In this document: positions 1 through 60,088 of the stretch, piece after piece
How positions within the stretch are numbered: position 1 is the stretch's first letter
Layout of the letters: every line of letters starts with the position of its first letter
Virus record (IMG/VR): IMGVR_UViG_3300005758_000016
Coordinates: 1 to 60,088 of that record
Reading direction: 5' to 3' (one strand)
Length of the DNA stretch: 60,088 bases
From: a virus
Lineage: Duplodnaviria > Caudoviricetes
Made by a program: the position numbers and the translations under genes
Notes under the pieces: model-generated
Told to the model about the DNA's origin: nothing
What the model saw: the letters and a program-made list of their open reading frames with translations, nothing else
Database searches by the model: none

Positions 1-420
1 AGTTGACTGGCTGGTACTAACTGTAGTAGTTTTTGTAGTACTCCAACTTGTAGTCCATGCAGAGTTCCAGCTAGTGGTCCAGGTTGTCGTTGTTGCCTGA
101 CTAGTTGACTGGCTGGTACTAACTGTAGTAGTTTTTGTAGTACTCCAGCTGGTAGCCCAATCTGTGGTCCAGCTGGTTGACCAGCTGGTGTTTGTTGATT
201 GACTTGTTACTTGTGTTGTTGATTGGGTAGTGCTTTTTGTTGTACTCCACACCGTTGTCCAACTAGTATTCCAACTAGTTGCCCAACTAGTATTAGTTGC
301 CTGACTAGTTGACTGACTGGTACTAACTGTAGTGGTTTTTGTAGTACTCCAGCTGGTAGTCCAGCTACTAGTCCACGTTGTTAGCCTGGTCCAACTTCCC
401 AGTAGAATTCTGGATGTCAT
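1..420 (-). CDS. Thr/Ser/Trp-rich repetitive protein (truncated by window edge; not in ORF track)
   Basis: ATG at 420 overlaps the stop of the upstream gene (ATGA). Frame is open to base 1: MTSRILLGSWTRLTTWTSSWTTSWSTTKTTTVSTSQSTSQATNTSWATSWNTSW... Confidence 0.75.
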   Translation of the reverse strand, partial: MTSRILLGSWTRLTTWTSSWTTSWSTTKTTTVSTSQSTSQATNTSWATSWNTSWTTVWSTTKSTTQSTTQVTSQSTNTSWSTSWTTDWATSWSTTKTTTVSTSQSTSQATTTTWTTSWNSAWTTSWSTTKTTTVSTSQST

Positions 421-2639
421 TTTGCATCCTTTGCCAGTATAAATCCTGTCCAAGTAAGTCCAGCATCGTGTGTATAAAAGCCCAATACATCACGTCCACT
501 AACTGTTAAGGTTGGTGCTACACCACCGGGCCACGTAATTCCAGTCCACCAAGTAATAACGTAAGCCCCAGCATTTGTTAACTCTAACACAAAACTGTGA
601 GTTGTTCCTGCTGCGGCCATGTTTGTTACAGTAAATGTAGTATTTGCAGTTATGGTTTTTGTAAATACATTACCAGCCGTTAGATTAATAGAGCTGTCAC
701 CTAAAGCTACCCGTACTTCTCTTAGTCCTGCAATTGTTGGTGCGGTTTCGTATACAACACCGTCAGAACCTGTTCCAGTAGATGGTTGAATGGTTATTGT
801 AACTGGACCGTAAACTTCTGAACCAACTTTAAAGCGCATTACGTATGTGCCTGTTAGTCCAAACTCGCTTCCAGGTAGTAACGAGTCAGCACTTCCAGTA
901 AAGTCAGTAGTAGTACTAGTTGTGGTGTAACTTCCACCATTAATACTCTTAAATATCTCTGTGTTAGGTGCTACATTTGTAAATGATATTTTTATATACG
1001 ACGCGGTGTCTAGTGTAGCTGTTGGATTTGTTACTTGTATCTTGCCTTTATACGGCATAAACCAGTTATCTGGATTGTACTTACGGAAATTCCCTGATTC
1101 AAAGGTTACAATATCGTGATCGCCGCCACTAACCGTAGTGTACCCGTCACCACTAGAAGTTAGCACAGTTTCAAACGTGCTTGCTGACGTGCCTAATATA
1201 GACCCTGCGTTGGAATAAAAATTAGGTAATAGTGTACTAATGCTTGAGTTTGCTAACAGTCCGTACGCTACGTCGTTTGCAATTAGTTTAGACCCTTCAG
1301 CATTGTGATGTAATCCGTCAGGTATAAACAGCCCCAGTCTTCCCACTTTCCAATGGTTGTAAGTAAAGTGTCCGTTTATAGTTGACAGCGCTTTAATACT
1401 GGTGTCAAGTGCTACCCAATTTGTGGCTTGAGTTTGTATTGTACTAGACACAGAGTTATCCGCGATTTCGCTGGTAAAACAGTTTGCTAAAATTCCGCTG
1501 GAGTTTAGGGTCCATTTAATAGGAATTACACCTTTGTTTTTTAAGGTGGTTGGCGTGAAATTAACATTATCGTACCACACCTCACTGCCGTATATTATTT
1601 TTGCGTTAGGTAGTCCGTTGCGTAGGGCCTGATATAAGCTAGTACTGTCTGCGATAATTTGTGCTTGAGTTCTTCCGCTTGCTACATCGTTTAGCCCTAA
1701 CATAACAATAACTATGTCTGGGTTTTGTTCAATACACTCCTGTACCATAGTATTACTACCGTACAAGGCATTAGTGTATGCGGTATAGTAAGTACTACCG
1801 CCTTTTGCCAAATCTGTAAACTCGCAGCGATCACCAAATTGATTTATATAGTTGCTTAAATACTCAACCCAATGTCCTGTTCTAGCGGGATTTTGCGCAC
1901 TAAGAGAATCTCCTATAACCGCTATCTTTACCAGATTTAAAATTGAGGCACCAGTAATGTTACCGCTTCCTAGTAGACTGGTATTATTTATTCTTTTTAA
2001 CTGTGAATTTTCGAATCTACTAGTAGTTGCGTTATACGCTAGTGTATCTCCACTAGACAATGAGCTTAGCTGTACTAATTCGTCATTTTGTAGTTTGCTA
2101 CCTAGGCTAACTCGGACCTGTAGTACACCTGCGCTACTATGCGAGTTAACTACAGCAGCAACAGTAATCTTGTTATTAGGCGCAGCCGGCATAGTTGACG
2201 TAAAGGCACCTGCAGTAGTTGCGCTTGCATACAGTACAGTACTAGCAGCCCAGGCGGAGGTATTTAAGTTATAGATTGTTCCGTGATCTATTACAAAGCC
2301 GTCGCCACCATCAGGTATAGTTTCTGATACAACACCCATAAAATATTCGCTGGGTGTTGTGCCATTTGCTAAAAATGGTGCGATCAGCAGCTTACCGCTG
2401 CTGCCGACTGTACCTACAAAACCAACTAATGTGCCTTTGCTAATTGATGAGCCGGTTTGGTTTTTTACATAAAAACCCTGATTGCCGCCAACTTCTACAA
2501 TATACTGTGATATACCATTATCTCGTTTTAAGAAAAGTTTGCCGTCATATGTATTAACAGCAAACTCTCCTAAATCCAAATCTGTAGTAAGAGGTACTTT
2601 TCCTTCTACACTGCTACGTTTTACTGTTATTTTTGCCAT
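417..2639 (-). CDS. Tail fibre/spike-like protein with SGNH (GDSL) esterase domain
   Basis: Fibre-type N-terminus (KITVKRS..GEFAVN..DGKLF); SGNH blocks IGDSLS, LGLND, DGLH. Confidence 0.75.
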   Translation of the reverse strand: MAKITVKRSSVEGKVPLTTDLDLGEFAVNTYDGKLFLKRDNGISQYIVEVGGNQGFYVKNQTGSSISKGTLVGFVGTVGSSGKLLIAPFLANGTTPSEYFMGVVSETIPDGGDGFVIDHGTIYNLNTSAWAASTVLYASATTAGAFTSTMPAAPNNKITVAAVVNSHSSAGVLQVRVSLGSKLQNDELVQLSSLSSGDTLAYNATTSRFENSQLKRINNTSLLGSGNITGASILNLVKIAVIGDSLSAQNPARTGHWVEYLSNYINQFGDRCEFTDLAKGGSTYYTAYTNALYGSNTMVQECIEQNPDIVIVMLGLNDVASGRTQAQIIADSTSLYQALRNGLPNAKIIYGSEVWYDNVNFTPTTLKNKGVIPIKWTLNSSGILANCFTSEIADNSVSSTIQTQATNWVALDTSIKALSTINGHFTYNHWKVGRLGLFIPDGLHHNAEGSKLIANDVAYGLLANSSISTLLPNFYSNAGSILGTSASTFETVLTSSGDGYTTVSGGDHDIVTFESGNFRKYNPDNWFMPYKGKIQVTNPTATLDTASYIKISFTNVAPNTEIFKSINGGSYTTTSTTTDFTGSADSLLPGSEFGLTGTYVMRFKVGSEVYGPVTITIQPSTGTGSDGVVYETAPTIAGLREVRVALGDSSINLTAGNVFTKTITANTTFTVTNMAAAGTTHSFVLELTNAGAYVITWWTGITWPGGVAPTLTVSGRDVLGFYTHDAGLTWTGFILAKDAK

Positions 2640-2678
2640 ACGGCTACCTTTCTTGCTTATATAAGCACGGTAAATTAA

Positions 2679-3995
2679 TTAGTATGTACCACCATCAATA
2701 GCACTAATTGTAGCCAAACCTGATGTTACTGTAAATTGATTAATATCAAACTGTGCTAACCCTTTTACGGAAGTGCTTGCTGTTGGAATTGCAGCAGAAC
2801 TGATTGCAGTAATCAAACCTTTGGCATTTACTGTCACAGTTGGTACTGTTACAGTGTCACCAAAGCTGCCTACATTACTATTAACTGTAGCTAATGTTAG
2901 TGCTGCACTTACGTTAGTACTGCCGTCAAAAGAACTTAGTGTTGCTGTGGCATCGCCAGTTAAACTTAAATTACGTGCTGTAGCTAGTTTAGTTGTGGTG
3001 TCAGCATTACCTTTTAATGCACCATACACGTTAGCAACATTTAAATCTTTGTTTAAATTCCAACGATCGTCTGCGCTTGTGTAAGTGAGCGTAGCAGCAG
3101 CCCCACCGATTGTAATACCCGCACCATTGGCTTGAGCAGAGTTTGCAGCGTCTTTTGCTAGTAAAATATTAATATCAGATACTGATACTTCTGTAGAATT
3201 AACAGTGGTTGTTGTTCCTTGAACTGTTAAATTACCTGTAATTACAGCATTACCAGATATATTAATATTTGTAGAAGTAATGTCATCACTGTTTAAGGAA
3301 CCATTAACAGTGACATTATTAAAGGTTACATTGTCAGTTGTTCCAACAGCTTGGCCGATTGCAAAACTTACTTGATTATTTGTTACAGTAGTGGTTACTC
3401 CAGTACCGCCGGCAAAAGTTAGTGTATCAGTACCAAGAGTAACTGAATCAGTGCCAGTAGTACCAGCAATATTCAATGACGTAGCTATACTAATAGAGGC
3501 TGTACTTACGGCGGTAATAAGACCTTTGGCGTTGACAGTTATTACAGGTACAGTAGTAGTGTTACCATACGTACCCACATCACTATTAACTGTAGCTAAT
3601 GTTACTGCAGCGCTTATATTAGCACTACCGTCAAAAGAGCTTAGTGTTGCTGAGGCATCACCAATTAAACTCAAGTTACGAGCTGTGGCCAGTTTAGTCG
3701 CCGTGTCAGCATTGCCAGTAATATTAGCTGCTAAATTACCACTACCATCACGCTTAGCCAAAGTATTCGGTGTTGCTAAACTAGTAGCGGCTGTAATCAT
3801 GTCAGTAAAGTATTTACCTCCGATTACAACGTGGTTAACGGCGTTGCCGGCCGTTTCTGTACCCATACCGATGTATAGTCTGTCTCCACCATTACTACCA
3901 TTATCGGCTAAAGCACTGTAAGCTAGCTCACCTGCGGCTAATACTGCTGGATTCCCACTAACTTCGCTGCGCTTAATTCTTAATATTGAACTCAT
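2679..3995 (-). CDS. Fibre-like structural protein with internal duplication
   Basis: IKRS..GELA N-terminus; two copies of GNADTxTKLATARNLSL...VPxxTVNAKGLITA; C-terminal DGGTY. Confidence 0.7.
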   Translation of the reverse strand: MSSILRIKRSEVSGNPAVLAAGELAYSALADNGSNGGDRLYIGMGTETAGNAVNHVVIGGKYFTDMITAATSLATPNTLAKRDGSGNLAANITGNADTATKLATARNLSLIGDASATLSSFDGSANISAAVTLATVNSDVGTYGNTTTVPVITVNAKGLITAVSTASISIATSLNIAGTTGTDSVTLGTDTLTFAGGTGVTTTVTNNQVSFAIGQAVGTTDNVTFNNVTVNGSLNSDDITSTNINISGNAVITGNLTVQGTTTTVNSTEVSVSDINILLAKDAANSAQANGAGITIGGAAATLTYTSADDRWNLNKDLNVANVYGALKGNADTTTKLATARNLSLTGDATATLSSFDGSTNVSAALTLATVNSNVGSFGDTVTVPTVTVNAKGLITAISSAAIPTASTSVKGLAQFDINQFTVTSGLATISAIDGGTY

Positions 3996-4007
3996 TTAAA
4001 ATTCTCC

Positions 4008-4247
4008 TTAGAACTGACCAGCTTCGAAAATTTGATTTTCTAACTTGTTAGTTGCTGTCCAGGTTTGTGTGGCGCTATCATATACTAGTACACCACCATT
4101 CTGTAAGTTTGTAAGGTCTATATCCGCTAAATTACTAACTGATATAGCTTGAGGAGGCGGCATAAGTCCAGTAACTACAGTTGTAGCTTTTTTATCTTCT
4201 ACAATAACCGTGCCATTATCACATGATGTCACTACTATCTTGGTCAT
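4008..4247 (-). CDS. Small virion-associated hypothetical protein
   Basis: ORF in the fibre operon with short-fibre motif L.D.DL..L..G.VLVYD...W. Confidence 0.6.
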   Translation of the reverse strand: MTKIVVTSCDNGTVIVEDKKATTVVTGLMPPPQAISVSNLADIDLTNLQNGGVLVYDSATQTWTATNKLENQIFEAGQF

Positions 4248-4834
4248 CTTGTTACCTCCGGCACTAGAGTAAGATTACCTACTAGGAAAGGTACTACTTC
4301 ATTTGCAGTATACAGCTCTACACTATATACTGCTGTTACGAAATTAAATTGACTAGTAGTATTGGCGGAAAGCCGTACTGTGATAACTTTCTGAACATTG
4401 TCTATTAATATTTGACCACTATCACTAGTAGCTTCGTAGATAACCTCAGGACTATCTACAGTTTCTCTTATTTGCATTCTAGCTTTGTAGTTGGCTATAG
4501 GTACTGGCATATTATACTCAACTACTCCACCACTAGTATATGCTGAGTAAAGCAAACTATTAACTTGATTTATTGTGATAGTATCGTTTGTTGTAGAAGT
4601 ACCAATATAGTACCCATCTCCTACACTGTTTATTTCTTTCATACCACCTGCACCAACTACTTTAAATCTCCAATTAGTTGGCATATCGTGATTGTTACTT
4701 GTGGTAATTACACAAGGAGCACTTTTAGATATGTTGCTGATAGGTGCATAAACCTTTGTTAATGATTCCCATCTGTACGTTTCTTCAAATGTGCTGCCTT
4801 GATACATTTTATAGTTAATTTTAGCTGGCTGCAT
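4244..4834 (-). CDS. Putative fibre adaptor/baseplate-type structural protein
   Basis: QGSTF...ARMQIR...AVYSVEL pattern typical of phage fibre adaptor proteins; operon context. Confidence 0.55.
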   Translation of the reverse strand: MQPAKINYKMYQGSTFEETYRWESLTKVYAPISNISKSAPCVITTSNNHDMPTNWRFKVVGAGGMKEINSVGDGYYIGTSTTNDTITINQVNSLLYSAYTSGGVVEYNMPVPIANYKARMQIRETVDSPEVIYEATSDSGQILIDNVQKVITVRLSANTTSQFNFVTAVYSVELYTANEVVPFLVGNLTLVPEVTR

Positions 4835-5180
4835 TTGCTGCCTCCTTAGCTTCTTGTAATATAGCTAGTTGTTTAAAGGCATTTAGTTGATTAGTCAAAG
4901 CTACTACCTCTGTTTGTAGCTTGTCATTTTCAATACATAATTTACGAAGTTGCGTATTTAACTGAATTATTTCTTGTTGAAGCTTGCTTAATTCTTTGCT
5001 AAGTGTAAGGTTTTGCGCACTCATGCGGTTAAGTTCTTCATGCATTAATTCTAGCACACTAGTTTCAGTACTTGATATAAGCCAGTCCTTCATAAGTTTT
5101 TTTATACCAAATACTAGTGCAATTACTGCTAATGCCACCACAGAGATAGTTTGTAGTACTGTATTGCTATCTACTTCCAT
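4821..5180 (-). CDS. Membrane-anchored coiled-coil protein
   Basis: N-terminal hydrophobic helix followed by heptad coiled coil; GGAG RBS. Confidence 0.6.
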   Translation of the reverse strand: MEVDSNTVLQTISVVALAVIALVFGIKKLMKDWLISSTETSVLELMHEELNRMSAQNLTLSKELSKLQQEIIQLNTQLRKLCIENDKLQTEVVALTNQLNAFKQLAILQEAKEAANAAS

Positions 5181-5305
5181 ATTTTACAGTCTCCTATACT
5201 AGCAGTAATATAAATATTTCTGCGATTTATAATCTATGTTATGCCGATTATAACTGTCTGCTGCTTGATTAGAGCTTTTGCAGACACTTATAAACATTTT
5301 TGTAT

Positions 5306-5334
5306 ATTATACCATAAGGGCATGTTTTTGTCAA
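5306..5334 (-). promoter_or_regulatory. Sigma70 promoter for fibre operon
   Basis: TTGACA-17 nt-TATAAT perfect consensus. Confidence 0.8.
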
Positions 5335-5337
5335 TGC

Positions 5338-5368
5338 AAAAAATACCCTGCCCATTTTCATGGGCAGG
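5338..5368 (-). terminator. Intrinsic terminator
   Basis: CTGCCCAT/ATGGGCAG hairpin followed by U-rich tract on the minus strand. Confidence 0.6.
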
Positions 5369-5403
5369 ATTATTAGTACTTATTATATTGTATTGTAATA
5401 TGT

Positions 5404-5753
5404 CTATTGCGATATATTGACACCAACGTTAGGTTGGCTTAATTCAGCTGTATCACGCTCTACAGCAGTTTTTATATATAAAGAATATAGTATGTTATAT
5501 AAATATAAATGTGTTGCAGTTTTGCCGGTTTCAAGACCTGTACTTGGATCTAGAATAGGAAAACTGGCCTCTGGATCAAATTTTTTAGATATATATATCC
5601 AACGTATTTAGTTATTTGTGTATCTTGAAGCGGTATAATGTCTTGTTCATCAAACCTAATCCACTTGTCGCTTGAATTTAGCGAATTATAAATATGTATT
5701 TCATGACAACGTCTCCACATTGTACCAATAATGTCTTGTTCTTTATAATTCAT
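5404..5753 (-). pseudogene. Fibre-associated protein frameshifted in an (AT)5 tract
   Basis: Removing one AT at 5589-5598 extends the 67-aa ORF to 115 aa ending FDPEASFPILDPSTGLETGKTATHLYLYNILYSLYIKTAVERD... Confidence 0.65.
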
Positions 5754-8700
5754 TATACATCCTTAGATTCTAAAACCGCCAATTTCAGTAAAGCTACATC
5801 AATTTTTTGTTTTAACATTTCGTTTTCATCAATTAGTTCTTGTACTGCTTTTACAAGGTGAACATGAATTGTGTCAGGTGTAATTGCTAATAGGTCTTGA
5901 GAATCTTGAGGTAGGTTGGGTAAAGGTATTACAGCTTCTGGAATGTAGTCTTTTACATTTTGCGCAAAATATCCAATATGTACCTTTTTTCGTACGTCTT
6001 GTTTAAATGTAAAGTATCTTGGAATTAATCCACGTATCCTTGCACAAGCATTGTCTGCAACTAACCCTACTTCATCCTTTAAGCTTTCATCGGAGCCAGC
6101 AGACCAGCTCTGGGCCCCACTAGCTATATACATACCTACCGAGTTATTATTATATACTAGAAAGTTGCCTCCGCTATCAGGTCCGAAAAACCATTTCGAA
6201 CCTGGGAGGCTACCACTACGATTTTCAATAGTAGCAGTGCTTCCTCCACTAATAGAAACGGAACTGGAGCTGTAAAGTGAGCTTACTTCTATCCATGTTC
6301 CATCTGCTCTCATGTACTTGGTAACACTACCATCTGGAATAGTATATGTATAGTTACCCCACTTCAATCTACCGGCACACTCCACAGCTATACCCCCTGA
6401 AGCGTGGGAATTAATAGCCCTAACCGCAATCCCTGTGGATTGGGAACAGCTAAAGTATCCGCCTACTATGGTTCCTTGTCCTAGTACTCCGATGCCTTTA
6501 TCAGTTTGAGTACCTATACCCATTACGCCGACATTATACGCTACAGAGGCTGCACTAGCACCTGCCTGTCCAAGAAACCCGGCTCTAACACTACTTGAAC
6601 TAAAGGGGTTTGTTAGTGCTAATGCTCTAGAACTGTAGTCTACGTCGTAAACTTGAGTATTAATTAAGGTTAGTTGTGTAGAAGTGCTTCTGCCTTCAAA
6701 TGAAGAATCTCCTGATGTGATAATACTACCGGAAAAAATCGCATCACCATTTATACCGACAGTTACGGTAGCTACACCATTTTTTGCAGCTATTAACCCT
6801 TGTGAAGTAATAGCTAAACCACTACCTCCAGTAATTGCTCCGGTAGAACTATTCCAAGTGATACTACCTACTTTCAAGCTACCACTATCATTAGGCTGTA
6901 TAGACCCTGTTAATATAGTATTTGCAGTTTTATCTATTAGATTATCTATATTAGGTATTTCGCCGTCTAACCCACCAATACCTACTATAGTTGCAGTACT
7001 CCATTCACCTATGCTAATAGTATCGGTATTAGTACTGGAACTAGCTACTGCTTGTCTAACCCATAGATACTCTCCTTTAGAGATACTAGGGGCTGATCTA
7101 GTCCAGGAACCTAGTGTTAGTCCTGTTAAGCTATTAGTACTAAAGGTATATGTTGCTGTTCCACTAAAAGCTGCAGGTGCTGTACTAGAACTAGTATTTT
7201 TTGCGTATAGTTCTACAGTAGCTGTATTGATACCGTTAGTACCGTTAACACCCCCAACACTTGTTACAACAGCTCCAGAAAACTCAGCAGAGTCTATAGT
7301 ATCCGTAGTTGAGCTACTAGCTGCTGTAGCATATCGTACCCATAAGTACTCACCGTTACTAATACTAGGTGCTGTAGTACTCCAGCCATTTAGTGTACCA
7401 CCACTTAGTGTTGAGGTACTAAATGTATAAGTAAAAGTTCCACTAAAAGCTGCAGGTGCTGTACTAGAACTAGTATTTTTTGCGTATAGTGCTACAGTAG
7501 CTGTATTGATACCGTTAGTACCGTTAACACCCCCAACACTTGTTACAACAGCTCCAGAAAATTCAGCAGAGTCTATTGAATCAGTTGTTGAGCTACTAGC
7601 TGCTGTAGCATATCGTACCCATAAGTACTCACCGTTACTAATACTAGGTGCTGTAGTACTCCAGCCATTTAGTGTACCACCACTTAGTGTTGAGGTACTA
7701 AATGTATAAGTAAAGGTTCCACTAAAAGCTGCAGGTGGAGCACTAGAACTAGTATTTTTTGCGTATAGTGCTACAGTAGCTGTATTGATACCGCTTAAAC
7801 CAGGTGCCCCTTCACGACTCTTACTTAAAGTTAATACTTTTACAAGGGTAACATCACCTATACTAGCTGCGAGTTCTACTTCTGCAAAGTCTGATATAAC
7901 TCCACCACTAGAAATACTCAGTGATCCTGTACTACTTAACAGTACCTTTGATGAATCGGTTCCTGTTTGCGATACAATAGAGTAAGTTACACCACTTGTT
8001 AATAGTTCCGACCCTCTCAACAATACCATCTGACAGGTAATTGGATATTGACCGGCTGCGACTATGCCAAGACTATCAGCTGTTAGTGTTTGATTTTCAT
8101 TGCTTAAAGTAAGGACTAGAGTATCATCACCTTCCTTGACATTGTACAAAGAAATAAAATCGAATACAAAAAGTGCTGGATTTGCTGTACTAGTTACTTC
8201 ACACTTAATCAGTTTTCGTGCATCACTAAAGGCTGGTACAACAATTGATAAATCATCTTGATACTGTGGCTGTTGTATATTATCAATATACCACGTATAT
8301 ACAGCATCTGCTACATTTTGTGCAGTAGCTGTAATAGTAGTATTAGCAGGAGTTATTTGACCGGTATTTTTTAATGTTGTAAATATTTGATTAGTTGTAG
8401 TTAAATTAACTTGTGGAGCACTATCACCATCTACAGTTTTATTAAAACGTACTTGTTTGTATAAAGTTACACCAGCATATGTAAATGCCAACGTAAATCC
8501 GGCAAACTTTTTAGTAACATCAACTACACGTACACGACCTGGTGTAACTGTATCCATTGTTGCAACTACACCATCTAGGTCTTGTAGTTGGTAGAGTATA
8601 TTTTGTGGTGAAATAATCTCTATACCACGAACAAGAAAGGTATCTAAAAGCAAAGGAAATTGTGTTGCGTCCGGAATTCCTTGGCTATCACAAGTAATTA

Positions 8701-10381
8701 CGTTTACATCTGGAGATACTGTGGCGACTAATGCATCACTACCTTCTTGTAAATAATACAATGTCCACTGATCTGTTAACGTAATTGTTTCACCAAAACT
8801 ATTCAGACCAGTTATACTTACTTCCACAGTTTTAGATACTTGGGTAGAAAATTTTGGTATACGAATAAAACTATTGGTTTCTGTAGGTTGTAGTATACCG
8901 TCAATACGCCAATCGTATTCTAATGCGCCACCAGGTACAAGCGGATCAATATTGCTAACGCTCACTGCTACATCAATATATTCTGGCCAAATATCTCCTA
9001 CATCACCATTAGCAGGCTTGACAAAGGCTAGTCGTTCAGAATTTAGTTTAACTTGAGGTGCGCTGGCTCCAGTTACGCCTTGTTTGCTTTTAGACAAGTT
9101 TTGACGTACAACACGCGTATCAACTAATCCGGCACGAGTCACATATCTAATCGTATAGTCTATATGGGCCGTATCTGTTGTCATATTGGCGTGTTCAGGA
9201 AATTCAACATAGTTTAAAGCTACTATTGGTTGATCTTCTGGTACAATACCAACACCTGTAATTGAATCGATTCTCCAACTACCTTTTAGGACACCCTGTA
9301 AATCTGTTCGTAATAATTGAGCTCCTTCATATACTCGTATCTGAGTACCGGATTCCAAATACTCACCCTGGTCAACAACACCGTTTTCATCAGCCTGCAG
9401 CTGTGCTACCGGATTGCTAAGCTCTACTGTAATTTGACTTGTACCATTATTTAGGCGATTTATGGTAAGCTGATCAAAAACATTGCCAATCCTTGCTTCA
9501 ACAACTATGTAACCAATAGTATTATTAACATGAAATTGTTGGTTGGTAATTGTGATGGTATTATCTTGTTGCGTAAACTGTACAGGCGAAAGTATTTCTA
9601 TACCTTCGCGAGTATATGCCTTTATCAAGAAAGTTGGTATACCACTTAAATTAAATAGCAAGGCTGTTACAGTAGTACTTGTGGTTTGTGCTAAAACAGC
9701 ATTTTCATCTAGATAAATAAAATTTGCTGGCGACGCACTAATGCGAATTTGTGGGGCTTCTTGCCCCACACCGTAAACTAGATTAAGGTCACGAATAACA
9801 GTAACTCCGGAGTACTCGGCACTAAACGACACACTGGCAACTGTGGTGCCAGTGTCCCATCCTGTTACGTTATACACACCTGTTTGTGCATCAATAGTTA
9901 CTTGTAATCCGTTAGTGGCAGTATTTGGTATAATACTATAAACTGGGCCTGTTCCGGTTACTTCTAAACTAGCATCCCAGACTCTAAAAATACCTGTAGC
10001 CTGGCTCCAGTCAATTTCTCCGGTTTCTAAATTCTGTAGAAATACAGGATCATTTGTTAGTTCGCCGTAAACAGTGGTAAGTTCGTCATACGTTTTTGCA
10101 ACAAGTTCATCAGAAATAGTGTATACATCGGGATCAATTTTACTAATAAACGCATAGCGCACATAGTAGTATGTATTGATCTCTAACTCGTCTAAACTAA
10201 CTGAACTGCCAATACCAAAATCTTTAGAAACTAGCAGTTGAGGGTCAAAACCTGATGTTTTACTTATCCATACACGTATACCAAGTAAGTCGTCACGAAC
10301 ATCTTCGGTTCTAATAGTGTCATACCTGGTACTATAGATTAGGTGGAGTTTTCTAATACCAGGGTATAGATTTACTGACAT
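5753..10381 (-). CDS. Long tail fibre with C-terminal intramolecular chaperone (peptidase S74-like)
   Basis: Ig-like repeats; C-terminal SDESLK..GYFAQ..LVKAVQEL motif. Confidence 0.8.
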   Translation of the reverse strand: MSVNLYPGIRKLHLIYSTRYDTIRTEDVRDDLLGIRVWISKTSGFDPQLLVSKDFGIGSSVSLDELEINTYYYVRYAFISKIDPDVYTISDELVAKTYDELTTVYGELTNDPVFLQNLETGEIDWSQATGIFRVWDASLEVTGTGPVYSIIPNTATNGLQVTIDAQTGVYNVTGWDTGTTVASVSFSAEYSGVTVIRDLNLVYGVGQEAPQIRISASPANFIYLDENAVLAQTTSTTVTALLFNLSGIPTFLIKAYTREGIEILSPVQFTQQDNTITITNQQFHVNNTIGYIVVEARIGNVFDQLTINRLNNGTSQITVELSNPVAQLQADENGVVDQGEYLESGTQIRVYEGAQLLRTDLQGVLKGSWRIDSITGVGIVPEDQPIVALNYVEFPEHANMTTDTAHIDYTIRYVTRAGLVDTRVVRQNLSKSKQGVTGASAPQVKLNSERLAFVKPANGDVGDIWPEYIDVAVSVSNIDPLVPGGALEYDWRIDGILQPTETNSFIRIPKFSTQVSKTVEVSITGLNSFGETITLTDQWTLYYLQEGSDALVATVSPDVNVITCDSQGIPDATQFPLLLDTFLVRGIEIISPQNILYQLQDLDGVVATMDTVTPGRVRVVDVTKKFAGFTLAFTYAGVTLYKQVRFNKTVDGDSAPQVNLTTTNQIFTTLKNTGQITPANTTITATAQNVADAVYTWYIDNIQQPQYQDDLSIVVPAFSDARKLIKCEVTSTANPALFVFDFISLYNVKEGDDTLVLTLSNENQTLTADSLGIVAAGQYPITCQMVLLRGSELLTSGVTYSIVSQTGTDSSKVLLSSTGSLSISSGGVISDFAEVELAASIGDVTLVKVLTLSKSREGAPGLSGINTATVALYAKNTSSSAPPAAFSGTFTYTFSTSTLSGGTLNGWSTTAPSISNGEYLWVRYATAASSSTTDSIDSAEFSGAVVTSVGGVNGTNGINTATVALYAKNTSSSTAPAAFSGTFTYTFSTSTLSGGTLNGWSTTAPSISNGEYLWVRYATAASSSTTDTIDSAEFSGAVVTSVGGVNGTNGINTATVELYAKNTSSSTAPAAFSGTATYTFSTNSLTGLTLGSWTRSAPSISKGEYLWVRQAVASSSTNTDTISIGEWSTATIVGIGGLDGEIPNIDNLIDKTANTILTGSIQPNDSGSLKVGSITWNSSTGAITGGSGLAITSQGLIAAKNGVATVTVGINGDAIFSGSIITSGDSSFEGRSTSTQLTLINTQVYDVDYSSRALALTNPFSSSSVRAGFLGQAGASAASVAYNVGVMGIGTQTDKGIGVLGQGTIVGGYFSCSQSTGIAVRAINSHASGGIAVECAGRLKWGNYTYTIPDGSVTKYMRADGTWIEVSSLYSSSSVSISGGSTATIENRSGSLPGSKWFFGPDSGGNFLVYNNNSVGMYIASGAQSWSAGSDESLKDEVGLVADNACARIRGLIPRYFTFKQDVRKKVHIGYFAQNVKDYIPEAVIPLPNLPQDSQDLLAITPDTIHVHLVKAVQELIDENEMLKQKIDVALLKLAVLESKDV
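6977..7793 (-). repeat. Three tandem 279-bp (93-aa) repeats in tail fibre
   Basis: TGTATTGATACCG at 7223, 7502 and 7781; two copies near-identical at DNA level. Confidence 0.9.
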
Positions 10382-10390
10382 AGGTATCCT

Positions 10391-13300
10391 TTATGTTATG
10401 GTTGTAACAACTATTGTGCCGAGTGCACTTACAGTTCCGTAGTTTTCATTATTGTCTACTGCGCGACATGCTACTCTATATGTTATACCTGATTCTGATA
10501 TTCTTGGAGGAGGTATATCTAATAGGTTGAATCTAGCGATGTTTGGCGCTCGCAGTACTTTAATATTATTTTCTTCATTGGGCTCTATATCCCAGAAATC
10601 TTCAATACCAGTATCTTTATATAGTCGGAATTCAAAACTCTTAAAATCTTTTGGATTTGAGAGATTAATAAACTCTTCGTCTAATATATACTCATTTGGT
10701 ATACTGGCCACGATATAAGTACCCTCTAAATCCATATTAAGCACTGGAGGCACATAGTAATTTGAAGTTTTGCCAGTATTAACAAAATAATAAACTTGCG
10801 ACCACGGACCACTAACACTACCAGTAGCATTAGTATATCTAGCACGTAGTTTATATGTAGTTAAGGAACGTAATCCACGTATATTTATACTACCTGTAAA
10901 CCGTTTGGCCTCGTATAGATTATCTAGATTTGAATTAGAAAAATCACCGTTGCCTAATACTACTTGAACTTGTATAATTTCTGCTTGCTGTGTTAGATCT
11001 GGAAAATCGGCGAAACTAACCACAGCATAGTTTTCATATATACCTGTGCTAATTTCTTCCGCAAATTCATTAGCACTAGCAACATCGGTTATTACTGGTG
11101 CTACTGTTATAGCATTTTTCAACACTTCCGGACTGCGTCCGGAGATGTTAGGGTCAAAAGAAGGTAGCTCAGCTTCACTGGTTAAATTTACGCTGTAAAT
11201 TTGTGGCGAATAATCCACTAACGTTAGTCGTGCGGTTACATTAGAGCTTGGTTCAATACCAATTACAATTAGTTCTTGTGATTCTTTAGATACTTCACCG
11301 ATCATAAATAGGTTATCGGTTTCTACACCACTACCGTCCAATGAAGTTGTAACCGTAACAGTATCGTACCAGCCAGACGTAGCTGGAGATAGTGTACGTA
11401 GCACACTAGCACCGGTATTAGTACGGATGCGAACTTGATACGTTGTCCCAGTTGTTAGATACACAGGCTCAGTTAAGTCCAGTGTAGTAGCACCAACAGA
11501 CTTTAGTCGGCCACTACCAGTTCCCCATAGTGGTACGTCATGATTAACGCGTACTAAGTCACCACGGTTACATACTAGGTACTCGAAGTCTACATTTAGT
11601 GTGTATACTTCAGGACGTAGCTTGAGTTGTGCTAGGTGCCAGCGTGCTAGCTTTTTAGCTTGTAGCGCATTAGTAACACCAGGTAAACTTAGTTCTTCAA
11701 ACACGGTAGCAGTAGACTGATTTTTACCGTAGTTATACACAATTGTTTCGTCCGCCTGATACGCACGATCACGGTTTGGGAAAGTAACGCGGAACGCGTC
11801 AGGTAAACGAGGTAACAGCTTAGTAGATTCAAATCCCCAACTATTGTGTGGAGTAAAATGCTGAGTTACTACAGTGCGAGGTCTATCAACAATCACTGTC
11901 CAACGTCCATCAACAAAAGCAGGACTTGCTAAAGCAGCTGCACAAATATCGCGTAATGTGTCCAGCACACTTTGTGTTTGCGTCACCACAGCATTATACT
12001 CGTATGAGTTTAGTCTGCAAAAGTCATGCCAGCTTTTAACAGCAGCTAGATCAACACGTTGTGAGACTTCAGCTACTGGTATAGGGTATGCGTTTGCTGG
12101 ATGTGTTAGTACGTGTAAGAATAAGCTTGCTGGATTTGAGCTAGCGCGGTAAACCCAACTATCAGTAGTGTGTTCGTAATCCCACACAATTGAGTGTACT
12201 AGTGCATTTACACCATCAATGCTACCGTTGGCTTTGTTAGTGCTTTGAATACGTATTGCTGTGCGTGCTAAATTACCTCGTGGTAGTTTGTTTAGTGGTC
12301 TTTGTATTAATTTGTCTCCAGTAACTGGATCTGTTTTAGGATCGCCGTTGGCATCTAATATATCTGGGTTACCGTACCCGGTTACACTTAATAAGCTAAC
12401 TGTGTGGTAGTTGCGTAGTGATTCTTCTGGTTCTGTTTCGTCGTCATTTGCGCGACGTACACGAACTTCATAACGACCTGGTTCCAAGTCTTTTGTTTTG
12501 TACACAAAGTTAAAGGCATCGCGACGCATGTAGTACAACCCAGGGCTACCAAACTGTATAATAGTATTTGGAGTAGCAAGATTATTTAACCCGCCATTTT
12601 CGGTATACGTAATTTTACAAGCAACACCAGCTGCACCTCCAAGAGTATTACGTGCAGTTACTTTTACTGGATAAGTACCACTTTCTAGGTATACCAAGTT
12701 GCTAACACTTTCTTTGTAGCCTGGTCGAGGCATTGCAACTGCTAAACGATTGTCTATGTAGATCGCACCTTCGTCATCTGCTGCTGCTTCAATGCGGTAA
12801 TATCCTGAATATTTAAAAGTTGCTGTATAGGTTTCAATAAACTCTGTGCTTGTACCTTTCCAAACAGCGTTGTTATTTAAAAATTGAGACCAAACCTTAT
12901 TTGTAGGAGTCGTTGTGCCAGGAATGCTACGTGCATTAAATACTATATCTTCTGCACCTGTAGCCGGCTGGTTTACTGAAAATTGTGATACGCTACCAGC
13001 ACTGATACGAACAATGGTACTAATGCTAGTAACATTACCTTCATAATCTGTTTGGGTATTATTCTGAGACGTTAGAACCAACCCACTACGGCCTACATAA
13101 TCTTGAACATGTGTAACGGTATTTACTATCTGCCCACCACCATTACATATAGTATACAGTTTTATAAATCCAGCTTGTGGTACTGTTGGTAACCTTGAGG
13201 CCGAATGCCCCTCACTAATTAAACTAGCGTATTGGCTAGTCTTAAGTTTGTTTATTAATTCTTGACTTGGCTCGCTGTCTTGTTGTTCAGTAGGAAATCC

Positions 13301-14992
13301 GTCAAACCGCTTTACTTCGCCACTAGAGTTAAGTGCGTATGTATACCACTGATACAATGTTACACCATAAGTGTAACTTCCGTCACCTGTATCTTCCGTT
13401 TTTTGATACGTAACTGGAGTTATTTCGTCAGTGTATGCACGACTAGTTCCTTGCAATCCTGGTGCCCTGTTTAAGGTATAAGACGCCAGAGGTGCCCAAG
13501 ACGGCCAAGTAGTATCACTATTCTGTTTTCGTATCTGAATTTCCACAGCTGCTGTTGCTGGGCGAATTTTACCAGCATCACCGCCACTAATTACTAGCTG
13601 GCGCATACCAACCGGAAACGTCAGTGCTACGTCAATGGCAGTGGTGTTGGTTTGCTGCAACACAACTTCTTGCCACGGATTACCGTCTTCGGTATTATTT
13701 ACGAGCTCAACACCTACCTGCTGCTGCTCTACGTCTCGCGGATACAGCCTGTTAAATGCATCTGTTTGTTCTTGTGGCTCGCTACCTGTTCCTGGTAGTG
13801 TAACTGGACGTGGTATTTCTTGTGCAAATTCCGGAGTTTGGTTAGCAGTATCTTTACGATTCCAGTCAATGGTTGGATCGCCTTGCTCGGCTTGTGTTAA
13901 TGGCAGATTGTAGTAGTTCGATAGTGGATTAATACCAACACAAATGTCCACAATCTCCAGTGGACCAAATCCCCAGATGATTAACAAGTTAAGTAAGCTG
14001 GTATCGGTTAAGGTATCCACATACGGAGTGGCTCCTAGTGTGCCGGTTACGCGTAGGCGTCCAAGCACCACCGGAATGGCACCAAAGCGGTTGGCCTGAT
14101 TACTAGCACCAGTAAACAGGTTAAGCCCACGAGCCTGTCCAGGGTCGTTTTGGCCTGGCATACGAATTGGTGCAATAGCATTAACCAGGGCCATGCCGGC
14201 CATGTTTATGGCGGCAGTTGTAGCAGCTAAAGTAGCTGTTTGTGCAAAAGTAGCTGTACCTGCTTTTACTGCAGCTGCTGCTTCCGGAGCTAGCATTGGT
14301 GCAAAATATGCAGCAGCTACTACAACAGCTAGTGTTAATAGCAGCCTTGTACCTCCACGTCCTTCTGCCACACTTTTATACGCCAGTTTTTGATCGGCCT
14401 TTAGTACTGTGGTGCTCCACTCGTCTCGTGGAATGGGCACACCATCAACTAACACAACCAGTTTACTAGCAAGGCGCTCACTTATCTGGTATTTGTTGTT
14501 AACGTAGTCGGCGAAATCTTGAACTGTGGTTCCGGCTGGCATCCAATCCAGTTCAACTTGTGTACGTAGTGGGTGCGGTAACCCGGTAGCAGGCACTGCT
14601 TGTGCTTGTGAACTATAGCGATAGAATCCGCCAAAACGACGCGACCACTGTGGCGAGTCTAGTGACTCAACCACACTATCACGACCTTCGCGTGCGTGCA
14701 GGAACCGGCGAGCACCAACGTACACACCAACGTGTGCTGGTTCGCCGTAGATGTTGAAAAGGCACACGTCACCAGGCTGTGCGTCGCTAGTCTCAGTCCA
14801 GCCACTTTTGTGCAGGTTGATAACCTCACTCAGTTGAGGGTCCCACGCACCGCTATACAGTTCACTGTAGTCTGGTAATTCAATGTCTAGCTGTTCAGCA
14901 TAAAAAAGACGTACTAATCCCCAGCAATCAACTCCACTACGAGTTCTACCGTTAGACTCATAAGGTAAGCCAATATAGTTATTGTAATCCAT
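10391..14992 (-). CDS. Tail tip/central hub protein: NlpC/P60 fused to lambda gpI/gpJ-like domains
   Basis: DCWGLV..HVG..FLH NlpC/P60 triad; IPVVLG, SSNPA and GDLVRV TipJ motifs; FN3-like C-terminal region. Confidence 0.8.
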   Translation of the reverse strand: MDYNNYIGLPYESNGRTRSGVDCWGLVRLFYAEQLDIELPDYSELYSGAWDPQLSEVINLHKSGWTETSDAQPGDVCLFNIYGEPAHVGVYVGARRFLHAREGRDSVVESLDSPQWSRRFGGFYRYSSQAQAVPATGLPHPLRTQVELDWMPAGTTVQDFADYVNNKYQISERLASKLVVLVDGVPIPRDEWSTTVLKADQKLAYKSVAEGRGGTRLLLTLAVVVAAAYFAPMLAPEAAAAVKAGTATFAQTATLAATTAAINMAGMALVNAIAPIRMPGQNDPGQARGLNLFTGASNQANRFGAIPVVLGRLRVTGTLGATPYVDTLTDTSLLNLLIIWGFGPLEIVDICVGINPLSNYYNLPLTQAEQGDPTIDWNRKDTANQTPEFAQEIPRPVTLPGTGSEPQEQTDAFNRLYPRDVEQQQVGVELVNNTEDGNPWQEVVLQQTNTTAIDVALTFPVGMRQLVISGGDAGKIRPATAAVEIQIRKQNSDTTWPSWAPLASYTLNRAPGLQGTSRAYTDEITPVTYQKTEDTGDGSYTYGVTLYQWYTYALNSSGEVKRFDGFPTEQQDSEPSQELINKLKTSQYASLISEGHSASRLPTVPQAGFIKLYTICNGGGQIVNTVTHVQDYVGRSGLVLTSQNNTQTDYEGNVTSISTIVRISAGSVSQFSVNQPATGAEDIVFNARSIPGTTTPTNKVWSQFLNNNAVWKGTSTEFIETYTATFKYSGYYRIEAAADDEGAIYIDNRLAVAMPRPGYKESVSNLVYLESGTYPVKVTARNTLGGAAGVACKITYTENGGLNNLATPNTIIQFGSPGLYYMRRDAFNFVYKTKDLEPGRYEVRVRRANDDETEPEESLRNYHTVSLLSVTGYGNPDILDANGDPKTDPVTGDKLIQRPLNKLPRGNLARTAIRIQSTNKANGSIDGVNALVHSIVWDYEHTTDSWVYRASSNPASLFLHVLTHPANAYPIPVAEVSQRVDLAAVKSWHDFCRLNSYEYNAVVTQTQSVLDTLRDICAAALASPAFVDGRWTVIVDRPRTVVTQHFTPHNSWGFESTKLLPRLPDAFRVTFPNRDRAYQADETIVYNYGKNQSTATVFEELSLPGVTNALQAKKLARWHLAQLKLRPEVYTLNVDFEYLVCNRGDLVRVNHDVPLWGTGSGRLKSVGATTLDLTEPVYLTTGTTYQVRIRTNTGASVLRTLSPATSGWYDTVTVTTSLDGSGVETDNLFMIGEVSKESQELIVIGIEPSSNVTARLTLVDYSPQIYSVNLTSEAELPSFDPNISGRSPEVLKNAITVAPVITDVASANEFAEEISTGIYENYAVVSFADFPDLTQQAEIIQVQVVLGNGDFSNSNLDNLYEAKRFTGSINIRGLRSLTTYKLRARYTNATGSVSGPWSQVYYFVNTGKTSNYYVPPVLNMDLEGTYIVASIPNEYILDEEFINLSNPKDFKSFEFRLYKDTGIEDFWDIEPNEENNIKVLRAPNIARFNLLDIPPPRISESGITYRVACRAVDNNENYGTVSALGTIVVTTIT

Positions 14993-15522
14993 TAGAATAG
15001 TCCCGGAAAGTACGTTGGTATAAAATTATAGCACGGAAAAGGCTCGCGTGCTAAATTTATCATAGTTAGGTCAAAACTAACTGTATCGCTATTGTAAGTA
15101 GCAGACGTAATATAAAAATCAGGAAAGCTTGCTTCCACCACGTCTGGCGAACCGCTTAATACTAGTTCAATTTTTACTCGTGTAGGTTTAGTTAGCTGCA
15201 CACGAACTAGTTCAATAGCTTCTCGTGTTACATACTGTAGTGTTACGCGACACTGACCTACGCCTGTATCTTGTTCTTCTGGCAGGTCAATTTGTAGTGG
15301 TAAAAACACATAATCACTGCCACGGCTAGGCACTCCGTACACTACTTCCTCGTCCGTGGTAAGCGCAGCCAATCTTTGAGTATAACTATCTGCTAGCTTA
15401 AAAATTGGCGTGTTTGGTGCATCTGGATCATATATTGTAAGCAACATTATAAGATTCTCGTCAGTTTCTGACGAGAACATAGCACGAATAGCCGAGGCAC
15501 TTAGTGTACTTAATCTGCTCAT
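14992..15522 (-). CDS. Minor tail protein (gpL/DUF1833-like)
   Basis: Position and motifs (YVFLPLQIDLP..EPFP..F.P..FPGLF). Confidence 0.7.
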   Translation of the reverse strand: MSRLSTLSASAIRAMFSSETDENLIMLLTIYDPDAPNTPIFKLADSYTQRLAALTTDEEVVYGVPSRGSDYVFLPLQIDLPEEQDTGVGQCRVTLQYVTREAIELVRVQLTKPTRVKIELVLSGSPDVVEASFPDFYITSATYNSDTVSFDLTMINLAREPFPCYNFIPTYFPGLF

Positions 15523-15887
15523 GGTAATACTTCTAGGTTAAGCTGTGTTGTCCAGTATCCTGGTGCAAGATACTGTAGCTGATACAAGTCCCCACTACCT
15601 TGTGGTACAATACGTACTTCTACTTGTTGGTTGGTACGTGGATGTGGGAATAGAAATCGTCGTGTACCACGCAGGTCGTTGGTAATAAAATTTTGTAATG
15701 TAGTTACCTGCTGAGTACTAAGTATAAAGCTAACACTTAGTGTGCTTGGTCGGTTACCACGATAGCGTTGTTTGGCTGGACCGCTATCCATGGGCGAACG
15801 TAGTATGTTCGCACCATGGTTTTCGGTATAGCCTTTTTGTACGCTTTGTGGAAACCCACCGGCTGTTGGCCAAGTGGGTATTGCCAT
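15519..15887 (-). CDS. Distal tail protein (gpM-like)
   Basis: LRSPMDSGPAKQR..F.FPHP motif; follows tape measure gene. Confidence 0.7.
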   Translation of the reverse strand: MAIPTWPTAGGFPQSVQKGYTENHGANILRSPMDSGPAKQRYRGNRPSTLSVSFILSTQQVTTLQNFITNDLRGTRRFLFPHPRTNQQVEVRIVPQGSGDLYQLQYLAPGYWTTQLNLEVLP

Positions 15888-15891
15888 AGTT

Positions 15892-18800
15892 TTATCTCCT
15901 TGCTAGTGCTGGGCGAGAGCCGAATGTGTTCATAAATGCTTGCTGAGTTTGGGAGCCTGTGCGAGATACCTCGCCAGCAACCATTTCACCAACTACTACC
16001 TCAATACGGCGGTTGCCACGGCTGTCGGTAGTTTCGCTAGTTGTAGCTTGTGCAGTGCTGTAGTTGTTTACCACGACTTCCACATTGCCACCACCGCCGG
16101 CGCGAACGCCCAAGTTTCCATTGGCATCACGCTTTAGCGGCATAATGGCTTCTGGGCCGGCTTCGCCCATTAGGCCTGTACCTTTAGCAAACTTAAACAG
16201 TGTTGGGCTGTCTACAATTTGATTGGTAAATGCACCGCCTTTGGCAAACTTACGTACTCCGTAGTCGTAGGCTCCTCCTTTAGCAGAGTATTCACTAATA
16301 CCGGAAAAATCATAGGCTGTACCAGTAGCTCCTGTAGGACCAAGACTAGCCATACCAGGAGCAGTGATATTGCCTAACAATTTGCCTAGCCAATTAGACG
16401 CGGTACCTGACCAACCCTTACCAAATAAACCTTCAAATACATTACTTAGCTGAGCTCGAAGCGCAATACGTAATAAATCTGAAATAATGGAGTTAGCTAG
16501 ATCCTTGAAACTAGATTTACCGGTTTTTGCAAATTCTACGAAAGCATCGGTCAACCCATCAATGCTGTTTTTGAACACATTAGAGTAGTCTTTAAGTAAT
16601 TTAGTTTGCTCACTATTACTAAAACGATCTAAGTCCAGTAGTCTTAGTTTAGCATTATAGTCATCTACAGCTTGTTGGGCACGTAAATCTGAATTTCTAA
16701 TAATACCGTCTTGTTCTGTTTGCAGACTATCTGTCATAATCTGGTTATTTGCAACAAAACGTTTAGTCCAGTCGCTTAGGGCGTTGGCTCTATCACGAGA
16801 AATATCCAACTGAGCCTGTTCTAATGCAATTTGTGCACGCTGCTGTTCAAGTACGATTCGCTGTGCTTGCGCATCCCGCTCAGTTACTTGACCTAGCTCT
16901 GTACGTAACTGTAAATCACGTTCTTGATACTCTAGCGCAGCTAATTGGGAGGCTGCCGCACCTTGTTGTTCAAGCTTTTGTGTTTCCTGCAGTATTCTTT
17001 GATCTTCCAGTAGCTTATTAAAACGACTTTGTATGTCTAGTCGTGACTGTGCAACTTGCCTATTTTCTTCCGCTACTTGCTTTAAATTAGACGCAACAAT
17101 GTACTCCTGTATAGCACGATCCAGGGCAGACTGTGCCAGAGGTATTTTTTCTTTGTCTTTTGCATTTTGAGCCGCAACTAATACAGATAAGGCTGCGGTA
17201 ATGTCTTTAGACTTTTCTAGACGAGTGTTATACAGGTCTAGTTCGGCTTGTTGACGTCTATAACCTTCTAGTACCTGTTGCTGGTCTTCTAAAGACATAC
17301 CCAAGAATTCTGCGCCAGACATATATCGCTTTTCTTGTTCTTGTAACAACTGTTTCTCGTTTGACACTTGTTTTTGAATGTCCGAAATTTTTAACTTTTG
17401 CAGTCTTGCTTGAGCTTCAGTCTCTTTAACGTATCGCTCCAACCCTATAGCACTTAGTTGCGCTTGTAGATTATTTTCTAAGCGAAGTCTCTGTGCGGCG
17501 GCGGCTCGCTCTTCTGGAGTATTGTCTTTAGTCATTAAAGATCTATGGTCTCGTATAGCTCTTTCTTCTAAGTCTAGAGCTGCTAGCCTGTTTTGTGACT
17601 CTTGGAATCCACGTACATCGCGAGGATCTGTTATATTTTTAGCCTTTTCTTCTTGACGTTCGCGAGATATTCTGTCTAGTGCAATTTGATCAGTTAATCT
17701 CCTGGTTTCGACTAGTTCTGATCGTTTTAGCTCTAGCATTTGAATATCTAAACGTAACTGCTCTTTAATAGTGGCTTCAGATTCGGGTAAAATACTAACA
17801 ATACTCTTAGATGCTTCTAATGAAGCTTTTGTTAGAATTCGTGAAGATTCTAACTGAATTAGCTTGAATCCCCTATCTATTGTCTTATTTAAGGCGTCAC
17901 CAAGATTTACTCGTATATACTCTATCTGCTTACGGATTGACGCTTCTTTCATGCGGTCATTCGCGTCAACTGCTGCTTCTAATTGAATATTTAATTCATT
18001 AACTTGTGTTGCCGCTGAAATCAATGCTTGTTGGGTTTTTAAGTCAAAAGCACTTATTTTACTAGTGTCCTCTAGTATAGTATTTAGTACGGCTGCCATG
18101 TCTTTGGCATTAGTAAATGCGCTAGCTATATTAGTAGTTTGAGCCACCAAGGATGCCCCAAAATCTCCAATTACAGATTTTTGCATTAAACTATTTTCAA
18201 GAGCTTGAAACTTATTCTGAATGTCAGCAAAACCTTCACCAACATTTGACAACCTTCTCACACTATTTTGACTAGCTTGATCTGTTGATTTGAACAAGTT
18301 TAGTATAGCGTTTTGAAAGCTTACTATTTCTGCCTCTGATTTAAATCCTAAATAGGTCGTTATAGATTCTGCATCTGTTCCGCCGCCGCCAACTAACCTC
18401 TTTATCTCACTAGCTAACGCTTTACGCTCGCCAGGATCTTTTATTAGCTTAAGCTGCTGAGTTATATTTTCGGCTAGACTTTTTGCTTGTTTGGACGCTC
18501 TGTCTGCCCCAAAAATACCTTTTGCGGCATTCACAATATTGTCAAAAGTACTAGCCGCACGGGAAGCTTCTTCGTAGCTGTCCACTAAACTTCGAAGATT
18601 TGTATTTAAATCCTGCGTGGCATTAGCTTGTGCAAGTATACTGTCTATTGTTACAGTATCTTTGTACTTTTTAAGAGTTTGTTCTGCAGCCTTAACACTA
18701 TCTTTATTGGCGTCAATGGCTGAATTAAACTTAGCCATTTCTTCCGCATTTTTTCCAAACAACATTTCTAATATGGGAAAGGCTATTAAAAAAGCTGTTA

Positions 18801-20463
18801 GCGGTCCAGATATTAAACTCATCATACCGCTAGCTAAAGTAGATATTCCTCGTGCTGCTATTAAGCTTCCTGCCTGTATATTAGTATACCATTTAGTAGT
18901 GGTACCTAACTTGTCTAGTCTTCCTTGTACGTCTTTTAGTCTTTGTACTGCCGGTCCAAACCCTTGAGTATCGTAAACTCTATTAACACTGCCAATTGTT
19001 CTTGTAGATATAGAACTACGTCTAGCCGCAGTAGCTTCTCTTTGTAGTTCCGCAGCTCGCGTAAATGTTCCTGGAGCAGCTTCAGCTAGTCGCTCTTGTT
19101 CTTGGCGTATTCTTATAAAGTTTTGTTCTTCTGTTTGATAATTCCGTATGCTTGTGGCTAAATGTCTATATGTAGCACTTACTTTTGTGTTCGCCTTACC
19201 AAGTCTGTCCAAATTAGCAAGCTCTTTTTCAGTCCAATCATTGGCCTGCTCTTTAGTACGTATTAGATTTTTTACTTCTTTATTAACATATCTATTAGCT
19301 AAAGCTGCTTCTTCTGCATCTTCCCATGCTTGTTGGGCAACAGTAGCCGGCTTTTCTGCCTGAGTAAGGAATGTGGTTTTATTTGCTTCACGAAACTTTT
19401 TAAGTGCTGCGTCCGCTTCTTTGGCCTTGTCGCGCGCTTTAACAGCAGCCATTTCAGTTGTTTCGTTTAATTTTTGACGATACTCTAATAGTGCAGGTAA
19501 GGCCTGATTTACAATTCGTACGCCTACTAAACCAATTGCTGCAGCCATCCCTGTAGGGCTTGTTCCTAATAGCTCTACTAGTGGCTTTACTGCCACATTA
19601 ACAATATTAAGTATCTCGAAACCAACGTCTTTTAATGTAGCTAGAAACTTATCATACGGATTAGTGTCTAGCTTAATTTCGCTAAATTTCTTTTCGCCTT
19701 CCTCAAGCACAGCATTAGCAAAAGCCTGACGTCGTTCAAAATCTGTTAAACTATTAGCTGTTTTACCTATGCTTTTTGCATAGTCTTCTGTAGCTTTTCC
19801 TACTTTTGTAAAAATACCAAGTTCGTCTAATAATTCTGGCTCTAGTTTTGTAATACCGCGAGTAAGACGACTTACAGCGTCACTCATACCAACACCCAAT
19901 GCCTGCGACGCTTGACGAGCAACATTACCAAGTCTAATAAACTGTTCGGAGCTTAATCCACTACTAGTAGCTTTTGCTGTGGCTTCAATAGCTTCACGAG
20001 TACTAATTGCGAATCCGGTGGCTTCCTGAAACTGCTTTGACAATCCTGCTAGGTTTTTACCTCCGGCTGCTCCGATTTGGTCCAAACCTCTAATCATATT
20101 GGAGGTATTTACTGCTTCACTTAGGGCAGTAAACGCTGCGGTTGCTGCAAACAAATTAGCAGCATATGTAGCATACAGACGCACTAATCCACCAAGACCC
20201 TGTGACTGATTAGCAAAGTCTCGACCGGCTGCCCCAGTTGCTCCCATACTGCCGCGAGCGCGGCTATAGTCTTCTGCTTCTGCTCCGGCACCAGCCTTTC
20301 GATAGCTGGCCGCTACAGCCTTACTGCCACTACGAGTACCTGTTGCAAGTTGCTGTGTTTTTTCAAGCTCAGCGTTAAGCTTTTGAGCTTGCTTTGTGTT
20401 CTTTTCGATTGTCTTGTTTTTGTCCTCTAGACGAAACTCGACTTCTGCAACTGTTTTTTGCAT
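15892..20463 (-). CDS. Tape measure protein
   Basis: 1523 aa, helical; KLEPELLDELGI (T5 pb2-like) and GEAGPEAIMPL motifs. Confidence 0.9.
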   Translation of the reverse strand: MQKTVAEVEFRLEDKNKTIEKNTKQAQKLNAELEKTQQLATGTRSGSKAVAASYRKAGAGAEAEDYSRARGSMGATGAAGRDFANQSQGLGGLVRLYATYAANLFAATAAFTALSEAVNTSNMIRGLDQIGAAGGKNLAGLSKQFQEATGFAISTREAIEATAKATSSGLSSEQFIRLGNVARQASQALGVGMSDAVSRLTRGITKLEPELLDELGIFTKVGKATEDYAKSIGKTANSLTDFERRQAFANAVLEEGEKKFSEIKLDTNPYDKFLATLKDVGFEILNIVNVAVKPLVELLGTSPTGMAAAIGLVGVRIVNQALPALLEYRQKLNETTEMAAVKARDKAKEADAALKKFREANKTTFLTQAEKPATVAQQAWEDAEEAALANRYVNKEVKNLIRTKEQANDWTEKELANLDRLGKANTKVSATYRHLATSIRNYQTEEQNFIRIRQEQERLAEAAPGTFTRAAELQREATAARRSSISTRTIGSVNRVYDTQGFGPAVQRLKDVQGRLDKLGTTTKWYTNIQAGSLIAARGISTLASGMMSLISGPLTAFLIAFPILEMLFGKNAEEMAKFNSAIDANKDSVKAAEQTLKKYKDTVTIDSILAQANATQDLNTNLRSLVDSYEEASRAASTFDNIVNAAKGIFGADRASKQAKSLAENITQQLKLIKDPGERKALASEIKRLVGGGGTDAESITTYLGFKSEAEIVSFQNAILNLFKSTDQASQNSVRRLSNVGEGFADIQNKFQALENSLMQKSVIGDFGASLVAQTTNIASAFTNAKDMAAVLNTILEDTSKISAFDLKTQQALISAATQVNELNIQLEAAVDANDRMKEASIRKQIEYIRVNLGDALNKTIDRGFKLIQLESSRILTKASLEASKSIVSILPESEATIKEQLRLDIQMLELKRSELVETRRLTDQIALDRISRERQEEKAKNITDPRDVRGFQESQNRLAALDLEERAIRDHRSLMTKDNTPEERAAAAQRLRLENNLQAQLSAIGLERYVKETEAQARLQKLKISDIQKQVSNEKQLLQEQEKRYMSGAEFLGMSLEDQQQVLEGYRRQQAELDLYNTRLEKSKDITAALSVLVAAQNAKDKEKIPLAQSALDRAIQEYIVASNLKQVAEENRQVAQSRLDIQSRFNKLLEDQRILQETQKLEQQGAAASQLAALEYQERDLQLRTELGQVTERDAQAQRIVLEQQRAQIALEQAQLDISRDRANALSDWTKRFVANNQIMTDSLQTEQDGIIRNSDLRAQQAVDDYNAKLRLLDLDRFSNSEQTKLLKDYSNVFKNSIDGLTDAFVEFAKTGKSSFKDLANSIISDLLRIALRAQLSNVFEGLFGKGWSGTASNWLGKLLGNITAPGMASLGPTGATGTAYDFSGISEYSAKGGAYDYGVRKFAKGGAFTNQIVDSPTLFKFAKGTGLMGEAGPEAIMPLKRDANGNLGVRAGGGGNVEVVVNNYSTAQATTSETTDSRGNRRIEVVVGEMVAGEVSRTGSQTQQAFMNTFGSRPALARR

Positions 20464-20520
20464 AATCTCTCCTGTGTAGGATTATACTTGCTGAATTTAG
20501 CAATAGTATTTTATTGCACC

Positions 20521-20549
20521 ATTATAACATAAGTGGATGATGCTGTCAA
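20521..20549 (-). promoter_or_regulatory. Sigma70 promoter upstream of tape measure gene
   Basis: TTGACA-17 nt-TATAAT. Confidence 0.75.
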
Positions 20550-20568
20550 ACCAAAAAATTTTAAACGT

Positions 20569-20602
20569 AAAAAAACCCGCTGCTTTTACACAGCGGGTTT
20601 TT
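20569..20602 (-). terminator. Intrinsic terminator
   Basis: AAAAACCCGCTG/CAGCGGGTTTTT hairpin with U-tract. Confidence 0.75.
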
Positions 20603-20975
20603 CACGTAGCTTCTTGTTGATTTCTTCACTGCGAACATCATCAATCATTCGCACTAACATAATTGTTAACTTATATTCGCTAGGATCTATTTCTGCAGCT
20701 TCTAACAAGTCCTTTATACCTATAAGACTTTTACCTAAATAATTACCGTTCATAGTATCCCACTCGTCTCGTAACATTCGGTATACTACAAAGGCTTGTT
20801 GTACTTCTAGAGGAAAGTCTTCAAAATCAACAGGTATTTCACTATCTATAGGCTCAGTACCCATCATTTCACACATTTCGTAATATGTGTCTTTGGTAAC
20901 GCCTACATGCTGATTTTGTATATAATTAACAAGCTGTAAATTTACTTGCTGGAGCTGCTTGTCGAAAAGTTTCCC
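20586..20975 (-). CDS. Tail assembly chaperone frameshift extension (gpT-like)
   Basis: -1 frame is open from slippery G GGA AAC (20969-20975) into the 96-aa ORF. Confidence 0.75.
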   Translation of the reverse strand, partial: GKLFDKQLQQVNLQLVNYIQNQHVGVTKDTYYEMCEMMGTEPIDSEIPVDFEDFPLEVQQAFVVYRMLRDEWDTMNGNYLGKSLIGIKDLLEAAEIDPSEYKLTIMLVRMIDDVRSEEINKKLREKPAV

Positions 20976-21361
20976 AGGTCACTTACCTGGTCACTAATAA
21001 AGCTGTCAAAATCTCCGCTATTTTTCATTAAATAAAGCGCATTTTCTGCAGTGTATTTAAGCTCAGCTTCCATATCTTGGCCGCTTAGGTCTACTGGGGC
21101 TAATTGTTCTAGATACTTTAATTTTAGTCCAGACCAACCCTTGACCGCATTTTCTACGTATAGTTGTAAAAATAGCTCGTCATTGAATTCTTCTACAGGC
21201 TGTCGATTTTTAAAGCTAGTTTTAGTAGATTTTTTGCGAATATTTAACAAGGTTTCGCGTGATAAAAAGGCAACTTGAACCACAAACCCAGGCAGTCCCG
21301 GATACTCAACTTCTACACTTTTAGAAGGCACTAAGAGACTTTTTAAAGAAATATCTGTCAT
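20942..21361 (-). CDS. Tail assembly chaperone (gpG-like)
   Basis: Between tail tube and tape measure genes; VKGWSGL motif; slippery site near its end. Confidence 0.8.
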   Translation of the reverse strand: MTDISLKSLLVPSKSVEVEYPGLPGFVVQVAFLSRETLLNIRKKSTKTSFKNRQPVEEFNDELFLQLYVENAVKGWSGLKLKYLEQLAPVDLSGQDMEAELKYTAENALYLMKNSGDFDSFISDQVSDLGNFSTSSSSK

Positions 21362-21416
21362 TTTTATAGATAAATAAGAGGCCCAAGTTAAGGGCCTCGT
21401 TAAGAAAAAACAATAA

Positions 21417-22553
21417 TTAAGCTGCGTTTACAGTAACGTACTCGATCTCTAGTTCGTTAGCTTGTGCAATATCAAATGCACCTGTTGCAGAACCTTGAGC
21501 AGTAAAGTTAATTGTTGTAGACACAACCTGTTCTGCGTTTACGGCTGGAATACTCAGCACAACTGCTGGCATAGTAAAGTCAACGTGTGTTAGGCTGCTT
21601 GCACCACCAACTGCAATCTTCATGTAGAAAGCAGGATTAACTTCAGTGCTGCTACCGGCCAACATTGTACTCATAAGGTCAGCGGTATTACCACTACCAG
21701 TACGTAAGTAAGCGTTTAAGCTGCCTGTGATACTGCGAGTACTTGTAAAGTATGTAAACGGTTTGTTAACAACTGCCAAGTTAGCTGGTGTTAGGTACGT
21801 AACATTATTACTGATAGTTAAACTGCCGCCTGTAATTGGCAAGTTGTACGCTGTGCCGCCTGCACCAATACCAGCATCTAGTGTAACTGTACTTAGCTTG
21901 TTGGCAATATATGGAGCAGTTGTATTCTTGCCTAGTGCGCTGCCTGTTAAGCTGCCACTGAAGGTTACTGTGGTTGTGCCGGACAGCGTTGGTGTGGTAA
22001 TCTGACGTAGGATAGCACCTTGACCAGCCCACTGAACAGACGCAATTGCGTCTAGACCAAAATCGATAGTAGCGGTGTTTAGCACACAGTTATCGATAAT
22101 GAATGTGGTTGTGTCGATGGTAATAATCATACCAAACTTTTGCAAGTTGTGTACGTCACTGTTTGCTAGTGTACACACTGCGCTGGCAATACCGTCAACC
22201 CAAGCTGCGTCGGGACTACCGATTGCAGCGTCACTGAACATTGCGTTCCACAACACACTTTCTTCACACGTAATATTTGTACCGCCGTCGGCAGGGCGCA
22301 TATACGTAGTAAACGAAAAGTCTGCTGGATCTAGTGAGGTATTAAAGCTACGCTGGCCACGAACTGGTGCTGCACCTGCTTCGTTTAGCGTAACTGTTTC
22401 TTGTGTTGTATTTTGGCTAAAGCTGAAGCCGTCTAGCACTTGAATTTCGCGAGTATTATCTGTAGTAAAACCACTACTCAATACTACTCCGCTTACTGGA
22501 TTAACGTTAGTCGTGAAGAAAACACGACTATTACGAATTAAGTTAAATGACAT
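21417..22553 (-). CDS. Major tail tube protein (T5 pb6-like)
   Basis: LIRNSRVF..EAG..P.RG.RSFN.SL.PA..SFTTY resembles the T5 pb6 N-terminus. Confidence 0.85.
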   Translation of the reverse strand: MSFNLIRNSRVFFTTNVNPVSGVVLSSGFTTDNTREIQVLDGFSFSQNTTQETVTLNEAGAAPVRGQRSFNTSLDPADFSFTTYMRPADGGTNITCEESVLWNAMFSDAAIGSPDAAWVDGIASAVCTLANSDVHNLQKFGMIITIDTTTFIIDNCVLNTATIDFGLDAIASVQWAGQGAILRQITTPTLSGTTTVTFSGSLTGSALGKNTTAPYIANKLSTVTLDAGIGAGGTAYNLPITGGSLTISNNVTYLTPANLAVVNKPFTYFTSTRSITGSLNAYLRTGSGNTADLMSTMLAGSSTEVNPAFYMKIAVGGASSLTHVDFTMPAVVLSIPAVNAEQVVSTTINFTAQGSATGAFDIAQANELEIEYVTVNAA

Positions 22554-22628
22554 ATCTCATTCCTTATAGTTAGTGCTTAAGCATGTGAACAAGACATTTA
22601 TCTGTTACCTATGCCGCCAGCACGGATA

Positions 22629-23063
22629 TTACATGGTCGCATATCGAACCTGTAAGTTAACTTCACCTACAGCGTACGGAGCTAGCAAGCCTTCGTCTGT
22701 GGTAATAGAAGTTATTAAAATTTCTGTGGTTTCGTAACCACGGTCGTCATACACTAGCACACGGTTAGCATCAACAACGCGTTCAACGTCTTCTAGTAAG
22801 GCTTCTAATTGTTCTTGTGAGGTTTCTCCTCTACAGTACACTTTTACACTGATGTTTAGAAACGTCCAACTAAAGTCGGCTGGGTGGTACTCTCGTGTTT
22901 CCATGCCTGGTGTCATGTATACGCACGGGAAATCTTGCACTTCGTCCCAAAATTTTAGTTTTGGATAGCTGTTGTTAAAAATATTGGAGTTGTATGGTGG
23001 TTGACCATCAATTTGCTTAAACTTTTCGCTGAGTGCTTTAACTATACTTGTTCTTTTACTCAT
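22629..23063 (-). CDS. Tail terminator (T5 p142-like)
   Basis: ITTDEGLLAPY.VGE motif; synteny. Confidence 0.75.
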   Translation of the reverse strand: MSKRTSIVKALSEKFKQIDGQPPYNSNIFNNSYPKLKFWDEVQDFPCVYMTPGMETREYHPADFSWTFLNISVKVYCRGETSQEQLEALLEDVERVVDANRVLVYDDRGYETTEILITSITTDEGLLAPYAVGEVNLQVRYATM

Positions 23064-24847
23064 AAGGCTACGGCCCTTAATCTATTAGCAACTTCTTGCT
23101 GTACGATTTCACGAATTGATTTTGCAATCAGCAGTTTAGGATCACGACTGCGTGGACTAGACTGCGCACCACTCTCACTAAACGTTGCGTAAGGATTTCG
23201 CATGTAACTGTAAAAGGCTGTTATCATTCCTGCTCTACTCTCGCTTAATCTCTCTACCTTGACACTTTCAGCAAATCTGCCAGTACGTAAATTTAATATA
23301 TCCCTACGTGAGCCGTCCCCCATATTTTCTTTTATTTTTTGGGTTAGATTTGCGTTTATTAGTGAAAGCAGATCCAGCAAACTAGTTTTTGCTAGTTCGG
23401 GAACTTGTCTTTTTACTCGTTTTGGGGCACTTAAATCCTTTTTTCCGGACTTTTTTACAGGTACAGGCTTAACTCCTGAATTTTTACGCACAGGCTTTTT
23501 ATTTTTTCCAGCCAGTCTCTTATCAACGGAAGTATCGCTTGGTGTGGGCAGTACTTTTTTAGTTATTGCCGACACAACCCTATTAACTGCCGCCGTTTTT
23601 ACAGAGTCAGAGCCTTCTGAGTTTAGCAGCACGTCTGCAAAAATATCTATCTGGCTTGTAATGCGCTTTACGTACTCACCTAATATCTTATTTTCTGCCG
23701 CATTAATAGACTGTGCTATTTGTTGGGCAACTTGTGCGATAGTACCTATCTCTTTGAACAGACCTTCTAGCTGTGCGGCAAAATTTGACGACTTAGGGTC
23801 ACGTACTTGTTCTGTACCGCCAGCTAGTGTTACAAACTTTGCACTTTGTGCCGACTCTATTAGTTTTTCTAATTTTTTTCCAGCGTCTCTAAGTAAGTTT
23901 CCTGTACCCGTATTATCCATAGATAACTGTATTTCTGCGGCTGACGTCGGTTTATCTGGGTTTAGGTAAACTTGTTTAGAAAGCTGTACAAATATTTCTG
24001 GATTAGTTTTTATAGACGAGGACAAAAAGTCTATACTTTCCATTAGATTAAATGCGGCAGAGAAAGTACTGTTCAATCTACGGATAGCCTCAATATCTTC
24101 CTTTTCGTTTTCTTGTATATTGGAAAATATGTCGACGGATAGCTCACCTAGAGTATAATTGTTATCCGAAGTGGCTCCAAAAGCTCGAAATAGCTTTTGA
24201 TTAAAAATACCTAACAAGTGTCCTGCATCAGTATTTGCAGAAATAAATTCTACTAGAGGCGGAGGGGTTTTGATACTTAGTAAATAACTGTCGAATAGCT
24301 TATTTATAGTACCGTGTTGAGTTTCTGGTATTAAAAATGTTGAACTATCTTCTAGCTCTTTTACTTGTAGATTCTGAGATTTTACGTATTCCATAAAATC
24401 AGTGTACAAATTAGTATTTGATAATACTAAATCCGCTTGTCTGGCTAAGTCTCTAACAGCAGTTTCTAACACTGATTTTTGATCTGGGTTATTAGACTGC
24501 TTGATAATACTTTTTAAATAAGCTTTTAATTTAGAATATCCCGCTTGCTTAGATATTTCGCCGTTTTTATCAAGTACACGATACCCTACAGAGCCAATGC
24601 CTTGAGATAAATTTCTAAATCCTGCAGCTAGTTCTTGTAACCCGTTTAATCCAAATATACCGGTTTGATTTGGGTCAGTAATTATACGAGTTACATTAGA
24701 GGACGTAACTTTGGTCTCAATAAAACTTCCGCCAAAACGCTTACCTGGTAGCAAAGCGGTAGCTTTTGCTATATCTTCCTGTACTTTGGTAACTAAATTG
24801 TTTAGTATACGCTGCTGCAGTGTTTGGCTGAGACTACTTACGCTCAT
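23060..24847 (-). CDS. Tail completion protein (T5 p143-like C-terminus) with long N-terminal extension
   Basis: RTGRFAESV..YMRNPY.TF..RDPK.LI..SIR motif; synteny. Confidence 0.65.
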   Translation of the reverse strand: MSVSSLSQTLQQRILNNLVTKVQEDIAKATALLPGKRFGGSFIETKVTSSNVTRIITDPNQTGIFGLNGLQELAAGFRNLSQGIGSVGYRVLDKNGEISKQAGYSKLKAYLKSIIKQSNNPDQKSVLETAVRDLARQADLVLSNTNLYTDFMEYVKSQNLQVKELEDSSTFLIPETQHGTINKLFDSYLLSIKTPPPLVEFISANTDAGHLLGIFNQKLFRAFGATSDNNYTLGELSVDIFSNIQENEKEDIEAIRRLNSTFSAAFNLMESIDFLSSSIKTNPEIFVQLSKQVYLNPDKPTSAAEIQLSMDNTGTGNLLRDAGKKLEKLIESAQSAKFVTLAGGTEQVRDPKSSNFAAQLEGLFKEIGTIAQVAQQIAQSINAAENKILGEYVKRITSQIDIFADVLLNSEGSDSVKTAAVNRVVSAITKKVLPTPSDTSVDKRLAGKNKKPVRKNSGVKPVPVKKSGKKDLSAPKRVKRQVPELAKTSLLDLLSLINANLTQKIKENMGDGSRRDILNLRTGRFAESVKVERLSESRAGMITAFYSYMRNPYATFSESGAQSSPRSRDPKLLIAKSIREIVQQEVANRLRAVAL

Positions 24848-25410
24848 GTATAATCCGCCACGTACTGATCAAGCACACGTTTAATGTGTGCTGGTAAACT
24901 AGTTGTGCTAATGTACTCTATTTGCACACTGTTTGTACCAGGTGCTTTGTTGCTGTGAATAGCCCCGTCATTTTTACGGTAGTACGTAACTAAGTCGAGT
25001 ACTGCTAGTTTTAAATCTTCTGGTACTAACTCGTAACCACCAAAGTACGATACTTTGTAACCATTAATGTGTGGCTCAAAGCCTGCTGGATTAATCGACA
25101 CAATGTAATCACCGTCTTGTACCCAGTCTACAAACTTCGTTAATTTAGTATAGCTTTGACCGTAGTTTGTGCTTTTTTCTACGCTGATAACTTGTACTAG
25201 CGGTGTTTCGCTTAGTATAAAGCTGCCGAATCCGCCACGAAAAATTTCAGTTTTAATCTCGTCGTAGAAATCAATGAAAGTTCTCCGGCAATAGGTTTTT
25301 ACCAGCTCCGAGACTTTTGGGATCAACAAGTCGATTTCTGCGTCGTGATTAGTACTAGTAATACTTGCGTAGGCTTTGTACTCGGCTTTTGTAATTAAAT
25401 TTGCACCCAT
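24844..25410 (-). CDS. Head completion/head-tail connector (T5 p144-like)
   Basis: VPEDLKLA..LV.YY and PAHIKRVLD motifs; synteny. Confidence 0.75.
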   Translation of the reverse strand: MGANLITKAEYKAYASITSTNHDAEIDLLIPKVSELVKTYCRRTFIDFYDEIKTEIFRGGFGSFILSETPLVQVISVEKSTNYGQSYTKLTKFVDWVQDGDYIVSINPAGFEPHINGYKVSYFGGYELVPEDLKLAVLDLVTYYRKNDGAIHSNKAPGTNSVQIEYISTTSLPAHIKRVLDQYVADYT

Positions 25411-25491
25411 AGTCTGCCTTTCTTGTCTTTTAATGTAGCTTGTGTAAACTACATTAAAAGACAGGGATCATTAGATCCCTGTCACATTACA

Positions 25492-27420
25492 TTAAGCTAC
25501 GTAACGTAGTGCGCTTACGCCAGCACCGTTGTTAGTTGTAACTTGTGTTAGACCTGTGCGTAGGCTTGCAACCATAACACGACGCTGTGTTTCCACTAGA
25601 TCGTCGGTGTCAACGCGTAGACCGCGCTGGTTACCTGCCAGGAAGTTCATTGGAGCAAAAGCGATTGCACCAACTTCACCGTCTGCTGGAGAAGCAAATT
25701 CAGCACTTACTAGCACTGGTGTGTTAGCAACGCTACCGATTTGACCAGTTAACAGAGTAGCTTGGCTACCGATTTTGTCAACAGTCTGGAAATCAGCATC
25801 GTCTAGTAGGTCATAGTAACCTTCTGTGCTTACGATATAGATCATTTCGGCTGGGTCTAGACCCCATGCGCCTAGATCACGACGCATAGCGCGTAGACGT
25901 GCAACAGTTAGTTTGTCAGCATTGCTGATATCTAGGGTGACTGCGCTTACTGCATCGTAACCAGCTAGACCTTTAACTGGGTCAGCGCCTGCACCTGCAC
26001 CGCGTAGATATGCGCGGTCAACAGCGCGAGCAACACGGCGAACCATGGCGTCACGGATAACAGGCATAATTGCTAGTAGCGCGTCTTCCTCTTCTTCGAA
26101 CGCAACATACTCGTTTGTAGCAACTTTGTATGCGTTCAGAGTGATTTCTTTTAGTTGGTGAGTAGCGTTGTTACCAGCACTGTTTGCTGTACCAAACTGT
26201 GCGTTTTGTACCCATGTTGCAACACCAGCTTCTGGGTTTACAGGGATAGTCATAACGTTAGTTTGCATCTGGATGCTACGTAGAGTAGGAGCAACAACTA
26301 GACGACGGCGAACTTCGTTTTCCATGTTTAGGCTAACTTCTAGTTCCCAGGTTGCGCTTGGAACGTGAGCACCAGCTTTTTCAACCATTTGACGACCAAA
26401 CTTGGTGTCGGCTAGAGCCTTACCGCTCATCTTGGCCAGCATAACTGCCTTTTCTTTGTCAGCGTAGCTTAGTTCACCAGCCTTGCTGTCGTTGAACTGC
26501 ATTTTGCTCTTTTGAATAGCTTCTAGTTCAGCAGCTTTTTCTTTTAGAGCAGCCTCTAGACCCTCTAGGGCTTTCTTGCTGGACTCTTGGGTCTCAGCAA
26601 GACGCTTTTCAACTTCGGCTAGCAGTTTGTCAGCGCCAGTTTCGCTTGGTGTAACAGCAGCAACTGCAGCTTTGATGCGTGCTTGTAGTTCGGCTTCTGC
26701 TTTTTCAGCAGCAGCTTTTTCAGCAGCAGCTTTCTCTTGGGCTTCAACTAAAGCCTTGGCAGCTTGTGTAGCGGCTTTTTCAGCAGCAGCAGCCAACATT
26801 TGTTCTAATTCTTTTGGATCCATTTTCCATTCCTTATTAACAGTACTGTTTGCTGTACCAGAGGCTTCTAGCCCTTTAGCTGAGTCGCTACTAGCTGCAA
26901 ACTGCATTTTAAAAGATTTAAATTCTTCGGCACTTTCAAACGCCTTAGAGAGACTAAATAGAGTATTTTGATTTGCTGGTACAGAAACTACACTAATTTC
27001 GTGCAGTTCCAACTCTTTGACCATAAACACTTCTGCGGCTGAATTGTATTCTGCATCTACGATGCGGAATCCAATACTAAAAGCTGTTAAGACGCCATCT
27101 TTAACTAAATTAAACACGTCTTCGGCGGCTGCGGAAACTCTGGCTTTGATCCAAAGTCCTTTTTCGTCGATTCTGTGTTCTACCATTCTGCCAATCGGCT
27201 CGTCGTGTTTGTGGTACGCAAGAATTACTGGATTCTTCAAGTAATTCTGCATGCCTTTTTCCCAAACACCCGCCGGGACTACGTCACCGTGTCGATCAAT
27301 ATCGTTGGTACTTGCGTAGCCTTCGATAGTGATGGAATCAACAGTGCCTTCAGCAGTTGGTAGTTCGCTTTTAGTTACAAGGGCACCTGTTAAGTGCAGT
27401 AACTTATTTTTATCTACCAT
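25492..27420 (-). CDS. HK97-type prohead protease fused to major capsid protein
   Basis: IEGYAST..DR.GD, FSIGF, EISVVSVPAN protease motifs; then coiled-coil delta domain and HK97 capsid fold; internal AAGGA-7 nt-ATG at 26823. Confidence 0.9.
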   Translation of the reverse strand: MVDKNKLLHLTGALVTKSELPTAEGTVDSITIEGYASTNDIDRHGDVVPAGVWEKGMQNYLKNPVILAYHKHDEPIGRMVEHRIDEKGLWIKARVSAAAEDVFNLVKDGVLTAFSIGFRIVDAEYNSAAEVFMVKELELHEISVVSVPANQNTLFSLSKAFESAEEFKSFKMQFAASSDSAKGLEASGTANSTVNKEWKMDPKELEQMLAAAAEKAATQAAKALVEAQEKAAAEKAAAEKAEAELQARIKAAVAAVTPSETGADKLLAEVEKRLAETQESSKKALEGLEAALKEKAAELEAIQKSKMQFNDSKAGELSYADKEKAVMLAKMSGKALADTKFGRQMVEKAGAHVPSATWELEVSLNMENEVRRRLVVAPTLRSIQMQTNVMTIPVNPEAGVATWVQNAQFGTANSAGNNATHQLKEITLNAYKVATNEYVAFEEEEDALLAIMPVIRDAMVRRVARAVDRAYLRGAGAGADPVKGLAGYDAVSAVTLDISNADKLTVARLRAMRRDLGAWGLDPAEMIYIVSTEGYYDLLDDADFQTVDKIGSQATLLTGQIGSVANTPVLVSAEFASPADGEVGAIAFAPMNFLAGNQRGLRVDTDDLVETQRRVMVASLRTGLTQVTTNNGAGVSALRYVA

Positions 27421-27433
27421 AATTTACCCTTTA

Positions 27434-28618
27434 TTATTCCCGATCAGAGGCGGGTCGTCCTCCTGTTGCCGGGTTTGCGGCCGATCCAGCTATGTTAGCT
27501 GGAATTCGTAAATCGTCGTTGCCGTCAATTGGATCGTAGCGTAGCTCTTGGCGAGCCTCATTAGCAGTAATAATACCAGCATTTACTAGTGTACTATGAT
27601 ACTGTGCTATATCTTTCATTTCAGGCTGTAATGCAGATACGCTTGCTGTAATTGGTTCCACGTCATATCCGAAGTATCGCTCGATAGCAGACACAAACTT
27701 GCGGTTAATTGGAAGCACTGTTTCCAGGTAAAATAAGCGTAAATTAGGGGAAATATTAGCATTGTTGCCCCCTGCTAGCAAGATTGGTGGTACTCCGATT
27801 GCTTGCATAATTTTCTCACCGTGAGTTTTTATGCTTTGATCAAAGTCCATGTCCTTGAAGTTTGTTTCGGCTAGTTGGTGCGGCTTTAGTCCGCTATCCA
27901 AGATTACTGGACGTTTTCCACCTTGCTTAACATTGTATTTTTGTAGCCAGTATTGAATTGTTTTTTCTTTGGCTACCTGTGACAGCGTATTGTCCGTTGT
28001 TAATACTAATCCAAATACAGCTCCGTTATCAAAGAAACTTTCTTGAAACGTTTGCATTGAATACAACAACTTAATAGATTTATCTGCTGCTTGCAGTCTG
28101 CTAGCGCCACGATAAATACTCTCACTGCTTAAGTCCCGGAAGTAAAATACTTCTGATTCCTTAAAGTCCACTAGTCCGTTGTACCTGAAGCCTTTGATAA
28201 ACGTTTTTTCGTCTGTTAAGATTTCCACATTTTGTGCAGGCAAGTGGTACATAAATACACCGTCAAAGTGTACAAATGCATTACCCTCTAGTACAAAGTC
28301 TGTGAACAGTGCAGTTCGAAAATCTTGTGCACTTTGATACGGATTAGGACGAAAGTTAAGTAGCGTATTTAGTGTTTTTTGACGAACGCCAACAACAACA
28401 CCATCGTGTACTTTGTCTTTCACGTCGTAGTCTAGGCTACTACAAGCACTTACCAACATGCTAACGCCGCGGTTTACTGCTTCTAGCTTTTGAAAACTTT
28501 GAAAGTACGTAATTGGTGCGGTTGTGCCTACCAACGTACCTTCTTCTTGTGCGATTCGCACCTGTGCAGGATTCAGTTTCTCGCGAATCCAATTTGTGCC
28601 TTTAGTTATCCAACTCAT
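27434..28618 (-). CDS. Portal protein
   Basis: RPNPYQ, LEGNAF, GVPP.LL, IT.NEAR motifs of HK97/T5 portals. Confidence 0.92.
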   Translation of the reverse strand: MSWITKGTNWIREKLNPAQVRIAQEEGTLVGTTAPITYFQSFQKLEAVNRGVSMLVSACSSLDYDVKDKVHDGVVVGVRQKTLNTLLNFRPNPYQSAQDFRTALFTDFVLEGNAFVHFDGVFMYHLPAQNVEILTDEKTFIKGFRYNGLVDFKESEVFYFRDLSSESIYRGASRLQAADKSIKLLYSMQTFQESFFDNGAVFGLVLTTDNTLSQVAKEKTIQYWLQKYNVKQGGKRPVILDSGLKPHQLAETNFKDMDFDQSIKTHGEKIMQAIGVPPILLAGGNNANISPNLRLFYLETVLPINRKFVSAIERYFGYDVEPITASVSALQPEMKDIAQYHSTLVNAGIITANEARQELRYDPIDGNDDLRIPANIAGSAANPATGGRPASDRE

Positions 28619-28626
28619 ATTTTCCC

Positions 28627-29058
28627 TTAGTAAAGCCCCGAGAAAAATGATCCATAACTACTGGTTGTTTTGACACTACCACCTGACAAATGTTTTTCTC
28701 GCTGTAGATTGATCCAGCGAGCTTGTTTAGGCTCGGAACCTGGTTGAGGCGCTTTTCCGTAAACACTATGTAGCGCTACATGGTGGTGATTACAAAGGGT
28801 GTAAACCTGGTCATATAGTTCCACATGGTGTTCAGCGATAAACTCGTCTCGTACAGCTAAAATACCTTCGTCGGTACTTATGTCGTAGCCTTTTCGTTGT
28901 GCCCACTTTTCCAACAGGATTGTGATTGAGTGTAGGTGATGTAGTTCTAAGTCAGCTGTGGTATCGCAGATAAAACAGGAACCTTTCTTTTCGTATGCTG
29001 CTTTTGCGCGATCACGCACCCACTTAACAGGAATGCGTTTGTTGGTGTTTTTTGCCAT
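28627..29058 (-). CDS. HNH nicking endonuclease (T5-like)
   Basis: CFIC..LELHH..TLC.HH..LH; synteny next to portal; start taken at MAKNT. Confidence 0.75.
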   Translation of the reverse strand: MAKNTNKRIPVKWVRDRAKAAYEKKGSCFICDTTADLELHHLHSITILLEKWAQRKGYDISTDEGILAVRDEFIAEHHVELYDQVYTLCNHHHVALHSVYGKAPQPGSEPKQARWINLQREKHLSGGSVKTTSSYGSFFSGLY

Positions 29059-29200
29059 AAAATTTTTGGACTTATAACTAATACTGTTATTGTAGCCGAA
29101 ATGTTCACAAAAGTCAAGTACCAAATTTTTTGTGCAGGTGTTAAAAAGTATCTTGATGGTTCGGCAGGGTTGTGGTATAATGTATTTTTAAAGGGTAAAT

Positions 29201-29773
29201 ATGGATTCGGGAATTTACAAAATAACTTTTTATACTGGACACTTTTATATTGGCAAGAGTGACAATATACCAGGCCGATGGAAAAACCACCAAAAGGCTT
29301 TTGAGCAGCGTAAACACACCAAGAAAATGCAAGCACTCTACGACCAGTGTGGTGAACCGCAATACGAGGTAGTGTTGCAAGTACACCCAGACCACGTGCA
29401 CATCTACGAAACTGTGTTAATACACCAGTTGTGGGGCGACAAGATCCTAAACACCACAAAACCCAAACCACTGAGTGCGGCGGACGCCCAACGCTACCTG
29501 GAGCTGTACGACGAAGTAACATTTAACGGCAGCAGTGCTATGCTGTTCTCCACGTTGCAACATCTAGAGGCTATTAAAACTACATTTCAAGAGCTGCAGC
29601 AAGCCAACCAGCGCGTCGAGCAGTTAGAGACTGCGGGCGTTGTGTTGCCACACGAAACTGAACAGCAGCTGCAACAACTGCGAGAAACTAAGTACAAGTA
29701 CTACAGCGAACTGCAACGACTCAAGCACCTAAGCTGGTGGGATCGACTCCTCAATTACAGGGTGTACGTATAA
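29201..29773 (+). CDS. GIY-YIG endonuclease with coiled-coil tail
   Basis: SGIY..FYIGKS..R..H; own promoter TTGATG..TATAAT at ~29153-29181; opposite strand to the operon. Confidence 0.75.
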   Translation: MDSGIYKITFYTGHFYIGKSDNIPGRWKNHQKAFEQRKHTKKMQALYDQCGEPQYEVVLQVHPDHVHIYETVLIHQLWGDKILNTTKPKPLSAADAQRYLELYDEVTFNGSSAMLFSTLQHLEAIKTTFQELQQANQRVEQLETAGVVLPHETEQQLQQLRETKYKYYSELQRLKHLSWWDRLLNYRVYV

Positions 29774-31056
29774 AGAGCGTAACGTAATGCGTCGGCCATA
29801 TGAGAATATTGGTTATGTTTAGGACGCTCCTTAGTTAAACCTTCTTTATTATCCCAAGCATATTGATCCATCATCTCCAGTACATGGCGGCAATGTGCAG
29901 CTACCCTCAACCTACCCTGAGCCACAAGGGTTTGGGTATACGCAATACCTGGTAAGACGTCTTTTTTGGCCTTAGTAGTAGCCAAGTCATATTGGTACGC
30001 AAGATCAGCACTAAACTGTGCTGCGGCGCTATCAATAAAGATGGTTTCTACGCCCCAACGCTCACATAGCTCACGAAACTTTGCTGCGTGTTGTTCTGTT
30101 GTTGCTTCGCTTTCTAGGTATTCATCCACTACATAGAAGGTATCTGTATCCCAACTATAGCATACTACAACAAAAGCTGTTGCATCGCGGTAGCCAGGGT
30201 CACAACCAGCAAAGAATTCACAATTACGAGCTTCCCTAATTTCAGGCGGCAACTCACTAAATGTATCAGAGTCTTTAAAATCATAAATCTGACCCTCGTA
30301 TGTGGTGAACGAAGCCATGTATTCTTGCTCGAACTCGGCTCGCGACATTGACCGGCGAGCCTCAGCCACGTCCGATTCCGCCATGCGAGTGTTCTCACTA
30401 TAATCCGCTTGTAAGCTAACCCACTCTGGAAAGTTAGGGTCAAACCCACGGTTCCAAAATTGACTAAACCAGTTTTGTTTACCACGGGGCGTGGAGATAA
30501 AAATGGCTTTGCTATTCGGCTTGTCTAGGGTAGGACGTAGTGCAACGTTAAAGGCTGCTTCACCACCTTCACCTAGTGCAGCTTCGTCAAAGATAATTAA
30601 GTCGTAGCTACGTCCAACGCAACTATCCACAGTGGATAAGGAACCCATGCGAATGGTACTTCCATTCTCCAGCTCAATAATTTTATCCTTTAAGTTGTCG
30701 CGTGCCACCTCCAGGTCAAAATGGCGGATCAGCTTGCGTTGTAGCTCAAACGAGATACCCGATAAGTTGTAGTTTGGGGATATGATGAGCACATTAGACC
30801 CAGGTACAAGTGTCACCAACTGCCCAATCACGTTGGCAATGTAGGTTTTGCCTAGGCGGCGCGCTAGCGCGGCGCACACAAAGCGGTAGCGGGGCGAGTT
30901 GACTGCGTTGATTAGGGCCAGTTGTGGACGGTTTACACTGTCCCAGATGTCTAGTAGCTTTAAGTAGTTGACGATTGGTAACTTAATAAATCGTGTCTCA
31001 CTAGGAAACTCGGTGATTGCGTCGCAATCAACGTCAGGGCGTGATACTACAAGCAT
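29755..31056 (-). CDS. terL: Terminase large subunit
   Basis: ARRLGKT Walker A, IIFDEAA Walker B, ISTP, DPG and H..DALRY nuclease motifs. Confidence 0.95.
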   Translation of the reverse strand: MLVVSRPDVDCDAITEFPSETRFIKLPIVNYLKLLDIWDSVNRPQLALINAVNSPRYRFVCAALARRLGKTYIANVIGQLVTLVPGSNVLIISPNYNLSGISFELQRKLIRHFDLEVARDNLKDKIIELENGSTIRMGSLSTVDSCVGRSYDLIIFDEAALGEGGEAAFNVALRPTLDKPNSKAIFISTPRGKQNWFSQFWNRGFDPNFPEWVSLQADYSENTRMAESDVAEARRSMSRAEFEQEYMASFTTYEGQIYDFKDSDTFSELPPEIREARNCEFFAGCDPGYRDATAFVVVCYSWDTDTFYVVDEYLESEATTEQHAAKFRELCERWGVETIFIDSAAAQFSADLAYQYDLATTKAKKDVLPGIAYTQTLVAQGRLRVAAHCRHVLEMMDQYAWDNKEGLTKERPKHNQYSHMADALRYALYTYTL

Positions 31057-31532
31057 TAAATACCCTCACCCGACACCAGTCGCTGCACAAGTTGCGAGTA
31101 CTTCGACCCGTCTAGCTCATTAATCTGCACATTCACCTGCTTTTGCGGGCCGGTGCTGCTACCTTGGCGTAGCTTTTCCAGCTGAATTTGTCGGTCTAGC
31201 AGGTCCATCGACATTTTATGCGACAGCTGTAGTAGGTCAGCAATGTCCTTATTGGATCCCACACCACCTTCCTCCAGCTCACTAAACTTTTGCTTTATAA
31301 GTGCGTCCATTGCACGGCGTAGTAAGAATCGGTTGTTGTAGCCTGTATCCATGAATACGGCGTCGATGTATCCACGCACTTCACGGCGTGCCAAGATGTT
31401 GGTAACCGCTTCGGGGCTTAGGTCTAGCTGGTTAGCCACTTCCCGGGGGTCTTGACATTGCAGGTAGCAATTGGCTACCTCCAGGGCCTCGGGGCTTATA
31501 TTGAGTGTTTCGGCAGGTAGGTTTTGCGTCAT
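31056..31532 (-). CDS. terS: Terminase small subunit (T5-like)
   Basis: ISPEALEVAN.YL..GYNNRF; GGAG RBS before MTQNL; immediately upstream of terL. Confidence 0.8.
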   Translation of the reverse strand: MTQNLPAETLNISPEALEVANCYLQCQDPREVANQLDLSPEAVTNILARREVRGYIDAVFMDTGYNNRFLLRRAMDALIKQKFSELEEGGVGSNKDIADLLQLSHKMSMDLLDRQIQLEKLRQGSSTGPQKQVNVQINELDGSKYSQLVQRLVSGEGI

Positions 31533-31935
31533 GTGTACTCCTTTTGGGTCAATTATAACACGTTGGGGTGTTGGGGGCAAGTACAAAATTTGGGTGGGTT
31601 AGCTGGGTTTAGTGTCGGGTTGGGGTCGACTTGCGTAAGTTTAGGGTCAGGGGGATACTTGGGACAATTGGACAATTTAGGGTCAGGCCGTGCCATGGTG
31701 TGGTATGGCACCGTAGCGATTGTCAAAAAATCCCATATAGGCCGCATGTGGGTGGGCTGTAAGCGAAAAAGTAATCAGTAAGTCTACTAACCGCCCCTGT
31801 CTGTAATACTTTTGTTTTCAAAGTATTTTGTGAACCAAATAGCTAATATGTAACAGATTGTAAAAATTCTAGAAAATGCTTGTGCGACTGTAAAAAGCCT
31901 GTATAATAGATCACATGGACAGCAAGGAAACACAA

Positions 31936-32112
31936 ATGACCGACACTCAAAAACTCGCTTTGGCATACGCTGAAAAACTGGTAGAATACTATCGTGCTGT
32001 GAATAGCGATGTATGCGACAGAGATCGTTGGGTTCGTACTGCTACCAATGAGATGTATGATGCTCAAAATGCACTGGCTTATGCCGCTGAATGTGAGGCT
32101 AAAAATGACTAA
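31936..32112 (+). CDS. Pre-early hypothetical protein
   Basis: AAGGA RBS; promoter TTGTGC..TATAAT upstream. Confidence 0.55.
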   Translation: MTDTQKLALAYAEKLVEYYRAVNSDVCDRDRWVRTATNEMYDAQNALAYAAECEAKND

Positions 32113-32222
32113 ACGTGAATTTTTCGATGCGCTTGGCTTTGCCGCTTGCATAGCCCTTCCGTTTGTGATATACTTCACACTCGTGATGAAACCTTAAACC
32201 CTTGACTTTTCAGGAGAAAACC

Positions 32223-32546
32223 ATGACTAGCAAAACTGTTAACTACACTCCCGAGCAAACTGCCAAGATGGTTGCCGACTATAACGCCGGCGTGACTGTT
32301 GAGGCAATGGCTGAGGCACTGGGCAAATCGGTGCGTTCGATTGTTGCCAAACTGAGCCGCGAGGGCGTATATCGTAAGAAAACCTACACCACCAAAACTG
32401 GTGAGGCTGTTGTGAAAAAGGACGCCTGGGCTGACTACATCGGTGAGGCACTGGGCCTGACTGAGGCTGATACGGAAAGCCTGACCAAGGCCAACAAAAC
32501 TGCACTGGCTAAGATTGCCGATTTTATCAAAGCTGAAAAGGCTTGA
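32223..32546 (+). CDS. T5 A2-like DNA-binding protein, paralog 1
   Basis: NYT.E..GKSVRSIVAKLSREGVY.KK..ESL.KA.K resembles T5 A2; AGGAG RBS. Confidence 0.7.
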   Translation: MTSKTVNYTPEQTAKMVADYNAGVTVEAMAEALGKSVRSIVAKLSREGVYRKKTYTTKTGEAVVKKDAWADYIGEALGLTEADTESLTKANKTALAKIADFIKAEKA

Positions 32547-32567
32547 TCGCAAGGGCTTCGGCCCCTT

Positions 32568-32688
32568 GTAATACTTTTGTTTTCAGATGGAATTGAAAAC
32601 AAAAGTATTACCCTGCAGGCGCCAATATTATACCATAATATTGGCTGGCGTGTCAATAGGTACATGTACCTATGTTGTATTTTTGCAC
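32568..32688. repeat. Pre-early intergenic module: 18-8-18 palindrome + leftward promoter + TGTTGTATTT box
   Basis: GTAATACTTTTGTTTTCA-N8-TGAAAACAAAAGTATTAC, GGCGCC, then minus-strand TTGACA-18 nt-TATAAT. Confidence 0.9.
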
Positions 32689-32727
32689 GGGTGCTTGTAG
32701 CGTGTGAAACCTGATATAATTGGCAGC

Positions 32728-32868
32728 ATGATAAACGAACAACGCAACGCAATAATCTGGGGCTTGTCAGGCGCATACTATGATGCTATAATGAATAGCA
32801 TTCCGGCATGGGTTTTGCAAAACCCGGATATGTTGGAAGATTGGTTTTTTGCCGAATTGGGGATTTAA
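32728..32868 (+). CDS. 46-aa hypothetical protein, possibly leaderless
   Basis: ATG 8 nt after TATAAT; stop abuts the next ATG. Confidence 0.45.
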   Translation: MINEQRNAIIWGLSGAYYDAIMNSIPAWVLQNPDMLEDWFFAELGI

Positions 32869-33189
32869 ATGCGTGAATATATCCAATATCTGAAACTGAA
32901 AAAGCCGGTACAATTAACCGTGGTTAATCGTCAGCATAAATCGACCGATGCGGAATATGAAACAGATTATCGTGATAATGGGCAAATTAATTGCCACTTA
33001 ATCACAATCTGGAATAATCCCCATTCGCGTGATTTTAATACACTGGTTGCCCATGAGTTAATTCATGCATGGCAGGCTGAGAATAACAAAACTGAAATTC
33101 ATGGCCCGTATTTTGTAAAACTGGCTCGCAAAATGGAAACCAAATTTGGTTTGCGTGAAGTTTATTTACCCGGAATTGATGAGGAATAA
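32869..33189 (+). CDS. SprT-like zinc metalloprotease domain protein
   Basis: AHELIH..HG..F motif. Confidence 0.7.
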   Translation: MREYIQYLKLKKPVQLTVVNRQHKSTDAEYETDYRDNGQINCHLITIWNNPHSRDFNTLVAHELIHAWQAENNKTEIHGPYFVKLARKMETKFGLREVYLPGIDEE

Positions 33190-33191
33190 TG

Positions 33192-33310
33192 AATACCTTG
33201 GTTTTCAGATAAGATTGAAAACCAAGGCATTACTTTGTGGGCGCCAAAATTATACCACATAATTTTGGGCTGTGTCAATAGGGGTTTCCACCTATGTTGT
33301 ATTTTTGCAC
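33192..33310. repeat. Pre-early intergenic module copy
   Basis: AATACCTTGGTTTTCA-N8-TGAAAACCAAGGCATT with compensatory changes, plus leftward promoter. Confidence 0.85.
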
Positions 33311-33376
33311 TGGTGGTCTGGTGGGCGAAAACGTGGTACAATACACCCATGTTCAACGAAACTGAGGTTTCACAAA

Positions 33377-33853
33377 ATGGCTAAAATCAAGCGTGTTGCA
33401 ATTTACGATATGGACGGAACCATTGTAGATTCCAGTCACCGTTACCGTACCATTACAGATGAAAATGGAACCCGTATTGATTTGGATTACTGGCGTGAAA
33501 ATGAATATCGCGCAATGGAAGACGGATTATTGCCCATGTTTGAGCAATATCGCCGTGATTTGGCTGATCCTGAAACGTACGTTATTATTGCCACTGCCAG
33601 GGTAATGAATGAACCCGATTGGCAATTTGTAAATGAGATTCTCGGGATGCCTGATTATTTTATTAGCCGCCCGAAAGATTCCAGCGTATCAGGCAAAACC
33701 CTGAAAACCAATGGCTTGGCTAAATTCTTTAATTTGGTTAATTTCAAAGATGCGGATTTTGTTTTTTATGAGGACAATATCCAGTATTTAAAAGCGGTTT
33801 GTGATCGCTTTAATATCCGGGGCGTTTATATTCCCTCGGTTCAGGGTCACTGA
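33377..33853 (+). CDS. HAD-family phosphatase (PNK phosphatase-like)
   Basis: DMDGT, TAR, K and FYEDN motifs. Confidence 0.8.
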   Translation: MAKIKRVAIYDMDGTIVDSSHRYRTITDENGTRIDLDYWRENEYRAMEDGLLPMFEQYRRDLADPETYVIIATARVMNEPDWQFVNEILGMPDYFISRPKDSSVSGKTLKTNGLAKFFNLVNFKDADFVFYEDNIQYLKAVCDRFNIRGVYIPSVQGH

Positions 33854-33900
33854 TAATGGGCGAAAGCCCATTATTTAAGATTAACTTTTTGGAGAAAATC

Positions 33901-34092
33901 ATGCAAATTGGAAAATTGAATATCACCGAATGGACTTGGAATAATATGAAATTGGCTAATCCGTTTCTGATAATCTGGAAACTAATCTGGATTATTCCGG
34001 TGTATATTGCCGTGATTATCTTTGCCATTATTATGACTGTATACAATTTTGATATGGGCGCATTTGGGAAAACTATTAGAAATAATATCTAA
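33901..34092 (+). CDS. Small membrane protein
   Basis: GGAG RBS; hydrophobic helix. Confidence 0.55.
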   Translation: MQIGKLNITEWTWNNMKLANPFLIIWKLIWIIPVYIAVIIFAIIMTVYNFDMGAFGKTIRNNI

Positions 34093-34338
34093 TACTTTGG
34101 TTCCCAAACAAAAATGAATACTTTGGTATTCATTTTTGGCGCCAAAATTATACCATATAATTTTGGCCCGTGTCAACCCCTTTTTGCACAAAAACAACAA
34201 AAACAATTGTAACAGTCACGGCAAACTGTTACAAACCTGACGCCACTCTGACAGGTTTTGGGGTTATAATATGGGCATGTTGCAGGGTTGCAGCATCTGC
34301 GAATTCCGGCAGACTCCGGTAATACTTTGGTTCACAAA

Positions 34339-35037
34339 ATGGCTAAAAAGCAATTCTTTGCGATTCTCGACACTGAAACTACCATTAACGATACTGTGGC
34401 TGATTTTGCTATCATTATCGTTGACCGTAATGGCGCGATTCATAATCAATGCGCGGTTTTGGTTAAAAATCATTTTGACACAATGGAATTATTCCATGAT
34501 AAAAATGCAAATGATATTTGGGGTTATGCTGGCCTGAATAAACGTAAAGCCAATTATAATACCATGCTTGATAATGGCGTGCGTATGCTTGCCTCAGTTA
34601 GCGCAATTAATCGTTGGATCAATCAAGCCATTGGCAAATATAACCCGACATTAACCGCATATAATCTGGCATTTGATACTGCAAAATGTGCAAATACTGG
34701 TATTGACCTCACTGGGTTTACCTCACGATTTTGTCTTTGGCAAGCTGCCATTGGTAATATTTGCAATACCCGCAAATTCAAACAATTTGCCCTTGATAAT
34801 CACGCATTTAATGCGGTTACCGCACATGGTAATATGACATTCAAAACTAATGCCGAGATTGTTTGCGGGTTTATTAATGGCGAATTCAAAACCGAACCAC
34901 ATACTGCCCTTGAAGATGCGCGGGATTTTGAATTGCCGATTTTGACCCAGATTATTAAAAAGCGCGACTGGCGCGATAATATCAAGCCGTATAACTGGAA
35001 AGAATTTCAAACCAAGGATCATTTTAAACCCGTTTAA
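34339..35037 (+). CDS. DEDDh 3'-5' exonuclease
   Basis: LDTET, AYN..FD, HTALEDA. Confidence 0.85.
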   Translation: MAKKQFFAILDTETTINDTVADFAIIIVDRNGAIHNQCAVLVKNHFDTMELFHDKNANDIWGYAGLNKRKANYNTMLDNGVRMLASVSAINRWINQAIGKYNPTLTAYNLAFDTAKCANTGIDLTGFTSRFCLWQAAIGNICNTRKFKQFALDNHAFNAVTAHGNMTFKTNAEIVCGFINGEFKTEPHTALEDARDFELPILTQIIKKRDWRDNIKPYNWKEFQTKDHFKPV

Positions 35038-35168
35038 TATGTGGGGGTGATTATGTGGAAAATGCTCTGGATAATCGCCCTTTGTTTTCACCTACTGGAA
35101 ACAAAACGGGTTGATTTTAAAATGGTTACAACTGGTTTTTGGATTCAAACTGACGCAAGGATTATATA

Positions 35169-35417
35169 ATGGAAACTATCGGCTGGATTGGCGGGATTTT
35201 ATTGGCATTTTGTGGATTACCCCAAGCGTGGGAATCGTATAGGACAAAATCATCGGCAGGATTAACCTGGGGATTTTTGAGTATGTGGTTTTTGGGTGAG
35301 ATATTCACCATCATATACATAATCCCGAAATGGCATTGGCCCTTAATTTTCAATTACACGGCTAATATATTCTTCCTGCTGATAATCATTTACTACAAAA
35401 TTAAGCCCAGTAAATAA
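35169..35417 (+). CDS. PQ-loop (SemiSWEET-like) membrane protein
   Basis: IGWIGG..LPQ..RTKS..GL; three predicted TM helices. Confidence 0.8.
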   Translation: METIGWIGGILLAFCGLPQAWESYRTKSSAGLTWGFLSMWFLGEIFTIIYIIPKWHWPLIFNYTANIFFLLIIIYYKIKPSK

Positions 35418-35450
35418 AAATAAACCCCGAGATAATCGGGGTTTATTTTT
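35416..35450 (+). terminator. Intrinsic terminator (near-identical copy at 37057-37090)
   Basis: AAACCCCGA-GATAA-TCGGGGTTT followed by U-tract. Confidence 0.8.
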
Positions 35451-35601
35451 GCTGCTTATATAAGCACATGCATATATAAGCAACTGCTTATATATGGGCG
35501 CCAATTATACACCTATAATTGTGCCCGTGTCAAGAAAAATCAAAAAACATATTTTGCGTGTGTGGTTGCAAAACAACAGTCTGGTGGTGTATAATATGGA
35601 C

Positions 35602-35982
35602 ATGGACAAAACCACACTTTTAAACATCCTACGGCGTGAAACTATAATGCTTTGGGATACACTTTGCGAGATTTATACTCCATTGGTTCACAGAAACGAA
35701 CCCATGGTAGAACTTAATCCCTACTGCTGGCGTACTGCTGGACTGTGTTTTCAGGACGAAAACCGCATACAATTGAGTTACAAATTTTTTGTGGCTAATA
35801 CAAAATATCGCGATTACATGCTGAATGTAATACTACCGCATGAGGTTGCACATCAGGCTGACTGGTTTTTATATGGCGAAAGCGAAAAAACCTGTGGGCA
35901 TGGCGTGCGCTGGTGCGAAATTATGGTACAATTAGGGCTTGAGCCTAACCCGTTTCACAACATGGAGATTCCCCGAAAATGA
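35602..35982 (+). CDS. SprT-like metalloprotease
   Basis: RTAG.C..PHEVAH..HG.RW..IM motif; start may be 35596 or 35602. Confidence 0.8.
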   Translation: MDKTTLLNILRRETIMLWDTLCEIYTPLVHRNEPMVELNPYCWRTAGLCFQDENRIQLSYKFFVANTKYRDYMLNVILPHEVAHQADWFLYGESEKTCGHGVRWCEIMVQLGLEPNPFHNMEIPRK

Positions 35983-36191
35983 TTACTTTTGTTTCTTGGT
36001 TCGGTACAGTTGCCTCAATTTTGGGCAGTTTTGCCGTTGCAACCAAAATGTTTCAAATTGGGTATGTACTGTTTACTTTTGGTTCGCTGGCTTGGTTGTT
36101 TGTGGCCTGGACGCGCAAAGATCGTGCGCTTGGTGTACTAAACGGCACATTTTTTGTTGCAAATGTAATCGGATTGGTTAACTTTTTTTAA
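35979..36191 (+). CDS. Small three-TM membrane protein
   Basis: Hydrophobic profile; ATGA coupling. Confidence 0.6.
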   Translation: MITFVSWFGTVASILGSFAVATKMFQIGYVLFTFGSLAWLFVAWTRKDRALGVLNGTFFVANVIGLVNFF

Positions 36192-36224
36192 AAGGGCGCA
36201 AGCCCTTTTTATTTTGCCCCAATA

Positions 36225-36343
36225 TAATACTTTTGTTTTCAGGTGGAATTGAAAACAAAAGTATTACAGGCGGTGCGCCAAAATTATATCATAATTTTGC
36301 GGCCCCGGTCAATAGGTGTTTCCCCCTATGTTGTATTTGTACA
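36225..36343. repeat. Pre-early intergenic module copy
   Basis: TAATACTTTTGTTTTCA-N8-TGAAAACAAAAGTATTA plus leftward TTGACC..TATAAT. Confidence 0.9.
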
Positions 36344-36438
36344 AATTGCAAAAAAGTCTTGTTTGTGGGGCTGGTTTGCGTTATAATAATCCCATACCGC
36401 AGCGAAGGGCGCAGCGGAATAACCCGAAAGGTAACACT

Positions 36439-36771
36439 ATGGAAAAGACTAGCAAAACTGTCAACTATTCCCCTGAAATGACTGCAAAAATGGTTGCCGA
36501 TTATGCGGCTGGCGTGACTGTGGAAGCAATCGCTAGCGAACTGGGCAAATCGGTTCGCTCGATTGTTGCTAAACTGTCGCGCGAGGGTGTTTACCAGAAA
36601 AAGACCTACAAAACTAAAACTGGCGAGCCAGTCGTGAAAAAAGACGCTCACGCGGACGCTATCGGCGCGATTTTGCGGTTGCCTGAAAATGATATTGAAT
36701 CACTGACAAAAGCGAACAAATCGGCACTGAAGGCGATTTTCGAAGCCCTTGCAAATAGCAAGCCACTGTAA
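36439..36771 (+). CDS. T5 A2-like DNA-binding protein, paralog 2
   Basis: Highly similar to 32223-32546. Confidence 0.7.
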   Translation: MEKTSKTVNYSPEMTAKMVADYAAGVTVEAIASELGKSVRSIVAKLSREGVYQKKTYKTKTGEPVVKKDAHADAIGAILRLPENDIESLTKANKSALKAIFEALANSKPL

Positions 36772-36820
36772 ATAATGGGGCATAATGCCCCATTTACCGT
36801 TCAATCAAAAAGGATTTAAA

Positions 36821-37057
36821 ATGATTTTCACATTTGAAGAATTGCACGTTAATCTGGCAGACTATAATGGTTTTCAGGTTGCCACTATTAATGCGGTTAT
36901 TATTGACCGGGCTGCAAACTATTATAAGGATATTTGCGGTTTTGAAGGTTGGCCTGATGAAGAACTATTTAAAAATTTTGATTGGGGGGTTGACTTGGTG
37001 CAACGATTAATTTATATTCCAGATAATGCGCTAGTTATTCAGCCGCTTTATCATTAA
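36821..37057 (+). CDS. Hypothetical protein
   Basis: AAGGA RBS; ORF track. Confidence 0.55.
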   Translation: MIFTFEELHVNLADYNGFQVATINAVIIDRAANYYKDICGFEGWPDEELFKNFDWGVDLVQRLIYIPDNALVIQPLYH

Positions 37058-37104
37058 AATAAAACCCCGAGATAATCGGGGTTTTATTTTGCCCAAAATC
37101 GGTT

Positions 37105-37231
37105 GTAATACTTGGTTTTCAGAAAAAATTGAAAACAAAAGTATTACAAACTTGCGCCAAAATTATATCATAATTTTGGAGCGCGTGTCAAGCGTCTTTA
37201 CAAATCTTTACACTGTGTTGTATTTTCGCAC
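37105..37231. repeat. Pre-early intergenic module copy
   Basis: GTAATACTTGGTTTTCA-N8-TGAAAACAAAAGTATTAC plus leftward TTGACA..TATAAT. Confidence 0.85.
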
Positions 37232-37319
37232 TTGCGCATATATGCATGCGCTTATATAAGCACCCACGAATATAAGCCACCGCGCATATGTGTACTTTTG
37301 TACTACACGCAGCGCAGCA

Positions 37320-37396
37320 GCGCCAGTGGCTAATCAAGTGCAAAAACTCCCACGTGCCGCGCGCCAGTGGCCAATCAAGTGCAAAAACTCCCACGT
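37320..37396. repeat. 36-bp direct repeat x2
   Basis: GCGCCAGTGGCYAATCAAGTGCAAAAACTCCCACGT at 37320 and 37361. Confidence 0.9.
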
Positions 37397-37538
37397 AGGT
37401 CGCGTGCGCCCATTATACAGTGGAAAACCTTTCCAAGTCAAGTGTATTTTCACCGCGGCTTACCAAACACAAAAATCTTGTCTTGTTGTCTGCAACCCAT
37501 TGGGCTATAATAACTATATTGATTGAAAGGAATCCCAC

Positions 37539-37673
37539 ATGACTGACAATGAATTTTTTAGGCTGGATCAGGAGGCGTGGTACGCGGAGTGGGTGGACCA
37601 CGAAGTCCGCGAAATTGTGAGTGATACCTACCCCCACACCGAAAACTTTGCATTTGACGACATTCCGTTTTGA
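37539..37673 (+). CDS. 44-aa acidic peptide ending in SSB-like tail FDDIPF (not in ORF track)
   Basis: GAAAGGA RBS, own promoter; MTDNEFFRLDQEAWYAEWVDHEVREIVSDTYPHTENFAFDDIPF. Confidence 0.65.
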   Translation: MTDNEFFRLDQEAWYAEWVDHEVREIVSDTYPHTENFAFDDIPF

Positions 37674-37720
37674 GTATATAATAATCTTTTAATCAGCGCA
37701 GAAACCAAACGAAAGGACAT

Positions 37721-38032
37721 ATGATGACTGACGCAACTAAAACCAACTACACCGAAGCACAAACCCTGGAACTGGTGACTCGCTACCAAGCGGGTGAAAC
37801 TGTAGAAGCCTTGGCCGAGGCTGTGGGCAAGAGTGTACGCAGCGTGGTAGCCAAGCTCAGCCGCGAAGGTGTGTATCAAGCCAAGACCAAGAGCAAGGGC
37901 ACTGCTCGCGTTACCAAGGCTGCACTGACCGGTTTGCTGGAAAGCAAGCTGGGCATGGACCCCGGCAGCCTGGAAAGCCTGCAAAAGGCTTCACACGACC
38001 AACTGGAAGCACTGGTTGACCGGGTAGTTTAA
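37721..38032 (+). CDS. T5 A2-like DNA-binding protein, paralog 3
   Basis: NYT..GKSVRSVVAKLSREGVY..ESL.KA. Confidence 0.7.
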   Translation: MMTDATKTNYTEAQTLELVTRYQAGETVEALAEAVGKSVRSVVAKLSREGVYQAKTKSKGTARVTKAALTGLLESKLGMDPGSLESLQKASHDQLEALVDRVV

Positions 38033-38230
38033 GTTTAGGGTCAGAAAATCCATACTTGATCTTCTGACCCAAACCCGGTATAATAATATCTTAGACAGTT
38101 GAGAAGGGCCTTGTTAAATGGCAAGCAATTGCCGGCCTGTTCAGCTCAGCAGCCCACCTCGCTAATCAGTGATTACTCGACGTCGTATCTGTGTGGCTAG
38201 TCTGTTTGCGGCAACTGTCTAATTTTCGAC

Positions 38231-38259
38231 TTGAACTTATACTTAAACTACTGTATAAT
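38231..38259 (+). promoter_or_regulatory. Sigma70 promoter of RNA operon
   Basis: TTGAAC-17 nt-TATAAT; a second one, TTGATC-17 nt-TATAAT, at 38056-38084. Confidence 0.7.
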
Positions 38260-38358
38260 TTATATATATATATTGAAGACAGGGTGACAGCGGGCAGCGT
38301 CAAGCTGATACGTCTTAATTGTGGAGAAAATGCACTCCGAGCCACAGCCCCGAGCACA

Positions 38359-38541
38359 CTAAAGCGAAAGCTATCAGCTACTTGCTGGTAGTGCTAAGCA
38401 AAAACAGAAGTTACCGTTGTGCCAACCCCTATGCGATCTTAGTTCAGACAGTGCAATCGCCGCACTAGCGTTAGGATGTACCGGCAGTGTGGGCCAGTTC
38501 GCAGCTCAGGGTTTTGCTTGCAGTGATAGCTTTCGCTTTAG
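38359..38541 (+). ncRNA. Stem-closed structured RNA
   Basis: Perfect 18-bp inverted repeat CTAAAGCGAAAGCTATCA/TGATAGCTTTCGCTTTAG with nested AAGCAAAA/TTTTGCTT; no credible ORF. Confidence 0.6.
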
Positions 38542-38618
38542 GGTGTTATGAGATCATGTTTGATGAATAACAACTTAATGGCCACCGAATACTTCTCTAG
38601 TGGCCGCCCAACCAATAT

Positions 38619-38694
38619 GCTTCCATCGTCTATCGGCTAGGACACCGCCCTTTCACGGCGGGAAGGAGGGGTTCGATTCCCCCTGGAAGTACCA
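38619..38694 (+). tRNA. tRNA-Glu(UUC)
   Basis: Cloverleaf, loop CTTTCAC, encoded CCA. Confidence 0.92.
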
Positions 38695-38696
38695 AA

Positions 38697-38799
38697 ATCC
38701 ACTGATGAGCACCCTGCAATGGGGCGAAACTCTCAGGAGCGCAGTGCAAGTGTACGGACCCTAGACCCAGTCCTGCTTGCAACGCCTGAGGGTCTGGAT
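38697..38799 (+). ncRNA. Type I hammerhead ribozyme
   Basis: Stem I ATCCA/TGGAT, core CTGATGA, stem II, GAAA, stem III CTCTCAGG/CCTGAGGG, GUC cleavage triplet at 38792-38794. Confidence 0.85.
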
Positions 38800-39310
38800 G
38801 AAAACCCAGCGAAACCAGGACGCCTGTCCCTCCCGAAGCCTAGTAGCCATGCGCGAACACCGGACGGAGCTATGGCTGAAAGTGAGTAACTGGAAATGAG
38901 TAACTCCAAGGCCCGCACGGTCTATATCCAGTGCCGCCTTATCCTGTACCGGCGTTAAATGGTCTTGATGTATAGTGTGGCTACTAATCGGCCCGAGATG
39001 GTGAGGCTCCTGAAACTCGTTAAAACAGAGTTCAATAAAGTATGGTTGTGCGTAGCCAACCCGACCCTAAACCGGCGTGGTCGTTAAAGTGCGGAACCCC
39101 TCAAAGCGTAAAGAGGCAAAAAATGTACAGTGCAGGCGTTGATAGCGTAGCACAACAAGTCTCCCCTGCTGCAGATACCCAGGTTATTGTCCACAAAACC
39201 TGTTAATGTGCTGCGGTTTAGGGTCAGTGCAGTAAAACGGTGTTGGTACAGCCGGTGTAAGTCGCTGTTTGAGCAAACTAAAAACTTAAGGCTGTTGCAA
39301 CAGCCGGTGT
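38795..39310 (+). ncRNA. Candidate large structured ncRNA
   Basis: ORF-poor; long-range stems TAGTAGCCATGC/GTGTGGCTACTA and GACCCTAAACCG/CGGTTTAGGGTC; ends at a terminator. Confidence 0.45.
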
Positions 39311-39312
39311 TC

Positions 39313-39353
39313 AAAGCCCACCACAGGTCGCTCCTGTGGTGGGCTTTGTTTTG
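39313..39353 (+). terminator. Strong intrinsic terminator
   Basis: AAAGCCCACCACAGG/CCTGTGGTGGGCTTT followed by GTTTT. Confidence 0.8.
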
Positions 39354-39540
39354 CCCACACCAAGCTCACCACCAAAATTTCACACCCGGTCTGCGCCAAT
39401 TATACAGTGGTAAACCTGCAGGGTCAAGTGCATTTTCTGCATTTTGCTCGCCTGACCCTAAATTGGGGTAGTCTCCCGCAGGCACAAAAAAGCCCCCATT
39501 ATCGTCATGATAGTGGGGGCTTACTTGTTTTAAGTGGAGA

Positions 39541-39858
39541 TTACTCCGCATGGTGCGGTTTAGGGTCGAGTTTGGTCTCAATAAGTAGGAGCACGGTTTT
39601 GTTGACCTTTTCTAGACTCTCCAGTCGTTCACTATCCACCTGGAGCAGAGTGGCAAGGCGTTCGATGATCTCGCTTTTCTTTTGTGGCAGCTCACCACGC
39701 TTGTTGGTGTACACTTTTCGCTGGTAGACACCCAAACTTGAGAGCTTAGCAATTATGCTGCGACTTGGCACCTGCAGGGTTGTGGCCAGTTCCTCCACGG
39801 TCAGACCCCGCTTGTAGTCCTCGACCAGTTTATTTGTGATTTCGTTTGTGTATTTCAT
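39541..39858 (-). CDS. T5 A2-like DNA-binding protein, paralog 4 (divergent)
   Basis: YT.E..RSIIAKLSSLGVYQRK.Y..K.GE..K..ESLEKVNK. Confidence 0.65.
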   Translation of the reverse strand: MKYTNEITNKLVEDYKRGLTVEELATTLQVPSRSIIAKLSSLGVYQRKVYTNKRGELPQKKSEIIERLATLLQVDSERLESLEKVNKTVLLLIETKLDPKPHHAE

Positions 39859-40652
39859 AGCCAGGGTAATTCTGCTGTGTCAGGTTGTTTTAGTTTGTGT
39901 TTTAACTCTACATGGCGATCTGGTCGTCCCACTGGTTTAAAAATCTCACCAGAGACAAGTGGGTCTGGCATATGATCCCAGTTCTTGAAATCTAGAATCA
40001 TGTAAGGTGTTCGTTTTGTTGGGTGAGCTAACCAAATCTGTGTAAGAATTGTTTGAGTGAGTTTTGGCAGGTGACCAATTTCTGTGGCCTGAACTCCTGT
40101 TAGTGCCCAAGTAGAATCAGCAGGTTTTAGTGTACCCGCTTTCTCACCAGCTTTGTTAAGTAGCCCCTGATTACGTAGCTCCAGCAGCCGTTCTGACCCT
40201 AAATCGCACCAACTGTAGTCGTCGTGGTGGAGGGCTTCATAGAGTTTGGGTTCTAGAATGTACTCCAGGTTTGGTAGTCCACGCCATGACTGGTAAGGCA
40301 CATTCTGATACCGCTTAAATCCCATTAGGATAAGCGGAGTAAGTTGACCGTAATCTGGATTCTTGGCTTGTAGGTCTAGTATCTTACTGCGTGTTAGCCT
40401 GCTCAACTTCCATAACACCAGCGGTTTAGGATCAGTTCCGCAATTTTGTTTTAGTGTAGCTAAAATATCTGGACTACCTGCTGCATCCCGAACTAGGGTC
40501 CATGACCCAAAATATGCTACCATCTGAGGTAGCAACCAGCCGGAGTAGGTGGACAGCTTATGCAATTTAACCCAGTCTTCCAGCTCACTTTGAGTTAAAC
40601 CACTTAACATTTTGTAGTCAAGTGCATCCAAGTCTTGTTTCTTTATTAACAT
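39855..40652 (-). CDS. Hypothetical protein
   Basis: 265-aa ORF coupled to the A2-like gene. Confidence 0.7.
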   Translation of the reverse strand: MLIKKQDLDALDYKMLSGLTQSELEDWVKLHKLSTYSGWLLPQMVAYFGSWTLVRDAAGSPDILATLKQNCGTDPKPLVLWKLSRLTRSKILDLQAKNPDYGQLTPLILMGFKRYQNVPYQSWRGLPNLEYILEPKLYEALHHDDYSWCDLGSERLLELRNQGLLNKAGEKAGTLKPADSTWALTGVQATEIGHLPKLTQTILTQIWLAHPTKRTPYMILDFKNWDHMPDPLVSGEIFKPVGRPDRHVELKHKLKQPDTAELPWL

Positions 40653-40915
40653 TATTTTAGCTTTAGTGATTATTTTAATAAAACAATTTGCCCAATTAAG
40701 CAGTTGCTATCGGTTTGTAAATTCATTTATGATTGACCCTAAATCGAAAAAATTTGCCCTGTCTCTGGGCCCCTCCGACGTAGCGGATCCTCACCAGTAC
40801 ATGACAATTTCTATGATTGAGTGCAATCATATGAATTCAAACCGAGTATTAAATCTTTAGAATTTATACTAAATTATAGCATACTCGGCATATAGAACAC
40901 AAGTGCAGATTTCTA

Positions 40916-41312
40916 TCACCCCATGAGGGCTTGATATTTCCGAATAGTGCTGGTAGTCGACGGTTTAGGGTCCAGGTACTGCACTTCTTCTAGTGCCCAG
41001 ATAATAGCTTGAAAATCTTCTAGTTCACCTGTGAGTTCTTGGAGATTAGTGGTGGTTGTGTGGCCCAAATCGTCTGATCTTGCTCACAGCTTGGATAACC
41101 TCAGCGGCCTCTTCTTGCAGTTTATCTAGCAACCACTGATGGTCGGGCATGTGTGGCGGTAAGTCTTGTAGCAGTGGAGGCAGGGTAGGTGGAATGGGAG
41201 TGCACTCGTCACGGTCTTCTTGGGGCACATGTGCATCACACCAGTAGTGTGTGCCGGCGTGTTGTGTGTGGTTGACCAGTGTGGCTGGTTTGTCGCAGCG
41301 AAAACATTTCAT
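40916..41312 (-). pseudogene. MazG-like pyrophosphohydrolase, frameshifted
   Basis: EEAAEVIQAVSKIRRFG then stop at 41046; the expected second motif TNLQELTGELED continues in another frame to 40916. Confidence 0.65.
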
Positions 41313-41501
41313 TTATCGTCCCATACTTTCTGGTTGCAACATCCAGCCTAGGTCGCTGGCGTATTTGGTGAGTTCGGCTACGCGGTATCGTAGTTTGCAG
41401 ATTTCGTCTAGGAGTTGGTCTTGTGTAGCTGTACCAAACTCCTCTTGCACTGCAATCTGAATAGTGAGTTTTTGTCGTAGTGTTAGTTGAGCGGGAATCA
41501 T
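41313..41501 (-). CDS. Hypothetical protein
   Basis: ORF in a tightly packed operon. Confidence 0.5.
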   Translation of the reverse strand: MIPAQLTLRQKLTIQIAVQEEFGTATQDQLLDEICKLRYRVAELTKYASDLGWMLQPESMGR

Positions 41502-41669
41502 TGTTCAAACCTTTGCTGAATTTTGGTGAGTAGTTGGGCATATGCTTGTGGGTGTAGTTCTTGGTAAGCAATGACTAGCACTTCACTAACGGCAAGCATG
41601 ATAAGATGCTGCGCTTGAGTGTGTTCGGTTGTGCTGAAGCCGGCGTAGTCCAGCAGACGTTTAATTGTG

Positions 41670-42251
41670 TTACTCACAAGTCAACTCCCAGAATTTAAGA
41701 AAGGTCATATCAGTGGTGGTATAAGCCACGTGGTTGATGCGGAACTCACGGGGCTGGCGACCGTAGTCGCACTCCCAACACCACCACGAGATCCAGTCCC
41801 AGGCTTGTGGGCCAACCAGTTGTTGGACTAGACGTGTATAGTGGGGGTTGACCACGTCAAGATCAAGCACCTGATTGTCGGGTGAGATAGCTTGAAATGC
41901 TTGGTTAAGTTGCGTCTGTCGTGCGTCCGCTACTAGTTGAGCACCGACCCAGTCGTATGCAATTTGTCTGAGATCTAGTTTCATGTTATTTCCAGTTTTG
42001 TGTGTGTGTTGGTCCCAGTGCCTGTTGTCGCACAGCACCAGGACGATATTAAAACCCAGCAATCCAAGCTCTAGAGCCAGGCCTGCGTGGGAAACCTTGT
42101 GTGTAGCTTCAATACGCACACACAGTATGTCGGATGTGTGCATAACTTGTAGTTCCCACGATTTGTGTGTGCTTAGACTGCCACACCAAGTACATCCGGG
42201 ATTGAAGCGGTTGCTGTACGGGTTGGTTAACTGTAGGTTTAAGCGTATCAC
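41670..42251 (-). CDS. Hypothetical protein (possibly two in-frame genes)
   Basis: ORF track; internal GGA-ATG at MKLDLRQ. Confidence 0.55.
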   Translation of the reverse strand: MIRLNLQLTNPYSNRFNPGCTWCGSLSTHKSWELQVMHTSDILCVRIEATHKVSHAGLALELGLLGFNIVLVLCDNRHWDQHTHKTGNNMKLDLRQIAYDWVGAQLVADARQTQLNQAFQAISPDNQVLDLDVVNPHYTRLVQQLVGPQAWDWISWWCWECDYGRQPREFRINHVAYTTTDMTFLKFWELTCE

Positions 42252-42448
42252 TTGCTGTAGCCTTGTAGATAAGCTAGGACTCGTGCTAGAGCTGGACGGT
42301 TTAGTGGGCGGTTGGGTTCCTCATTTAGCCACTTGGCTAGTTCACGTACATCGGGTTCTGGGTTGTACGGTCGTGGCTGTAGTGGAATGCAGCCGTGTTT
42401 GCGGCAGTACACAACTGTTTCGCAGCTATCGCAGATGGTGTGGTTCAT
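42248..42448 (-). CDS. Hypothetical protein
   Basis: Coupled ORF with CxxC. Confidence 0.5.
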   Translation of the reverse strand: MNHTICDSCETVVYCRKHGCIPLQPRPYNPEPDVRELAKWLNEEPNRPLNRPALARVLAYLQGYSK

Positions 42449-42750
42449 ACTTTACTCAGTTCACGTTCAAGGGTTTCACGAAAGGTGCGTTCCAGTACTT
42501 CGTCTAGTGCTTCGTGTGCCAGCTCGTCGTGGAAGTCGTCTAGCGGGTACAGGTAGCGGGCTTCGCTAAGGTCAATGGTTGCACTAGTCTGTTTGCCGTG
42601 TGGAGCTTTCCACGTAGTGCGCAGTGCTGGCTCAAACCGCCACAAGACTCCAAACTGCTCTTTAGCTTGGACAATCTTGCCATTGCAGTCCCAGCCGGGA
42701 GTGTTGGTGGGTACGCCACGAACCATGCACAGTGTATTGGGTTTAATCAT
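42445..42750 (-). CDS. Hypothetical protein
   Basis: ATGA-coupled ORF. Confidence 0.55.
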   Translation of the reverse strand: MIKPNTLCMVRGVPTNTPGWDCNGKIVQAKEQFGVLWRFEPALRTTWKAPHGKQTSATIDLSEARYLYPLDDFHDELAHEALDEVLERTFRETLERELSKV

Positions 42751-42950
42751 TTCTTAGCCTCCAGAACTTCTAGTGTGTATGCACAAATTGCACACAGGTT
42801 TTTTACACGACTATTTAACAGCTCTATCATAGCCTCTTGCTCAGTTTTGGTTTTTGACTCCACTGCTTGTGCAAAAGTTTCTTGGTCTTTGTTGTCACGA
42901 TCAATAAATCGTTTTAGCACTTCTGCTGGTGTTACATTGTGATTAGTCAT
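42747..42950 (-). CDS. Hypothetical protein
   Basis: AAGGAG RBS before MTNHNV. Confidence 0.55.
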   Translation of the reverse strand: MTNHNVTPAEVLKRFIDRDNKDQETFAQAVESKTKTEQEAMIELLNSRVKNLCAICAYTLEVLEAKK

Positions 42951-43152
42951 TGTCGGACTCCTTGTGGGATACGTTGCATAGGACGGTAATAGCTTGCAGC
43001 TCGCCGTTGGTAAGCGGAAAGGTCTTGTCACCGATGGTAATGTCCCAGCCTTCACCGTTGTACCACTCACACACTTCTACTACTTCGTGTTTGCTAAGGT
43101 GGCAGTAGTTACGGAGTTCGGCGTAGACCGCGCGGCGTTTGTAAAATTTCAT
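42943..43152 (-). CDS. Hypothetical protein
   Basis: AGGAG RBS; upstream promoter TTGAAT..TATAAT. Confidence 0.6.
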   Translation of the reverse strand: MKFYKRRAVYAELRNYCHLSKHEVVEVCEWYNGEGWDITIGDKTFPLTNGELQAITVLCNVSHKESDND

Positions 43153-43406
43153 GGTTTTCTCCTGTGTAATACAACTATTATACCGCAAAACAAAAGGGCA
43201 TTCAAGCCGATAATAATCAGCGTGAATGCCCTTGTGGTGTTAAGCACATTATGGCTTGGAGTCTGGAAAAGGCCAGTTGTCCGGTACGGGGTACGGTTCA
43301 GGTGCTGGAGCTGCACTTTTACACACCATGTAAAATGCAAACGCACTGATCACGCCTAGTACTAAGAAGCACAGTGCAATAAATACTAGTAATTCAGTTG
43401 TCATGT

Positions 43407-44045
43407 TTAATCCCAAAGAGTTTCATAGTACTTGCCGAATAAGCGATAAGCGTTTGATAGGCGAGCGTGGTAGGCTTCCAACCCCTCACGATCCACCTTT
43501 AGCTGGCTAACCTGTGTGTTTAGGTTTTTGGTGCGATCTACCGCACTGTGGTCGTAGAAGCCGGACTCCACTGCTTCTTTGTCGTGACCAAACGCCCAGA
43601 TTAGTTCGTCCAGCAGCCAGTCGTAGCGTGGGTGCAGATTGTGGTCACTGTCCCACGGATTCTCACAGCCGTCACGAGCACCCGGTGCAGTGCTCTGCAA
43701 GGGGTCCGGTACGTCGGCATCATCCACAAAACCACTGCCATGCTTGGTCTGCTTGAGCCGGACCAGCATGGGGTGGATGATTAGCCTGAGTGTGTCGTCC
43801 ATGTTCCACACGTCGTAGTTGTCAATGTGCACATACACCTGACGCTTACGTTTGTCGTGAATCCACTGGCACAGATCAGCAAACCGGGTATTAGCCAGCC
43901 AATCACCGAGCCGGTCAGCCATACGAGCACGCCACCCAGGTTTGTAGTCCATGCAAAAACGATCTTTGTCAGGATTGCCTAGCAGTAGTTCAGCAATTTG
44001 ATAAGGCCCCCACCAGTTAAGGTACGGGCCAATTTTAACTTTCAT
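43407..44045 (-). CDS. Conserved phage hypothetical protein
   Basis: MKVKIGPY..W.MD.TL..LFGKYY..LWD pattern common in phages. Confidence 0.7.
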   Translation of the reverse strand: MKVKIGPYLNWWGPYQIAELLLGNPDKDRFCMDYKPGWRARMADRLGDWLANTRFADLCQWIHDKRKRQVYVHIDNYDVWNMDDTLRLIIHPMLVRLKQTKHGSGFVDDADVPDPLQSTAPGARDGCENPWDSDHNLHPRYDWLLDELIWAFGHDKEAVESGFYDHSAVDRTKNLNTQVSQLKVDREGLEAYHARLSNAYRLFGKYYETLWD

Positions 44046-44299
44046 GATGTATATACCTTAGTAACTTGTGCTGGTTTAGGTTTGCGCGTTGCTGCAAGCA
44101 GTTGTTTGGCTTCGTCTAATGTGGCAACAAGAAGCCACTTACCTGCAAAGCCCACATAGGTCCACCAGTAGTGGTCTGGGTGCACTCGTTGTGCGTCAAA
44201 ATACACCCAGCCCAGCATACTCAAGCTAAACCGGCGAACTGCATAAGCACGGCCACCGCCAAACTCCACAATGTGTGGTCGTAGTGGGTTATACAGCAT
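44042..44299 (-). CDS. Hypothetical protein
   Basis: GGAG RBS before MLYNP. Confidence 0.5.
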   Translation of the reverse strand: MLYNPLRPHIVEFGGGRAYAVRRFSLSMLGWVYFDAQRVHPDHYWWTYVGFAGKWLLVATLDEAKQLLAATRKPKPAQVTKVYTS

Positions 44300-44597
44300 C
44301 AAACAACTCCAGTTGGGCCACGTGGCTGTGAAGGTTTTCACGAGCACGATCATAGATTTCACACGGCTCTAGCAGTTCTGGCTCAAGACCCTCAACTGCA
44401 CAGGCGTACTGGGCTAGCGTGTGGTTGATTTCATCCCACATGGCTTCTGCACCGGCTTTGTAGGCCGCACGCATCCACCAGTTCCAGTTGTTGGCGTCGA
44501 TTGCATACATCTCACGAGTAGCTCCATATCCACTGTAGTCGTCGTGGTGATACCACTGGACAAATTCACGATCAAGGTTAAAGATTGGCTTCCGCAT
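44289..44597 (-). CDS. Hypothetical protein
   Basis: Coupled ORF. Confidence 0.55.
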   Translation of the reverse strand: MRKPIFNLDREFVQWYHHDDYSGYGATREMYAIDANNWNWWMRAAYKAGAEAMWDEINHTLAQYACAVEGLEPELLEPCEIYDRARENLHSHVAQLELFDAV

Positions 44598-44803
44598 TAG
44601 TAGGCTCCGGTTGAGTTGTCGATAGCGTTGCACAGGTCCGGCATCCAGGTGTCTACAACACGCAGCACCGCATCGTCGTCGCCGTGCTTGCGTGCACCGC
44701 GCAGTGCGTTATACAGGTCGCTGATGAGATTATGGTACTGGTGTGCATTAAGGTATACACGTGCTTCGTCGTGTGATTCGCAAGTAACTTCAAGTTTTAG
44801 CAT
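44597..44803 (-). CDS. Hypothetical protein
   Basis: Coupled ORF. Confidence 0.55.
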   Translation of the reverse strand: MLKLEVTCESHDEARVYLNAHQYHNLISDLYNALRGARKHGDDDAVLRVVDTWMPDLCNAIDNSTGAY

Positions 44804-44984
44804 ATTTGTTTAGTTGTTTGAGTGTGTTAAGATCAGTAACTGGCTGATAGTTTGACTTAGCCAGTGGTACAATAGTGTGTTTGTAGTCTCGTGCCACACG
44901 CTCACCACACGGCAAACAAGTATGGCGACCCAGTGCCCAACGTCTGGGATTTACTTCATCACTGCATCGGACGCAAAAATACAT
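44790..44984 (-). CDS. Small zinc-finger protein (TraR/DksA C4-like)
   Basis: CxxC..R..LG..TCLPC; GGAG RBS and upstream promoter. Confidence 0.6.
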   Translation of the reverse strand: MYFCVRCSDEVNPRRWALGRHTCLPCGERVARDYKHTIVPLAKSNYQPVTDLNTLKQLNKYAKT

Positions 44985-45043
44985 AATTGATCTCCAACTG
45001 AATAAAGATTATTATACCCGGAGTCAGTTGGCAAATCAACTGT

Positions 45044-45400
45044 TTATTTTCGCATTGCCTTTACTAACTGCTGTGTTAGACTACGAATAGCTTGCTTGTA
45101 ACTGTGCACAGCTTGTAGCTGACCAGGCAACCACTCGGGCTTTAGGCTCAGTGCCAGCTCTTCGTCATCGGTGATCAGTATGGGCTTGAGCGTGCCGTCG
45201 CGCCAACGCAGCTTTTCACAGCGAATGGTTACTGTTTCAGGCGGCTCAAAGTTCGGCGGTTTAGTTAAGTCTTCCCAGCTTGGCGGCTTGAGTGCAGCTA
45301 TTCGCACTGCACCTTGACGCTCTAGTTGGTCCAGCAACCATAGTGGGAGATCCAGCACTGTAATCGGCTCAAAGTCCGCGGTGTATAGTACTACGTTCAT
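45044..45400 (-). CDS. Hypothetical protein
   Basis: ATGA-coupled ORF. Confidence 0.6.
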   Translation of the reverse strand: MNVVLYTADFEPITVLDLPLWLLDQLERQGAVRIAALKPPSWEDLTKPPNFEPPETVTIRCEKLRWRDGTLKPILITDDEELALSLKPEWLPGQLQAVHSYKQAIRSLTQQLVKAMRK

Positions 45401-45552
45401 GTTTTCTTACTAAGCACCCATGTATTTGTAGTATTTTCGTGTTGTGACCACTCAATCGTATCGCCCACACTCCAGCCTACCTGGTCTAATAATTCCGGCG
45501 GTAGTTCTATGTAGAATTCGCCGCTTTCGTCTTGTTGTACTTTGATTACCAT
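45397..45552 (-). CDS. AbrB/MazE-like small DNA-binding protein
   Basis: IELP.ELL..VGW..GD.IEW. Confidence 0.6.
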   Translation of the reverse strand: MVIKVQQDESGEFYIELPPELLDQVGWSVGDTIEWSQHENTTNTWVLSKKT

Positions 45553-46466
45553 TGTGCTTCTCCTGGAATAAGTTTGCGATGCTGAATCCAGCCACGCAGG
45601 TTGCCACTCCACAGGTCGCCATTAGCACTTACGTGAGTAACTCCGTATTCCCACGTTTCTGGTTCGTAGTTGCAATAGGTACGTAAGTCCATTGGTGTAG
45701 CCTGGTGCTCAACTGGAGAGGCGTGACACGGCTGTGAATTGATTAACTGGTCAAAGATTTTTTGAGCCTTCTCGATACTATCATCGTTCTTACGATACGA
45801 CACTTGAGCACAACAGCTAGCGCTGATAATACGTGCCGTTTCTGCACTAATATACTGATCGTTGCTATCAACGTAATGCAGCACGCCAGTATGAGAATCG
45901 CGATAGGTAGTGACATAGGGAACATGCCATTCTCCAGGTTGTAAGTGTTGCGGTGTGGAGGCATTGTAGGCATCCCACATAGCTACCGCAAGTTGGTGAA
46001 TTTCAGGCTGTGCATCAGCATGTGCACGCAGCCAAAAGAAGTTACGCCACTCAGTACCACTAATAACCGTTTTCATTGTCATCCACGGTTCAGTAATCCT
46101 GTTAGCAATTTGTTTGTGCAAGCCTACACGGTCTGCAAGTGCCCATGCCCAGTGAATAGCATCGTCCATTGCTCGACGCCAGATAAACTTGGCATCAGCC
46201 AGGTCGTTATCTGTTAGTTCCGCCTTGGCTTGCATTCCAGGCTGATTTTTACCCCAGTGAACTGGTGTAGCTGGGTGGTTGCGAATATGTTCGTGCATAG
46301 TCTTGACTGGAATAGCACGACTACTGGCACTATTCTTAGACAGCATACGATGAGTATTCAACTCCGCCAGGATAAATCGTGGATACTCAATCTCCATGGT
46401 GGTCATTCGAGTACCTTGGGGACTAACTGAATCAGCTAGGATTTTCGCAGAGATCTGTGATTGCAT
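45546..46466 (-). CDS. thyX: Flavin-dependent thymidylate synthase
   Basis: AELNTHR..S.NSASSRAIP, HKQ.ANR..EP, LR.H.DAQPEI. Confidence 0.85.
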   Translation of the reverse strand: MQSQISAKILADSVSPQGTRMTTMEIEYPRFILAELNTHRMLSKNSASSRAIPVKTMHEHIRNHPATPVHWGKNQPGMQAKAELTDNDLADAKFIWRRAMDDAIHWAWALADRVGLHKQIANRITEPWMTMKTVISGTEWRNFFWLRAHADAQPEIHQLAVAMWDAYNASTPQHLQPGEWHVPYVTTYRDSHTGVLHYVDSNDQYISAETARIISASCCAQVSYRKNDDSIEKAQKIFDQLINSQPCHASPVEHQATPMDLRTYCNYEPETWEYGVTHVSANGDLWSGNLRGWIQHRKLIPGEAQW

Positions 46467-46638
46467 ATTGTGTAATAGTAAGTGGAAATGGTGAAGTAGA
46501 GTCTAGTGTGAATAAGGCATTGTACTCGTGAGTATCGTCACGATACGTTTCGATGTATAGTGGGCGGCCTGCGGCTAGTTTACGTTCGTAACTAACTAGC
46601 CTGCAGGTTGCACGAATTTCAAGGTAACCTTCGTTCAT
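46432..46638 (-). CDS. Hypothetical protein
   Basis: Coupled ORF. Confidence 0.45.
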   Translation of the reverse strand: MNEGYLEIRATCRLVSYERKLAAGRPLYIETYRDDTHEYNALFTLDSTSPFPLTITQYAITDLCENPS

Positions 46639-47387
46639 ATTGTGATAGTTTTGTATGGATCAAAATGCTGACCCTCATCCGCAGCAGTCCAGTAACCGTG
46701 AGGGTTTGCAACAACACGGGTCTCGCCCAACCACAAGTCTACCGGGTCGTGAGTGTGTCCAAACATCCACGTGGTGTCACGCAAGTCCCAGATCCAGTCA
46801 CCTAGGTTGTTGGCAAAGTAGTCGTTTAGGCCACTGTTATCAGATTTAAAACGTGGGCTAATGCACTCACGAGCTGGTAAGAAGTGTGTAACAATCACCT
46901 TGGGTCCCACAAAATTTTCGTAAGCCATCTTCAGATACTCACGATCAAGGTAGTACTGCTCCACCGCGTCCCCTGGCTTAAAGTCACGAATTAAACGAAA
47001 GTCTGCAATCATCTTGCGTGCAGCGTGTTCACTCAGTGGGTCTTTGTTGAAGTTAGTCCATAAGGTAGCTCCAATAAACCACACACCACCAAGCTGCACA
47101 GTGTCACGGTGCAAGAAGTGCACATTGTCTAGCTTTGCACACTTAGCAATCATCTTGCTATTGAATTCGTCAAAGCTGCTGCCGTAGTACTCGTGATTGC
47201 CAGGTACGTACACAACTTGGGGAAAGATGTTGGCAAAGTGCTGCAACACTTCCACAGTGTTCTTGCTTCCGCTGGCAATATCGCCAGCTAACACTAGCAC
47301 ATCTTCGCCGTGATAGTCGTTAAACGGCTGAGACTTATACGGTAGCCGGAACTCCGTATGCAGGTCGCTCATTAGTCGTATTTTCAT
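46635..47387 (-). CDS. Metallophosphoesterase
   Basis: DLH, GD, GNHE, TH, GHTH motifs. Confidence 0.9.
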   Translation of the reverse strand: MKIRLMSDLHTEFRLPYKSQPFNDYHGEDVLVLAGDIASGSKNTVEVLQHFANIFPQVVYVPGNHEYYGSSFDEFNSKMIAKCAKLDNVHFLHRDTVQLGGVWFIGATLWTNFNKDPLSEHAARKMIADFRLIRDFKPGDAVEQYYLDREYLKMAYENFVGPKVIVTHFLPARECISPRFKSDNSGLNDYFANNLGDWIWDLRDTTWMFGHTHDPVDLWLGETRVVANPHGYWTAADEGQHFDPYKTITI

Positions 47388-47464
47388 AATTTTATCCTTT
47401 AATCACATATTATAACACATAAAGCAAAGGCCAGCAAGTCTAAAACAACTTGACTGGCCCTGCT

Positions 47465-47950
47465 TTAGTGATAAAAAATGTGGTTGCCAATAGTGGCTGC
47501 TACCTGCATGCTGCGACGCCACCGTGGCTTTACCTGTTTGGTGTGAAAGTGTGTGGCGTGAAAGTTTGGTATGTGTAGTGTACCACGCAACACAGCTCGT
47601 GCAATAATCATGCTTTCACGCCAGGCTTTGGTATCCCGTACAGGTTTGCGCTTGGTTAGCGTCCAAGAAAACTGTGCGTGCTGGTATACAACCGCGCACA
47701 GGTTACTTGGCCACAGTTTATGTTTAGCGCGATTTAGTGTGACTTGTGCTACTGCTACCTGACCCCAAAATGACTCACCACGACTTTCGTGGTAGATGTT
47801 ACGTGCTAGGCAATCTACCTGTCGGGCATCAGCTGCCGCGGTGTGGATACCCAAGGTGCGATCCGCCGGCGCCTGTACTAGTAAACGTCCAGGGAGGAGT
47901 AGGGGCAGTAGGCACAAACACACCAGTACTTTTTTGCTGAGTGTGCTCAT
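47465..47950 (-). CDS. Cell wall hydrolase (SleB/Hydrolase_2)
   Basis: CLARNIYHESRGE..VAQV.LNR..QFSW..IGNHIFY. Confidence 0.9.
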   Translation of the reverse strand: MSTLSKKVLVCLCLLPLLLPGRLLVQAPADRTLGIHTAAADARQVDCLARNIYHESRGESFWGQVAVAQVTLNRAKHKLWPSNLCAVVYQHAQFSWTLTKRKPVRDTKAWRESMIIARAVLRGTLHIPNFHATHFHTKQVKPRWRRSMQVAATIGNHIFYH

Positions 47951-48006
47951 GTTGTTGTCCTTTGAGTTGTGCAATCAGTTCTAGTATAACGTCGACAGCT
48001 TCGGCT

Positions 48007-48294
48007 TCATCCTTGGTTGCTAGACTCAGTTCCGCTTTGTGTGCTAGACGCCCCGCTAGATTGATTGCTTTGTAAAAATTGTATTTGCTCATGTAGCTGG
48101 GCATTATCACGTTGAAGTTGAGTGATTACTCGTGCATTTGCTTGGTCAATTTCCAGCAGCTTTTGTAGTGCGCGAGCAGCTTGTAGGCTTGTGCTAGTAG
48201 GCGCGCGGCGTTCTTCACGACGAACGCCCGCAGCATCAGTTACAATAACAGTTTCGCCTGAGACCAGGCGTTGAATTAATTGTTGTGCGTCCAT
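48007..48294 (-). CDS. Hypothetical coiled-coil protein
   Basis: ORF with upstream promoter. Confidence 0.55.
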   Translation of the reverse strand: MDAQQLIQRLVSGETVIVTDAAGVRREERRAPTSTSLQAARALQKLLEIDQANARVITQLQRDNAQLHEQIQFLQSNQSSGASSTQSGTESSNQG

Positions 48295-48582
48295 AGTAGT
48301 TTGTGGCGTAATGTGTTATTATAACACAGCAACCACTGCACGGCAAGTGTAAAATTTTGTGTGGGGGTTGCGCCAAACCGCAAAAATTTGTGCTTGATAG
48401 TGTGGTGGTGTAGTGTTATAATTAACACATCCCATACTACGAGGTCAGCCAGATGACATTTAGTGAATACATGGCCAAGTACGGTTGGCGAGACTATACA
48501 GAATACTGTTATGCACGAGGCATAAAGCCTGTGCTAGACGCACCCATAAAACCACAGAAGATTTGCAGACTTTGCACACACT

Positions 48583-49107
48583 ATGAAGAAACCACACAAA
48601 CCAGGACCACAACAGGCAGCACGAATGAACAACATCCGCGAACAAATTGAACTAGATACAGTTGTAGGTAAGATCGAACAACTAAACAAGCCGTTTGACC
48701 TAAGCAAACACTTGCCAGGCACTAGTGCTAGTGATTTACCAAAAGCAATTCCAGATAACGTACAGATTTCGCCAGAAACATTAGCTGCAATCCAAAAACA
48801 ATTTGGTGCAGTTAAACACGATCAAGATAAACTACCACTACACCTTCTTTCCACAGAAGCACTAAACCAAACTGCGGCAGTATTAAAGTTTGGAGCACAA
48901 AAGTATGCTGAACATAACTGGCGCAAAGGCTTTGCATGGAGCCGACCCTTAGCTGCAGCAATGCGTCATCTTACCGCGTTTAATGCTGGTGAAGACCGTG
49001 ACCCAGAATCGGGAATATCACACCTTGCACATGCAGCTTGTTGCATTATGTTTTTATTGGAGTTCGAAAAAACTCACCCACACTTAGATGACAGATACAA
49101 ACCATAA
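48583..49107 (+). CDS. dATP/dGTP diphosphohydrolase (DUF5664-like)
   Basis: K.D..K..L..FGA.KY..NW.KG..AA.RH..DPESG..HLAHA.C...FL. Confidence 0.85.
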   Translation: MKKPHKPGPQQAARMNNIREQIELDTVVGKIEQLNKPFDLSKHLPGTSASDLPKAIPDNVQISPETLAAIQKQFGAVKHDQDKLPLHLLSTEALNQTAAVLKFGAQKYAEHNWRKGFAWSRPLAAAMRHLTAFNAGEDRDPESGISHLAHAACCIMFLLEFEKTHPHLDDRYKP

Positions 49108-49321
49108 CTATAAGCGGCTAGCCAAGTACCTCGGCCGTACCCGTAAAACCCTGTGGGAAGCCTGCCGCGACCTAGACATTGACATGGACTACATAGACGA
49201 CGCCACGCTAGACCAGCACGTGCAGGAGTGTTCACACTGCGGTATCTGGGGCAGTGACCACCAGCATGATACCGACGATTTTCCTGTGTGCAAGCTGTGC
49301 CTTTCGCTAGTAGGCCGATAA
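49088..49321 (+). CDS. Zinc-ribbon hypothetical protein
   Basis: CxxC..CxxC. Confidence 0.55.
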   Translation: MTDTNHNYKRLAKYLGRTRKTLWEACRDLDIDMDYIDDATLDQHVQECSHCGIWGSDHQHDTDDFPVCKLCLSLVGR

Positions 49322-49364
49322 ATTTGCCGTTGAAACCCGCAGCCCAATCCACTATAATAATCAC

Positions 49365-49826
49365 ATGATTTACCAAAACAGTTATATGAATACCAATCCT
49401 TTTGCTAGTGGAACTAAAAATGCTGCAATCTTTGACACAAATGCTCCATACTCAAATCCTTATCAAGGCACTGCTCCTCGCTGGCTTTTTGTGTGTAGTG
49501 CTGGCCTCCTGCGAAGCCCAACCGGTGCCGCTTTAGCGGTTCAGCGCGGCATTAATGCTCGTAGTTGTGGTTCGAACTTTAACTACGCGTTAATCCCTTG
49601 CAGTGCCAACCTGGTTAACTGGGCTGACAAGATCGTATTTGTTAATCGTGAGAACCTGTGGCAGCTAGAGGACAACTTCCTGGGCCATAAAGACTTGCTG
49701 GAGCAAATTGAGCGCAAGCAAATTGTGCTGGACATTCCAGACAACTACGAGTACATGGACCCTCAACTGGTGCAACTCTACGAAACCGAGCTGTTCCAGG
49801 TATACGGTCCAGTTACCACCAAATAA
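49365..49826 (+). CDS. Low-molecular-weight phosphotyrosine phosphatase-like protein
   Basis: FVCSAGLLRS (CX5R) and LDIPD. Confidence 0.8.
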   Translation: MIYQNSYMNTNPFASGTKNAAIFDTNAPYSNPYQGTAPRWLFVCSAGLLRSPTGAALAVQRGINARSCGSNFNYALIPCSANLVNWADKIVFVNRENLWQLEDNFLGHKDLLEQIERKQIVLDIPDNYEYMDPQLVQLYETELFQVYGPVTTK

Positions 49827-49902
49827 CCGTCTGTAGCTCAGAGGATAGAGCAGGAATCTTCTAAGTTCTTGGTCGGGCGTTCGAATCGCTCCAGACGGGC
49901 CA
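49827..49902 (+). tRNA. tRNA-Arg(UCU)
   Basis: Cloverleaf, loop CTTCTAA, CCA. Confidence 0.92.
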
Positions 49903-49965
49903 AATTTTACACTTGCGTTATTTGCCTGAATCAGTTTATAATATAGACTGATTTGGAGAAATAAT

Positions 49966-50295
49966 ATGAGCACATACACACCAGACACCTGGGTAGTACT
50001 AGAATTCGACGCTCCAGAACTGGACACACCAACACGCAAAGTTTTTGCTGGCTGGTACGGTGGATATGCCGGCTCGAATTCGTGGAAACTGAATAGTGGC
50101 ATTACCAACGTTCGCCAGGTAGACGGCTGGTGGGAGTTTGATGGGTACAGTGGCAGTGTGTACCGTTGCCACCCCGACAACTACCACATGAGTAGCCTAA
50201 TGCAAGGCGTGCTGTCGCGCTGGCTAAAAGACGCCGAGACTCGTGGTGATATAACAATCCGAATTTTGAGTCTTGACGAGATCGCCGAAAGTTGA
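49966..50295 (+). CDS. Conserved phage hypothetical protein
   Basis: PD.WV..W.GGY..SW.LNSGI..G.SGS.Y.C; RBS and promoter. Confidence 0.7.
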   Translation: MSTYTPDTWVVLEFDAPELDTPTRKVFAGWYGGYAGSNSWKLNSGITNVRQVDGWWEFDGYSGSVYRCHPDNYHMSSLMQGVLSRWLKDAETRGDITIRILSLDEIAES

Positions 50296-50322
50296 TATAA
50301 TATAGGCTGATTTGGAGAAAAC

Positions 50323-50520
50323 ATGGCAGGCTACACAAAACAGTTTTTAATTGACGCTTTTATGTCACGGTACGTTGCCTGCTCGCTGATTAGCATCGAA
50401 AAGCTGGAAGCATTGGAGCAAATGGCTAGTGACTTCTACGATCAAGTTGGCCGCGACAAGTTTCGCACTTATGCATCGCTAGATGCTGATGCCATTCGAC
50501 TCTACAAACAATCACAATAA
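50323..50520 (+). CDS. Hypothetical protein
   Basis: GGAG RBS; promoter TTGACG..TATAAT. Confidence 0.6.
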   Translation: MAGYTKQFLIDAFMSRYVACSLISIEKLEALEQMASDFYDQVGRDKFRTYASLDADAIRLYKQSQ

Positions 50521-50531
50521 GTCCCGCGACA

Positions 50532-50670
50532 CTTGTTGCCACAGTCCCTAGTGGTCAGCAGTGCACCAGCGCGCTGTATGTGTCCGGCACATACAGGTAA
50601 AACATACGAGTGATGGTGGACTACGTATGCGGACATCTAGACCTGAGGGCTGTCGCCCAACAGTAGCAAG
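50532..50670 (+). ncRNA. Candidate rod-like structured RNA
   Basis: Nested pairings CTTGTTGC/GTAGCAAG, ACAGTCC/GGGCTGT, GGTC/GACC; apical hairpin TGTATGTG/CACATACA. Confidence 0.45.
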
Positions 50671-50698
50671 ACTATATGATGACGCTTTAGGGAGCGTC

Positions 50699-50785
50699 CC
50701 CATATATTAGCACTATGACTAATAAGAAGGAAACCAACACAGTATTGTGTGGCTGGGCCTCACCTGCATAGTGCTAATATATGGG
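50699..50785 (+). ncRNA. Stem-closed inter-tRNA cassette
   Basis: Perfect 19-bp CCCATATATTAGCACTATG/CATAGTGCTAATATATGGG. Confidence 0.6.
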
Positions 50786-50967
50786 CCGGTAGCTTTAAGT
50801 GGTAAAAGCACTAATCCGGAATACCACATCGTACAGACAATACTGTGACTAGTTTAACCTCTACCGCAATTGGGGTCTCGGCATTGACGTCTGGGCTGAA
50901 TTCGAATATATGCTTACGCGATTGGTATAATTTATGGTTGCAGGTTCGAATCCTGCCTGGCCCACCA
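50783..50967 (+). ncRNA. tRNA-like RNA with ~110-nt insertion replacing the anticodon arm
   Basis: Acceptor GGGCCGG/CTGGCCC-A-CCA, D arm GCTT/AAGC, T arm GCAGG-TTCGAAT-CCTGC; 185 nt long. Confidence 0.8.
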
Positions 50968-51079
50968 TATATTAGCATAATTGACGGGTATGGCGGTAGA
51001 GAAGCTGTATTCGGTTATTTTGACGAATAGCGAAAGGTATAGCGTCAACTATACTGATATTGATTGTGCTAATATATGG
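50965..51079 (+). ncRNA. Stem-closed inter-tRNA cassette
   Basis: ~20-bp CCATATATTAGCATAATTGA/TTGATTGTGCTAATATATGG. Confidence 0.6.
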
Positions 51080-51159
51080 TTGCAACCAGGAATAAAGCCT
51101 GTCTTAGACAGTTACTCAAGGCTCTACCCCATCCGTTAAATGTGGTTAGGAGAGTAACA

Positions 51160-51288
51160 CCATATTTAAACACTCTCACCGTAGGTTCAAGTGACAGTCT
51201 GCTTGACTAGCAGGGCACACGGAACGGTACAGCTTAGTCAGCGTTACGGAGTATGAACTGGTAACACCAGTAGAGTGTTTAAATATGG
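51160..51288 (+). ncRNA. Stem-closed cassette
   Basis: Perfect 17-bp CCATATTTAAACACTCT/AGAGTGTTTAAATATGG. Confidence 0.6.
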
Positions 51289-51372
51289 TCTGAACTTGAC
51301 GGTGGGCGCGACCGCCGAATCCAGTAGCAATAGGTCAGTAACTACGGGCATGTTGCGACCCGCAGACCATAA

Positions 51373-51519
51373 CCCACAAGTAAGTAACCTCGATATACTA
51401 CACTGCCTAGACCTGTCGCTGCTTCACTGCCCTGAGGGAGTACGCTGAGTGCAAGGCCACTGAGTACAAGCCTGTAGAACCGGCAGATAACTACAGGATG
51501 GAGGTTACTTTCTTGTGGG
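51373..51519 (+). ncRNA. Stem-closed structured RNA
   Basis: CCCACAAG-T-AAGTAACCTC/GAGGTTACTT-T-CTTGTGGG. Confidence 0.55.
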
Positions 51520-51609
51520 CACTTCACTGATAAGGAAGACTGGTCGCCTGTATTCAAGCGGCTAGTGCCCACAACACTTTTACCCAACAACCAACGGTTG
51601 CCTGGGCTG

Positions 51610-51644
51610 GGCCAACACCTAACCGTGTTGGCCTTTTGTTTTTT
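51610..51644 (+). terminator. Intrinsic terminator
   Basis: GGCCAACAC/GTGTTGGCC followed by TTTTGTTTTTT. Confidence 0.8.
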
Positions 51645-51684
51645 GGGCTTGATCCTAAACCGCAAATGTTATATAATAGTGGCT

Positions 51685-52689
51685 ATGAATATGTTTAATC
51701 AATCCGTTAATCGCATCGGCTTTGCGTGCAAAATCAACGAGTCACACGACAAGGCCTGGCCGGGTCTTAATACCGGCACGACCACTATTACCTGGCTTAA
51801 CAACCAGCCTAAGCAAAAAGCTGAAGAACGGCTGTGGAGTATCATGCGTAAAAATACTGCTGCGGTGTTGGAACAAGTGCGTTGGCTTAGTAAACAGCCT
51901 CCACACCTACGTATGATGCGTATTAGCAGCGATTTGCTGCCAGCATACACCCACGACGACTGGGCCTACTTTTACTGGCAAAATGATGTGCTGGGTGAAC
52001 TAGAGTCCAGATTTGGCAAGATTGGTGCACTAGCTCGTGAACACGATGTGCGACTCTCATTCCACCCCGGCCAGTTCTGTGTGCTTGCTAGTGAAAATCC
52101 ACAGATTGTGGAAAACTCAATTATGGAGTTTGAGTATCACTGCGACCTGATTCGTTACATGGGTTACGGTCGGCAGTTTCAGGACTTTAAGTGCAACGTG
52201 CACATTGGCGGCAAGCGTGGCCCTGACGGTATCAAAGCCGCTATGCGTAAGCTCAGTCCCGAAGCACGTAACACTCTTACCATCGAAAACGCCGAATTTA
52301 CGTGGGGTCTGGACGCTAGTCTGGAACTAGTCGATACTTGTGCACTTGTGCTAGATATTCACCACCACTGGATTCACAGTGGAGAATATATCACACCGGA
52401 CGACCAACGCTTTAAGCGGGTATGCGATAGCTGGCGTGGTGTACGTCCGGTAATTCACTACAGCGTAAGCCGTGAAGACTGTTTAGTTGACCACGATCCT
52501 ACGGTGAAACCAGACTTGAAACAACTCAAGTCGCTAGGCTTTACCTCCGCCAAGCTGCGTGCTCACAGTGAATACTACTGGAATACCGCTTGTAATGAGT
52601 GGGCACTCAGCTTTGTTCCACATGCGGATATTATGTGTGAGAGCAAGCAAAAGAATTTGGCTAGTTTCAAGTTGGCCGAACAGCTGTAA
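51685..52689 (+). CDS. uvsE: UV damage endonuclease
   Basis: RIGFAC, RISSDLLP, RLSFHPGQF.VL.S, IEN, LDIHHH, HYS, RAHS, DIM.ESK.KN. Confidence 0.9.
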   Translation: MNMFNQSVNRIGFACKINESHDKAWPGLNTGTTTITWLNNQPKQKAEERLWSIMRKNTAAVLEQVRWLSKQPPHLRMMRISSDLLPAYTHDDWAYFYWQNDVLGELESRFGKIGALAREHDVRLSFHPGQFCVLASENPQIVENSIMEFEYHCDLIRYMGYGRQFQDFKCNVHIGGKRGPDGIKAAMRKLSPEARNTLTIENAEFTWGLDASLELVDTCALVLDIHHHWIHSGEYITPDDQRFKRVCDSWRGVRPVIHYSVSREDCLVDHDPTVKPDLKQLKSLGFTSAKLRAHSEYYWNTACNEWALSFVPHADIMCESKQKNLASFKLAEQL

Positions 52690-52753
52690 AAATTTAGCGT
52701 TGATGCCCCAGTGCTTGTCGTGTATAATAATACTTTATTGATTAGGAAAGACC

Positions 52754-52894
52754 ATGAGAGTTTTCACAAAAGTTAATGACAAGCTGGCTTGTTGGGATGT
52801 ACCGGGTTGTGACTACGAAACTGCTATTGGTCTAGTGCGCGATGAACTTGGTGTTGGTCATAAACCTGTTATCCTAGCACTTGTAAAATACTGA
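52754..52894 (+). CDS. 46-aa hypothetical protein
   Basis: AGGAAAG RBS; promoter TTGATG..TATAAT. Confidence 0.5.
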   Translation: MRVFTKVNDKLACWDVPGCDYETAIGLVRDELGVGHKPVILALVKY

Positions 52895-52998
52895 TGTTGA
52901 CGCACACTGCTTAACATAGTATAATAATGTTTCTGATCTTGCTTCCACCGACAGATCCTTATATCGGGGAGATTTCGCACTACTCTAAAAAGTGCTAT

Positions 52999-53077
52999 CC
53001 GAGTGTGGGAAAGTCTGGTTTAATCCGTCACTTTTGGGAAGTGAAGATCGAAGGTTCGAATCCTTCCACTCGGACCA
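52999..53077 (+). tRNA. tRNA-Pro(UGG)
   Basis: Cloverleaf, loop TTTGGGA, CCA. Confidence 0.9.
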
Positions 53078-53260
53078 TTTTAGATTGCTCGCTGCTCGAT
53101 TCCGATTCAGTTACGGAACCTTGCAGACCTGAGACACCTAACACCCGGGAAGGTTAGGTGGTATGGTTTGAGTTCTAGTATAGGTGGGCGTCATGAACCT
53201 GGTAAGCTAGAACCACAGGCTTAGCGGCCTGGGTAGTAAACAGCCAGCAATCTAAAATGG
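53075..53260 (+). ncRNA. Stem-closed inter-tRNA structured RNA
   Basis: CCATTTTAGATTGCT/AGCAATCTAAAATGG enclosing hairpins TTCCG/CGGAA, CACCTAAC/GTTAGGTG, GTTCTAG/CTAGAAC, CAGGC/GCCTG. Confidence 0.65.
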
Positions 53261-53341
53261 GCGTGTGGTGTAATTGGTAGCCACGCTGGTCTTAGAAGCC
53301 AGTGCGCAAGCGTGTGAGTTCGAGTCTCACCATGCCCACCA
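53259..53341 (+). tRNA. tRNA-Leu(UAG)
   Basis: Cloverleaf with variable arm, loop CTTAGAA. Confidence 0.92.
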
Positions 53342-53345
53342 ATTC

Positions 53346-53419
53346 GGGGATGTAGTTAAATGGGATAACACTAGCTTTGCAAGCTTGGGTTGAGAGTTCG
53401 ATTCTCTCCTTCTCCACCA
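53346..53419 (+). tRNA. tRNA-Ala(UGC)
   Basis: G3:U70 pair, loop TTTGCAA. Confidence 0.92.
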
Positions 53420-53429
53420 AAGGATTTAT

Positions 53430-53552
53430 ATGAAAACACGAAAACCACGGAACCACGTTGCTCTAGCGTTAATGAAACGCGGTGGCGCTGGTTCACATAA
53501 GAAAACCCACAAGCAGCTTCGTGGACCCTGGAAGCGCAATCTGGATCGGTAA
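53430..53552 (+). CDS. 40-aa basic peptide
   Basis: AAGGA RBS; MKTRKPRNHVALALMKRGGAGSHKKTHKQLRGPWKRNLDR. Confidence 0.55.
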   Translation: MKTRKPRNHVALALMKRGGAGSHKKTHKQLRGPWKRNLDR

Positions 53553-53617
53553 CTCAATGGTAGAGTACCCGGCTTTTAACCGGTAAGTTGTGAGTTCGAG
53601 TCTCACCCGTTCCACCA
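53543..53617 (+). tRNA. tRNA-Lys(UUU)
   Basis: Cloverleaf, loop CTTTTAA. Confidence 0.9.
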
Positions 53618-53651
53618 TATAAAAGTACATTTTAACAGTGTATTTCTATAT

Positions 53652-53739
53652 GGAACATTGGCCGAGCGGTTAAGGCAAGGGATTGCTAATCCCTCATCCA
53701 GTAATGGGTGGATAGGTTCGACTCCTATATGTTCCGCCA
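53652..53739 (+). tRNA. tRNA-Ser(GCU)
   Basis: Long variable arm, loop TTGCTAA, G73. Confidence 0.92.
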
Positions 53740-53745
53740 AATAAT

Positions 53746-53822
53746 GCAGGGAATAGTGTCAGTGGCAAGCACACTTGTCTGTGAAACAAGAAGTTAGGGA
53801 TCGAAACCCGTTCACCTGCCCA
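53746..53822 (+). tRNA. tRNA-His(GUG)
   Basis: G-1:C73, loop CTGTGAA; irregular acceptor and T arm. Confidence 0.8.
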
Positions 53823-53883
53823 AAAGTATACTTGTTTTTCGAATACTCATATGCTATAATATAGTAAAGTGAGGATTCGAAAA

Positions 53884-54513
53884 ATGATAGTTTTTGCAAA
53901 ACAAATATGTATAAAGTTAGGTATAGAACCTTCCATACAACTAAAGAAGCCTATTAGAGGTTTACCTGGGTTTACTTCTGTACAATTAATAGAAGCATTA
54001 ATATCTACAGACTCTATTAAGGAAGCAGCTGAGTTTCTAGACTATAGCGAAGGGCCTGTAAAAACATCAATTAGGTCACTTTTACAACCTCACTTTCCAG
54101 ATAGGAAATCCAAGTTTGGTACAGGATTTGTTGCTAGATCTTGGAAGTATACACTATTATCAGAAATTGGTTATAAACAATGTACTTGCTGTAATAAAGT
54201 CTTACCAGTAGAAGATTTTAAAGCAAGAGCTAAAAATACTGATAACCTAGGCGAAGCGTGTAGAAACTGTATTAAAGCTAAAAAATCTTTGGAGAGGCAT
54301 TATATTCAAGAAAGGACACCAGAGTGGTCTGATCTTGAGCTTATCTCCAAATTCTACAGTAATTGTCCCAAAGGTTATCATGTAGACCATATAATACCAT
54401 TACGTGGTGTTTTGATTAGTGGACTCCACGTTATAGAGAATTTACAGTATTTACCAGCAATGGAAAATATTGCTAAGAATAATGCTTTCAATATTGAAAT
54501 ATTTAATACCTAG
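53884..54513 (+). CDS. HNH endonuclease
   Basis: CxxC..CxxC; HVDHIIPL..GLHV..NLQYL..N. Confidence 0.85.
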   Translation: MIVFAKQICIKLGIEPSIQLKKPIRGLPGFTSVQLIEALISTDSIKEAAEFLDYSEGPVKTSIRSLLQPHFPDRKSKFGTGFVARSWKYTLLSEIGYKQCTCCNKVLPVEDFKARAKNTDNLGEACRNCIKAKKSLERHYIQERTPEWSDLELISKFYSNCPKGYHVDHIIPLRGVLISGLHVIENLQYLPAMENIAKNNAFNIEIFNT

Positions 54514-54519
54514 GTTTAT

Positions 54520-54738
54520 ATGTCTGACCCTAAGCTGCAGGAATTGCTAGACAAAGAAGCTAATCTTGCAAATCGTCGTGAATTAGTTCACAAGCAGATC
54601 AAAGCGGCGCGTGGTACTACACCGCCACTGTGCTGGGGACTAGACGATTGCAGTACACAAATCATGAGTACGTGCCCTTGGCGCATTGATTGCGACGGCT
54701 ATGAGGCTGTACACTGGCAAGAAAAACGTCCTTGGTAA
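54520..54738 (+). CDS. Hypothetical protein
   Basis: ORF with CWG.DDCS..CPWR.DC. Confidence 0.55.
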   Translation: MSDPKLQELLDKEANLANRRELVHKQIKAARGTTPPLCWGLDDCSTQIMSTCPWRIDCDGYEAVHWQEKRPW

Positions 54739-54742
54739 TCTC

Positions 54743-54818
54743 GCCGCGGTAGCTCATCAGGTAGAGCAGCAGACTGAAAATCTGTGTGTGGCTGGTTCGA
54801 GTCCAGCTCGTGGCACCA
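54743..54818 (+). tRNA. tRNA-Phe(GAA)
   Basis: Cloverleaf, loop CTGAAAA. Confidence 0.92.
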
Positions 54819-54842
54819 CCTATAACATAAAAGAACTATAAT

Positions 54843-55064
54843 ATGCCCTGTTATAAATGCAGCAACGGTAAGTACCGTTACGGTAATCGTGGTCGTTGTC
54901 AGTTTGACACACTCCAAGCCTGCCGAGCAGCAGAAGCTGCCATCCACGCACGTAAACCCAAAAAAGACATGACAGACAGCAACAGCACTACTAAAGGTGA
55001 CTGTGGTAGCTGTGGTGGTTGCCAACATTGCGACTGCCGTGATGACTGTAAGAACAAAAGCTGA
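54843..55064 (+). CDS. Small Cys-rich basic protein
   Basis: MP..KC..GKY..G..G motif; metallothionein-like Cys tail. Confidence 0.55.
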   Translation: MPCYKCSNGKYRYGNRGRCQFDTLQACRAAEAAIHARKPKKDMTDSNSTTKGDCGSCGGCQHCDCRDDCKNKS

Positions 55065-55134
55065 CGTAGCTCAAAGGCAGAGCAGGGTCTTGATAAGGCC
55101 CAGGTTGAGATCTCGGAATTCTCCGTCAGTACCA
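55060..55134 (+). tRNA. tRNA-Ile(GAU), atypical T loop
   Basis: Loop TTGATAA; T loop CTCGGAA. Confidence 0.8.
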
Positions 55135-55241
55135 AATCCGCCTTCTCCCGAGGTACGGTAAGTCCAGGACACGCGGACTCAAAAACGAAGTGGGAGCCAG
55201 TGGAAGCCTGGCACCCCTACACACAACACACAGGAGGTCAC

Positions 55242-55499
55242 ATGACCAATAAAGAATATCTTAAAAGCGAACGCAATCCGTTCGAAATTCGCACCCGTAT
55301 GCTAGAATTGGCTCAAGAATACTTGGAGTCACAGTACGAGGCCAACATGGAGTTTGCTCGTCAGGCCTGGCTAGAAGCCATGAAGATCGGAGCAGCTAGT
55401 CTAAAAGATTGGGAGCAGTTTGCTCCACAAAAGTACGACTTTGCAGAAATCACAAAGAAAGCACAGGAGCTGTACGGTTTTGTACAGAACAAAGCGTGA
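55242..55499 (+). CDS. Conserved phage hypothetical protein
   Basis: AGGAGG RBS; NPFEIR..ML..A..Y..A.ELY.FV. Confidence 0.7.
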   Translation: MTNKEYLKSERNPFEIRTRMLELAQEYLESQYEANMEFARQAWLEAMKIGAASLKDWEQFAPQKYDFAEITKKAQELYGFVQNKA

Positions 55500-55675
55500 G
55501 CGCACTACAAGGCGTGTTGCGAGTGCTAAAGGCGGCATTCAGCGACACAGACGACTTGGAGTCGTGGCTACGTGATCGTAATCCACAAAACGAAGCAGAG
55601 CTAAACTACTGGATTGACCAGTACGAGCGTTATCAGCGCAACAAGCAAAGTTTTGGTAACGACAACATGATTTAA
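55496..55675 (+). CDS. DUF3563-like small protein
   Basis: GTGA coupling; LE.WL..RNPQ..AEL.YW..QY. Confidence 0.5.
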   Translation: MSALQGVLRVLKAAFSDTDDLESWLRDRNPQNEAELNYWIDQYERYQRNKQSFGNDNMI

Positions 55676-55746
55676 CGCGGTGAGTCAGGGTAGAGGCAAG
55701 TCTCATAAGCTCCGCCTAGTTGGTTCGAGTCCAACCACCGCAACCA
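55676..55746 (+). tRNA. tRNA-fMet(CAU)-like, degenerate
   Basis: C1:A72 mismatch, loop CTCATAA, good T arm; reduced D arm and weak anticodon stem. Confidence 0.65.
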
Positions 55747-55747
55747 C

Positions 55748-55822
55748 GGTTTTGTAGCACAGTGGTAGTGCAGCGTCTTCATACGGCGTTGGTCGTTAGT
55801 TCGAATCTAGCCAAAACCACCA
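55748..55822 (+). tRNA. tRNA-Met/Ile2(CAU)
   Basis: Cloverleaf, loop TTCATAC. Confidence 0.85.
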
Positions 55823-55952
55823 ACAAAAATTTAAACTTGTTATGCGGTGCAAAACACTGTATAATTATTGTTTTCAGTGAGAGAGTTATGCAATCGCATA
55901 CTATGATTTAGAAATTTGCATTTGCTCTCTCCCTGTTTTCCATGTATAATAC

Positions 55953-56136
55953 ATACTTAAATTAAACATTCTGACCATAGCGACAGAAGCCAGTTACTTC
56001 ATAACTTAACGTACTATGATGTAACGACTTTACCGCCGAATTGGTCGCGGCAGTGGTTTAGGCGTACAACCACTCTAATCCAAAGACACCAGAACTGTTT
56101 TCGAACATTCTTGGTCAGTGTGTTTAATTTAGGTAT
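55953..56136 (+). ncRNA. Y RNA-like (Yrl-like) RNA 1
   Basis: ~25-bp terminal stem; inner GAAGCCAGTTACTTC...AACTGTTTTCGA; promoter TTGCTC-17 nt-TATAAT at 55922-55950; upstream of Ro60. Confidence 0.65.
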
Positions 56137-56210
56137 AGTGACGAAAAGGGTAGCTCCCCTGCCACTGCTGATCCAGTGGCTAGTCCAATTTTCTCGATCA
56201 GGAGGTTCCA

Positions 56211-56915
56211 ATGAATATTGGAATTTATGCTCTATATTGGTGGGAGCAAGACATAGTGTATGTCGGAAAAAGCAAAGATTTAAATCTTCGTAAGTACGAA
56301 CATTTAAGACTAATGCAAACTGGAAAGCATACAAAAAAGGTACAAAGTGCTTTTGACTTGTACGGGTTACCAGATTTCATCACAGTACAGCTTTGTGATA
56401 TTGCACAATTAGATGAATTAGAAGTATTTTGGATACAAGAACTAGATGCTTTGGGTTTATCTGGATTAAATAAATGTCCAGGAGGGCAAGATGTTGGTAG
56501 AGATACAACGCACTCAGCCTCCAAGTTTTCTCACCACCAAATACTACAGGTAGTAGACTTATTAATACAAGGTGTACAATACAAAGATATTGTAGATATT
56601 ACCGGAGTATCTAAACCAGTAGTAAGTACCATACTAAATCAATCAAAACACACTTGGATACCAGCAGAGCTAAAAACTGCACTAGATATAGAAAAGTCTA
56701 GAAGAATGTTGTTACCTGCACTGGATAGTTCTACTAAAAACTACTTTATAAAGAGTCCTAATGGTCGTATCTATAAAGTAGATAATATATCCGAATTTGC
56801 CAGAAATCATAACCTTTTGGGCACAAAACTAAACGAAGTTTTGAGAGAAAAACGTAACCAACATTGTGGCTGGACACGGCCTACTGAAAAGGATTTGCTA
56901 AATGTCGTCAATTAA
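56211..56915 (+). CDS. GIY-YIG endonuclease
   Basis: GIY..YVGKS..R..H..E..N; C-terminal DNA-binding-like region. Confidence 0.8.
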   Translation: MNIGIYALYWWEQDIVYVGKSKDLNLRKYEHLRLMQTGKHTKKVQSAFDLYGLPDFITVQLCDIAQLDELEVFWIQELDALGLSGLNKCPGGQDVGRDTTHSASKFSHHQILQVVDLLIQGVQYKDIVDITGVSKPVVSTILNQSKHTWIPAELKTALDIEKSRRMLLPALDSSTKNYFIKSPNGRIYKVDNISEFARNHNLLGTKLNEVLREKRNQHCGWTRPTEKDLLNVVN

Positions 56916-58212
56916 TCGTAAAAATAAATTTGCTGCCGCTAATAGCGTGGGAACACAAGTACCAAGTATTAGTGCAGAAAATCAATTGCGTAGGGTGACG
57001 TTAGCATCAATGTTATACGAAAACCAGTTCTACCTAGACGGTAAGTCCCACGCAGAATTGGTGCGAGATCTTGTAGCCCGAGTTAGCCCAGAAAAGGTTG
57101 CCGACTTGGCTGAAGTGGCGCGAAGCAAATTTAAGCTGCGTCATATTCCTCTGCTGCTTGCCCGTGAACTGGCTCGCAGTGGTCGCCTACAAGCACAAAC
57201 GCTGACTAATATCATTCAGCGTCCGGACGAAATGTCCGAGTTCCTGTCAATCTACTGGCAGGAAGGCAAAACTGCTGTGTCTAACCAAATCAAAAAAGGT
57301 TTGGCGGCTTGTTTCCACAAGTTTAACGAGTACCAGCTTGCCAAGTGGAACAAGAACCGTGCCGCGATTAAGCTACGCGACGTGATGTTCTTGACCCACC
57401 CTAAACCGCAGAGTGCTCAACAAGCTGAACTTTTCAAGCGAATTGCTAGTGATACGCTTGAAACCCCAGATACCTGGGAGGTGCAACTGAGCGCAGGCGC
57501 AGACAAGTGTGAAACATTCACACGACTTATCCAAGAAAACAAACTTGGTGCTCTAGCTTTCTTGCGTAACTTGCGTAACATGACACAGAGTGGCGTAGCG
57601 GAGTCCCTTATCCGTAGTTACGGCTCCAACGTAGATGTGTCACGAGTACTGCCGTTTCGCTTTATTGCGGCGGCACGCATTGTTCCTCAATACGAGGATA
57701 TGTTGGAACAAATGATGTTCCGAGCACTTGCCACAGTACCTAAACTGCCTGGCAAGACTGTGTTAGTTATCGACGTGAGTGGCTCCATGTTTGGTACTAA
57801 CATCAGTGCAAAAAGTGACCTAGACCGCTTTGACGCGGCCGCAGCACTGGCAATTCTTTGCCGTGAAATCTGCGAGACTGTAGAAATCTACTCGTTTAGC
57901 TACGATGCCGTACGAGTCGCACCTCGTCGTGGATTTGCGCTGGTAGAAGCAATTAGTGCTTCGCAGCCTCACGGAGGCACACAGCTAGGCACAGCAATGC
58001 GTACAATTGACTCACAAACTGCTTACGATCGTGTAATCGTATTTACCGACGAGCAAAGCTATGACCGCCCACAATCGCCGCGCGGCAAGGGTTATCTGGT
58101 GAACGTGGCCAGCTACCAACACGGCGTGAATCATAGTGCTTGGCATGAGATCAATGGCTTTAGTGAAGCCATCATTGACTACATTCAAGCGTTTGAGGAG
58201 TCAAACCAGTAA
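56902..58212 (+). CDS. Ro60/Rsr TROVE-vWA RNA-binding protein
   Basis: E..FY, RPDE, KF.EYQLAK, TWE..LS, LRNLRN, LPFRF, DVSGSM (MIDAS), TDEQ. Confidence 0.92.
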   Translation: MSSINRKNKFAAANSVGTQVPSISAENQLRRVTLASMLYENQFYLDGKSHAELVRDLVARVSPEKVADLAEVARSKFKLRHIPLLLARELARSGRLQAQTLTNIIQRPDEMSEFLSIYWQEGKTAVSNQIKKGLAACFHKFNEYQLAKWNKNRAAIKLRDVMFLTHPKPQSAQQAELFKRIASDTLETPDTWEVQLSAGADKCETFTRLIQENKLGALAFLRNLRNMTQSGVAESLIRSYGSNVDVSRVLPFRFIAAARIVPQYEDMLEQMMFRALATVPKLPGKTVLVIDVSGSMFGTNISAKSDLDRFDAAAALAILCREICETVEIYSFSYDAVRVAPRRGFALVEAISASQPHGGTQLGTAMRTIDSQTAYDRVIVFTDEQSYDRPQSPRGKGYLVNVASYQHGVNHSAWHEINGFSEAIIDYIQAFEESNQ

Positions 58213-58272
58213 TGGTCTAAATCCACACTAACAACCGTAGCCAGTCGGTGTTTCGCAGTGGTGCTCTAAGCT

Positions 58273-58373
58273 AAGGGCTTAGATTTGTATATGGTGATAG
58301 AAACGGTTACTTCTTCAATTGAGCTGAAACCAACGTTCCGTTTCGATTTGTTCCTATACAAATCTAAGCCCTT
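58273..58373 (+). ncRNA. Y RNA-like RNA 2
   Basis: 19-bp stem AAGGGCTTAGATTTGTATA/TATACAAATCTAAGCCCTT; inner GAAACGG-TTACTTC...CCGTTTCGA. Confidence 0.7.
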
Positions 58374-58443
58374 TGCACTTTTAGCGGTTACTTCTAGACT
58401 TGTAATCTAACCATAATGTCCGCTAATACTTATTCAAGGGCTT
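58366..58443 (+). ncRNA. Y RNA-like RNA 3
   Basis: TTAGCGG-TTACTTC-TAGA-CTTGTAA-TCTA...CCGCTAA; outer AAGCCCTT/AAGGGCTT. Confidence 0.6.
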
Positions 58444-58447
58444 TTAT

Positions 58448-58521
58448 ATCTCGCTAGTGTAATGGCAGCATACCAGTCTCCAAAACTGTTGGTCGGGGTT
58501 CGAGTCCCTGGCGGGATGCCA
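58448..58521 (+). tRNA. tRNA-Trp(CCA)
   Basis: Cloverleaf, loop CTCCAAA, G73. Confidence 0.9.
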
Positions 58522-58574
58522 AAATTTGTATTTGATTTGTTTTGCAAATCTTGATATAATTATTCTTTTAAATC

Positions 58575-58657
58575 GGAGTAGATGGAACAATGGCGTTCTA
58601 GCCGGCTGTAACCCGGTGGCCTCTGGCAGGTAGGTTCGATCCCTACCTACTCCACCA
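58575..58657 (+). tRNA. tRNA-Tyr(GUA)
   Basis: Variable arm, loop CTGTAAC. Confidence 0.88.
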
Positions 58658-58714
58658 AAATTTAACTTGATTTTTGTTTCCTTATATAGTATAATATATT
58701 TTTGGGAGACAGAA

Positions 58715-59386
58715 ATGACTGAAATTTTATCAAAAGTCATAGAAGCTCTTGGATTTGCCCCTAATGATACTATAAAAAAGAGGCACGGAGATTCAAGAGA
58801 GCTAACTAATAAAGAGTTTGTAGAAGCAATACTAGAGACTGATTCTGTACCAGAATTGGCAAATAGATTAAATATTGGTGAGCAAACAGCTAATAGAATT
58901 ATTGCAAGAGTATTTATTCCGCTATTCGGTAAACGTACTGGTGGAGGAGATACTTGGAAGTTAGCATTGTTAAATAATGCTGAATTAAAAAAGTGTTCCT
59001 GTTGTAGCTCTATATTAGAACATACTTGCTTTAGTAAAGACTTACATAACTTTGATGGACTATCTGCAACGTGTAAAACTTGCAAATCAGATTTAAATGC
59101 TGAGTACTATAATAGGCACAAAGATACTTACCATAAAAAGTATATAGACGAGCACAGAGAAGAGTATAATGCTAGAACGGCATTACGTAGAGCTGCTAAA
59201 TTAAGAGCCACACCTAATTGGGCCAATTTAGAAAATATAAAGCAAATATATGTAAATTGTCCAAAAGGACACCATGTAGATCATATTTATCCTTTAACCA
59301 GTGATTGGGTGTGCGGTCTACACGTAGAAGATAATTTACAATACCTTACAGCAGAAGAGAATTTGCGTAAGGGAAATAGAAGATAA
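58715..59386 (+). CDS. HNH endonuclease (paralog of 53884-54513)
   Basis: ATP.W..Y.NCPKG.HVDHI.PL..GLHV..NLQYL. Confidence 0.85.
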   Translation: MTEILSKVIEALGFAPNDTIKKRHGDSRELTNKEFVEAILETDSVPELANRLNIGEQTANRIIARVFIPLFGKRTGGGDTWKLALLNNAELKKCSCCSSILEHTCFSKDLHNFDGLSATCKTCKSDLNAEYYNRHKDTYHKKYIDEHREEYNARTALRRAAKLRATPNWANLENIKQIYVNCPKGHHVDHIYPLTSDWVCGLHVEDNLQYLTAEENLRKGNRR

Positions 59387-59387
59387 T

Positions 59388-59471
59388 GCGGCTGTGGTGG
59401 AATGGTATACACATCAGACTTAAACCCTGATGCCTTCGGGATTGAGAGTTCGAGTCTCTCCAGCCGCACCA
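59388..59471 (+). tRNA. tRNA-Leu(UAA)
   Basis: Variable arm, loop CTTAAAC. Confidence 0.9.
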
Positions 59472-59475
59472 AAAC

Positions 59476-59549
59476 GCGTGCATAGTTTAATGGTAAAATC
59501 AGTGCTTGCCAAGCATTAGTTGAGAGTTCGATTCTCTCTGCCCGCACCA
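59476..59549 (+). tRNA. tRNA-Gly(GCC)
   Basis: Cloverleaf, loop TTGCCAA. Confidence 0.9.
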
Positions 59550-59558
59550 GGAGATAGC

Positions 59559-59741
59559 ATGACCCACAACTTAGACGAGTTACTGCTCTCAATGTTAGGC
59601 TCATACGAACTGGTACAACAGTGGTGGAATTCACCAAACACTGCGTTTGGTGGTGATACACCACAGCAGTGGTTTCAGGATCAGGCCCTGCAAGCACAAG
59701 TTGTGAGTTATATATACAAACACAGCGGTTATTGGATCTAA
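59559..59741 (+). CDS. Small protein resembling Xre/MbcA/ParS antitoxin C-terminal domain
   Basis: WW.SPN.AFGG.TP motif; AGGAG RBS. Confidence 0.55.
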   Translation: MTHNLDELLLSMLGSYELVQQWWNSPNTAFGGDTPQQWFQDQALQAQVVSYIYKHSGYWI

Positions 59742-59808
59742 AGTGTTCATGGACGCACGTATGCCTGTCACGCATAAAGAAGGGGATCGTTACCCCTTAG
59801 ATCCGCCA
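59734..59808 (+). tRNA. tRNA-Asp(GUC), atypical T loop
   Basis: Loop CTGTCAC, G73, T loop ATCGTTA. Confidence 0.88.
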
Positions 59809-59887
59809 GTATTTGGTAGTTAGTATTAAACTACCCGTAGCCCACCCGTTGGATACGACAAGTCCAAGCTGGAGCCGTAACCAGCAC

Positions 59888-59988
59888 TATTATTTTAGCA
59901 TACTACTATCCATTATAAATAAGCAGGAGAGATACCTGTTGTCCAGCGATTGTCTCAACGGGGTAAGGGGTAGTGTGCTAAACTAATA
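59888..59988 (+). ncRNA. Stem-closed inter-tRNA cassette
   Basis: TTTAGCATACTACT/GGTAGTGTGCTAAA ending just before tRNA-Val. Confidence 0.5.
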
Positions 59989-59989
59989 T

Positions 59990-60064
59990 GCATCCTTAGC
60001 TCAGCGGTAGAGCGTCTCCCTTACAAGGAGAGGGTCGGCGGTTCAATCCCGTCAGGATGTACCA
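59990..60064 (+). tRNA. tRNA-Val(UAC)
   Basis: Cloverleaf, loop CTTACAA. Confidence 0.92.
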
Positions 60065-60069
60065 CATAT

Positions 60070-60088
60070 TCCACAGTAGCACAGCGGT
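60070..60088 (+). tRNA. Partial tRNA 5' end (window edge)
   Basis: TCCACAG-TA-GCAC-AGCGGT acceptor and D arm start. Confidence 0.55.

Follow-up and report, generated by a model that had tools for sequence, protein, structure and literature searches.

The micro-ORF at 37539..37673 on the plus strand of the phage DNA described below belongs to a family that is real and protein-coding. The peg at the end of its product, valine or isoleucine followed by proline and an aromatic residue, is selected as protein, and so is the exact position of the stop codon. As to function, we give somewhat less than an even chance (about 0.45) to the reading, drawn from sequence, that the micro-protein is a decoy that plugs the SSB-tip pocket of at least one host enzyme, its helix adding affinity, specificity or multivalency.

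The window, i.e., the whole stretch of DNA that was analysed, comes from IMG/VR as a virus record; it has 60,088 bases and an estimated completeness of 57%. The gene content of the phage resembles that of a T5-like siphovirus. The large terminase shares 50% identity with those of Vibrio phages of ~112-121 kb. Tape-measure, J-like tail, major tail, portal and protease-capsid genes lie on the minus strand between 0.4 and 31 kb, and there are 15 tRNA genes and three small D5-like HTH genes (phrog search). Megablast of the region 36000-39500 gave no match, and Rfam found tRNA alone above threshold in the window. As an aside, the 642-aa protein encoded at 25492-27420 (-) matches profiles of major head proteins along the whole sequence, and its first half also matches those of head maturation proteases; it appears to be a protease-capsid fusion.

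The micro-ORF and its family

The micro-ORF comes with its own expression signals, and its product is predicted to consist of a helix and a linker followed by the tail:

37483..37511 (+), promoter of the micro-ORF: -35 TTGTTG (37483-37488), 17-nt spacer, perfect -10 TATAAT (37506-37511)
37527..37531 (+), Shine-Dalgarno word AAGGA, 7 nt 5' of the ATG; an SD-like word is found in 26 of 28 distinct loci
37539..37673 (+), micro-ORF: ATG, 44 codons and TGA
37545..37625 (+), codons 3-29: a single acidic, aromatic-rich helix according to AlphaFold2, block pLDDT 85-95
37626..37646 (+), codons 30-36: variable linker, predicted to be disordered, pLDDT about 62
37647..37670 (+), codons 37-44: tail F-A-F-D-D-I-P-F, in the family mostly F-E-F-D-D-V-P-F

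The first-pass annotation had described here an acidic ORF of 44 residues with a promoter and a strong ribosome binding site, ending in FAFDDIPF and too short for an OB fold. The ORF is real. Its frame runs from the ATG to F-A-F-D-D-I-P-F and TGA, and it encodes 12 acidic and 2 basic residues (pI 4.05). Its shortness was judged correctly, too: AlphaFold2 yields one helix and an unstructured tail, and the SSB profile PF00436 has no match anywhere in the window. Lacking an OB fold, the micro-protein is not an SSB. The claim about promoter and ribosome binding site needs a qualification. AAGGA, the perfect -10 box and the conserved layout bear it out, but the window's own -35 box is poor, with 3 of 6 consensus matches; a consensus scan left this promoter unlisted because fewer than four -35 positions match. 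Matched against the consensus, TTGnnn-17-TATAAT with an always perfect -10 box lies upstream of the micro-ORF in all 28 distinct loci with enough flank.

Traces of the locus are also seen in metatranscriptomic contigs (two libraries of one study): a 116-nt piece from a relative spans 37544-37637, and a loose end contains the tail of a relative. Because DNA carry-over is possible, these pieces do not prove transcription. In the sequencing runs that match the locus every share is small (≤0.19). The exact micro-protein is present in public protein sets.

Is the ending a coincidence? A degenerate DNA pattern for DDIPF-stop matches the window once and none of 100 shuffles, and, given the ORF composition, the 847 ORFs of at least 20 aa in the window should by chance yield 0.0004 cases of DD[ILV]PF at the C-terminus. 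Across many scanned windows a lone DDIPF end could still arise by chance. A chance origin is excluded, however, because 46 of 49 distinct family members retain D-[VIL]-P-X at their very end.

These 49 proteins were collected by several routes: the window and 34 further loci amount to 30 distinct DNA sequences, and 20 database proteins join them. Among 5.8 billion clusters, a word-indexed search found the micro-protein itself and two close relatives with 93% and 82% identity. An exhaustive HMMER search of 1.84 billion representatives gave 18 matches at E ≤ 0.001, of which 17 are proteins of 43-92 aa; the matches of greater length are N-terminal over-calls of the same micro-ORF. One HMMER match, P0021 (899 aa), is a low-complexity repeat protein and was dropped. 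Apart from it, the search, which was unrestricted in length, revealed no fused or longer form of the micro-protein among the 1.84 billion representatives. The frame is open in 33 of 35 DNA copies, the exceptions being L016, which is interrupted, and L015, which has another end.

Pattern scans yielded 14 loci in viral contigs, 20 in metagenome contigs and one true locus in genome contigs. The latter is a phage contig that was binned into a Saccharibacteria MAG and, therefore, is no evidence of a host. The other two genome-contig matches were rejected as chance. They stem from an internal stretch of DnaE (Pol III alpha) in Burkholderiales MAGs (L041, 3001-3066; L042, 3001-3063), which reads E-N-F-A-F-E-D-I-P-L and shares 8 of 10 residues with the tail of the window. 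Such short strings thus arise without SSB function.

By sequence comparison the micro-protein family is a new one and an orphan. tblastn against 50,697 cultured phage records produced only three capsid matches at E = 7, which are noise. PHROGs contain no family (0) for the micro-protein. Pfam, queried with 25 members, showed nothing below E 0.02, and above that value noise in at most 2 of the 25. A profile search of the PDB with the family returned noise at E about 1, and the ESM Atlas no usable match to the micro-protein.

The AlphaFold2 model was built with a 25-sequence alignment and has a mean pLDDT of 81.5. Residues 30-44 are without secondary structure (pLDDT about 62). In the alignments F6 and E22 of the helix are invariant, and F7, Q11, W14 and E17 are kept in at least 90%. 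The hydrophobic residues are distributed all round the helix (hydrophobic moment 0.14). Such a helix is unlikely to be stable alone; presumably it associates with itself or is buried in a partner.

Selection on the tail and a promoter within it

That the terminal I-P-F should recur in homologues, as the mimicry proposed in the first-pass annotation implies, turned out to be right for the frame of the motif and only partly right for its last residue. The three members outside the 46 have lost or changed the tail: L015 keeps the helix and has a different end; in L016 a premature TGA cuts the protein short, and the tail is encoded out of frame just downstream; in P0019 the tail is altered and extended. 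The 46 tails end in DVPF (26), DIPF (7), DVPL (6), DVPY (4), DLPF (1), DVPW (1) or DVPQ (1), i.e., the last residue is F in 34, L in 6, Y in 4, W in 1 and Q in 1. Proline at the penultimate position is found in all 46 tails and in all 21 distinct 44-codon DNA sequences. The tip is preceded by two Asp in the window and by one or two acidic residues in the family, where one subgroup reads F-L-D-V-P-F.

At the DNA level these conserved positions vary freely. In the 21 sequences Pro43 is encoded by CCC (9), CCG (4), CCA (4) or CCT (4), and residue 42, Val or Ile, by GTT (15), GTG (3) or ATT (3). The stop codon is TGA in 9, TAA in 7 and TAG in 5; its position is fixed. Substitution rates were calculated as pooled pairwise Nei-Gojobori estimates over 20 distinct 44-codon sequences, since L031 is internally out of register and was left out (21 to 20). 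The dN/dS ratios are:

whole ORF, 0.36
codons 2-29 (helix), 0.30
codons 30-36 (linker), 1.05
codons 37-41, 0.36 (pS 0.117, pN 0.044)
codons 42-44 (V42-F44), 0.15 (pS 0.58)

By this measure, constraint on the protein is strongest in the last three codons of the micro-ORF.

The five codons before them are a different matter. There, synonymous change is nearly absent (pS 0.117 versus 0.5-0.6 elsewhere), and the reason is a second promoter that overlaps the end of the micro-ORF:

37654..37682 (+), promoter of the downstream HTH gene: -35 TTGACG (37654-37659), -10 TATAAT (37677-37682), 11 of 12 consensus matches

Its -35 box sits within the F-D-D codons, its -10 box begins 3 nt past the stop codon of the micro-ORF. 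A hexamer like TTG(A/T)nG, 17 nt and a perfect TATAAT are found at the ORF end in 26 of 28 distinct loci, TTGACG itself in 19. As the -35 box of the next promoter lies in them, the codons of F-E-F-D-D are nearly frozen in DNA, and this dual coding may account for the F-D-D share of the resemblance to DDDIPF. The last three codons, in contrast, fall into the promoter spacer, where no promoter constraint is known; the peg is selected as protein. It is also present where the promoter is absent or different: L034 ends in F-Q-D-I-P-F, L037 in L-L-D-L-P-F. The case illustrates that a promoter lying within the end of a coding sequence can leave its mark on a peptide motif and can itself be mistaken for one.

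A decoy for SSB partners and its rivals

The tip of bacterial SSB is the docking handle for a dozen or more enzymes of bacterial replication, recombination and repair (PMC3159472). According to that paper, the decisive features are the extreme C-terminal position, the penultimate Pro, the terminal aromatic residue and the preceding Asp. The ssb113 exchange of Pro by Ser and that of Phe by Cys destroy partner binding, and Phe to Cys is lethal in E. coli SSB. In ExoI and RecQ, the side chain of the terminal Phe and its alpha-carboxyl group are held in a hydrophobic pocket with a basic residue, the Asp residues of the tip lying on a basic ridge (PMC3159472).

The micro-protein shares with this tip an acidic stretch, the order aliphatic-Pro-aromatic at the extreme C-terminus, the free carboxyl group and a disordered linker in front. 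The family as a whole has the C-terminal position, the Pro, the aliphatic residue and the linker, and the terminal Phe in part, other members having L, Y, W or Q in its place. It lacks the three Asp of DDDIPF, offering only one or two. Moreover, the SSB tip is attached to an OB fold, which the micro-protein does not have. All these comparisons refer to the tip of E. coli-type SSB, which may not be that of the actual host. Judged by sequence features, the SSB-tip reading is plausible, and the micro-protein may work like an SSB tip without belonging to the SSB family. What the first-pass annotation had suggested, a stand-alone mimic of the SSB tail that sequesters or redirects host replication, repair or defence enzymes on entry, is in part sustained by the conserved tip, the dN/dS of 0.15, the disordered linker and the features shared with SSB-Ct; it is weakened by the variable Phe, the dual-coded F-D-D and the three members without a tail. 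When the micro-protein (alignment A2) was modelled as a complex with E. coli ExoI (Swiss-Prot reference), the score was 0.00 in two runs without controls, a result that counts neither for nor against binding.

The decoy would work as follows. Host RNA polymerase would transcribe the micro-ORF, and the product would be composed of a 27-residue acidic, aromatic-rich helix, a floppy linker of 7 residues and the peg D-[VIL]-P-[aromatic or Leu]-COOH. The latter would imitate the chemistry of DDDIPF and enter the hydrophobic pocket with the basic lip by which host SSB-interacting enzymes take the SSB tip. The helix would provide more affinity or specificity for one such enzyme, or it would multimerise the peg. 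The host enzyme would thereby be uncoupled from SSB-coated DNA. The outcome might be host shut-off, anti-defence, or protection of phage DNA that is nicked or single-stranded. Replication of the phage would not need the SSB hub, since the gp32-like SSB of its relatives has no such tip.

The evidence for this SSB comes from the relatives. PF00436 is not matched in five related records, two of which are 91% and 93% complete, and no PF10991 protein was detected in four of these five or in the window. Two of the five (91% and 78% complete) encode a protein of 214-215 aa with a match to PHROG 1607 ('single strand DNA binding protein', E 1e-31) and a weak one to gp32 (L038, 1267-1911, G002; L039, 1390-2037, G004). 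Its C-terminus is acidic and has no Pro-aromatic tip. The window fragment contains neither the gene of a gp32-like SSB nor the replication module.

A wider claim would be that the family is a natural, encoded inhibitor of the SSB hub, with which T5-like phages cut restart, repair or nuclease enzymes off SSB-coated DNA and replicate with their own tip-less gp32-like SSB. We put it forward tentatively and consider it clearly short of an even bet. If it were true, phages would be shown to attack the SSB interaction hub, and a ready-made 44-residue probe or inhibitor would be at hand. It would also reveal which variants of the tip are tolerated in nature (Val for Ile; Tyr, Trp or Leu for Phe), and one of the many unannotated phage micro-ORFs would gain a function. 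The SSB tip is already pursued as an antibacterial target by inhibitors of the SSB interface. Synthetic mimetics of SSB-Ct and small molecules (PMC3594151, PMC10143822 and PMC5872125) follow the same proposed principle, occupation of the SSB-Ct pocket; they are man-made, whereas the micro-protein would be natural, encoded and equipped with an additional helix.

Other explanations have to be weighed. The foremost rival, itself unlikely, is a peg for a partner encoded by the phage (polymerase, helicase-primase, nuclease or the neighbouring HTH proteins) in the manner of T7 gp2.5 and gp4, with no mimicry of the host. T7 gp2.5 and gp4 have acidic C-terminal tails with a terminal Phe, and there are papers on the gp2.5 tail. 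The position of the micro-ORF would fit, for the phage block around it is strictly conserved, with a D5-like HTH gene on either side of the micro-ORF and an exonuclease-like gene upstream; so would the tolerance of L, Y and W at the end, where SSB is stricter. However, a Pro in the penultimate place and the sequence aliphatic-Pro-aromatic are the signature of bacterial SSB (PMC3159472). Less probable is an adaptor, a 'tail in trans', the helix of which would sit on the gp32-like SSB or on a D5-like HTH protein, the tip recruiting host enzymes to phage DNA rather than blocking them. The relatives' SSB indeed has no such tip, a helix that is hydrophobic all round needs a partner, and an engineered gp32 bearing the SSB-Ct tip is described in the methods part of PMC3159472; yet the micro-ORF is located apart from the replication module, which is outside the window.

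It is also conceivable, with still lower probability, that the helix is the working part and acts on some other host target, the likeness of the tail being largely a promoter by-product combined with a generic hydrophobic C-terminus. The good conservation of the helix with its invariant F6 and E22, the existence of a helix without tail in L015 and the coincidence of the -35 box with the F-D-D codons would agree with that. It is hard to reconcile with the last three residues, which lie in the promoter spacer and combine the lowest dN/dS with free synonymous change, or with L034 and L037, which keep the tail outside that promoter context. Finally, the ORF might be a product of chance, or a leader of which the translation alone matters, and there would be no functional protein at all. 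The ORF is very short, to be sure. Its frame, however, is open in nearly all copies, its dN/dS of 0.36 comes with region-specific constraint, and it has a conserved promoter and SD of its own. This last explanation is already disfavoured, and we consider it very improbable indeed.

The decoy reading has a counterpart of a kind in Gp168 of phage Twort, an inhibitor of the beta-clamp (PMC8565349). Gp168 is a small early phage product, as the micro-protein would be, and disabling a host replication hub, which Gp168 does, is proposed for the micro-protein. The means differ: Gp168 is reported to occupy the DNA channel of the clamp, while the micro-protein would mimic the SSB-tip motif. Searches of PHROGs, PDB profiles and Pfam disclosed no sequence relation between the two. 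A preprint on DRT4 (10.64898/2026.10.21.760695) deals with a different phage SSB of the DUF2815 type. A phage-encoded stand-alone mimic of the SSB tip was not found in the open full texts that were searched.

Genomic surroundings

Twelve loci were compared, and the order of the block is kept wherever the contig reaches far enough. It runs from a dmp-like HAD phosphatase via an exonuclease-like gene, a PQ-loop membrane protein, a SprT-like protein and a small membrane protein to an HTH gene; after it come, in some loci, a 78-aa gene, then a non-coding, repeat-rich stretch of about 0.45-0.6 kb, and finally the micro-ORF with a second HTH gene behind it. In L034 an additional gene follows the micro-ORF. 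Identity between loci is 43-68% for the micro-protein, about the same (44-68%) for the HTH protein downstream, and higher (74-90%) for the one upstream. Behind the micro-ORF the following features are found:

37694..37707 (+), 14-mer CAGCGCAGAAACCA in the 5' leader of the downstream HTH gene; single copy in the window
37721..38032 (+), downstream HTH gene: 103-aa D5-like DNA-binding protein (phrog_1725 and phrog_323), after the micro-ORF in 12 of 12 loci

Nearly all relatives have the 14-mer CAGCGCAGAAACCA with no more than one or two letters changed; it is absent in L034 and L037. The coding DNA on its flanks diverges by 30-55% among relatives. It is likely, from this pattern, an operator or an RNA element.

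The first-pass annotation had also called the gene pre-early. The label is compatible with the type of promoter and with the dmp neighbour, yet it is not established: the window, a 57% fragment with unmapped ends, has no A1 or A2. The dmp homologue, a HAD phosphatase akin to the T5-type deoxynucleoside-5'-monophosphatase, is encoded at 33386-33787 (29% identity, E 8e-13), 3.7 kb upstream of the micro-ORF. In the record of Providencia phage PR1 (Demerecviridae) dmp lies in the terminal repeat and adjoins A1 and A2; local tblastn found no homologues of the latter two within the incomplete window. With the pre-early genes of T5-like phages the micro-ORF, thus, has in common the sigma-70-type promoter, a small acidic product and a block with a dmp homologue. 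It differs in the missing A1/A2 and in having no homologue in the cultured phage records mentioned above.

Some further observations concern the same region. Three HTH paralogues of 103-110 aa, all D5-like and all conserved in relatives, bracket the micro-ORF: 36439-36771 (+), 37721-38032 (+) and 39541-39858 (-). In the same early block, two proteins with SprT-like metallopeptidase motifs are encoded at 32869-33189 and 35494-35982, and a small PQ-loop membrane protein at 35169-35417. The 224-aa protein of PHROG 20187 at 34363-35037 shows, by eye, an exonuclease-like D-T-E-T motif near its N-terminus.

The gap of 480 nt upstream of the micro-ORF, which measures 0.45-0.6 kb in relatives, contains palindromes of the GCTTATATAAGC type spaced by 16 nt and a direct repeat of 36 nt that occurs twice, 41 nt apart and 97% identical; the positions concerned are 37218-37292 and 35454-35496, and 37320-37396. 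Its sequence could be that of a binding array, an origin or a region resembling an injection stop. Between 32560 and 37300 a composite intergenic element is seen in 3-6 copies between plus-strand genes, e.g., at 32570-32693, 33192-33315, 36226-36349 and 37112-37191. It is composed of a hairpin, a palindromic core AATTATA..TATAATT and a perfect minus-strand TTGACA-18-TATAAT. The latter scores 12/12 at 33278, 34176, 35533 and 37191 and is aimed against the genes; in at least one case, at 33278, it points straight into a terminator-like hairpin.

In the stretch 38050-38700, some 570 nt lack a convincing ORF; they are flanked by a TTGATC-17-TATAAT promoter (38056-38084) and a tRNA-Glu gene (38619-38694). 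They include a 22-nt inverted repeat (38355-38376 / 38524-38545) with 95% complementarity, and two metatranscriptomic libraries of one study contain contigs (769 and 783 nt) that cover them. A non-coding RNA or the precursor of a tRNA may be encoded here.

Follow-up and report, generated by a model that had tools for sequence, protein, structure and literature searches.

A conserved coding-free locus of T5-like phages with a hammerhead ribozyme and a candidate family of large structured RNA

Gene-free organization of the locus

The window (the whole stretch of DNA that was analyzed, 60,088 nt) is a contig of an uncultured T5-like phage and contains a coding-free gap at positions 38033-39540. 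Short ORFs of 42-94 aa are present in this gap, the longest being one of 94 aa with a TTG start and one of 76 aa on the - strand. Pfam returned no match for six ORFs of 38033-39540, and a comparison of 24 family members revealed no ORF whose position, strand or length is kept. These data agree with the original prediction, which had described about 1.1 kb without a credible coding sequence. The gap holds an ordered series of elements that runs from promoter P1 through RNA A, promoter P2, a leader with an optional hairpin, a tRNA-Glu, a hammerhead and a large RNA, here called RNA C, to a terminator (Table 1). The small proteins flanking the locus on both sides have PHROG matches of DNA-binding type.

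Table 1. Features of the locus, in window coordinates.
Feature	Position	Strand	Basis or remark
Hairpin from lineage motif (GTTTAGGGTCAG ... CTGACCCAAAC)	38033..38073	+	inverted repeat I8
Promoter P1 (TTGATC-17-TATAAT)	38056..38084	+	10/12 positions; kept in relatives
RNA A, ~135 nt, then short U-run	38091..38229	+	inverted repeat I14
Promoter P2 (TTGAAC-17-TATAAT)	38231..38259	+	10/12 positions; kept in relatives
5' leader, blocks GGGUGACAGCGG ... CGUCUUAAUUGUGG ... CCGAGCCACAGCCC	38266..38354	+	alignment of 19 units
Long hairpin extension of leader, optional, hypervariable	38355..38545	+	arms, fold z, relatives
Spacer hairpin (GGCCAC ... GUGGCC)	38580..38605	+	in conserved linker upstream of tRNA slot
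tRNA-Glu(UUC), encoded CCA	38619..38694	+	ARAGORN
Type I hammerhead	38697..38799	+	core pattern, MFE fold, covariation
Hammerhead stem I	38697-38701/38795-38799	+	
Hammerhead core CUGAUGA	38702-38708	+	
Hammerhead stem II, bulged A38711	38709-38714/38721-38725	+	
Hammerhead GAAA	38726-38729	+	
Hammerhead stem III	38729-38737/38785-38793	+	closes ~45-47 nt insert
Hammerhead C17 (38794) in GUC	38792-38794	+	
Predicted self-cleavage site GUC/U	38794..38795	+	from hammerhead geometry; putative 5' end of RNA C
RNA C, 559-nt structured ncRNA (candidate)	38795..39353	+	cleavage site to end of terminator U-tract
RNA C 5' variable domain, optional	38807..38894	+	comparison of relatives
First 12-bp stem	38841-38852/38975-38986	+	includes 2 G-U pairs
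RNA C core, most conserved part	38891..38969	+	A2: 77% mean column identity, 15 sequences
Hairpin Pa	38935-38938/38951-38954	+	conserved loop UUAUCCUGUACC
GACCCUAAACCG module	39063..39074	+	reverse complement of lineage motif
Site 2, invariant CGGUUUAGGGUC	39214..39225	+	12/12 complementary to 39063-39074
Short helix 3' of site 2	39225-39229/39263-39267	+	varies among members
Intrinsic terminator, perfect 16-bp hairpin + U-rich tail	39312..39353	+	inverted repeat I6
Promoter P3 (TTGACC-17-TATAAT), convergent	39399..39427	-	11/12 positions

A scan for sigma-70-like promoters, scored on 12 positions, returned five promoter-like sites compared with 1.3 +/- 1.2 in shuffles. The promoter that had been claimed for the noncoding stretch corresponds to P2, which is predicted to drive one long noncoding transcript; we infer the transcription start, and with it the first position of the leader, from the -10 element. 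The hairpin next to P1 follows the stop codon of an upstream 103-aa gene at a position that is kept in relatives, and its motif ends 13 nt upstream of the P1 -35 element. RNA A is closed by an 11-bp terminal stem (38091-38101/38212-38222) that covaries by eye, with CAGUUG/CAACUG in the window and CAGUCG/CGACUG in relatives. Its fold z-score is only -1.24, and it occurs in most relatives and is missing from L188. On the opposite strand, P3 faces the same terminator hairpin as RNA C and similar sequence is found 3' of the terminator in relatives; a - strand RNA of ~80-110 nt is predicted to arise from P3.

The leader carries what had been described as a stem-closed RNA at 38359-38541. Paired arms are indeed present (38355-38376 and 38524-38545, 22 nt, 95% complementary) and the hairpin has a fold z-score of -3.1, with 2 of 200 shuffles folding equally well. 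However, comparison with relatives identifies an optional, hypervariable extension of the leader and no separate conserved RNA. Contigs of the sequencing runs X1 and X5 have 22 nt in place of the interior (38365-38535), L110, L114, L144 and L152 lack the whole extension, and in other relatives the stem found here differs in sequence. The stem of the spacer hairpin further downstream varies in sequence among relatives while its complementarity is kept, as judged by eye.

The claimed tRNA-Glu was confirmed by ARAGORN and by the Rfam tRNA model (48 bits, gathering score 29); it folds into a cloverleaf with a UUC anticodon and ends 7 nt before the ribozyme core. The tRNA slot is an optional part of the unit. 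It is filled in 9 of 33 units (eight Glu, one Tyr), and the linkage to a tRNA, although correct for the window, is a minority trait: the 24 units without a tRNA still have the hammerhead and RNA C.

We found the locus in 13 of 20 related phage records, among them all six that are at least 90% complete, and the hammerhead in 14 of 14 loci fetched from related records. A pattern scan followed by de-duplication gave 33 distinct homologous units. Relatives are also present in public sequencing runs (20 rows from 10 studies). The RNA C core pattern occurred only downstream of this hammerhead (22/22 loci; 16/16 viral and 6/6 metagenome). A 16-mer taken from RNA C gave three chance matches in a pattern scan, and a scan of metagenome contigs for tRNA-Glu plus hammerhead gave none. 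In the named-phage collection the locus query was matched by the tRNA only (26 records, none of them covering more than 5% of the query), and the scan of bacterial and archaeal genomes returned a single metagenome-bin contig (1,036 nt) that is uninformative on the host. Synteny via a flanking 265-aa protein pointed to a single relative, L005 (46% identity), and was discarded as a route to homologs; L005 has no tRNA, hammerhead or RNA C and shares a DNA motif only.

A type I hammerhead upstream of RNA C

The hammerhead core pattern occurs once in the window compared with 0.02 expected occurrences, and the MFE fold of 38692-38805 is a three-way junction of type I whose stem III is unusually long and whose stem I is very short. 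Among 28 distinct sequences, 85.5% of the cells are paired versus 30-44% after sliding of the partners, both-side changes occur in 20 of the 29 pairs, and none of 500 shuffles reached the observed values. The catalytic core of the class is defined by CUGANGA, GAAA and an NUH cleavage triplet with the A15.1-U16.1 pair. The core columns are invariant in all 29 aligned units, and the cleavage triplet is GUC throughout the units listed except for GUA in L135. Stem II is 99.3% paired, with both-side changes in three of five pairs, and stem III is 91.3% paired, with both-side changes in five of nine pairs and in five of five for each of its inner helices. The bulged A38711 is exactly the base that is missing in relatives from sequencing runs. 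Stem I is 70% paired and consists of three conserved pairs only, with two covarying positions; a change from U-A to A-U is seen in the window and L134 and again in L188. These data indicate that the ribozyme fold is under selection, since an invariant core combined with compensatory changes is expected only then, and they substantiate the hammerhead of the original prediction. Because the conserved stem I spans only 3 bp, efficient cleavage is not guaranteed.

None of the Rfam hammerhead models reached its threshold in the window, the best being Hammerhead_3 with 23.5 bits against 48.5 and in another register, and none matched the loci of 11 relatives at E <= 1. The low score is likely due to the ~45-nt insert in stem III. 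The Hammerhead_3 alignment borrows the tRNA acceptor strand and would place cleavage after the tRNA discriminator base; we rejected this register because it has no stem I and, by our reading of the sequences, is not conserved in tRNA-bearing relatives.

In most relatives the cleavage-site strand of the hammerhead is formed by the element UUAGGGUC, which is also invariant close to the 3' end of RNA C. A further cut at the invariant 3' UUUAGGGUC would yield a ligatable or circular product; we rejected it as a feature of the family. Site 2 forms only 4-5 contiguous pairs with the ribozyme arm in 7/7 members whose site 1 has covaried off the motif, and a phage RtcB was found in 0 of 20 records. 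One contig of X12 (record 10 plus its joint; an RNA run) bridges the cleavage site, which indicates that uncleaved RNA, or DNA in the library, exists.

Structure, conservation and contig depth of RNA C

In the 29 units with a recognisable terminator, RNA C measures 312-958 nt (median 620). Its core is built in the order AAUGAGUA, hairpin Pb, UAUAUCC, hairpin Pa and UUAAAUGGUCUU, and hairpin Pa covaries (UA/CG/AU and CG/GC). The 5' domain contains a local hairpin (38845-38850/38872-38877) and is common to the window, L103, L106 and L151; it is missing from L107, L110, L114, L144, L158 and L188, and contigs of X1 and X12 carry 22 nt in its place. At the 3' end, the strong terminator that had been claimed is a perfect hairpin (39312-39348) followed by TTTGTTTTG. 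It is kept in relatives, and its stem has pairs with both-side changes (17 sequences).

We scored the helices of RNA C on 17 sequences using 25 curated pairs, hand-picked on a rough MAFFT alignment. The curated helices are 91.9% paired versus 26-38% when slid, 13 of the 25 pairs show both-side changes, and the covariation score of these hand-picked helices (0.363 versus 0.157) was reached by none of 500 shuffles; because the helices were chosen by eye on a rough alignment, this apparent support is inflated. RNAalifold, unaided, recovers the hairpins Pa, Pb and Pc as well as the terminator. About 24 G-U cells in the helices would be A-C mismatches on the opposite strand, which favours the + strand. 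Folded alone, RNA C exceeds shuffles in stability by a small margin only (z = -1.66), and its opposite strand does better (z = -2.66). Thermodynamics alone is therefore no proof of structure beyond chance, and it is the comparative evidence that supplies it: compensatory changes are found in the hammerhead (28 sequences) and in RNA C (17 sequences).

The original prediction had further divided this RNA into two domains closed by 12-bp stems. Both stems are present in the sequence, but the two-domain layout is not a conserved architecture. We rejected the first stem as a native fold because its 5' arm lies within the optional domain that is missing from many members and its 3' arm corresponds to the local hairpin Pc of the family. 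The second (39063-39074/39214-39225) consists of two copies of a genome-wide motif and shows no clear covariation. Relatives carry 1-3 exact copies of the GACCCUAAACCG module together with diverged ones, and UUUAGGGUC is shared without change by all 17 sequences. The long-range helix between module and site 2 showed marginal covariation in its flanks (4.21 versus 3.67 bp, p = 0.05), and an alignment-free test of the helix adjoining site 2 was marginal too (5.11 versus 4.81, p = 0.048).

The motif TTTAGGGTC has 37 matches with at most one mismatch, 11 of them exact, compared with 12.9 +/- 3.6 expected. It clusters at 31.6 kb and at 38-41 kb, lies 13-26 nt upstream of the -35 elements of P1 and P3, and also flanks tandem repeats on both sides in two distant phages, L005 and L019. 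L019, which is unrelated, was the sole phage retrieved by a pattern scan for the motif pair. Module and motif elements also occur as a DNA-level motif outside the RNA, including in phages that have no RNA C, and their conservation within RNA C may therefore not be RNA-level. In the module-pairing proposal discussed below, UUAGGGUC is read as marking early promoters across the genome.

Sequencing runs give a weak hint that RNA C-like contigs are far deeper than their flanks in two metatranscriptomes. In X12, contig depths, which sum all look-alikes and are a poor measure of expression, were ~25 for flanking genes, ~170 for the leader and 1,280-15,030 for RNA C segments; the metatranscriptome X19 pointed in the same direction. 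RNA C segments of the DNA run X1 reached 35-209 by the same measure and did not exceed the flanks. X5, guessed to be an RNA library, showed no RNA C enrichment and is probably a DNA library. The stretches uncovered by contigs (38815-38875, 38998-39058 and, in X12, 39303 onward) and the joint from 38963 to 39128 (short side) were left out of the evidence.

Relation to known systems and interpretation

With Rfam 15, the large RNA stayed unmatched both in 37900-39700 (E <= 10) and in the loci of 11 relatives (E <= 1), and GOLLD (which we take to be RF01998) and ROOL (presumably RF03087) gave no match at E <= 1 in the whole window. No known family of this release thus matches the large RNA, in line with the initial failure to identify it as GOLLD or ROOL by eye. 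Rfam takes in many motifs from surveys of structured RNAs. We found no published description of RNA C in a search that lay outside the supplementary motif lists of two such surveys (PMC5737381, PMC3088659).

GOLLD is described as a large structured phage or prophage RNA of unknown function that often has tRNAs adjoining or inside it and is expressed during phage infection (PMC12286853). ROOL, likewise from phages and prophages and without a known function, measures ~580-660 nt, frequently lies close to tRNA islands and reaches very high abundance in one host (PMC5737381, PMC12286853). RNA C resembles GOLLD in its size class (312-958 nt), in being phage-encoded and, in 9 of 33 units, in having a tRNA next to it; summed contig depth gives no more than a hint of high expression. 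It differs from GOLLD in having no covariance-model match, in the upstream hammerhead that is predicted to set its 5' end, in its repeated GACCCUAAR modules and in its T5-like lineage. Compared with ROOL, it again has no covariance-model match, its sequence blocks are unrelated, and it has a ribozyme linkage that does not appear in the excerpted ROOL description. The 'Drum' RNA was considered for comparison as a ribozyme-associated RNA but is not one.

Hammerheads of phages and prophages are reported to sit in long transcripts that they are proposed to process into shorter units (PMC3088659, Perreault et al. 2011), and hammerhead products to carry a 5'-hydroxyl and a 2',3'-cyclic phosphate (PMC8782182). 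The same core and loop II type precedes protein genes elsewhere, for example in L145. In contrast, the window ribozyme precedes a large conserved ncRNA and combines a covarying ~45-nt stem III insert with a conserved stem I of 3 bp. We also found a type I hammerhead within a few nt of a tRNA-CCA in 13 viral contigs (L006-L018), mostly tRNA arrays, an arrangement for which no paper was found. L008 resembles the window in its tRNA-Glu(UUC) and its long stem III, but the 13 loci share no sequence with the window leader or RNA C and are mostly followed by more tRNAs instead of RNA C.

Among the proteins of the phage is a Ro60 ortholog (TROVE and vWA domains), which invites comparison with Ro60 and its Y RNA or YrlA partners. 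Y RNAs are stem-closed RNAs and can carry tRNA-like modules. We rejected such a link on the weak YrlA match (25 bits versus 69, over a tRNA-Met 17 kb away), the lack of any YrlA match in the loci of 11 relatives, and the presence of Ro60 in only four of six near-complete relatives versus RNA C in all six. CsrB and RsmZ are protein-sponge sRNAs with repeated hairpin motifs. By analogy only, RNA C also shows a short motif repeatedly in hairpins of one RNA; its motif is a different one and is also a DNA motif at promoters.

We consider it probable that the locus is an RNA-only, conserved transcription unit in which the hammerhead releases RNA C as a stable and abundant main product of an undescribed family. 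P2 would drive a noncoding transcript of ~1.1 kb, and the hammerhead would fold during transcription and cut between 38794 and 38795. This cut would free a leader-tRNA-ribozyme piece ending in a 2',3'-cyclic phosphate and give RNA C a 5'-hydroxyl start, with RNA C predicted to persist as the stable and abundant main product. We infer cleavage, end chemistry, RNA C stability and any function. As a working guess, RNA C may act as a multivalent scaffold or decoy whose GACCCUAAR-bearing hairpin modules would bind a protein or pair with RNAs carrying UUAGGGUC. A bolder version, which we hold to be unlikely, would make RNA C a new 'ornate' hammerhead-matured phage RNA whose GACCCUAAR modules pair with UUAGGGUC and link processing to early-transcript control, or which self-assembles in the manner of GOLLD and ROOL.

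Several observations could be accommodated by other readings. The hammerhead might be a relic or a poor cleaver; the functional RNA would then be the entire 1.1-kb transcript, or pieces cut by RNases of the host, and RNA C would not be specifically released by the ribozyme. The 3-bp conserved stem I, the sub-threshold Rfam scores and the RNA-run contig across the cleavage site all fit this idea. It is, in our view, unlikely, since the catalytic core does not vary among the 29 aligned units, numerous compensatory changes preserve stems II and III, and stem I covaries in the window, L134 and L188. We regard it as very unlikely that the locus is a DNA-level regulatory hub of operator or activator sites and origin-like repeats whose blocks are protein-binding DNA. 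Covariation and G-U pairs are seen in hairpins that have no relation to the motif, the unit is framed on a single strand by promoter, ribozyme and terminator, the linkage of the RNA C core to the hammerhead is strict, and RNA-run contigs cover the unit; all of this stands against the over-representation and clustering of TTTAGGGTC, its sites upstream of the P1 and P3 -35 elements, its occurrence beside tandem repeats in the distant L005 and L019, and the flanking small proteins with DNA-binding-type PHROG matches. The DNA-level and the RNA-level reading can both be true.

The short distance of 7 nt between tRNA-Glu and ribozyme core, together with the 13 other viral contigs in which a tRNA is directly followed by a type I hammerhead, would suit a cassette for tRNA expression and processing, with the hammerhead trimming the tRNA 3' trailer and the downstream 560 nt as a by-product. 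We give this hardly any credence: 24 of 33 units keep hammerhead and RNA C without a tRNA, RNA C is conserved in sequence and structure, and the predicted cut lies ~100 nt past the CCA, so that the tRNA 3' end would not be made by the hammerhead. It is highly improbable as well that the stretch hides small protein genes or represents a known RNA family in diverged form. ORFs of 42-94 aa do exist and Rfam cannot hold families published after its release, but no ORF is kept across the 24 members, the six ORFs are Pfam-negative, Rfam 15 is negative for the window and the loci of 11 relatives, and we found no description in the literature.

We read RNA C, the predicted product of an RNA-only unit, as a new family of large phage ncRNA that is GOLLD/ROOL-like in its context. 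The possible new class of large ncRNA put forward in the original prediction is supported by conservation, covariation, the lack of an Rfam match and the linkage to a hammerhead. To our knowledge, the large structured ncRNAs of phages, GOLLD and ROOL among them, are small in number, abundant and without a known function, and a third, unrelated family would widen the set available for comparison. The RNA C family would bring a built-in handle on its biogenesis in the form of a ribozyme predicted to define the 5' end, and it offers testable features in its repeated modules, its optional tRNA slot and the flanking small proteins of nucleic-acid-binding type. The ribozyme itself, with its long covarying stem III and 3-bp stem I, is a natural hammerhead variant that current Rfam models miss, so that counts of comparable ribozyme-defined RNAs in viral metagenomes may be too low.

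Genomic setting and relatives of the locus

The record (60,088 bases, estimated completeness 57%) encodes a portal protein 39-41% identical to portals of T5-like phages of Vibrio, Escherichia and Salmonella. Because of this identity we read the source phage as an uncultured, distant T5-like siphovirus. The window carries at least 15 tRNA genes. Rfam tRNA matches lacking an ARAGORN counterpart lie at 50783-50964 and 55060-55131 (+); the former, 182 nt long (35.8 bits), may represent a tRNA interrupted by a long insertion or an intron, and the latter is a tRNA of 72 nt (45.4 bits). The structural region contains three similarly sized ORFs of about 1,520-1,540 aa (5753-10381, 10391-14992 and 15892-20463 (-)). 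Two further genes hint at modified nucleotide metabolism: the product of one has the dATP/dGTP diphosphohydrolase N-terminal domain (PF18909; 48583-49107 (+)), and that of the other is a thymidylate synthase (45546-46466 (-)).

The RNA locus fills a gap of ~1.5 kb (38033-39540) between a 103-aa gene (+) and a 105-aa gene (-), whose products both match PHROG families annotated as DNA-binding. The original prediction had described an RNA-only operon lacking a credible CDS. Indeed, the gap holds only short, unsupported ORFs, and no ORF in the locus is conserved across 24 members.

Searches for relatives differed in yield. A named-phage collection had only the tRNA in common with the locus, the neighbouring 265-aa protein used as query led to a single distant relative, which lacks the RNA locus, and three pattern scans found no relatives of the locus. 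A portal-protein search of IMG/VR gave 251 relatives, 80 of which were kept; the locus was matched in 13 of 20 long related records searched, including all six that are at least 90% complete. A hammerhead-core pattern found 52 viral loci, and a core pattern of RNA C, the 559-nt RNA that follows the hammerhead (38795-39353), found 16 viral and 6 metagenome loci. De-duplication left 33 distinct units, each being one hammerhead-RNA C locus. Among sequencing runs, ~20 from 10 studies contain about one fifth of the words sampled, which shows that look-alikes exist; their contigs, at a likeness of at least 80%, cover 38078-38806, 38885-38967 and 39060-39275, with 22-nt stretches at the joints in place of 38365-38535 and 38807-38894. 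One 100-kb viral record (G002) has two slightly different hammerhead-RNA C copies, one per end (L119 and L113), which may be terminal repeats or reflect an assembly mixing strains.

Promoters, flanking RNAs and a genome-wide motif

The promoter of the original prediction, P2, was recovered together with P1 and P3 in a scan that gave 5 sites against 1.3 +/- 1.2 expected. P1 and its product, RNA A, extend the locus upstream of the 38260-39353 interval first proposed. The closing stem of RNA A covaries among relatives; locus L188 is without RNA A. P3, a strong promoter, faces the RNA C terminator and is predicted to yield a short minus-strand RNA down to ~39310, the 3' end of which would be complementary to that of RNA C. 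Similar sequence is also visible 3' of the terminator in relatives.

Features of the RNA locus and exact motif copies in the window
Feature	Position	Strand	Remarks
P1, sigma-70-like promoter	38056-38084	+	
RNA A, ~135 nt	38091-38229	+	own promoter P1, 11-bp closing stem, short U-run
P2, sigma-70-like promoter	38231-38259	+	
tRNA-Glu(UUC)	38619-38694	+	tRNA prediction and Rfam
Terminator hairpin	39312-39348	+	perfect 16 bp
P3, sigma-70-like convergent promoter	39427-39399	-	11/12 positions
Exact TTTAGGGTC copies	1504, 31640, 31676, 38034, 39063(-), 39217, 39454(-), 39559, 40195(-), 40735(-), 40964		

The strong terminator was confirmed, but two other elements of the proposed operon turned out to be optional. 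The stem-closed RNA is well formed, with 22-nt arms that are 95% complementary (fold z = -3.1), but it is an optional hairpin that extends a conserved leader: it is missing from four aligned relatives, in others the stem found at this position differs in sequence, and some sequencing-run contigs carry 22 nt instead of its interior. The tRNA-Glu is present as proposed, but its linkage is optional, since across the 33 units the slot holds tRNA-Glu in 8, tRNA-Tyr in one and no tRNA in 24.

The motif TTTAGGGTC, with a longer consensus of roughly cGGTTTAGGGTCag, occurs in 11 exact copies and, with at most one mismatch, 37 times against 12.9 expected. Copies cluster at 31.6 kb and 38-41 kb and lie 13-26 nt upstream of the -35 elements of P1 and P3; the motif recurs in two distant phages (L005 and L019), there bracketing tandem repeats. 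Because of this over-representation, clustering, promoter position and recurrence, it likely has a DNA-level role, e.g. as a putative regulator binding site. This sequence also forms the cleavage-site strand of the hammerhead in most relatives. Three small paralogous proteins bracketing the locus (36316-36771 (+), 37721-38032 (+) and 39541-39858 (-)) share matches to DNA-binding PHROG families, one having an IF2_N-type domain; they are candidate binders of the motif or of the RNAs.

A type I hammerhead upstream of RNA C

A search for the hammerhead core pattern gave a single hit in the window (0.02 expected). The MFE structure of 38692-38805 corresponds exactly to a type I hammerhead: stem I is AUCCA/UGGAU, stem II has a bulged A and stem III closes a ~47-nt insert. 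Its GUC at 38792-38794 places the predicted cleavage just before 38795, the very start originally proposed for the large RNA. The catalytic core does not vary among the 29 units aligned. The canonical structure gives standard pairs in 85.5% of cells compared to 30-44% with partners slid. Two-sided changes were seen in 20 of 29 pairs, and none of 500 shuffles reached the observed values. Stem II varies (CACA/UGUG, CUGA/UCAG, CCAG/CUGG and others) and the stem III insert comprises two covarying helices. Only 3 bp of stem I are conserved (CCU/AGG), with a compensated variant, UCCA/UGGA, in the window, L134 and L188. In sequencing-run contigs it is exactly the bulged A38711 that is absent. These comparisons indicate that the hammerhead, as a predicted ribozyme, is real. 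The only Rfam ribozyme match at the locus was Hammerhead_3, below threshold (23.5 vs 48.5 bits); its alignment, which uses another register and borrows the tRNA acceptor strand, was set aside. Neither do we propose a second ribozyme cut at the 3' motif copy, because the hammerhead arms do not track that site.

Hammerheads are described as processing phage transcripts (PMC3088659). Other phages also carry this core and loop type ahead of protein genes, with several copies in locus L145 for example, which agrees with that description. In both L145 and L184 many such hammerheads each lie shortly 5' of a gene's start codon, a layout that matches the multi-hammerhead arrangement described for prophages. 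In thirteen other viral contigs (L006-L018) a type I hammerhead begins only a few nt after a tRNA-CCA, mostly in tRNA arrays; in several of them a gap of 100-2,000 nt precedes the following tRNA, and L006, L015 and L016 have a common conserved element directly 3' of the hammerhead. We found no description of this arrangement in the literature searched.

RNA C and known large phage RNAs

From the predicted cleavage site to the conserved terminator, RNA C measures 312-958 nt (median 620, 29 units; 559 nt in the window). Wherever its core pattern was found (16/16 viral and 6/6 metagenome loci), this hammerhead type lay 160-290 nt upstream. Aligning 17 full-length members revealed invariant blocks separated by variable insertions, and RNAalifold returned several hairpins with compensatory changes. 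The covariation that the original prediction had named as a check was seen: 25 curated pairs in 7 helices are paired in 91.9% of cells vs 26-38% when slid, 13 of the 25 show two-sided changes, and none of 500 shuffles reached the covariation score of 0.363 (vs 0.157), all optimistic figures because the helices were picked by eye. About 24 G-U cells favour the plus strand. On its own, RNA C folds with a stability only marginally above that of shuffles (z = -1.66), and z = -2.66 was obtained for the opposite strand; therefore thermodynamics decides nothing.

The original prediction also proposed two domains closed by 12-bp stems. The first stem is unsupported by the family: its 5' arm falls within a domain that is optional, and a local family hairpin corresponds to its 3' arm. 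The second pairs a GACCCUAAAC module with an invariant GUUUAGGGUC, both copies of the genome-wide motif, and a test for covariation in its flanks was marginal (p = 0.05).

Summed contig depth in the metatranscriptome X12 was ~25 for the flanking genes, ~170 for the leader and 1,280-15,030 for RNA C segments. Run X19 trended in the same direction, and the DNA run X1 showed no enrichment. As sums over all similar contigs, these depths are not suited to ranking and only hint at enrichment of RNA C-like contigs in X12 and X19. One X12 contig spans the predicted cleavage site.

The window also encodes, 17 kb from the RNA locus, an ortholog of Ro60 that has TROVE and vWA domains (56902-58212 (+)). 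We rejected a Ro60/Y RNA link: of the 6 near-complete relatives, all carry RNA C but only 4 carry Ro60, and no Y RNA model matched convincingly in the window or the relatives' loci (YrlA, 25 vs 69 bits at 55691-55801, overlaps a tRNA-Met).

GOLLD and ROOL are reported as large phage-encoded RNAs, sometimes tRNA-adjacent, probably abundant and of unknown function (PMC12286853, PMC5737381). RNA C resembles them in context, being large, phage-encoded and sometimes beside tRNAs, and may likewise be abundant, but matches neither covariance model and is placed outside both families because these model tests failed. Rfam gave no match to RNA C in the window or in 11 relatives' loci, and no description of it was found in the literature searched. 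In line with the original prediction, we conclude from the comparative sequence evidence that RNA C is a large phage ncRNA of a new family, the 5' end of which would be set by predicted cleavage of a variant hammerhead.

Follow-up and report, generated by a model that had tools for sequence, protein, structure and literature searches.

The sequence analysed here, referred to as the window, is an IMG/VR record of 60,088 bp, estimated to be 57% complete. It encodes the structural module of a tailed phage (terminase, portal, protease/capsid and major tail protein) and carries 15 tRNA genes. When the portal protein was compared with prokaryote genomes, the only match was 28% identical, and no host was therefore inferred. 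The subject of this report is a non-coding locus which is flanked by three small paralogous helix-turn-helix proteins of the same PHROG, encoded at 36316-36771 (+), 37721-38032 (+) and 39541-39858 (-). Along the plus strand, the locus consists of a promoter candidate, a structured module, a tRNA-Glu gene, a predicted hammerhead ribozyme at 38697-38799 and a non-coding RNA which ends at an intrinsic terminator. A summary of the features is shown in Table 1.

Table 1. Features of the tRNA-Glu and hammerhead locus in the window.
Feature	Position	Strand	Remarks
Sigma-70-like promoter candidate for the tRNA/ribozyme transcript	38231-38259	+	10/12 hexamer matches, by consensus only
Structured module, three-way junction closed by GGGU/GCCC	38541-38609	+	pattern in 15/18 sequences examined
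tRNA-Glu (anticodon UUC), encoded CCA at 38692-38694	38619-38694	+	ARAGORN; Rfam tRNA model, 48 bits
Stem I, 5' strand (ATCCA)	38697-38701	+	pairs with TGGAT 38795-38799
Catalytic core CUGAUGA (C3-A9)	38702-38708	+	invariant in 22/22 aligned members
Stem II hairpin, 17 nt	38709-38725	+	G10.1-C11.1 closing pair; loop with UGCAA
Core G12 A13 A14 (GAA)	38726-38728	+	invariant across aligned members
Stem III, extended hairpin of 65 nt	38729-38793	+	A15.1-U16.1 closing pair, then three helices
C17, predicted scissile bond 38794/38795	38794	+	place in hammerhead consensus
Stem I, 3' strand; start of predicted 3' product	38795-38799	+	
Downstream non-coding RNA, 558 nt	38795-39352	+	predicted cleavage site to intrinsic terminator
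Intrinsic terminator, 15-bp stem, 5-nt loop, U-rich tail	39313-39352	+	same element in 16/16 aligned sequences

An earlier note on this DNA had described a complete type I hammerhead, and each of the elements which it named, including the additional helices of stem III, was found at its position. The topology is that of type I because both ends of the RNA fall in stem I. The basal helix of stem III comprises 9 bp (38729-38737 with 38785-38793) and is followed by a middle helix (TGCAAG at 38745 with CTTGCA at 38776) and a distal helix (GGAC at 38756 with GTCC at 38770). The key pairs A38729-U38793 and G38709-C38725 are present, and the H17 position is occupied by C38794 (not G). Cleavage had been predicted to follow this base, in the triplet GUC, a position that agrees with the hammerhead consensus. 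The start of the ribozyme two nucleotides after the CCA of tRNA-Glu was likewise borne out: the CCA ends at 38694, a spacer AA occupies 38695-38696 and stem I begins at 38697. Stem I is short (3-5 bp) and open, with no obvious internal loop, and stem II of the window contains one A bulge or mismatch which is absent from the other members of the family described below. The minimum-free-energy fold of positions 38695-38805 is the hammerhead three-way junction, with an energy of only z = -1.76 relative to shuffled sequences.

A type I descriptor, composed after the site had been seen, matched one site in the window when both strands were scanned. Any descriptor match was obtained in 2 of 300 dinucleotide-preserving shuffles, both much weaker, and none of the 300 gave a match with a stem I of at least 5 bp and a stem III of at least 7 bp. 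By our own arithmetic, about 250,000 scanned windows might give a few comparable chance motifs. Given a post-hoc descriptor and a scan of this size, the comparative evidence was taken as decisive.

Rfam and Infernal, which the earlier note had named as a check, left the ribozyme unrecognised. No hammerhead match in the window reached the Rfam gathering threshold, the type I model RF00163 gave no match at E<=10, and the type III model aligned only in part, scoring 23.5 and 26.6 bits where 48.5 are required. The miss is attributed to the long stem III insert, the RF00163 model having only 45 positions in all. In the type III alignment the 3' strand of the tRNA acceptor was placed in stem III and the cut after the discriminator base; it was rejected because this would leave for stem I a stretch of 10 nt unable to form a hairpin, and because the pairing is not kept in L048, the sole relative checked (by eye). 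The HDV-like Rfam models gave no match in 38550-38900 at E<=10. Judged from the sequence by its core, its key pairs and its helices, the element is a hammerhead which scores below the Rfam thresholds.

Relatives were sought by several routes. A blastn search of positions 38400-39900 against deposited phage genomes returned matches to the tRNA alone (26 records, with 4-5% query cover each), and an exact 29-nt scan of IMG/VR gave no match. The 265-aa neighbour, used as query, led to one locus (L002) without tRNA and without ribozyme core, and no match to the 595-aa ORF was found by tblastn against phage genomes. A pattern composed of a tRNA T-loop and a nearby hammerhead core returned 22 loci from IMG/VR. 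One of them, L016, contains a tRNA-Glu(UUC) that is separated by two bases from a hammerhead whose stem III is long; beyond the ribozyme follow about 1 kb without long ORFs and a convergent helix-turn-helix protein of 103 aa, which is 64% identical to the product (105 aa) of the window ORF 39541-39858.

With this protein pair as query, 36 IMG/VR loci were fetched, 33 of which have sequence at the place of the ribozyme. A descriptor-positive hammerhead was present on the expected strand in 24 of the 36 loci, about 0.8-1.4 kb past the stop of the neighbouring protein, and on the opposite strand in none. The covariance model identified the ribozyme in 26 of the 36, at the same place and on the same strand. 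Three loci lack sequence there, and in 7 of the 33 informative relatives the sequence is present without a match to the covariance model. The ribozyme element is dispensable, since these seven do without the whole of it. Among five records of near-complete relatives (96-105 kb, two with terminal repeats), four contain a single copy and the fifth contains two. The fifth record (G004, from which locus L051 derives) has its two non-identical copies at 522-639 and 99954-100068 (117.2 and 98.4 bits); their location near both linear ends may be due to terminal redundancy, to the assembly of mixed sequences or to genuine duplication.

Across a family of tailed phages of about 100 kb from aquatic metagenomes, the ribozyme is conserved as a single-copy element. 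To evaluate its structure, the window and 21 relatives (n=22) were aligned by MAFFT without reference to any fold. Under the stated hammerhead structure 80.8% of the cells form standard pairs, as compared with 33-43% after a shift of the 3' partners by 1-3 columns, and 24 of the 32 base pairs are changed on both sides; none of 500 shuffles reached the observed pairing or covariation score. Changes on both sides affect 4 of the 5 pairs of stem II across the family. The closing pair A15.1-U16.1 is kept as A-U in 21 of the 22 members (the exception being a misaligned row) and G10.1-C11.1 as G-C in all 22, and the stem I pair adjoining the core is A-U in the window and U-A in 20 of the 22 members, so that the deviation of the window is a compensated one. 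Stem III folds into the same extended hairpin in every member, with a length of 55-65 nt (62-65 nt in 21). Also conserved in the alignment are an A before stem I, GAAA after it and UGNAA in loop II. Rapid hammerhead cleavage at low Mg2+ requires loop II to make a tertiary contact with stem I or its flanks; no pairing scheme emerged between the conserved bases.

A leave-one-out model built from 20 relatives, with the window excluded, had a single match in the window, at 38692-38810 (67.6 bits, E 9.5e-16). RNAalifold, applied to the raw MAFFT alignment, failed to recover the hammerhead and preferred to pair the 5' strand of stem I with the 3' strand of stem III, a possible alternative conformer; the structure was therefore tested as a stated hypothesis. 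The alignment and the model match indicate that the ribozyme is real and is a member of a conserved family.

Upstream of the ribozyme, tRNA-Glu is present within 100 nt in 7 of the 26 ribozyme-bearing relatives; in six it is adjacent, ending 2-7 nt before stem I, and in one it lies at 97 nt. In the other 19 no tRNA was called anywhere in the fetched locus. The helices of the upstream module vary in sequence with the pairing kept, a CUUAAU joiner is conserved, and no Rfam match was obtained for 38541-38609. The module ends 9-17 nt before the ribozyme in relatives without tRNA and just before the tRNA in the window, and the tRNA is therefore regarded as an optional insert between the two. A second similar module occurs in tandem farther upstream in some of the relatives L025-L058. 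In L041, a stretch which by eye resembles a decayed tRNA-Glu, not called by ARAGORN, lies about 90 nt upstream of the ribozyme and suggests that the tRNA has been gained and lost at that spot. The earlier note had assigned to the ribozyme the separation of the tRNA from the large RNA downstream. What stands of this is that tRNA and ribozyme would be placed together on the 5' product; as a conserved partner of the ribozyme, with its presence in 7 of 26 relatives, the tRNA does not hold up.

Downstream of the predicted cleavage site, neither strand contains an ORF of more than 61 aa before 39042. Conservation detected by tblastx on this stretch was patchy and occurred in several frames on both strands, as expected of non-coding sequence. 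It begins at the first bases after the predicted cut, and blocks are shared among the relatives, in which the downstream RNA is about 0.4-0.7 kb long and ends at a terminator. The terminator of the window was read from the sequence and was not among the sites listed by the scan tool. Repeated small hairpin units, variable in number, are found in the downstream RNA of the relatives. The seven relatives without ribozyme show no or marginal similarity to the flanking RNA; ribozyme and flanking structured RNA thus go together, jointly present in 26 relatives and jointly absent in 7.

In the divergent locus L059, a promoter-like site (11/12, with TG) ends 13 nt before the match to the ribozyme model, and a terminator-like site lies 339 nt after the predicted cleavage site. 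With this promoter-like site directly before the ribozyme, cleavage in this locus could only set the 5' end of the downstream RNA. Both this layout and the co-occurrence in 26 against 7 relatives favour the view, already expressed in the earlier note, that the predicted cut sets the 5' end of the downstream RNA at 38795. The Rfam models of GOLLD and ROOL gave no match at gathering in the window and none at E<=1 in 38700-40000. No other Rfam family matched the downstream RNA at that limit either. The 558-nt RNA may be a new large phage RNA.

Minor features were recorded around the end of this RNA. A near-consensus sigma-70-like promoter on the minus strand, from 39427 to 39399 (11/12) and conserved in relatives, faces the terminator, and a second terminator-like hairpin at 39490-39522 (+) precedes the convergent protein gene; the two suggest a short antisense or divergent RNA. 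A ToxI-like match at 39460-39489 (E 0.35) was weak and was taken as chance.

Metatranscriptome contigs on the region were found in four runs from two studies, with pieces at 38885-39275. These contigs are assemblies and carry no information on ends or strand; they place the locus in RNA libraries. One contig, from a relative, extends from 38200 through the predicted cleavage site, with a depth of 172 in one run and 95 in another, so that either some of the RNA is uncleaved or DNA is present as a contaminant. The depth of pieces at 38890-39303 was 10^3-10^4 as against about 170 upstream, figures which provide no ranking of the parts, may reflect other strains and serve as a hint at most. Strand clues were read by eye: one helix is U-G on the plus strand in four members and C-G in a fifth, and one terminator contains a C-A mismatch which would suit the minus strand.

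The 22 loci returned by the T-loop pattern extend beyond the family of the window. At 12 of them a tRNA called by ARAGORN (Asp, Arg-ACG, Arg-UCU, Leu-UAA, Trp, Gly and Glu being represented) ends 5-12 nt before CUGAUGA and is followed by a full type I hammerhead; three others have a hammerhead but no called tRNA, and seven are unconvincing. As the pattern demanded a T-loop, these counts bear on recurrence and not on frequency. Other, unrelated families are represented by L004/L007; L005; L006/L015/L020/L021; L009/L011/L013/L018; L014; L017; and L019, and the placement of a predicted type I hammerhead directly 3' of a tRNA recurs among several unrelated phage families. In some cases the ribozyme is part of a long tRNA array, and in some its loop II is complementary to the linker that precedes stem I. 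By reading, a ribosome-binding site and a start codon follow the ribozyme in some of these families.

Taken as a whole, the data are best explained by a functional type I hammerhead at 38697-38799 which fixes the 5' end of the downstream RNA, and we consider this explanation probable. Against it stand the sub-threshold Rfam scores, the alternative pairing preferred by RNAalifold, the contig that bridges the predicted cleavage site, the minus-strand promoter that faces the terminator, the dispensability of the element (7 of 33 relatives) and the stem II bulge or mismatch of the window. One long transcript would start at the promoter-like site and continue through the module, tRNA-Glu, the ribozyme and the 558-nt RNA to the terminator. 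Once stems I-III have formed, the 2'-OH of C38794 would attack the adjacent phosphate, yielding a 5' product composed of leader, tRNA and ribozyme with a terminal 2',3'-cyclic phosphate, and a 3' product beginning at U38795 with a 5'-OH. As stem I has only 3-5 bp and is open, the products should separate readily. Self-cleavage would be constitutive, and its outcome would be a downstream RNA with a fixed 5' end and no triphosphate, uncoupled from the upstream tRNA, module and promoter. The motif, its conservation and covariation and its association with the flanking RNA are direct observations, whereas cleavage, the end chemistry, co-transcription and a benefit to the downstream RNA, in stability or in correct folding, are what we infer. 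RtcB ligase was found in none of five related records, which gives no support for ligation or circularisation.

The position of the ribozyme 2 nt past the CCA also invites the reading that it serves mainly as a tRNA 3'-end processor, the hammerhead equivalent of an HDV-like theta ribozyme; for theta ribozymes, Kienbeck et al. 2024 (PMC10879173) propose a role at the tRNA 3' trailer. The six relatives with tRNA-Glu 2-7 nt before stem I agree with such a role, as do the 12 of 22 pattern-matched loci of other families with a tRNA 5-12 nt before CUGAUGA. A cut at the 3' side would, however, leave on the tRNA a structured trailer of about 100 nt with a cyclic phosphate, and no tRNA was called in 19 of the 26 ribozyme-bearing relatives. 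With the cut at the far side and the tRNA usually absent, tRNA 3' processing is very unlikely to be the main function. That the hammerhead fold acts as a structural three-way junction, or as a switch whose cleavage depends on a certain condition or on the binding of a factor, and is no constitutive cutter, would be consistent with the conserved length of stem III (62-65 nt in 21 of 22) and its conserved apical loop, with the alternative pairing predicted by RNAalifold and with the RNA-library contig that bridges the cleavage site. Yet the unpaired catalytic bases, A15.1-U16.1 and H17 are kept while the helices change sequence, which a mere junction would not demand, and the short open stem I is suited to product release; we regard a purely structural or switching element as unlikely.

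A chance motif in an intergenic stretch would have in its favour the shortness of the motif, the fold energy (z = -1.76), the sub-threshold Rfam scores and our estimate that the scanning of very many windows would yield a few matches. Syntenic conservation with covariation across the 26 relatives, together with the leave-one-out match at an E of about 1e-15, makes it scarcely credible. The explanation preferred here, a hammerhead that fixes the 5' end of the downstream RNA, can be extended, though only tentatively: self-cleavage would be how a novel class of large phage non-coding RNA with high expression is produced, and type I hammerheads would be a general 'punctuation' of phages. The fixed 5'-OH end might then be required by the RNA for stability or assembly, a proposal for which we claim limited confidence. 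It is conceivable, and is put forward with similar reserve, that such punctuation stands directly after tRNA genes or promoters in several unrelated lineages, where it sets the 5' ends of the RNAs downstream and complements RNase P and theta ribozymes.

The hammerheads known from bacteria and phages number in the hundreds, and their biological roles are described as mostly open in a 2019 review (PMC6765202). Phage and prophage hammerheads with a proposed role in the processing of long transcripts are among them (Perreault et al. 2011, PMC3088659). With type I hammerheads (RF00163; clan CL00010) the family of the window shares the identical core, the three helices, the open stem I and the GUC site, and with the hammerheads of Perreault et al. 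2011 the intergenic location in phages and the proposed transcript processing. It differs from them by a stem III in the form of a three-segment hairpin of 62-65 nt and by a stem I of 3-5 bp with no obvious internal loop. Its conserved place is where a large non-coding RNA begins at the 5' side, instead of next to protein genes.

Theta ribozymes are minimal HDV-like ribozymes adjoining phage tRNAs (Kienbeck et al. 2024, PMC10879173). Like them, the element of the window is a predicted self-cleaving RNA directly 3' of a phage tRNA gene. It belongs, however, to another class, with a hammerhead fold in place of a nested double pseudoknot, and is predicted to cut at its own 3' side, whereas theta ribozymes cut at their 5' edge, the junction of tRNA and ribozyme. 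In the family of the window, moreover, the tRNA is optional and the phages are from aquatic metagenomes, whereas theta ribozymes have been described from gut phages. The word 'hammerhead' is absent from Kienbeck et al. 2024 (PMC10879173).

GOLLD and ROOL are large phage RNAs found near tRNAs, and co-transcription with tRNA has been suggested for them (Weinberg et al. 2017, PMC5737381). The downstream RNA of the window resembles both in being large, structured, phage-borne and tRNA-adjacent. We know of no hammerhead described for GOLLD or ROOL. A search of full-text literature, with subscription journals and supplements outside its scope, returned no hammerheads adjoining phage tRNAs or heading a large phage RNA; examples may be present in the supplements of PMC3088659 and PMC10879173. 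The ribozyme class itself is known, and what is new is the context (tRNA-adjacent and heading a large RNA) together with the variant with a long stem III.

The hammerhead described here has a fixed and conserved partner, a structured, terminator-ended RNA in aquatic phages of about 100 kb, and this fixed partner makes the job of a phage ribozyme open to direct experiment. Hammerheads which carry long stem III inserts are missed by the curated Rfam models. Self-cleaving RNAs adjacent to phage tRNAs are not limited to HDV-like theta ribozymes.

Several other features of the phage genome were noted. The motif GACCCTAA occurs in 15 copies in the window, as compared with 1.2 expected (for example at 31641, 31677, 38035, 39454, 40735 and 54526). 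It usually follows TT or CT and lies mostly on the coding strand of nearby genes, with two copies just upstream of packaging and structural genes; from its distribution, GACCCTAA is a candidate promoter or regulator site of the phage. Two ORFs at 48583-49107 (+) and 45546-46466 (-), one with the N-terminal domain of a dATP/dGTP diphosphohydrolase and the other ThyX-like, hint at a modified nucleotide metabolism. A Ro60-like protein with TROVE and vWA domains is encoded among tRNA genes at 56902-58212 (+), and TROVE matches were present in 4 of the 5 records searched, namely the window itself and 3 of the 4 near-complete relatives.

Follow-up and report, generated by a model that had tools for sequence, protein, structure and literature searches.

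Phage T4 carries in its tRNA cluster two small stable RNAs, species 1 and species 2, which are cotranscribed with the phage tRNAs and excised by host tRNA-processing enzymes; RNase III reportedly also plays a role in the processing of T4 tRNA precursors. Both rRNA operons and early transcripts of phages contain RNase III stems, in which the sequences flanking a stable RNA form a helix of about 20 bp within a polycistronic precursor. Phage T5 offers a further case: its record (NC_005859) annotates rnaIII, rnaIV and rna2H, inside the tRNA region, as "stable RNA with unknown functions". The helix of rnaIII extends from the CCA of RNAI, the tRNA-like RNA before it, into tRNA-His, and the ends of rnaIII, rnaIV and rna2H, as given in the GenBank annotation, lie in or at the helix with 3' overhangs of 2, 1 and 3 nt. 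Finally, GOLLD and ROOL are structured RNAs that, in the accessible part of the description (PMC5737381), are often found near tRNAs and in prophages, and are possibly cotranscribed with tRNAs.

Here we analyse a window of 60,088 nucleotides, the whole of IMG/VR virus record IMGVR_UViG_3300005758_000016, a genome fragment from an uncultured phage that is distantly T5-like. Several spacers in its tRNA array are closed by long helices clamped between the neighbouring RNAs, and we consider it fairly probable that these spacers encode small stable RNAs like those in the T5 record. Each such cassette has a structured core, closed by a helix of about 17–22 bp. The elements of the array are as follows, with promoters and terminator bracketing its units.

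38355–38545, + strand: stem-closed element 5' of tRNA-Glu, with a different arm sequence (arms 38355–38376/38524–38545, 22 nt, 95% complementary)
50273–50301, + strand: sigma-70-like promoter (11/12 consensus positions) preceding a 65-aa ORF and the non-coding RNA array
50520–50702, + strand: conserved structured RNA whose terminal hairpin is followed by the CCA that starts the first cassette helix; four distinct homologues, compensatory change at 17/41 predicted pairs
50699–50785, + strand: cassette A, perfect 19-bp closing helix (arms 50699–50717/50767–50785, 19 nt, 100%), core of 49 nt; three homologues, 4/32 pairs compensatory
50783–50967, + strand: tX1, tRNA-like RNA with acceptor, D and T arms and a CCA end; 114 nt occupy the place of the anticodon arm
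50965–51079, + strand: cassette B (arms 50964–50981/51063–51080, 18 nt, 94%); four homologues, 6/34 pairs compensatory
51078–51162, + strand: tX2, tRNA-like spacer RNA with a CCA end; no homologue among the fetched loci
51160–51288, + strand: cassette C, perfect 18-bp closing helix (arms 51159–51176/51272–51289, 18 nt, 100%), core of 95 nt
51287–51372, + strand: tX3, conserved tRNA-like RNA; five distinct homologues, 9/32 pairs compensatory
51373–51519, + strand: cassette D, 22-nt arms (51373–51394/51498–51519) that are 91% complementary and lie outside the CCAUAU type
51609–51644, + strand: intrinsic terminator-like hairpin and T run, closing the non-coding RNA array
52897–52925, + strand: sigma-70-like promoter (11/12) preceding tRNA-Pro, cassette E, tRNA-Leu, tRNA-Ala, tRNA-Lys, cassette F and tRNA-Ser
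52999–53077, + strand: tRNA-Pro(UGG)
53075–53260, + strand: cassette E, RNA of 186 nt in which six helices are accompanied by unpaired blocks that do not vary (arms 53075–53094/53241–53260, 20 nt, 95%)
53259–53341, + strand: tRNA-Leu(UAG), whose first two bases, G1 and G2, are paired with the CC at the CCA end of tRNA-Pro
53543–53617, + strand: tRNA-Lys(UUU), the commonest cassette slot among relatives
53615–53653, + strand: cassette F, an "empty" scaffold made of a 17-bp helix, one position mismatched, around a loop of 5 nt
53652–53739, + strand: tRNA-Ser(GCU), whose first two bases close cassette F
59890–59989, + strand: related stem-closed RNA immediately 5' of tRNA-Val, its left side lacking a tRNA CCA; five homologues, 3/37 pairs compensatory

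The original prediction had placed stems around five spacers, A, B, C, E and F, and this is borne out: all five have closing helices of 17–20 bp that run from the upstream CCA to G1-G2 of the next tRNA or tRNA-like RNA. Because tRNA-Pro and tRNA-Lys end at 53077 and 53617, the helices of E and F take their first three pairs from these CCA ends, and because tRNA-Leu and tRNA-Ser start at 53259 and 53652, the right arms of both cassettes end on base 2 of the next tRNA. An inverted-repeat comparison recovered the 13-nt arm said to be shared by the spacers at 50699 and 50965; it constitutes the first 13 nt of the closing helices of cassettes A and B. Related stems had also been proposed at 38359, 51373 and 59888. 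Stems do exist at all three places, the last near 59890–59985, but that at 51373 does not belong to the CCAUAU type and that starting at 38355 has a different arm sequence. Cassettes C and D and the 38355 element have no homologues among the fetched loci.

At 50.7–51.3 kb the neighbours of the cassettes are tRNA-like RNAs rather than called tRNAs. Only one of them, 50783–50964 within tX1, passes the Rfam tRNA model (35.8 bits against a cut-off of 29), whereas tX2 and tX3 are called as tRNAs by neither ARAGORN nor Rfam. These elements are thus tRNA-like and not tRNAs, none of them showing a cloverleaf with an anticodon arm. The same Rfam scan, a check proposed at the outset, found no family for cassette E, which forms a family of its own; neither the window nor seven relatives gave a GOLLD or ROOL match.

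How unusual are these helices? Counting perfect stems of 12 bp or more whose loops do not exceed 300 nt gives 19 for the window, compared with 0–4 in shuffled sequences (n=30, first-order Markov), and those with long loops group at 38.3, 50.7–51.3, 53.1 and 58.3 kb. By itself the hexamer CCATAT shows no enrichment across the window (28 seen, 26.4 expected); the signal lies in the helix. In a survey of about 95 viral contigs related to the window phage, a helix of at least 17 bp begins at 80 of 803 distinct tRNA CCA ends but at only 91 of 18,640 other CCA sites, and at least 70 of these 91 are of the CCAU...AUGG type too. The clade of the window phage reaches up to six cassettes per 20 kb. A cultured T5-like Aeromonas phage has no convincing CCA-anchored cassette, with two weak stems of at least 14 bp at 355 CCA sites. 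The 144 distinct CCAT...ATGG cassettes yield a consensus of about 17 bp, CCAUAUUUWARYAYAYU paired with ARUGUGYUWAAAUAUGG, that is common to unrelated cores. With detection made symmetric for both pair types, positions 5–17 of 138 helices contain 108 G.U pairs against 30 A.C pairs. In fact, this excess means that pairing is maintained on the transcribed RNA strand only.

Compared with T5, the likeness is one of position and build. The stable RNAs of T5, like the cassettes, sit in the tRNA gene region in the orientation of the tRNAs, have flanks that pair into a closing helix of about 20 bp, and alternate with tRNA-like RNAs (rna1, rna2, rna3) as the cassettes do at 50.5–51.5 kb; an unannotated T5 element directly 5' of tRNA-Tyr even ends in AAAUAUGG. 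However, T5 has a handful of RNAs with no common CCAUAU consensus, whereas the clade of the window phage has more than 100 core clusters on one helix, and the T5 RNAs are annotated as detected stable RNAs whereas those of the window are predictions. A covariance model of cassette E, R1, found no match to rna2H or to any other T5 core; with filters off, only closing stems scored, at 13.2 bits or less. The link with T5 is therefore one of architecture rather than of demonstrated descent, and by this analogy the cassettes look like a greatly expanded version of the T5 stable RNAs. They also resemble RNase III stems in having a helix of about 20 bp in a polycistronic precursor, but here the helix encloses a spacer, not a tRNA, and makes use of the CCA and G1-G2 that belong to the tRNAs on either side. 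GOLLD and ROOL, structured RNAs near tRNAs as well, differ in being far larger (ROOL, 581 nt) and in each being one conserved family, unlike the many small unrelated cores on one scaffold seen here.

The core of cassette E is a covarying multi-helix RNA found in at least 44 contigs. Compensatory changes occur at 30 of its 40 pairs, in the closing arms as in the internal helices, and 33 alignment columns are invariant. Paired cells amount to 94.6%, against 69.1% in shuffles (0/500 reach the observed value), and drop to 37–43% when the partners are slid. The family lies on the tRNA strand in 39/39 loci containing tRNAs, and its covariance model scores 47–198 bits in sense but at most 34 bits in antisense. 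The stems are kept by compensatory change in related phages, the absence of which the original prediction had counted among the grounds for its own refutation, and covariation argues that the cores are independent functional RNAs. Some copies of E lie between protein genes, with no adjacent tRNA, and still have CCAUAU...AUAUGG ends; 20 of 39 are abutted by no ARAGORN-called tRNA on either side. It had also been suggested that the stems are a folding device juxtaposing tRNA ends, an idea that explains neither the conserved covarying cores nor these copies.

The modular part of the original prediction has fared better, since unrelated conserved cores swap slots and T5 RNAs share the CCA...UGG clamp, while excision by RNase P and RNase III is still a matter of reasoning. 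The cores fall into 129 sequence clusters that occur in differing tRNA slots. The tRNA-Lys slot holds a cassette in 19 of 25 distinct contexts, drawn from 15 clusters; for tRNA-Thr the figures are 18 of 32 contexts and nine clusters. A DNA contig from a relative equals the window over 50965–51289 (0 differences in 325 nt), with flanks that differ at 62/422 and 120/873 positions; the same contig joins 50678 to 50965, without cassette A and tX1, and 53067 to 53275, without cassette E. In our reading, cassettes are exchanged between tRNA slots and between phages.

To explain these observations, we propose that sigma-70-type promoters transcribe the cassettes together with tRNAs, and that the host's enzymes for processing tRNAs and double-stranded RNA then excise them. 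At the right border the cut would come from RNase P, while the left border and the upstream tRNA would be freed by a staggered RNase III-type cut in the helix or by a cut just past the CCA. The leftover helix may then shield the core from exonucleases, so that the core accumulates. The helix alone would be a processing and insulating module, since empty hairpins such as 53615–53653 exist. The part given to both enzymes is suggested by the geometry, by the annotated ends of the T5 RNAs and by a weak hint in RNA contigs. The length of the helix fits the roughly two helical turns of an RNase III substrate, and the annotated T5 ends give overhangs of 2, 1 and 3 nt, where this enzyme leaves a 3' overhang of 2 nt. 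A phage-encoded RNase III was not found in 5/5 near-complete relatives, so a host enzyme must be assumed. RNase P is expected to be hindered by a 5' leader held in a helix. According to the accessible text of one study, E. coli RNase P can first remove the terminator hairpin of polycistronic tRNA transcripts (PMC4176162).

RNA-library contigs cover 51161–51371, the region of E and further stretches of the array, although they come from relatives mostly 90–95% alike, show cover and not RNA species or ends, and may include DNA contamination. In two runs of a single study, presumed adaptor letters start after 53249, a hot spot of contig ends inside the right arm of E and 11 nt from the helix base. 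Contigs from two RNA runs join 51373 to 51516 with cassette D absent. We take the cover and the letters after 53249 as a weak hint of processing.

Could the helices be mere punctuation for tRNA maturation, processing sites or folding insulators whose enclosed sequences are functionless passengers? Cassette F is a bare hairpin between tRNA-Lys and tRNA-Ser, 12 out of the 214 distinct elements anchored on a CCA measure less than 50 nt, and the same consensus surrounds unrelated cores. But passengers would not show compensatory changes and keep unpaired blocks invariant, as E does, nor would E retain helix and core between protein genes, where there is no tRNA to process; we regard this explanation as rather unlikely. 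Somewhat less likely still is a selfish origin as mobile DNA, with the cassettes being homing elements or miniature inverted-repeat elements that target tRNA gene borders through their terminal inverted repeats, and RNA structure a by-product. A given slot may be filled or empty, one core occupies several slots, the relative's contig combines an identical segment with diverged flanks and skips A with tX1 and E, and the array contains homing-endonuclease genes (e.g. GIY-YIG, 56211–56915). Against this, the G.U bias places the pairing on the transcribed strand, the uniform orientation of family E is not what free two-way insertion would yield, its arms covary together with the internal helices instead of keeping one recognition sequence, and there is no transposase-like gene among the scanned ORFs. 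Mobility and RNA function can, in any case, coexist.

The least probable of these explanations, very doubtful in our opinion, makes the cassettes Y-RNA-like partners of a Ro60 (TROVE) protein that the phage encodes within the array, with the conserved terminal helix as Ro60 site and the variable cores tethering different effectors. It has a concrete basis: the ORF at 56902–58212 matches TROVE (E 2.4e-12), VWA_2 and the Ro60 vWA domain, and the stem-closed RNAs at 55953–56136 and 58270–58376, which flank this gene, yielded homologues only in Ro60-bearing loci. As far as the accessible parts of two papers describe them, the 5' and 3' ends of Y RNAs form a closing helix and their genes adjoin those of Ro60, in phages too (PMC4201824; PMC12135203); YrlA and phiLo Yrl RNAs likewise combine a variable interior with tRNA-like modules. 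For the cassette family as a whole we nevertheless reject this reading, because a TROVE match is absent in 5/5 cassette-carrying relatives that are at least 93% complete, while control genomes matched. In addition, most cassette-bearing loci have no Ro60 within 10 kb. The GNCGAAN0-1G motif given for the 5' end of Y RNAs in the accessible text of PMC4201824 was not seen near the 5' ends of cassettes A–F, with CGAA only inside the core of B. Against the YrlA and Y_RNA models of Rfam the window scores nothing above the cut-off; the sole YrlA match (25.1 bits against a cut-off of 69) lies at 55691–55801 and overlaps tRNA-Met. Only 55953–56136, which has a near match to the motif with two bases before the final G, and 58270–58376 remain Y RNA candidates, adjacent as they are to the Ro60 gene.

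We return to the cassettes as probable genes for small stable RNAs. One could go further and imagine, in a speculation we think improbable yet worth stating, that the tRNA arrays of this clade are an exchangeable library in which more than 100 unrelated small RNAs ride on a universal scaffold helix, read by the host machinery that processes tRNAs and double-stranded RNA, and are swapped between slots and phages like accessory counter-defence genes, their cores acting as decoys, sponges or adaptors against host RNA-binding or RNA-cutting defences. If this were true, the scaffold helix would be a portable, general device to "express and stabilise this RNA".

The stems that the original prediction placed between the tRNAs are present where it located them: perfect stems of at least 12 bp occur 19 times in the window, against 0-4 times in 30 shuffles, and those with long loops lie at 38.3, 50.7-51.3, 53.1 and 58.3 kb. 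The AGTTACTTC motif shows no enrichment in the window (21 observed, 19.3 expected). The tRNA array occupies the + strand from 49.8 kb to the window end and holds 15 tRNAs called by ARAGORN, to which Rfam adds two above its cut-off and one just below. We call a cassette a structured core RNA carried on a closing helix that runs from an upstream CCA to the first two Gs of the next tRNA or tRNA-like RNA. The elements discussed here are as follows.

38355: stem-closed element upstream of tRNA-Glu
50520-50702, + strand: conserved structured RNA of about 180 nt
50699-50785, + strand: cassette A
50783-50967, + strand: tRNA-like RNA tX1
50965-51079, + strand: cassette B
51078-51162, + strand: tRNA-like RNA tX2
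51160-51288, + strand: cassette C
51287-51372, + strand: tRNA-like RNA tX3
51373-51519, + strand: cassette D
53075-53260, + strand: cassette E
53615-53653, + strand: cassette F, an empty scaffold of 17 bp with a 5-nt loop

The fit to tRNA ends is exact in the two spacers that separate called tRNAs, E and F, where the helix starts at the CCA (53075, 53615) and ends at base 2 of the next tRNA (53260, 53653). To place these helices in a wider context we used about 95 related loci, gathered through the neighbouring UvdE and Ro60 genes. In these loci a helix of at least 17 bp begins at 80 of 803 distinct tRNA CCA ends, compared with 91 of 18,640 other CCA trinucleotides, and at least 70 of those 91 are of the CCAU...AUGG type and adjoin tRNA-like RNAs that ARAGORN does not call. 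Helix lengths, counted before de-duplication, are bimodal (5-10 bp and 17-22 bp), and a consensus helix of about 17 bp is common to 144 distinct CCAT...ATGG cassettes, pairing falling off past position 17. G.U pairs outnumber A.C mismatches by 108 to 30 with a detector symmetric for both, and therefore pairing is maintained on the transcribed strand. The helices and their cores are selected RNA structures of the tRNA strand.

Cassette E has the core with the best sampling. Across many homologous contigs its outer helix and five inner helices covary and its unpaired blocks are invariant; RNAalifold predicts 40 pairs, 30 of them with compensatory change. Paired cells reach 94.6%, as against 69.1% in shuffles (none of 500 attains 94.6%) and 37-43% when partners are slid, and the covariation score is 0.71 where controls give 0.05-0.13. 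A motif scan picks out 61 viral contigs; the covariance model matches 44 of 62 sources (the pattern loci and the window), scoring 47-198 bits on the sense strand and no more than 34 bits on the antisense strand, and E has the orientation of the tRNAs in all 39 loci that contain tRNAs. In several phages E sits between protein genes with no adjoining tRNA and still retains its CCAUAUUG...CAAUAUGG ends, and therefore the terminal motif is part of the cassette. E has no match in Rfam. It is a well-defined new RNA family, present in at least 44 viral contigs.

At 50.5-51.6 kb, where the helix partners are tRNA-like RNAs, eight structured RNAs form a 1.1-kb array bounded by a consensus promoter on one side and an intrinsic terminator on the other, and another strong promoter stands ahead of tRNA-Pro and cassette E; helices and cores lie in promoter-to-terminator units together with tRNAs. 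The array opens, immediately after a 65-aa ORF, with the RNA at 50520-50702, which terminates in a hairpin and CCA feeding the first cassette helix and has no Rfam match. tX1 passes the tRNA model, with acceptor, D and T arms and 114 nt in place of the anticodon arm; tX3 is kept in five phages and is uncalled as a tRNA. Homologues of these RNAs are fewer than those of E, and compensatory change is found as tabulated; C, D and the 38355 element have no homologues among the fetched loci.

Compensatory change in RNAs of the 50.5-51.6 kb array (pairs with compensatory change, of pairs in total)
50520-50702: 17 of 41 (4 homologues)
tX3: 9 of 32
B: 6 of 34
tX1: 6 of 24
A: 4 of 32

Rfam gave no non-tRNA match above cut-off in 37000-60088, nothing beyond tRNA in 50500-51660 at E values up to 5 and, in seven related loci, only tRNA or tmRNA among the best 150 of 154 matches. 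Directly before tRNA-Met, at 55677-55747, lies another tRNA-like element absent from the ARAGORN calls; its T arm is good and its acceptor stem ends in CCA.

The cassettes are modular. We collected 214 CCA-anchored elements, which fall into 129 core clusters with chance matches included; one cluster of six sits inside the UvdE coding region. Because of such chance matches, our counts are based on the 144 CCAT...ATGG elements and the comparison of CCA ends. The same slot is filled by different cores in different phages, and several of the core clusters occupy more than one slot.

Occupancy of four slots in related loci (distinct contexts with a cassette; core clusters)
After Lys(UUU): 19 of 25; 15 clusters
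After Thr(UGU): 18 of 32; 9 clusters
After Pro(UGG): 13 of 35; 4 clusters
After Tyr(GUA): 11 of 32; 9 clusters

A public wastewater run holds a DNA contig of 94 kb that shows no difference over 325 nt from the block of B, tX2 and C (50965-51289) and has flanking pieces about 14% different from the window; this contrast in divergence suggests a recent exchange of the block between phages. That contig is without A and tX1 and without E, and contigs from RNA libraries are without D. These contigs derive from relatives, so the missing cassettes reflect variation between phages rather than splicing. Stretches that the RNA-library contigs leave uncovered (for example 53864-54210 and 56293-56986) are uninformative, and genes were not ranked by depth.

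The window itself (an IMG/VR viral contig, 60,088 bp, estimated completeness 57%) has structural proteins that match phage families, among them a major tail protein about 33% identical to that of T5-like phages (Demerecviridae). Megablast of 50500-54000 against phage records gave no match, and blastn matched only tRNA and UvdE pieces, with no close deposited relative. Also in the array region are genes for a protein with a dATP/dGTP diphosphohydrolase N-terminal domain (48583-49107, E 1.6e-35) and for the UvdE UV-damage endonuclease (51685-52689, E 4.8e-39), common to at least 577 viral stretches, as well as two AT-rich paralogous ORFs (53869-54513 and 58667-59386) without a Pfam match, in which inspection suggests an HNH-like motif near the C-terminus. 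In relatives, the tRNA array contains a tmRNA gene that is circularly permuted and in two pieces, directly after the cassette that follows tRNA-Thr; the corresponding position falls beyond the window end.

Permuted tmRNA genes in related loci, with the class of the highest-scoring full-length model
L086, 14044-14431: betaproteobacterial
L087, 13965-14331: betaproteobacterial
L020, 18560-19022: alphaproteobacterial
L010, 17964-18344: alphaproteobacterial
L007, 16743-17153: alphaproteobacterial

The class of the best model may hint at the host.

RNAs of this kind are already known from T5. Its record annotates eight 'stable RNAs' in the tRNA region: rnaIII, rnaI, rna2H, rnaIV and rnaX, labelled 'with unknown functions', and the tRNA-like rna1, rna2 and rna3. 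The helix of rnaIII, like that of a cassette, has as its first bases the CCA of the tRNA-like RNAI before it, and it reaches into tRNA-His; in rnaIV and rna2H the flanks form the closing helix. The T5 order rna1, rnaI, rnaIII, tRNA-His recalls the way in which tRNA-like RNAs take turns with cassettes at 50.5-51.5 kb, and tX1 and tX3 resemble rna1 and rna2, annotated in T5 as 'tRNA-like stable RNAs'. The annotated ends of rnaIII, rnaIV and rna2H fall in or at the helix with 3' overhangs of 2, 1 and 3 nt, which is what a staggered double-strand cut would leave. A stem scan of all T5 positions at threshold 13 gave mostly noise; from it we kept stems of 19 bp or longer only. A further stem-closed element of T5, unannotated, occupies 107 nt between promoter P14a and tRNA-Tyr and has a helix of 20 bp; it ends in AAAUAUGG, its right arm reaching the tRNA's first G.

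T5 record 35427-35533 (positions 15428-15534 of the fetched stretch L099), minus strand: stem-closed element 5' of tRNA-Tyr

Cassette E and rna2H are similarly placed relative to tRNA-Ala and tRNA-Leu; as homologues they were rejected, cmsearch giving no match with default filters or with filters off. The T5-like Aeromonas phage AhP_Mru1, considered as a second cultured example, offered no convincing cassette. Since T5 has few such RNAs and the Aeromonas phage none that convinces, the clade of the window represents a large expansion on a common scaffold. Our literature search brought up no paper that treats the stable RNAs of T5 or stem-closed spacers within tRNA arrays of phages; older work on T5 probably lay outside its reach. 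As far as that limited search goes, neither the consensus scaffold nor the scale, the exchange of cassettes or RNA family E appears to have been published.

An ORF inside the array (56902-58212) encodes a TROVE and vWA (Ro60) protein, which raised the question of whether the whole cassette family might be Y RNAs, described in passages of PMC4201824 and PMC12135203 as stem-closed and adjoining Ro60 genes, phages included. This reading fails. None of five cassette-carrying relatives at least 93% complete has a TROVE match, while control genomes do match, Ro60 is not seen in most cassette-rich loci, and neither the published Ro60 motif nor the YrlA model fits the cassettes; a weak Rfam YrlA match at 55691-55801 stems from the tRNA-like element before tRNA-Met. 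Two other long stem-closed RNAs flank the Ro60 gene, at 55953-56136 and 58270-58376, and their homologues are found only in Ro60-bearing relatives. Both contain a conserved GUUACUUC stretch; the first nearly matches the published Ro60 motif, and 13 of 31 pairs in the second show compensatory change. We regard this pair as candidate phage Y RNAs, and the phage YrlA RNAs tabulated in the supplement of PMC4201824 may bear on them. A GIY-YIG homing-endonuclease-like gene (56211-56915), absent there in relatives, lies between the first of these RNAs and Ro60.

The original prediction, in one of its two readings, saw in the cassettes a modular platform from which tRNA processing by RNase P and RNase III excises stable small RNAs. 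Covariation and slot swapping now support the modular platform, at the level of comparative evidence; which enzymes act, and that the RNAs accumulate, we infer. RNase P would cut the right border of the cassette, a host double-strand-specific cut inside the helix (or, alternatively, a cut just after the CCA) would free the left border, and the residual helix would shield the core. No phage-encoded RNase III was found in five relatives. According to the abstract of PMC4176162, the first step that E. coli RNase P can take on a polycistronic tRNA transcript is to remove a terminator hairpin. Contigs from two RNA runs, both of one study, extend as far as 53249, in the right arm of E, and pass from there into presumed adaptor letters, a weak hint that a cut falls roughly one helical turn up from the helix base.

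Cores turn over between slots and between phages much as accessory genes do. On this basis one may envision, as an unlikely though bolder reading, that tRNA arrays serve as an exchangeable library of RNA cassettes whose cores act as decoys, sponges or adaptors against host defences. Provided that the scaffold does confer processing and stability, it would serve, as it stands, for the expression of small RNAs from tRNA operons. In the T5 record the stable RNAs are still listed with 'unknown functions'; with the clade of the window, what were a few orphans become material for comparison, which comprises one consensus scaffold helix, core clusters numbering more than 100 and, in E, at least one well-defined new RNA family. 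The excision of non-tRNA RNAs from phage tRNA precursors, the binding partners of the cores and the cause of their frequent swaps thereby become testable.
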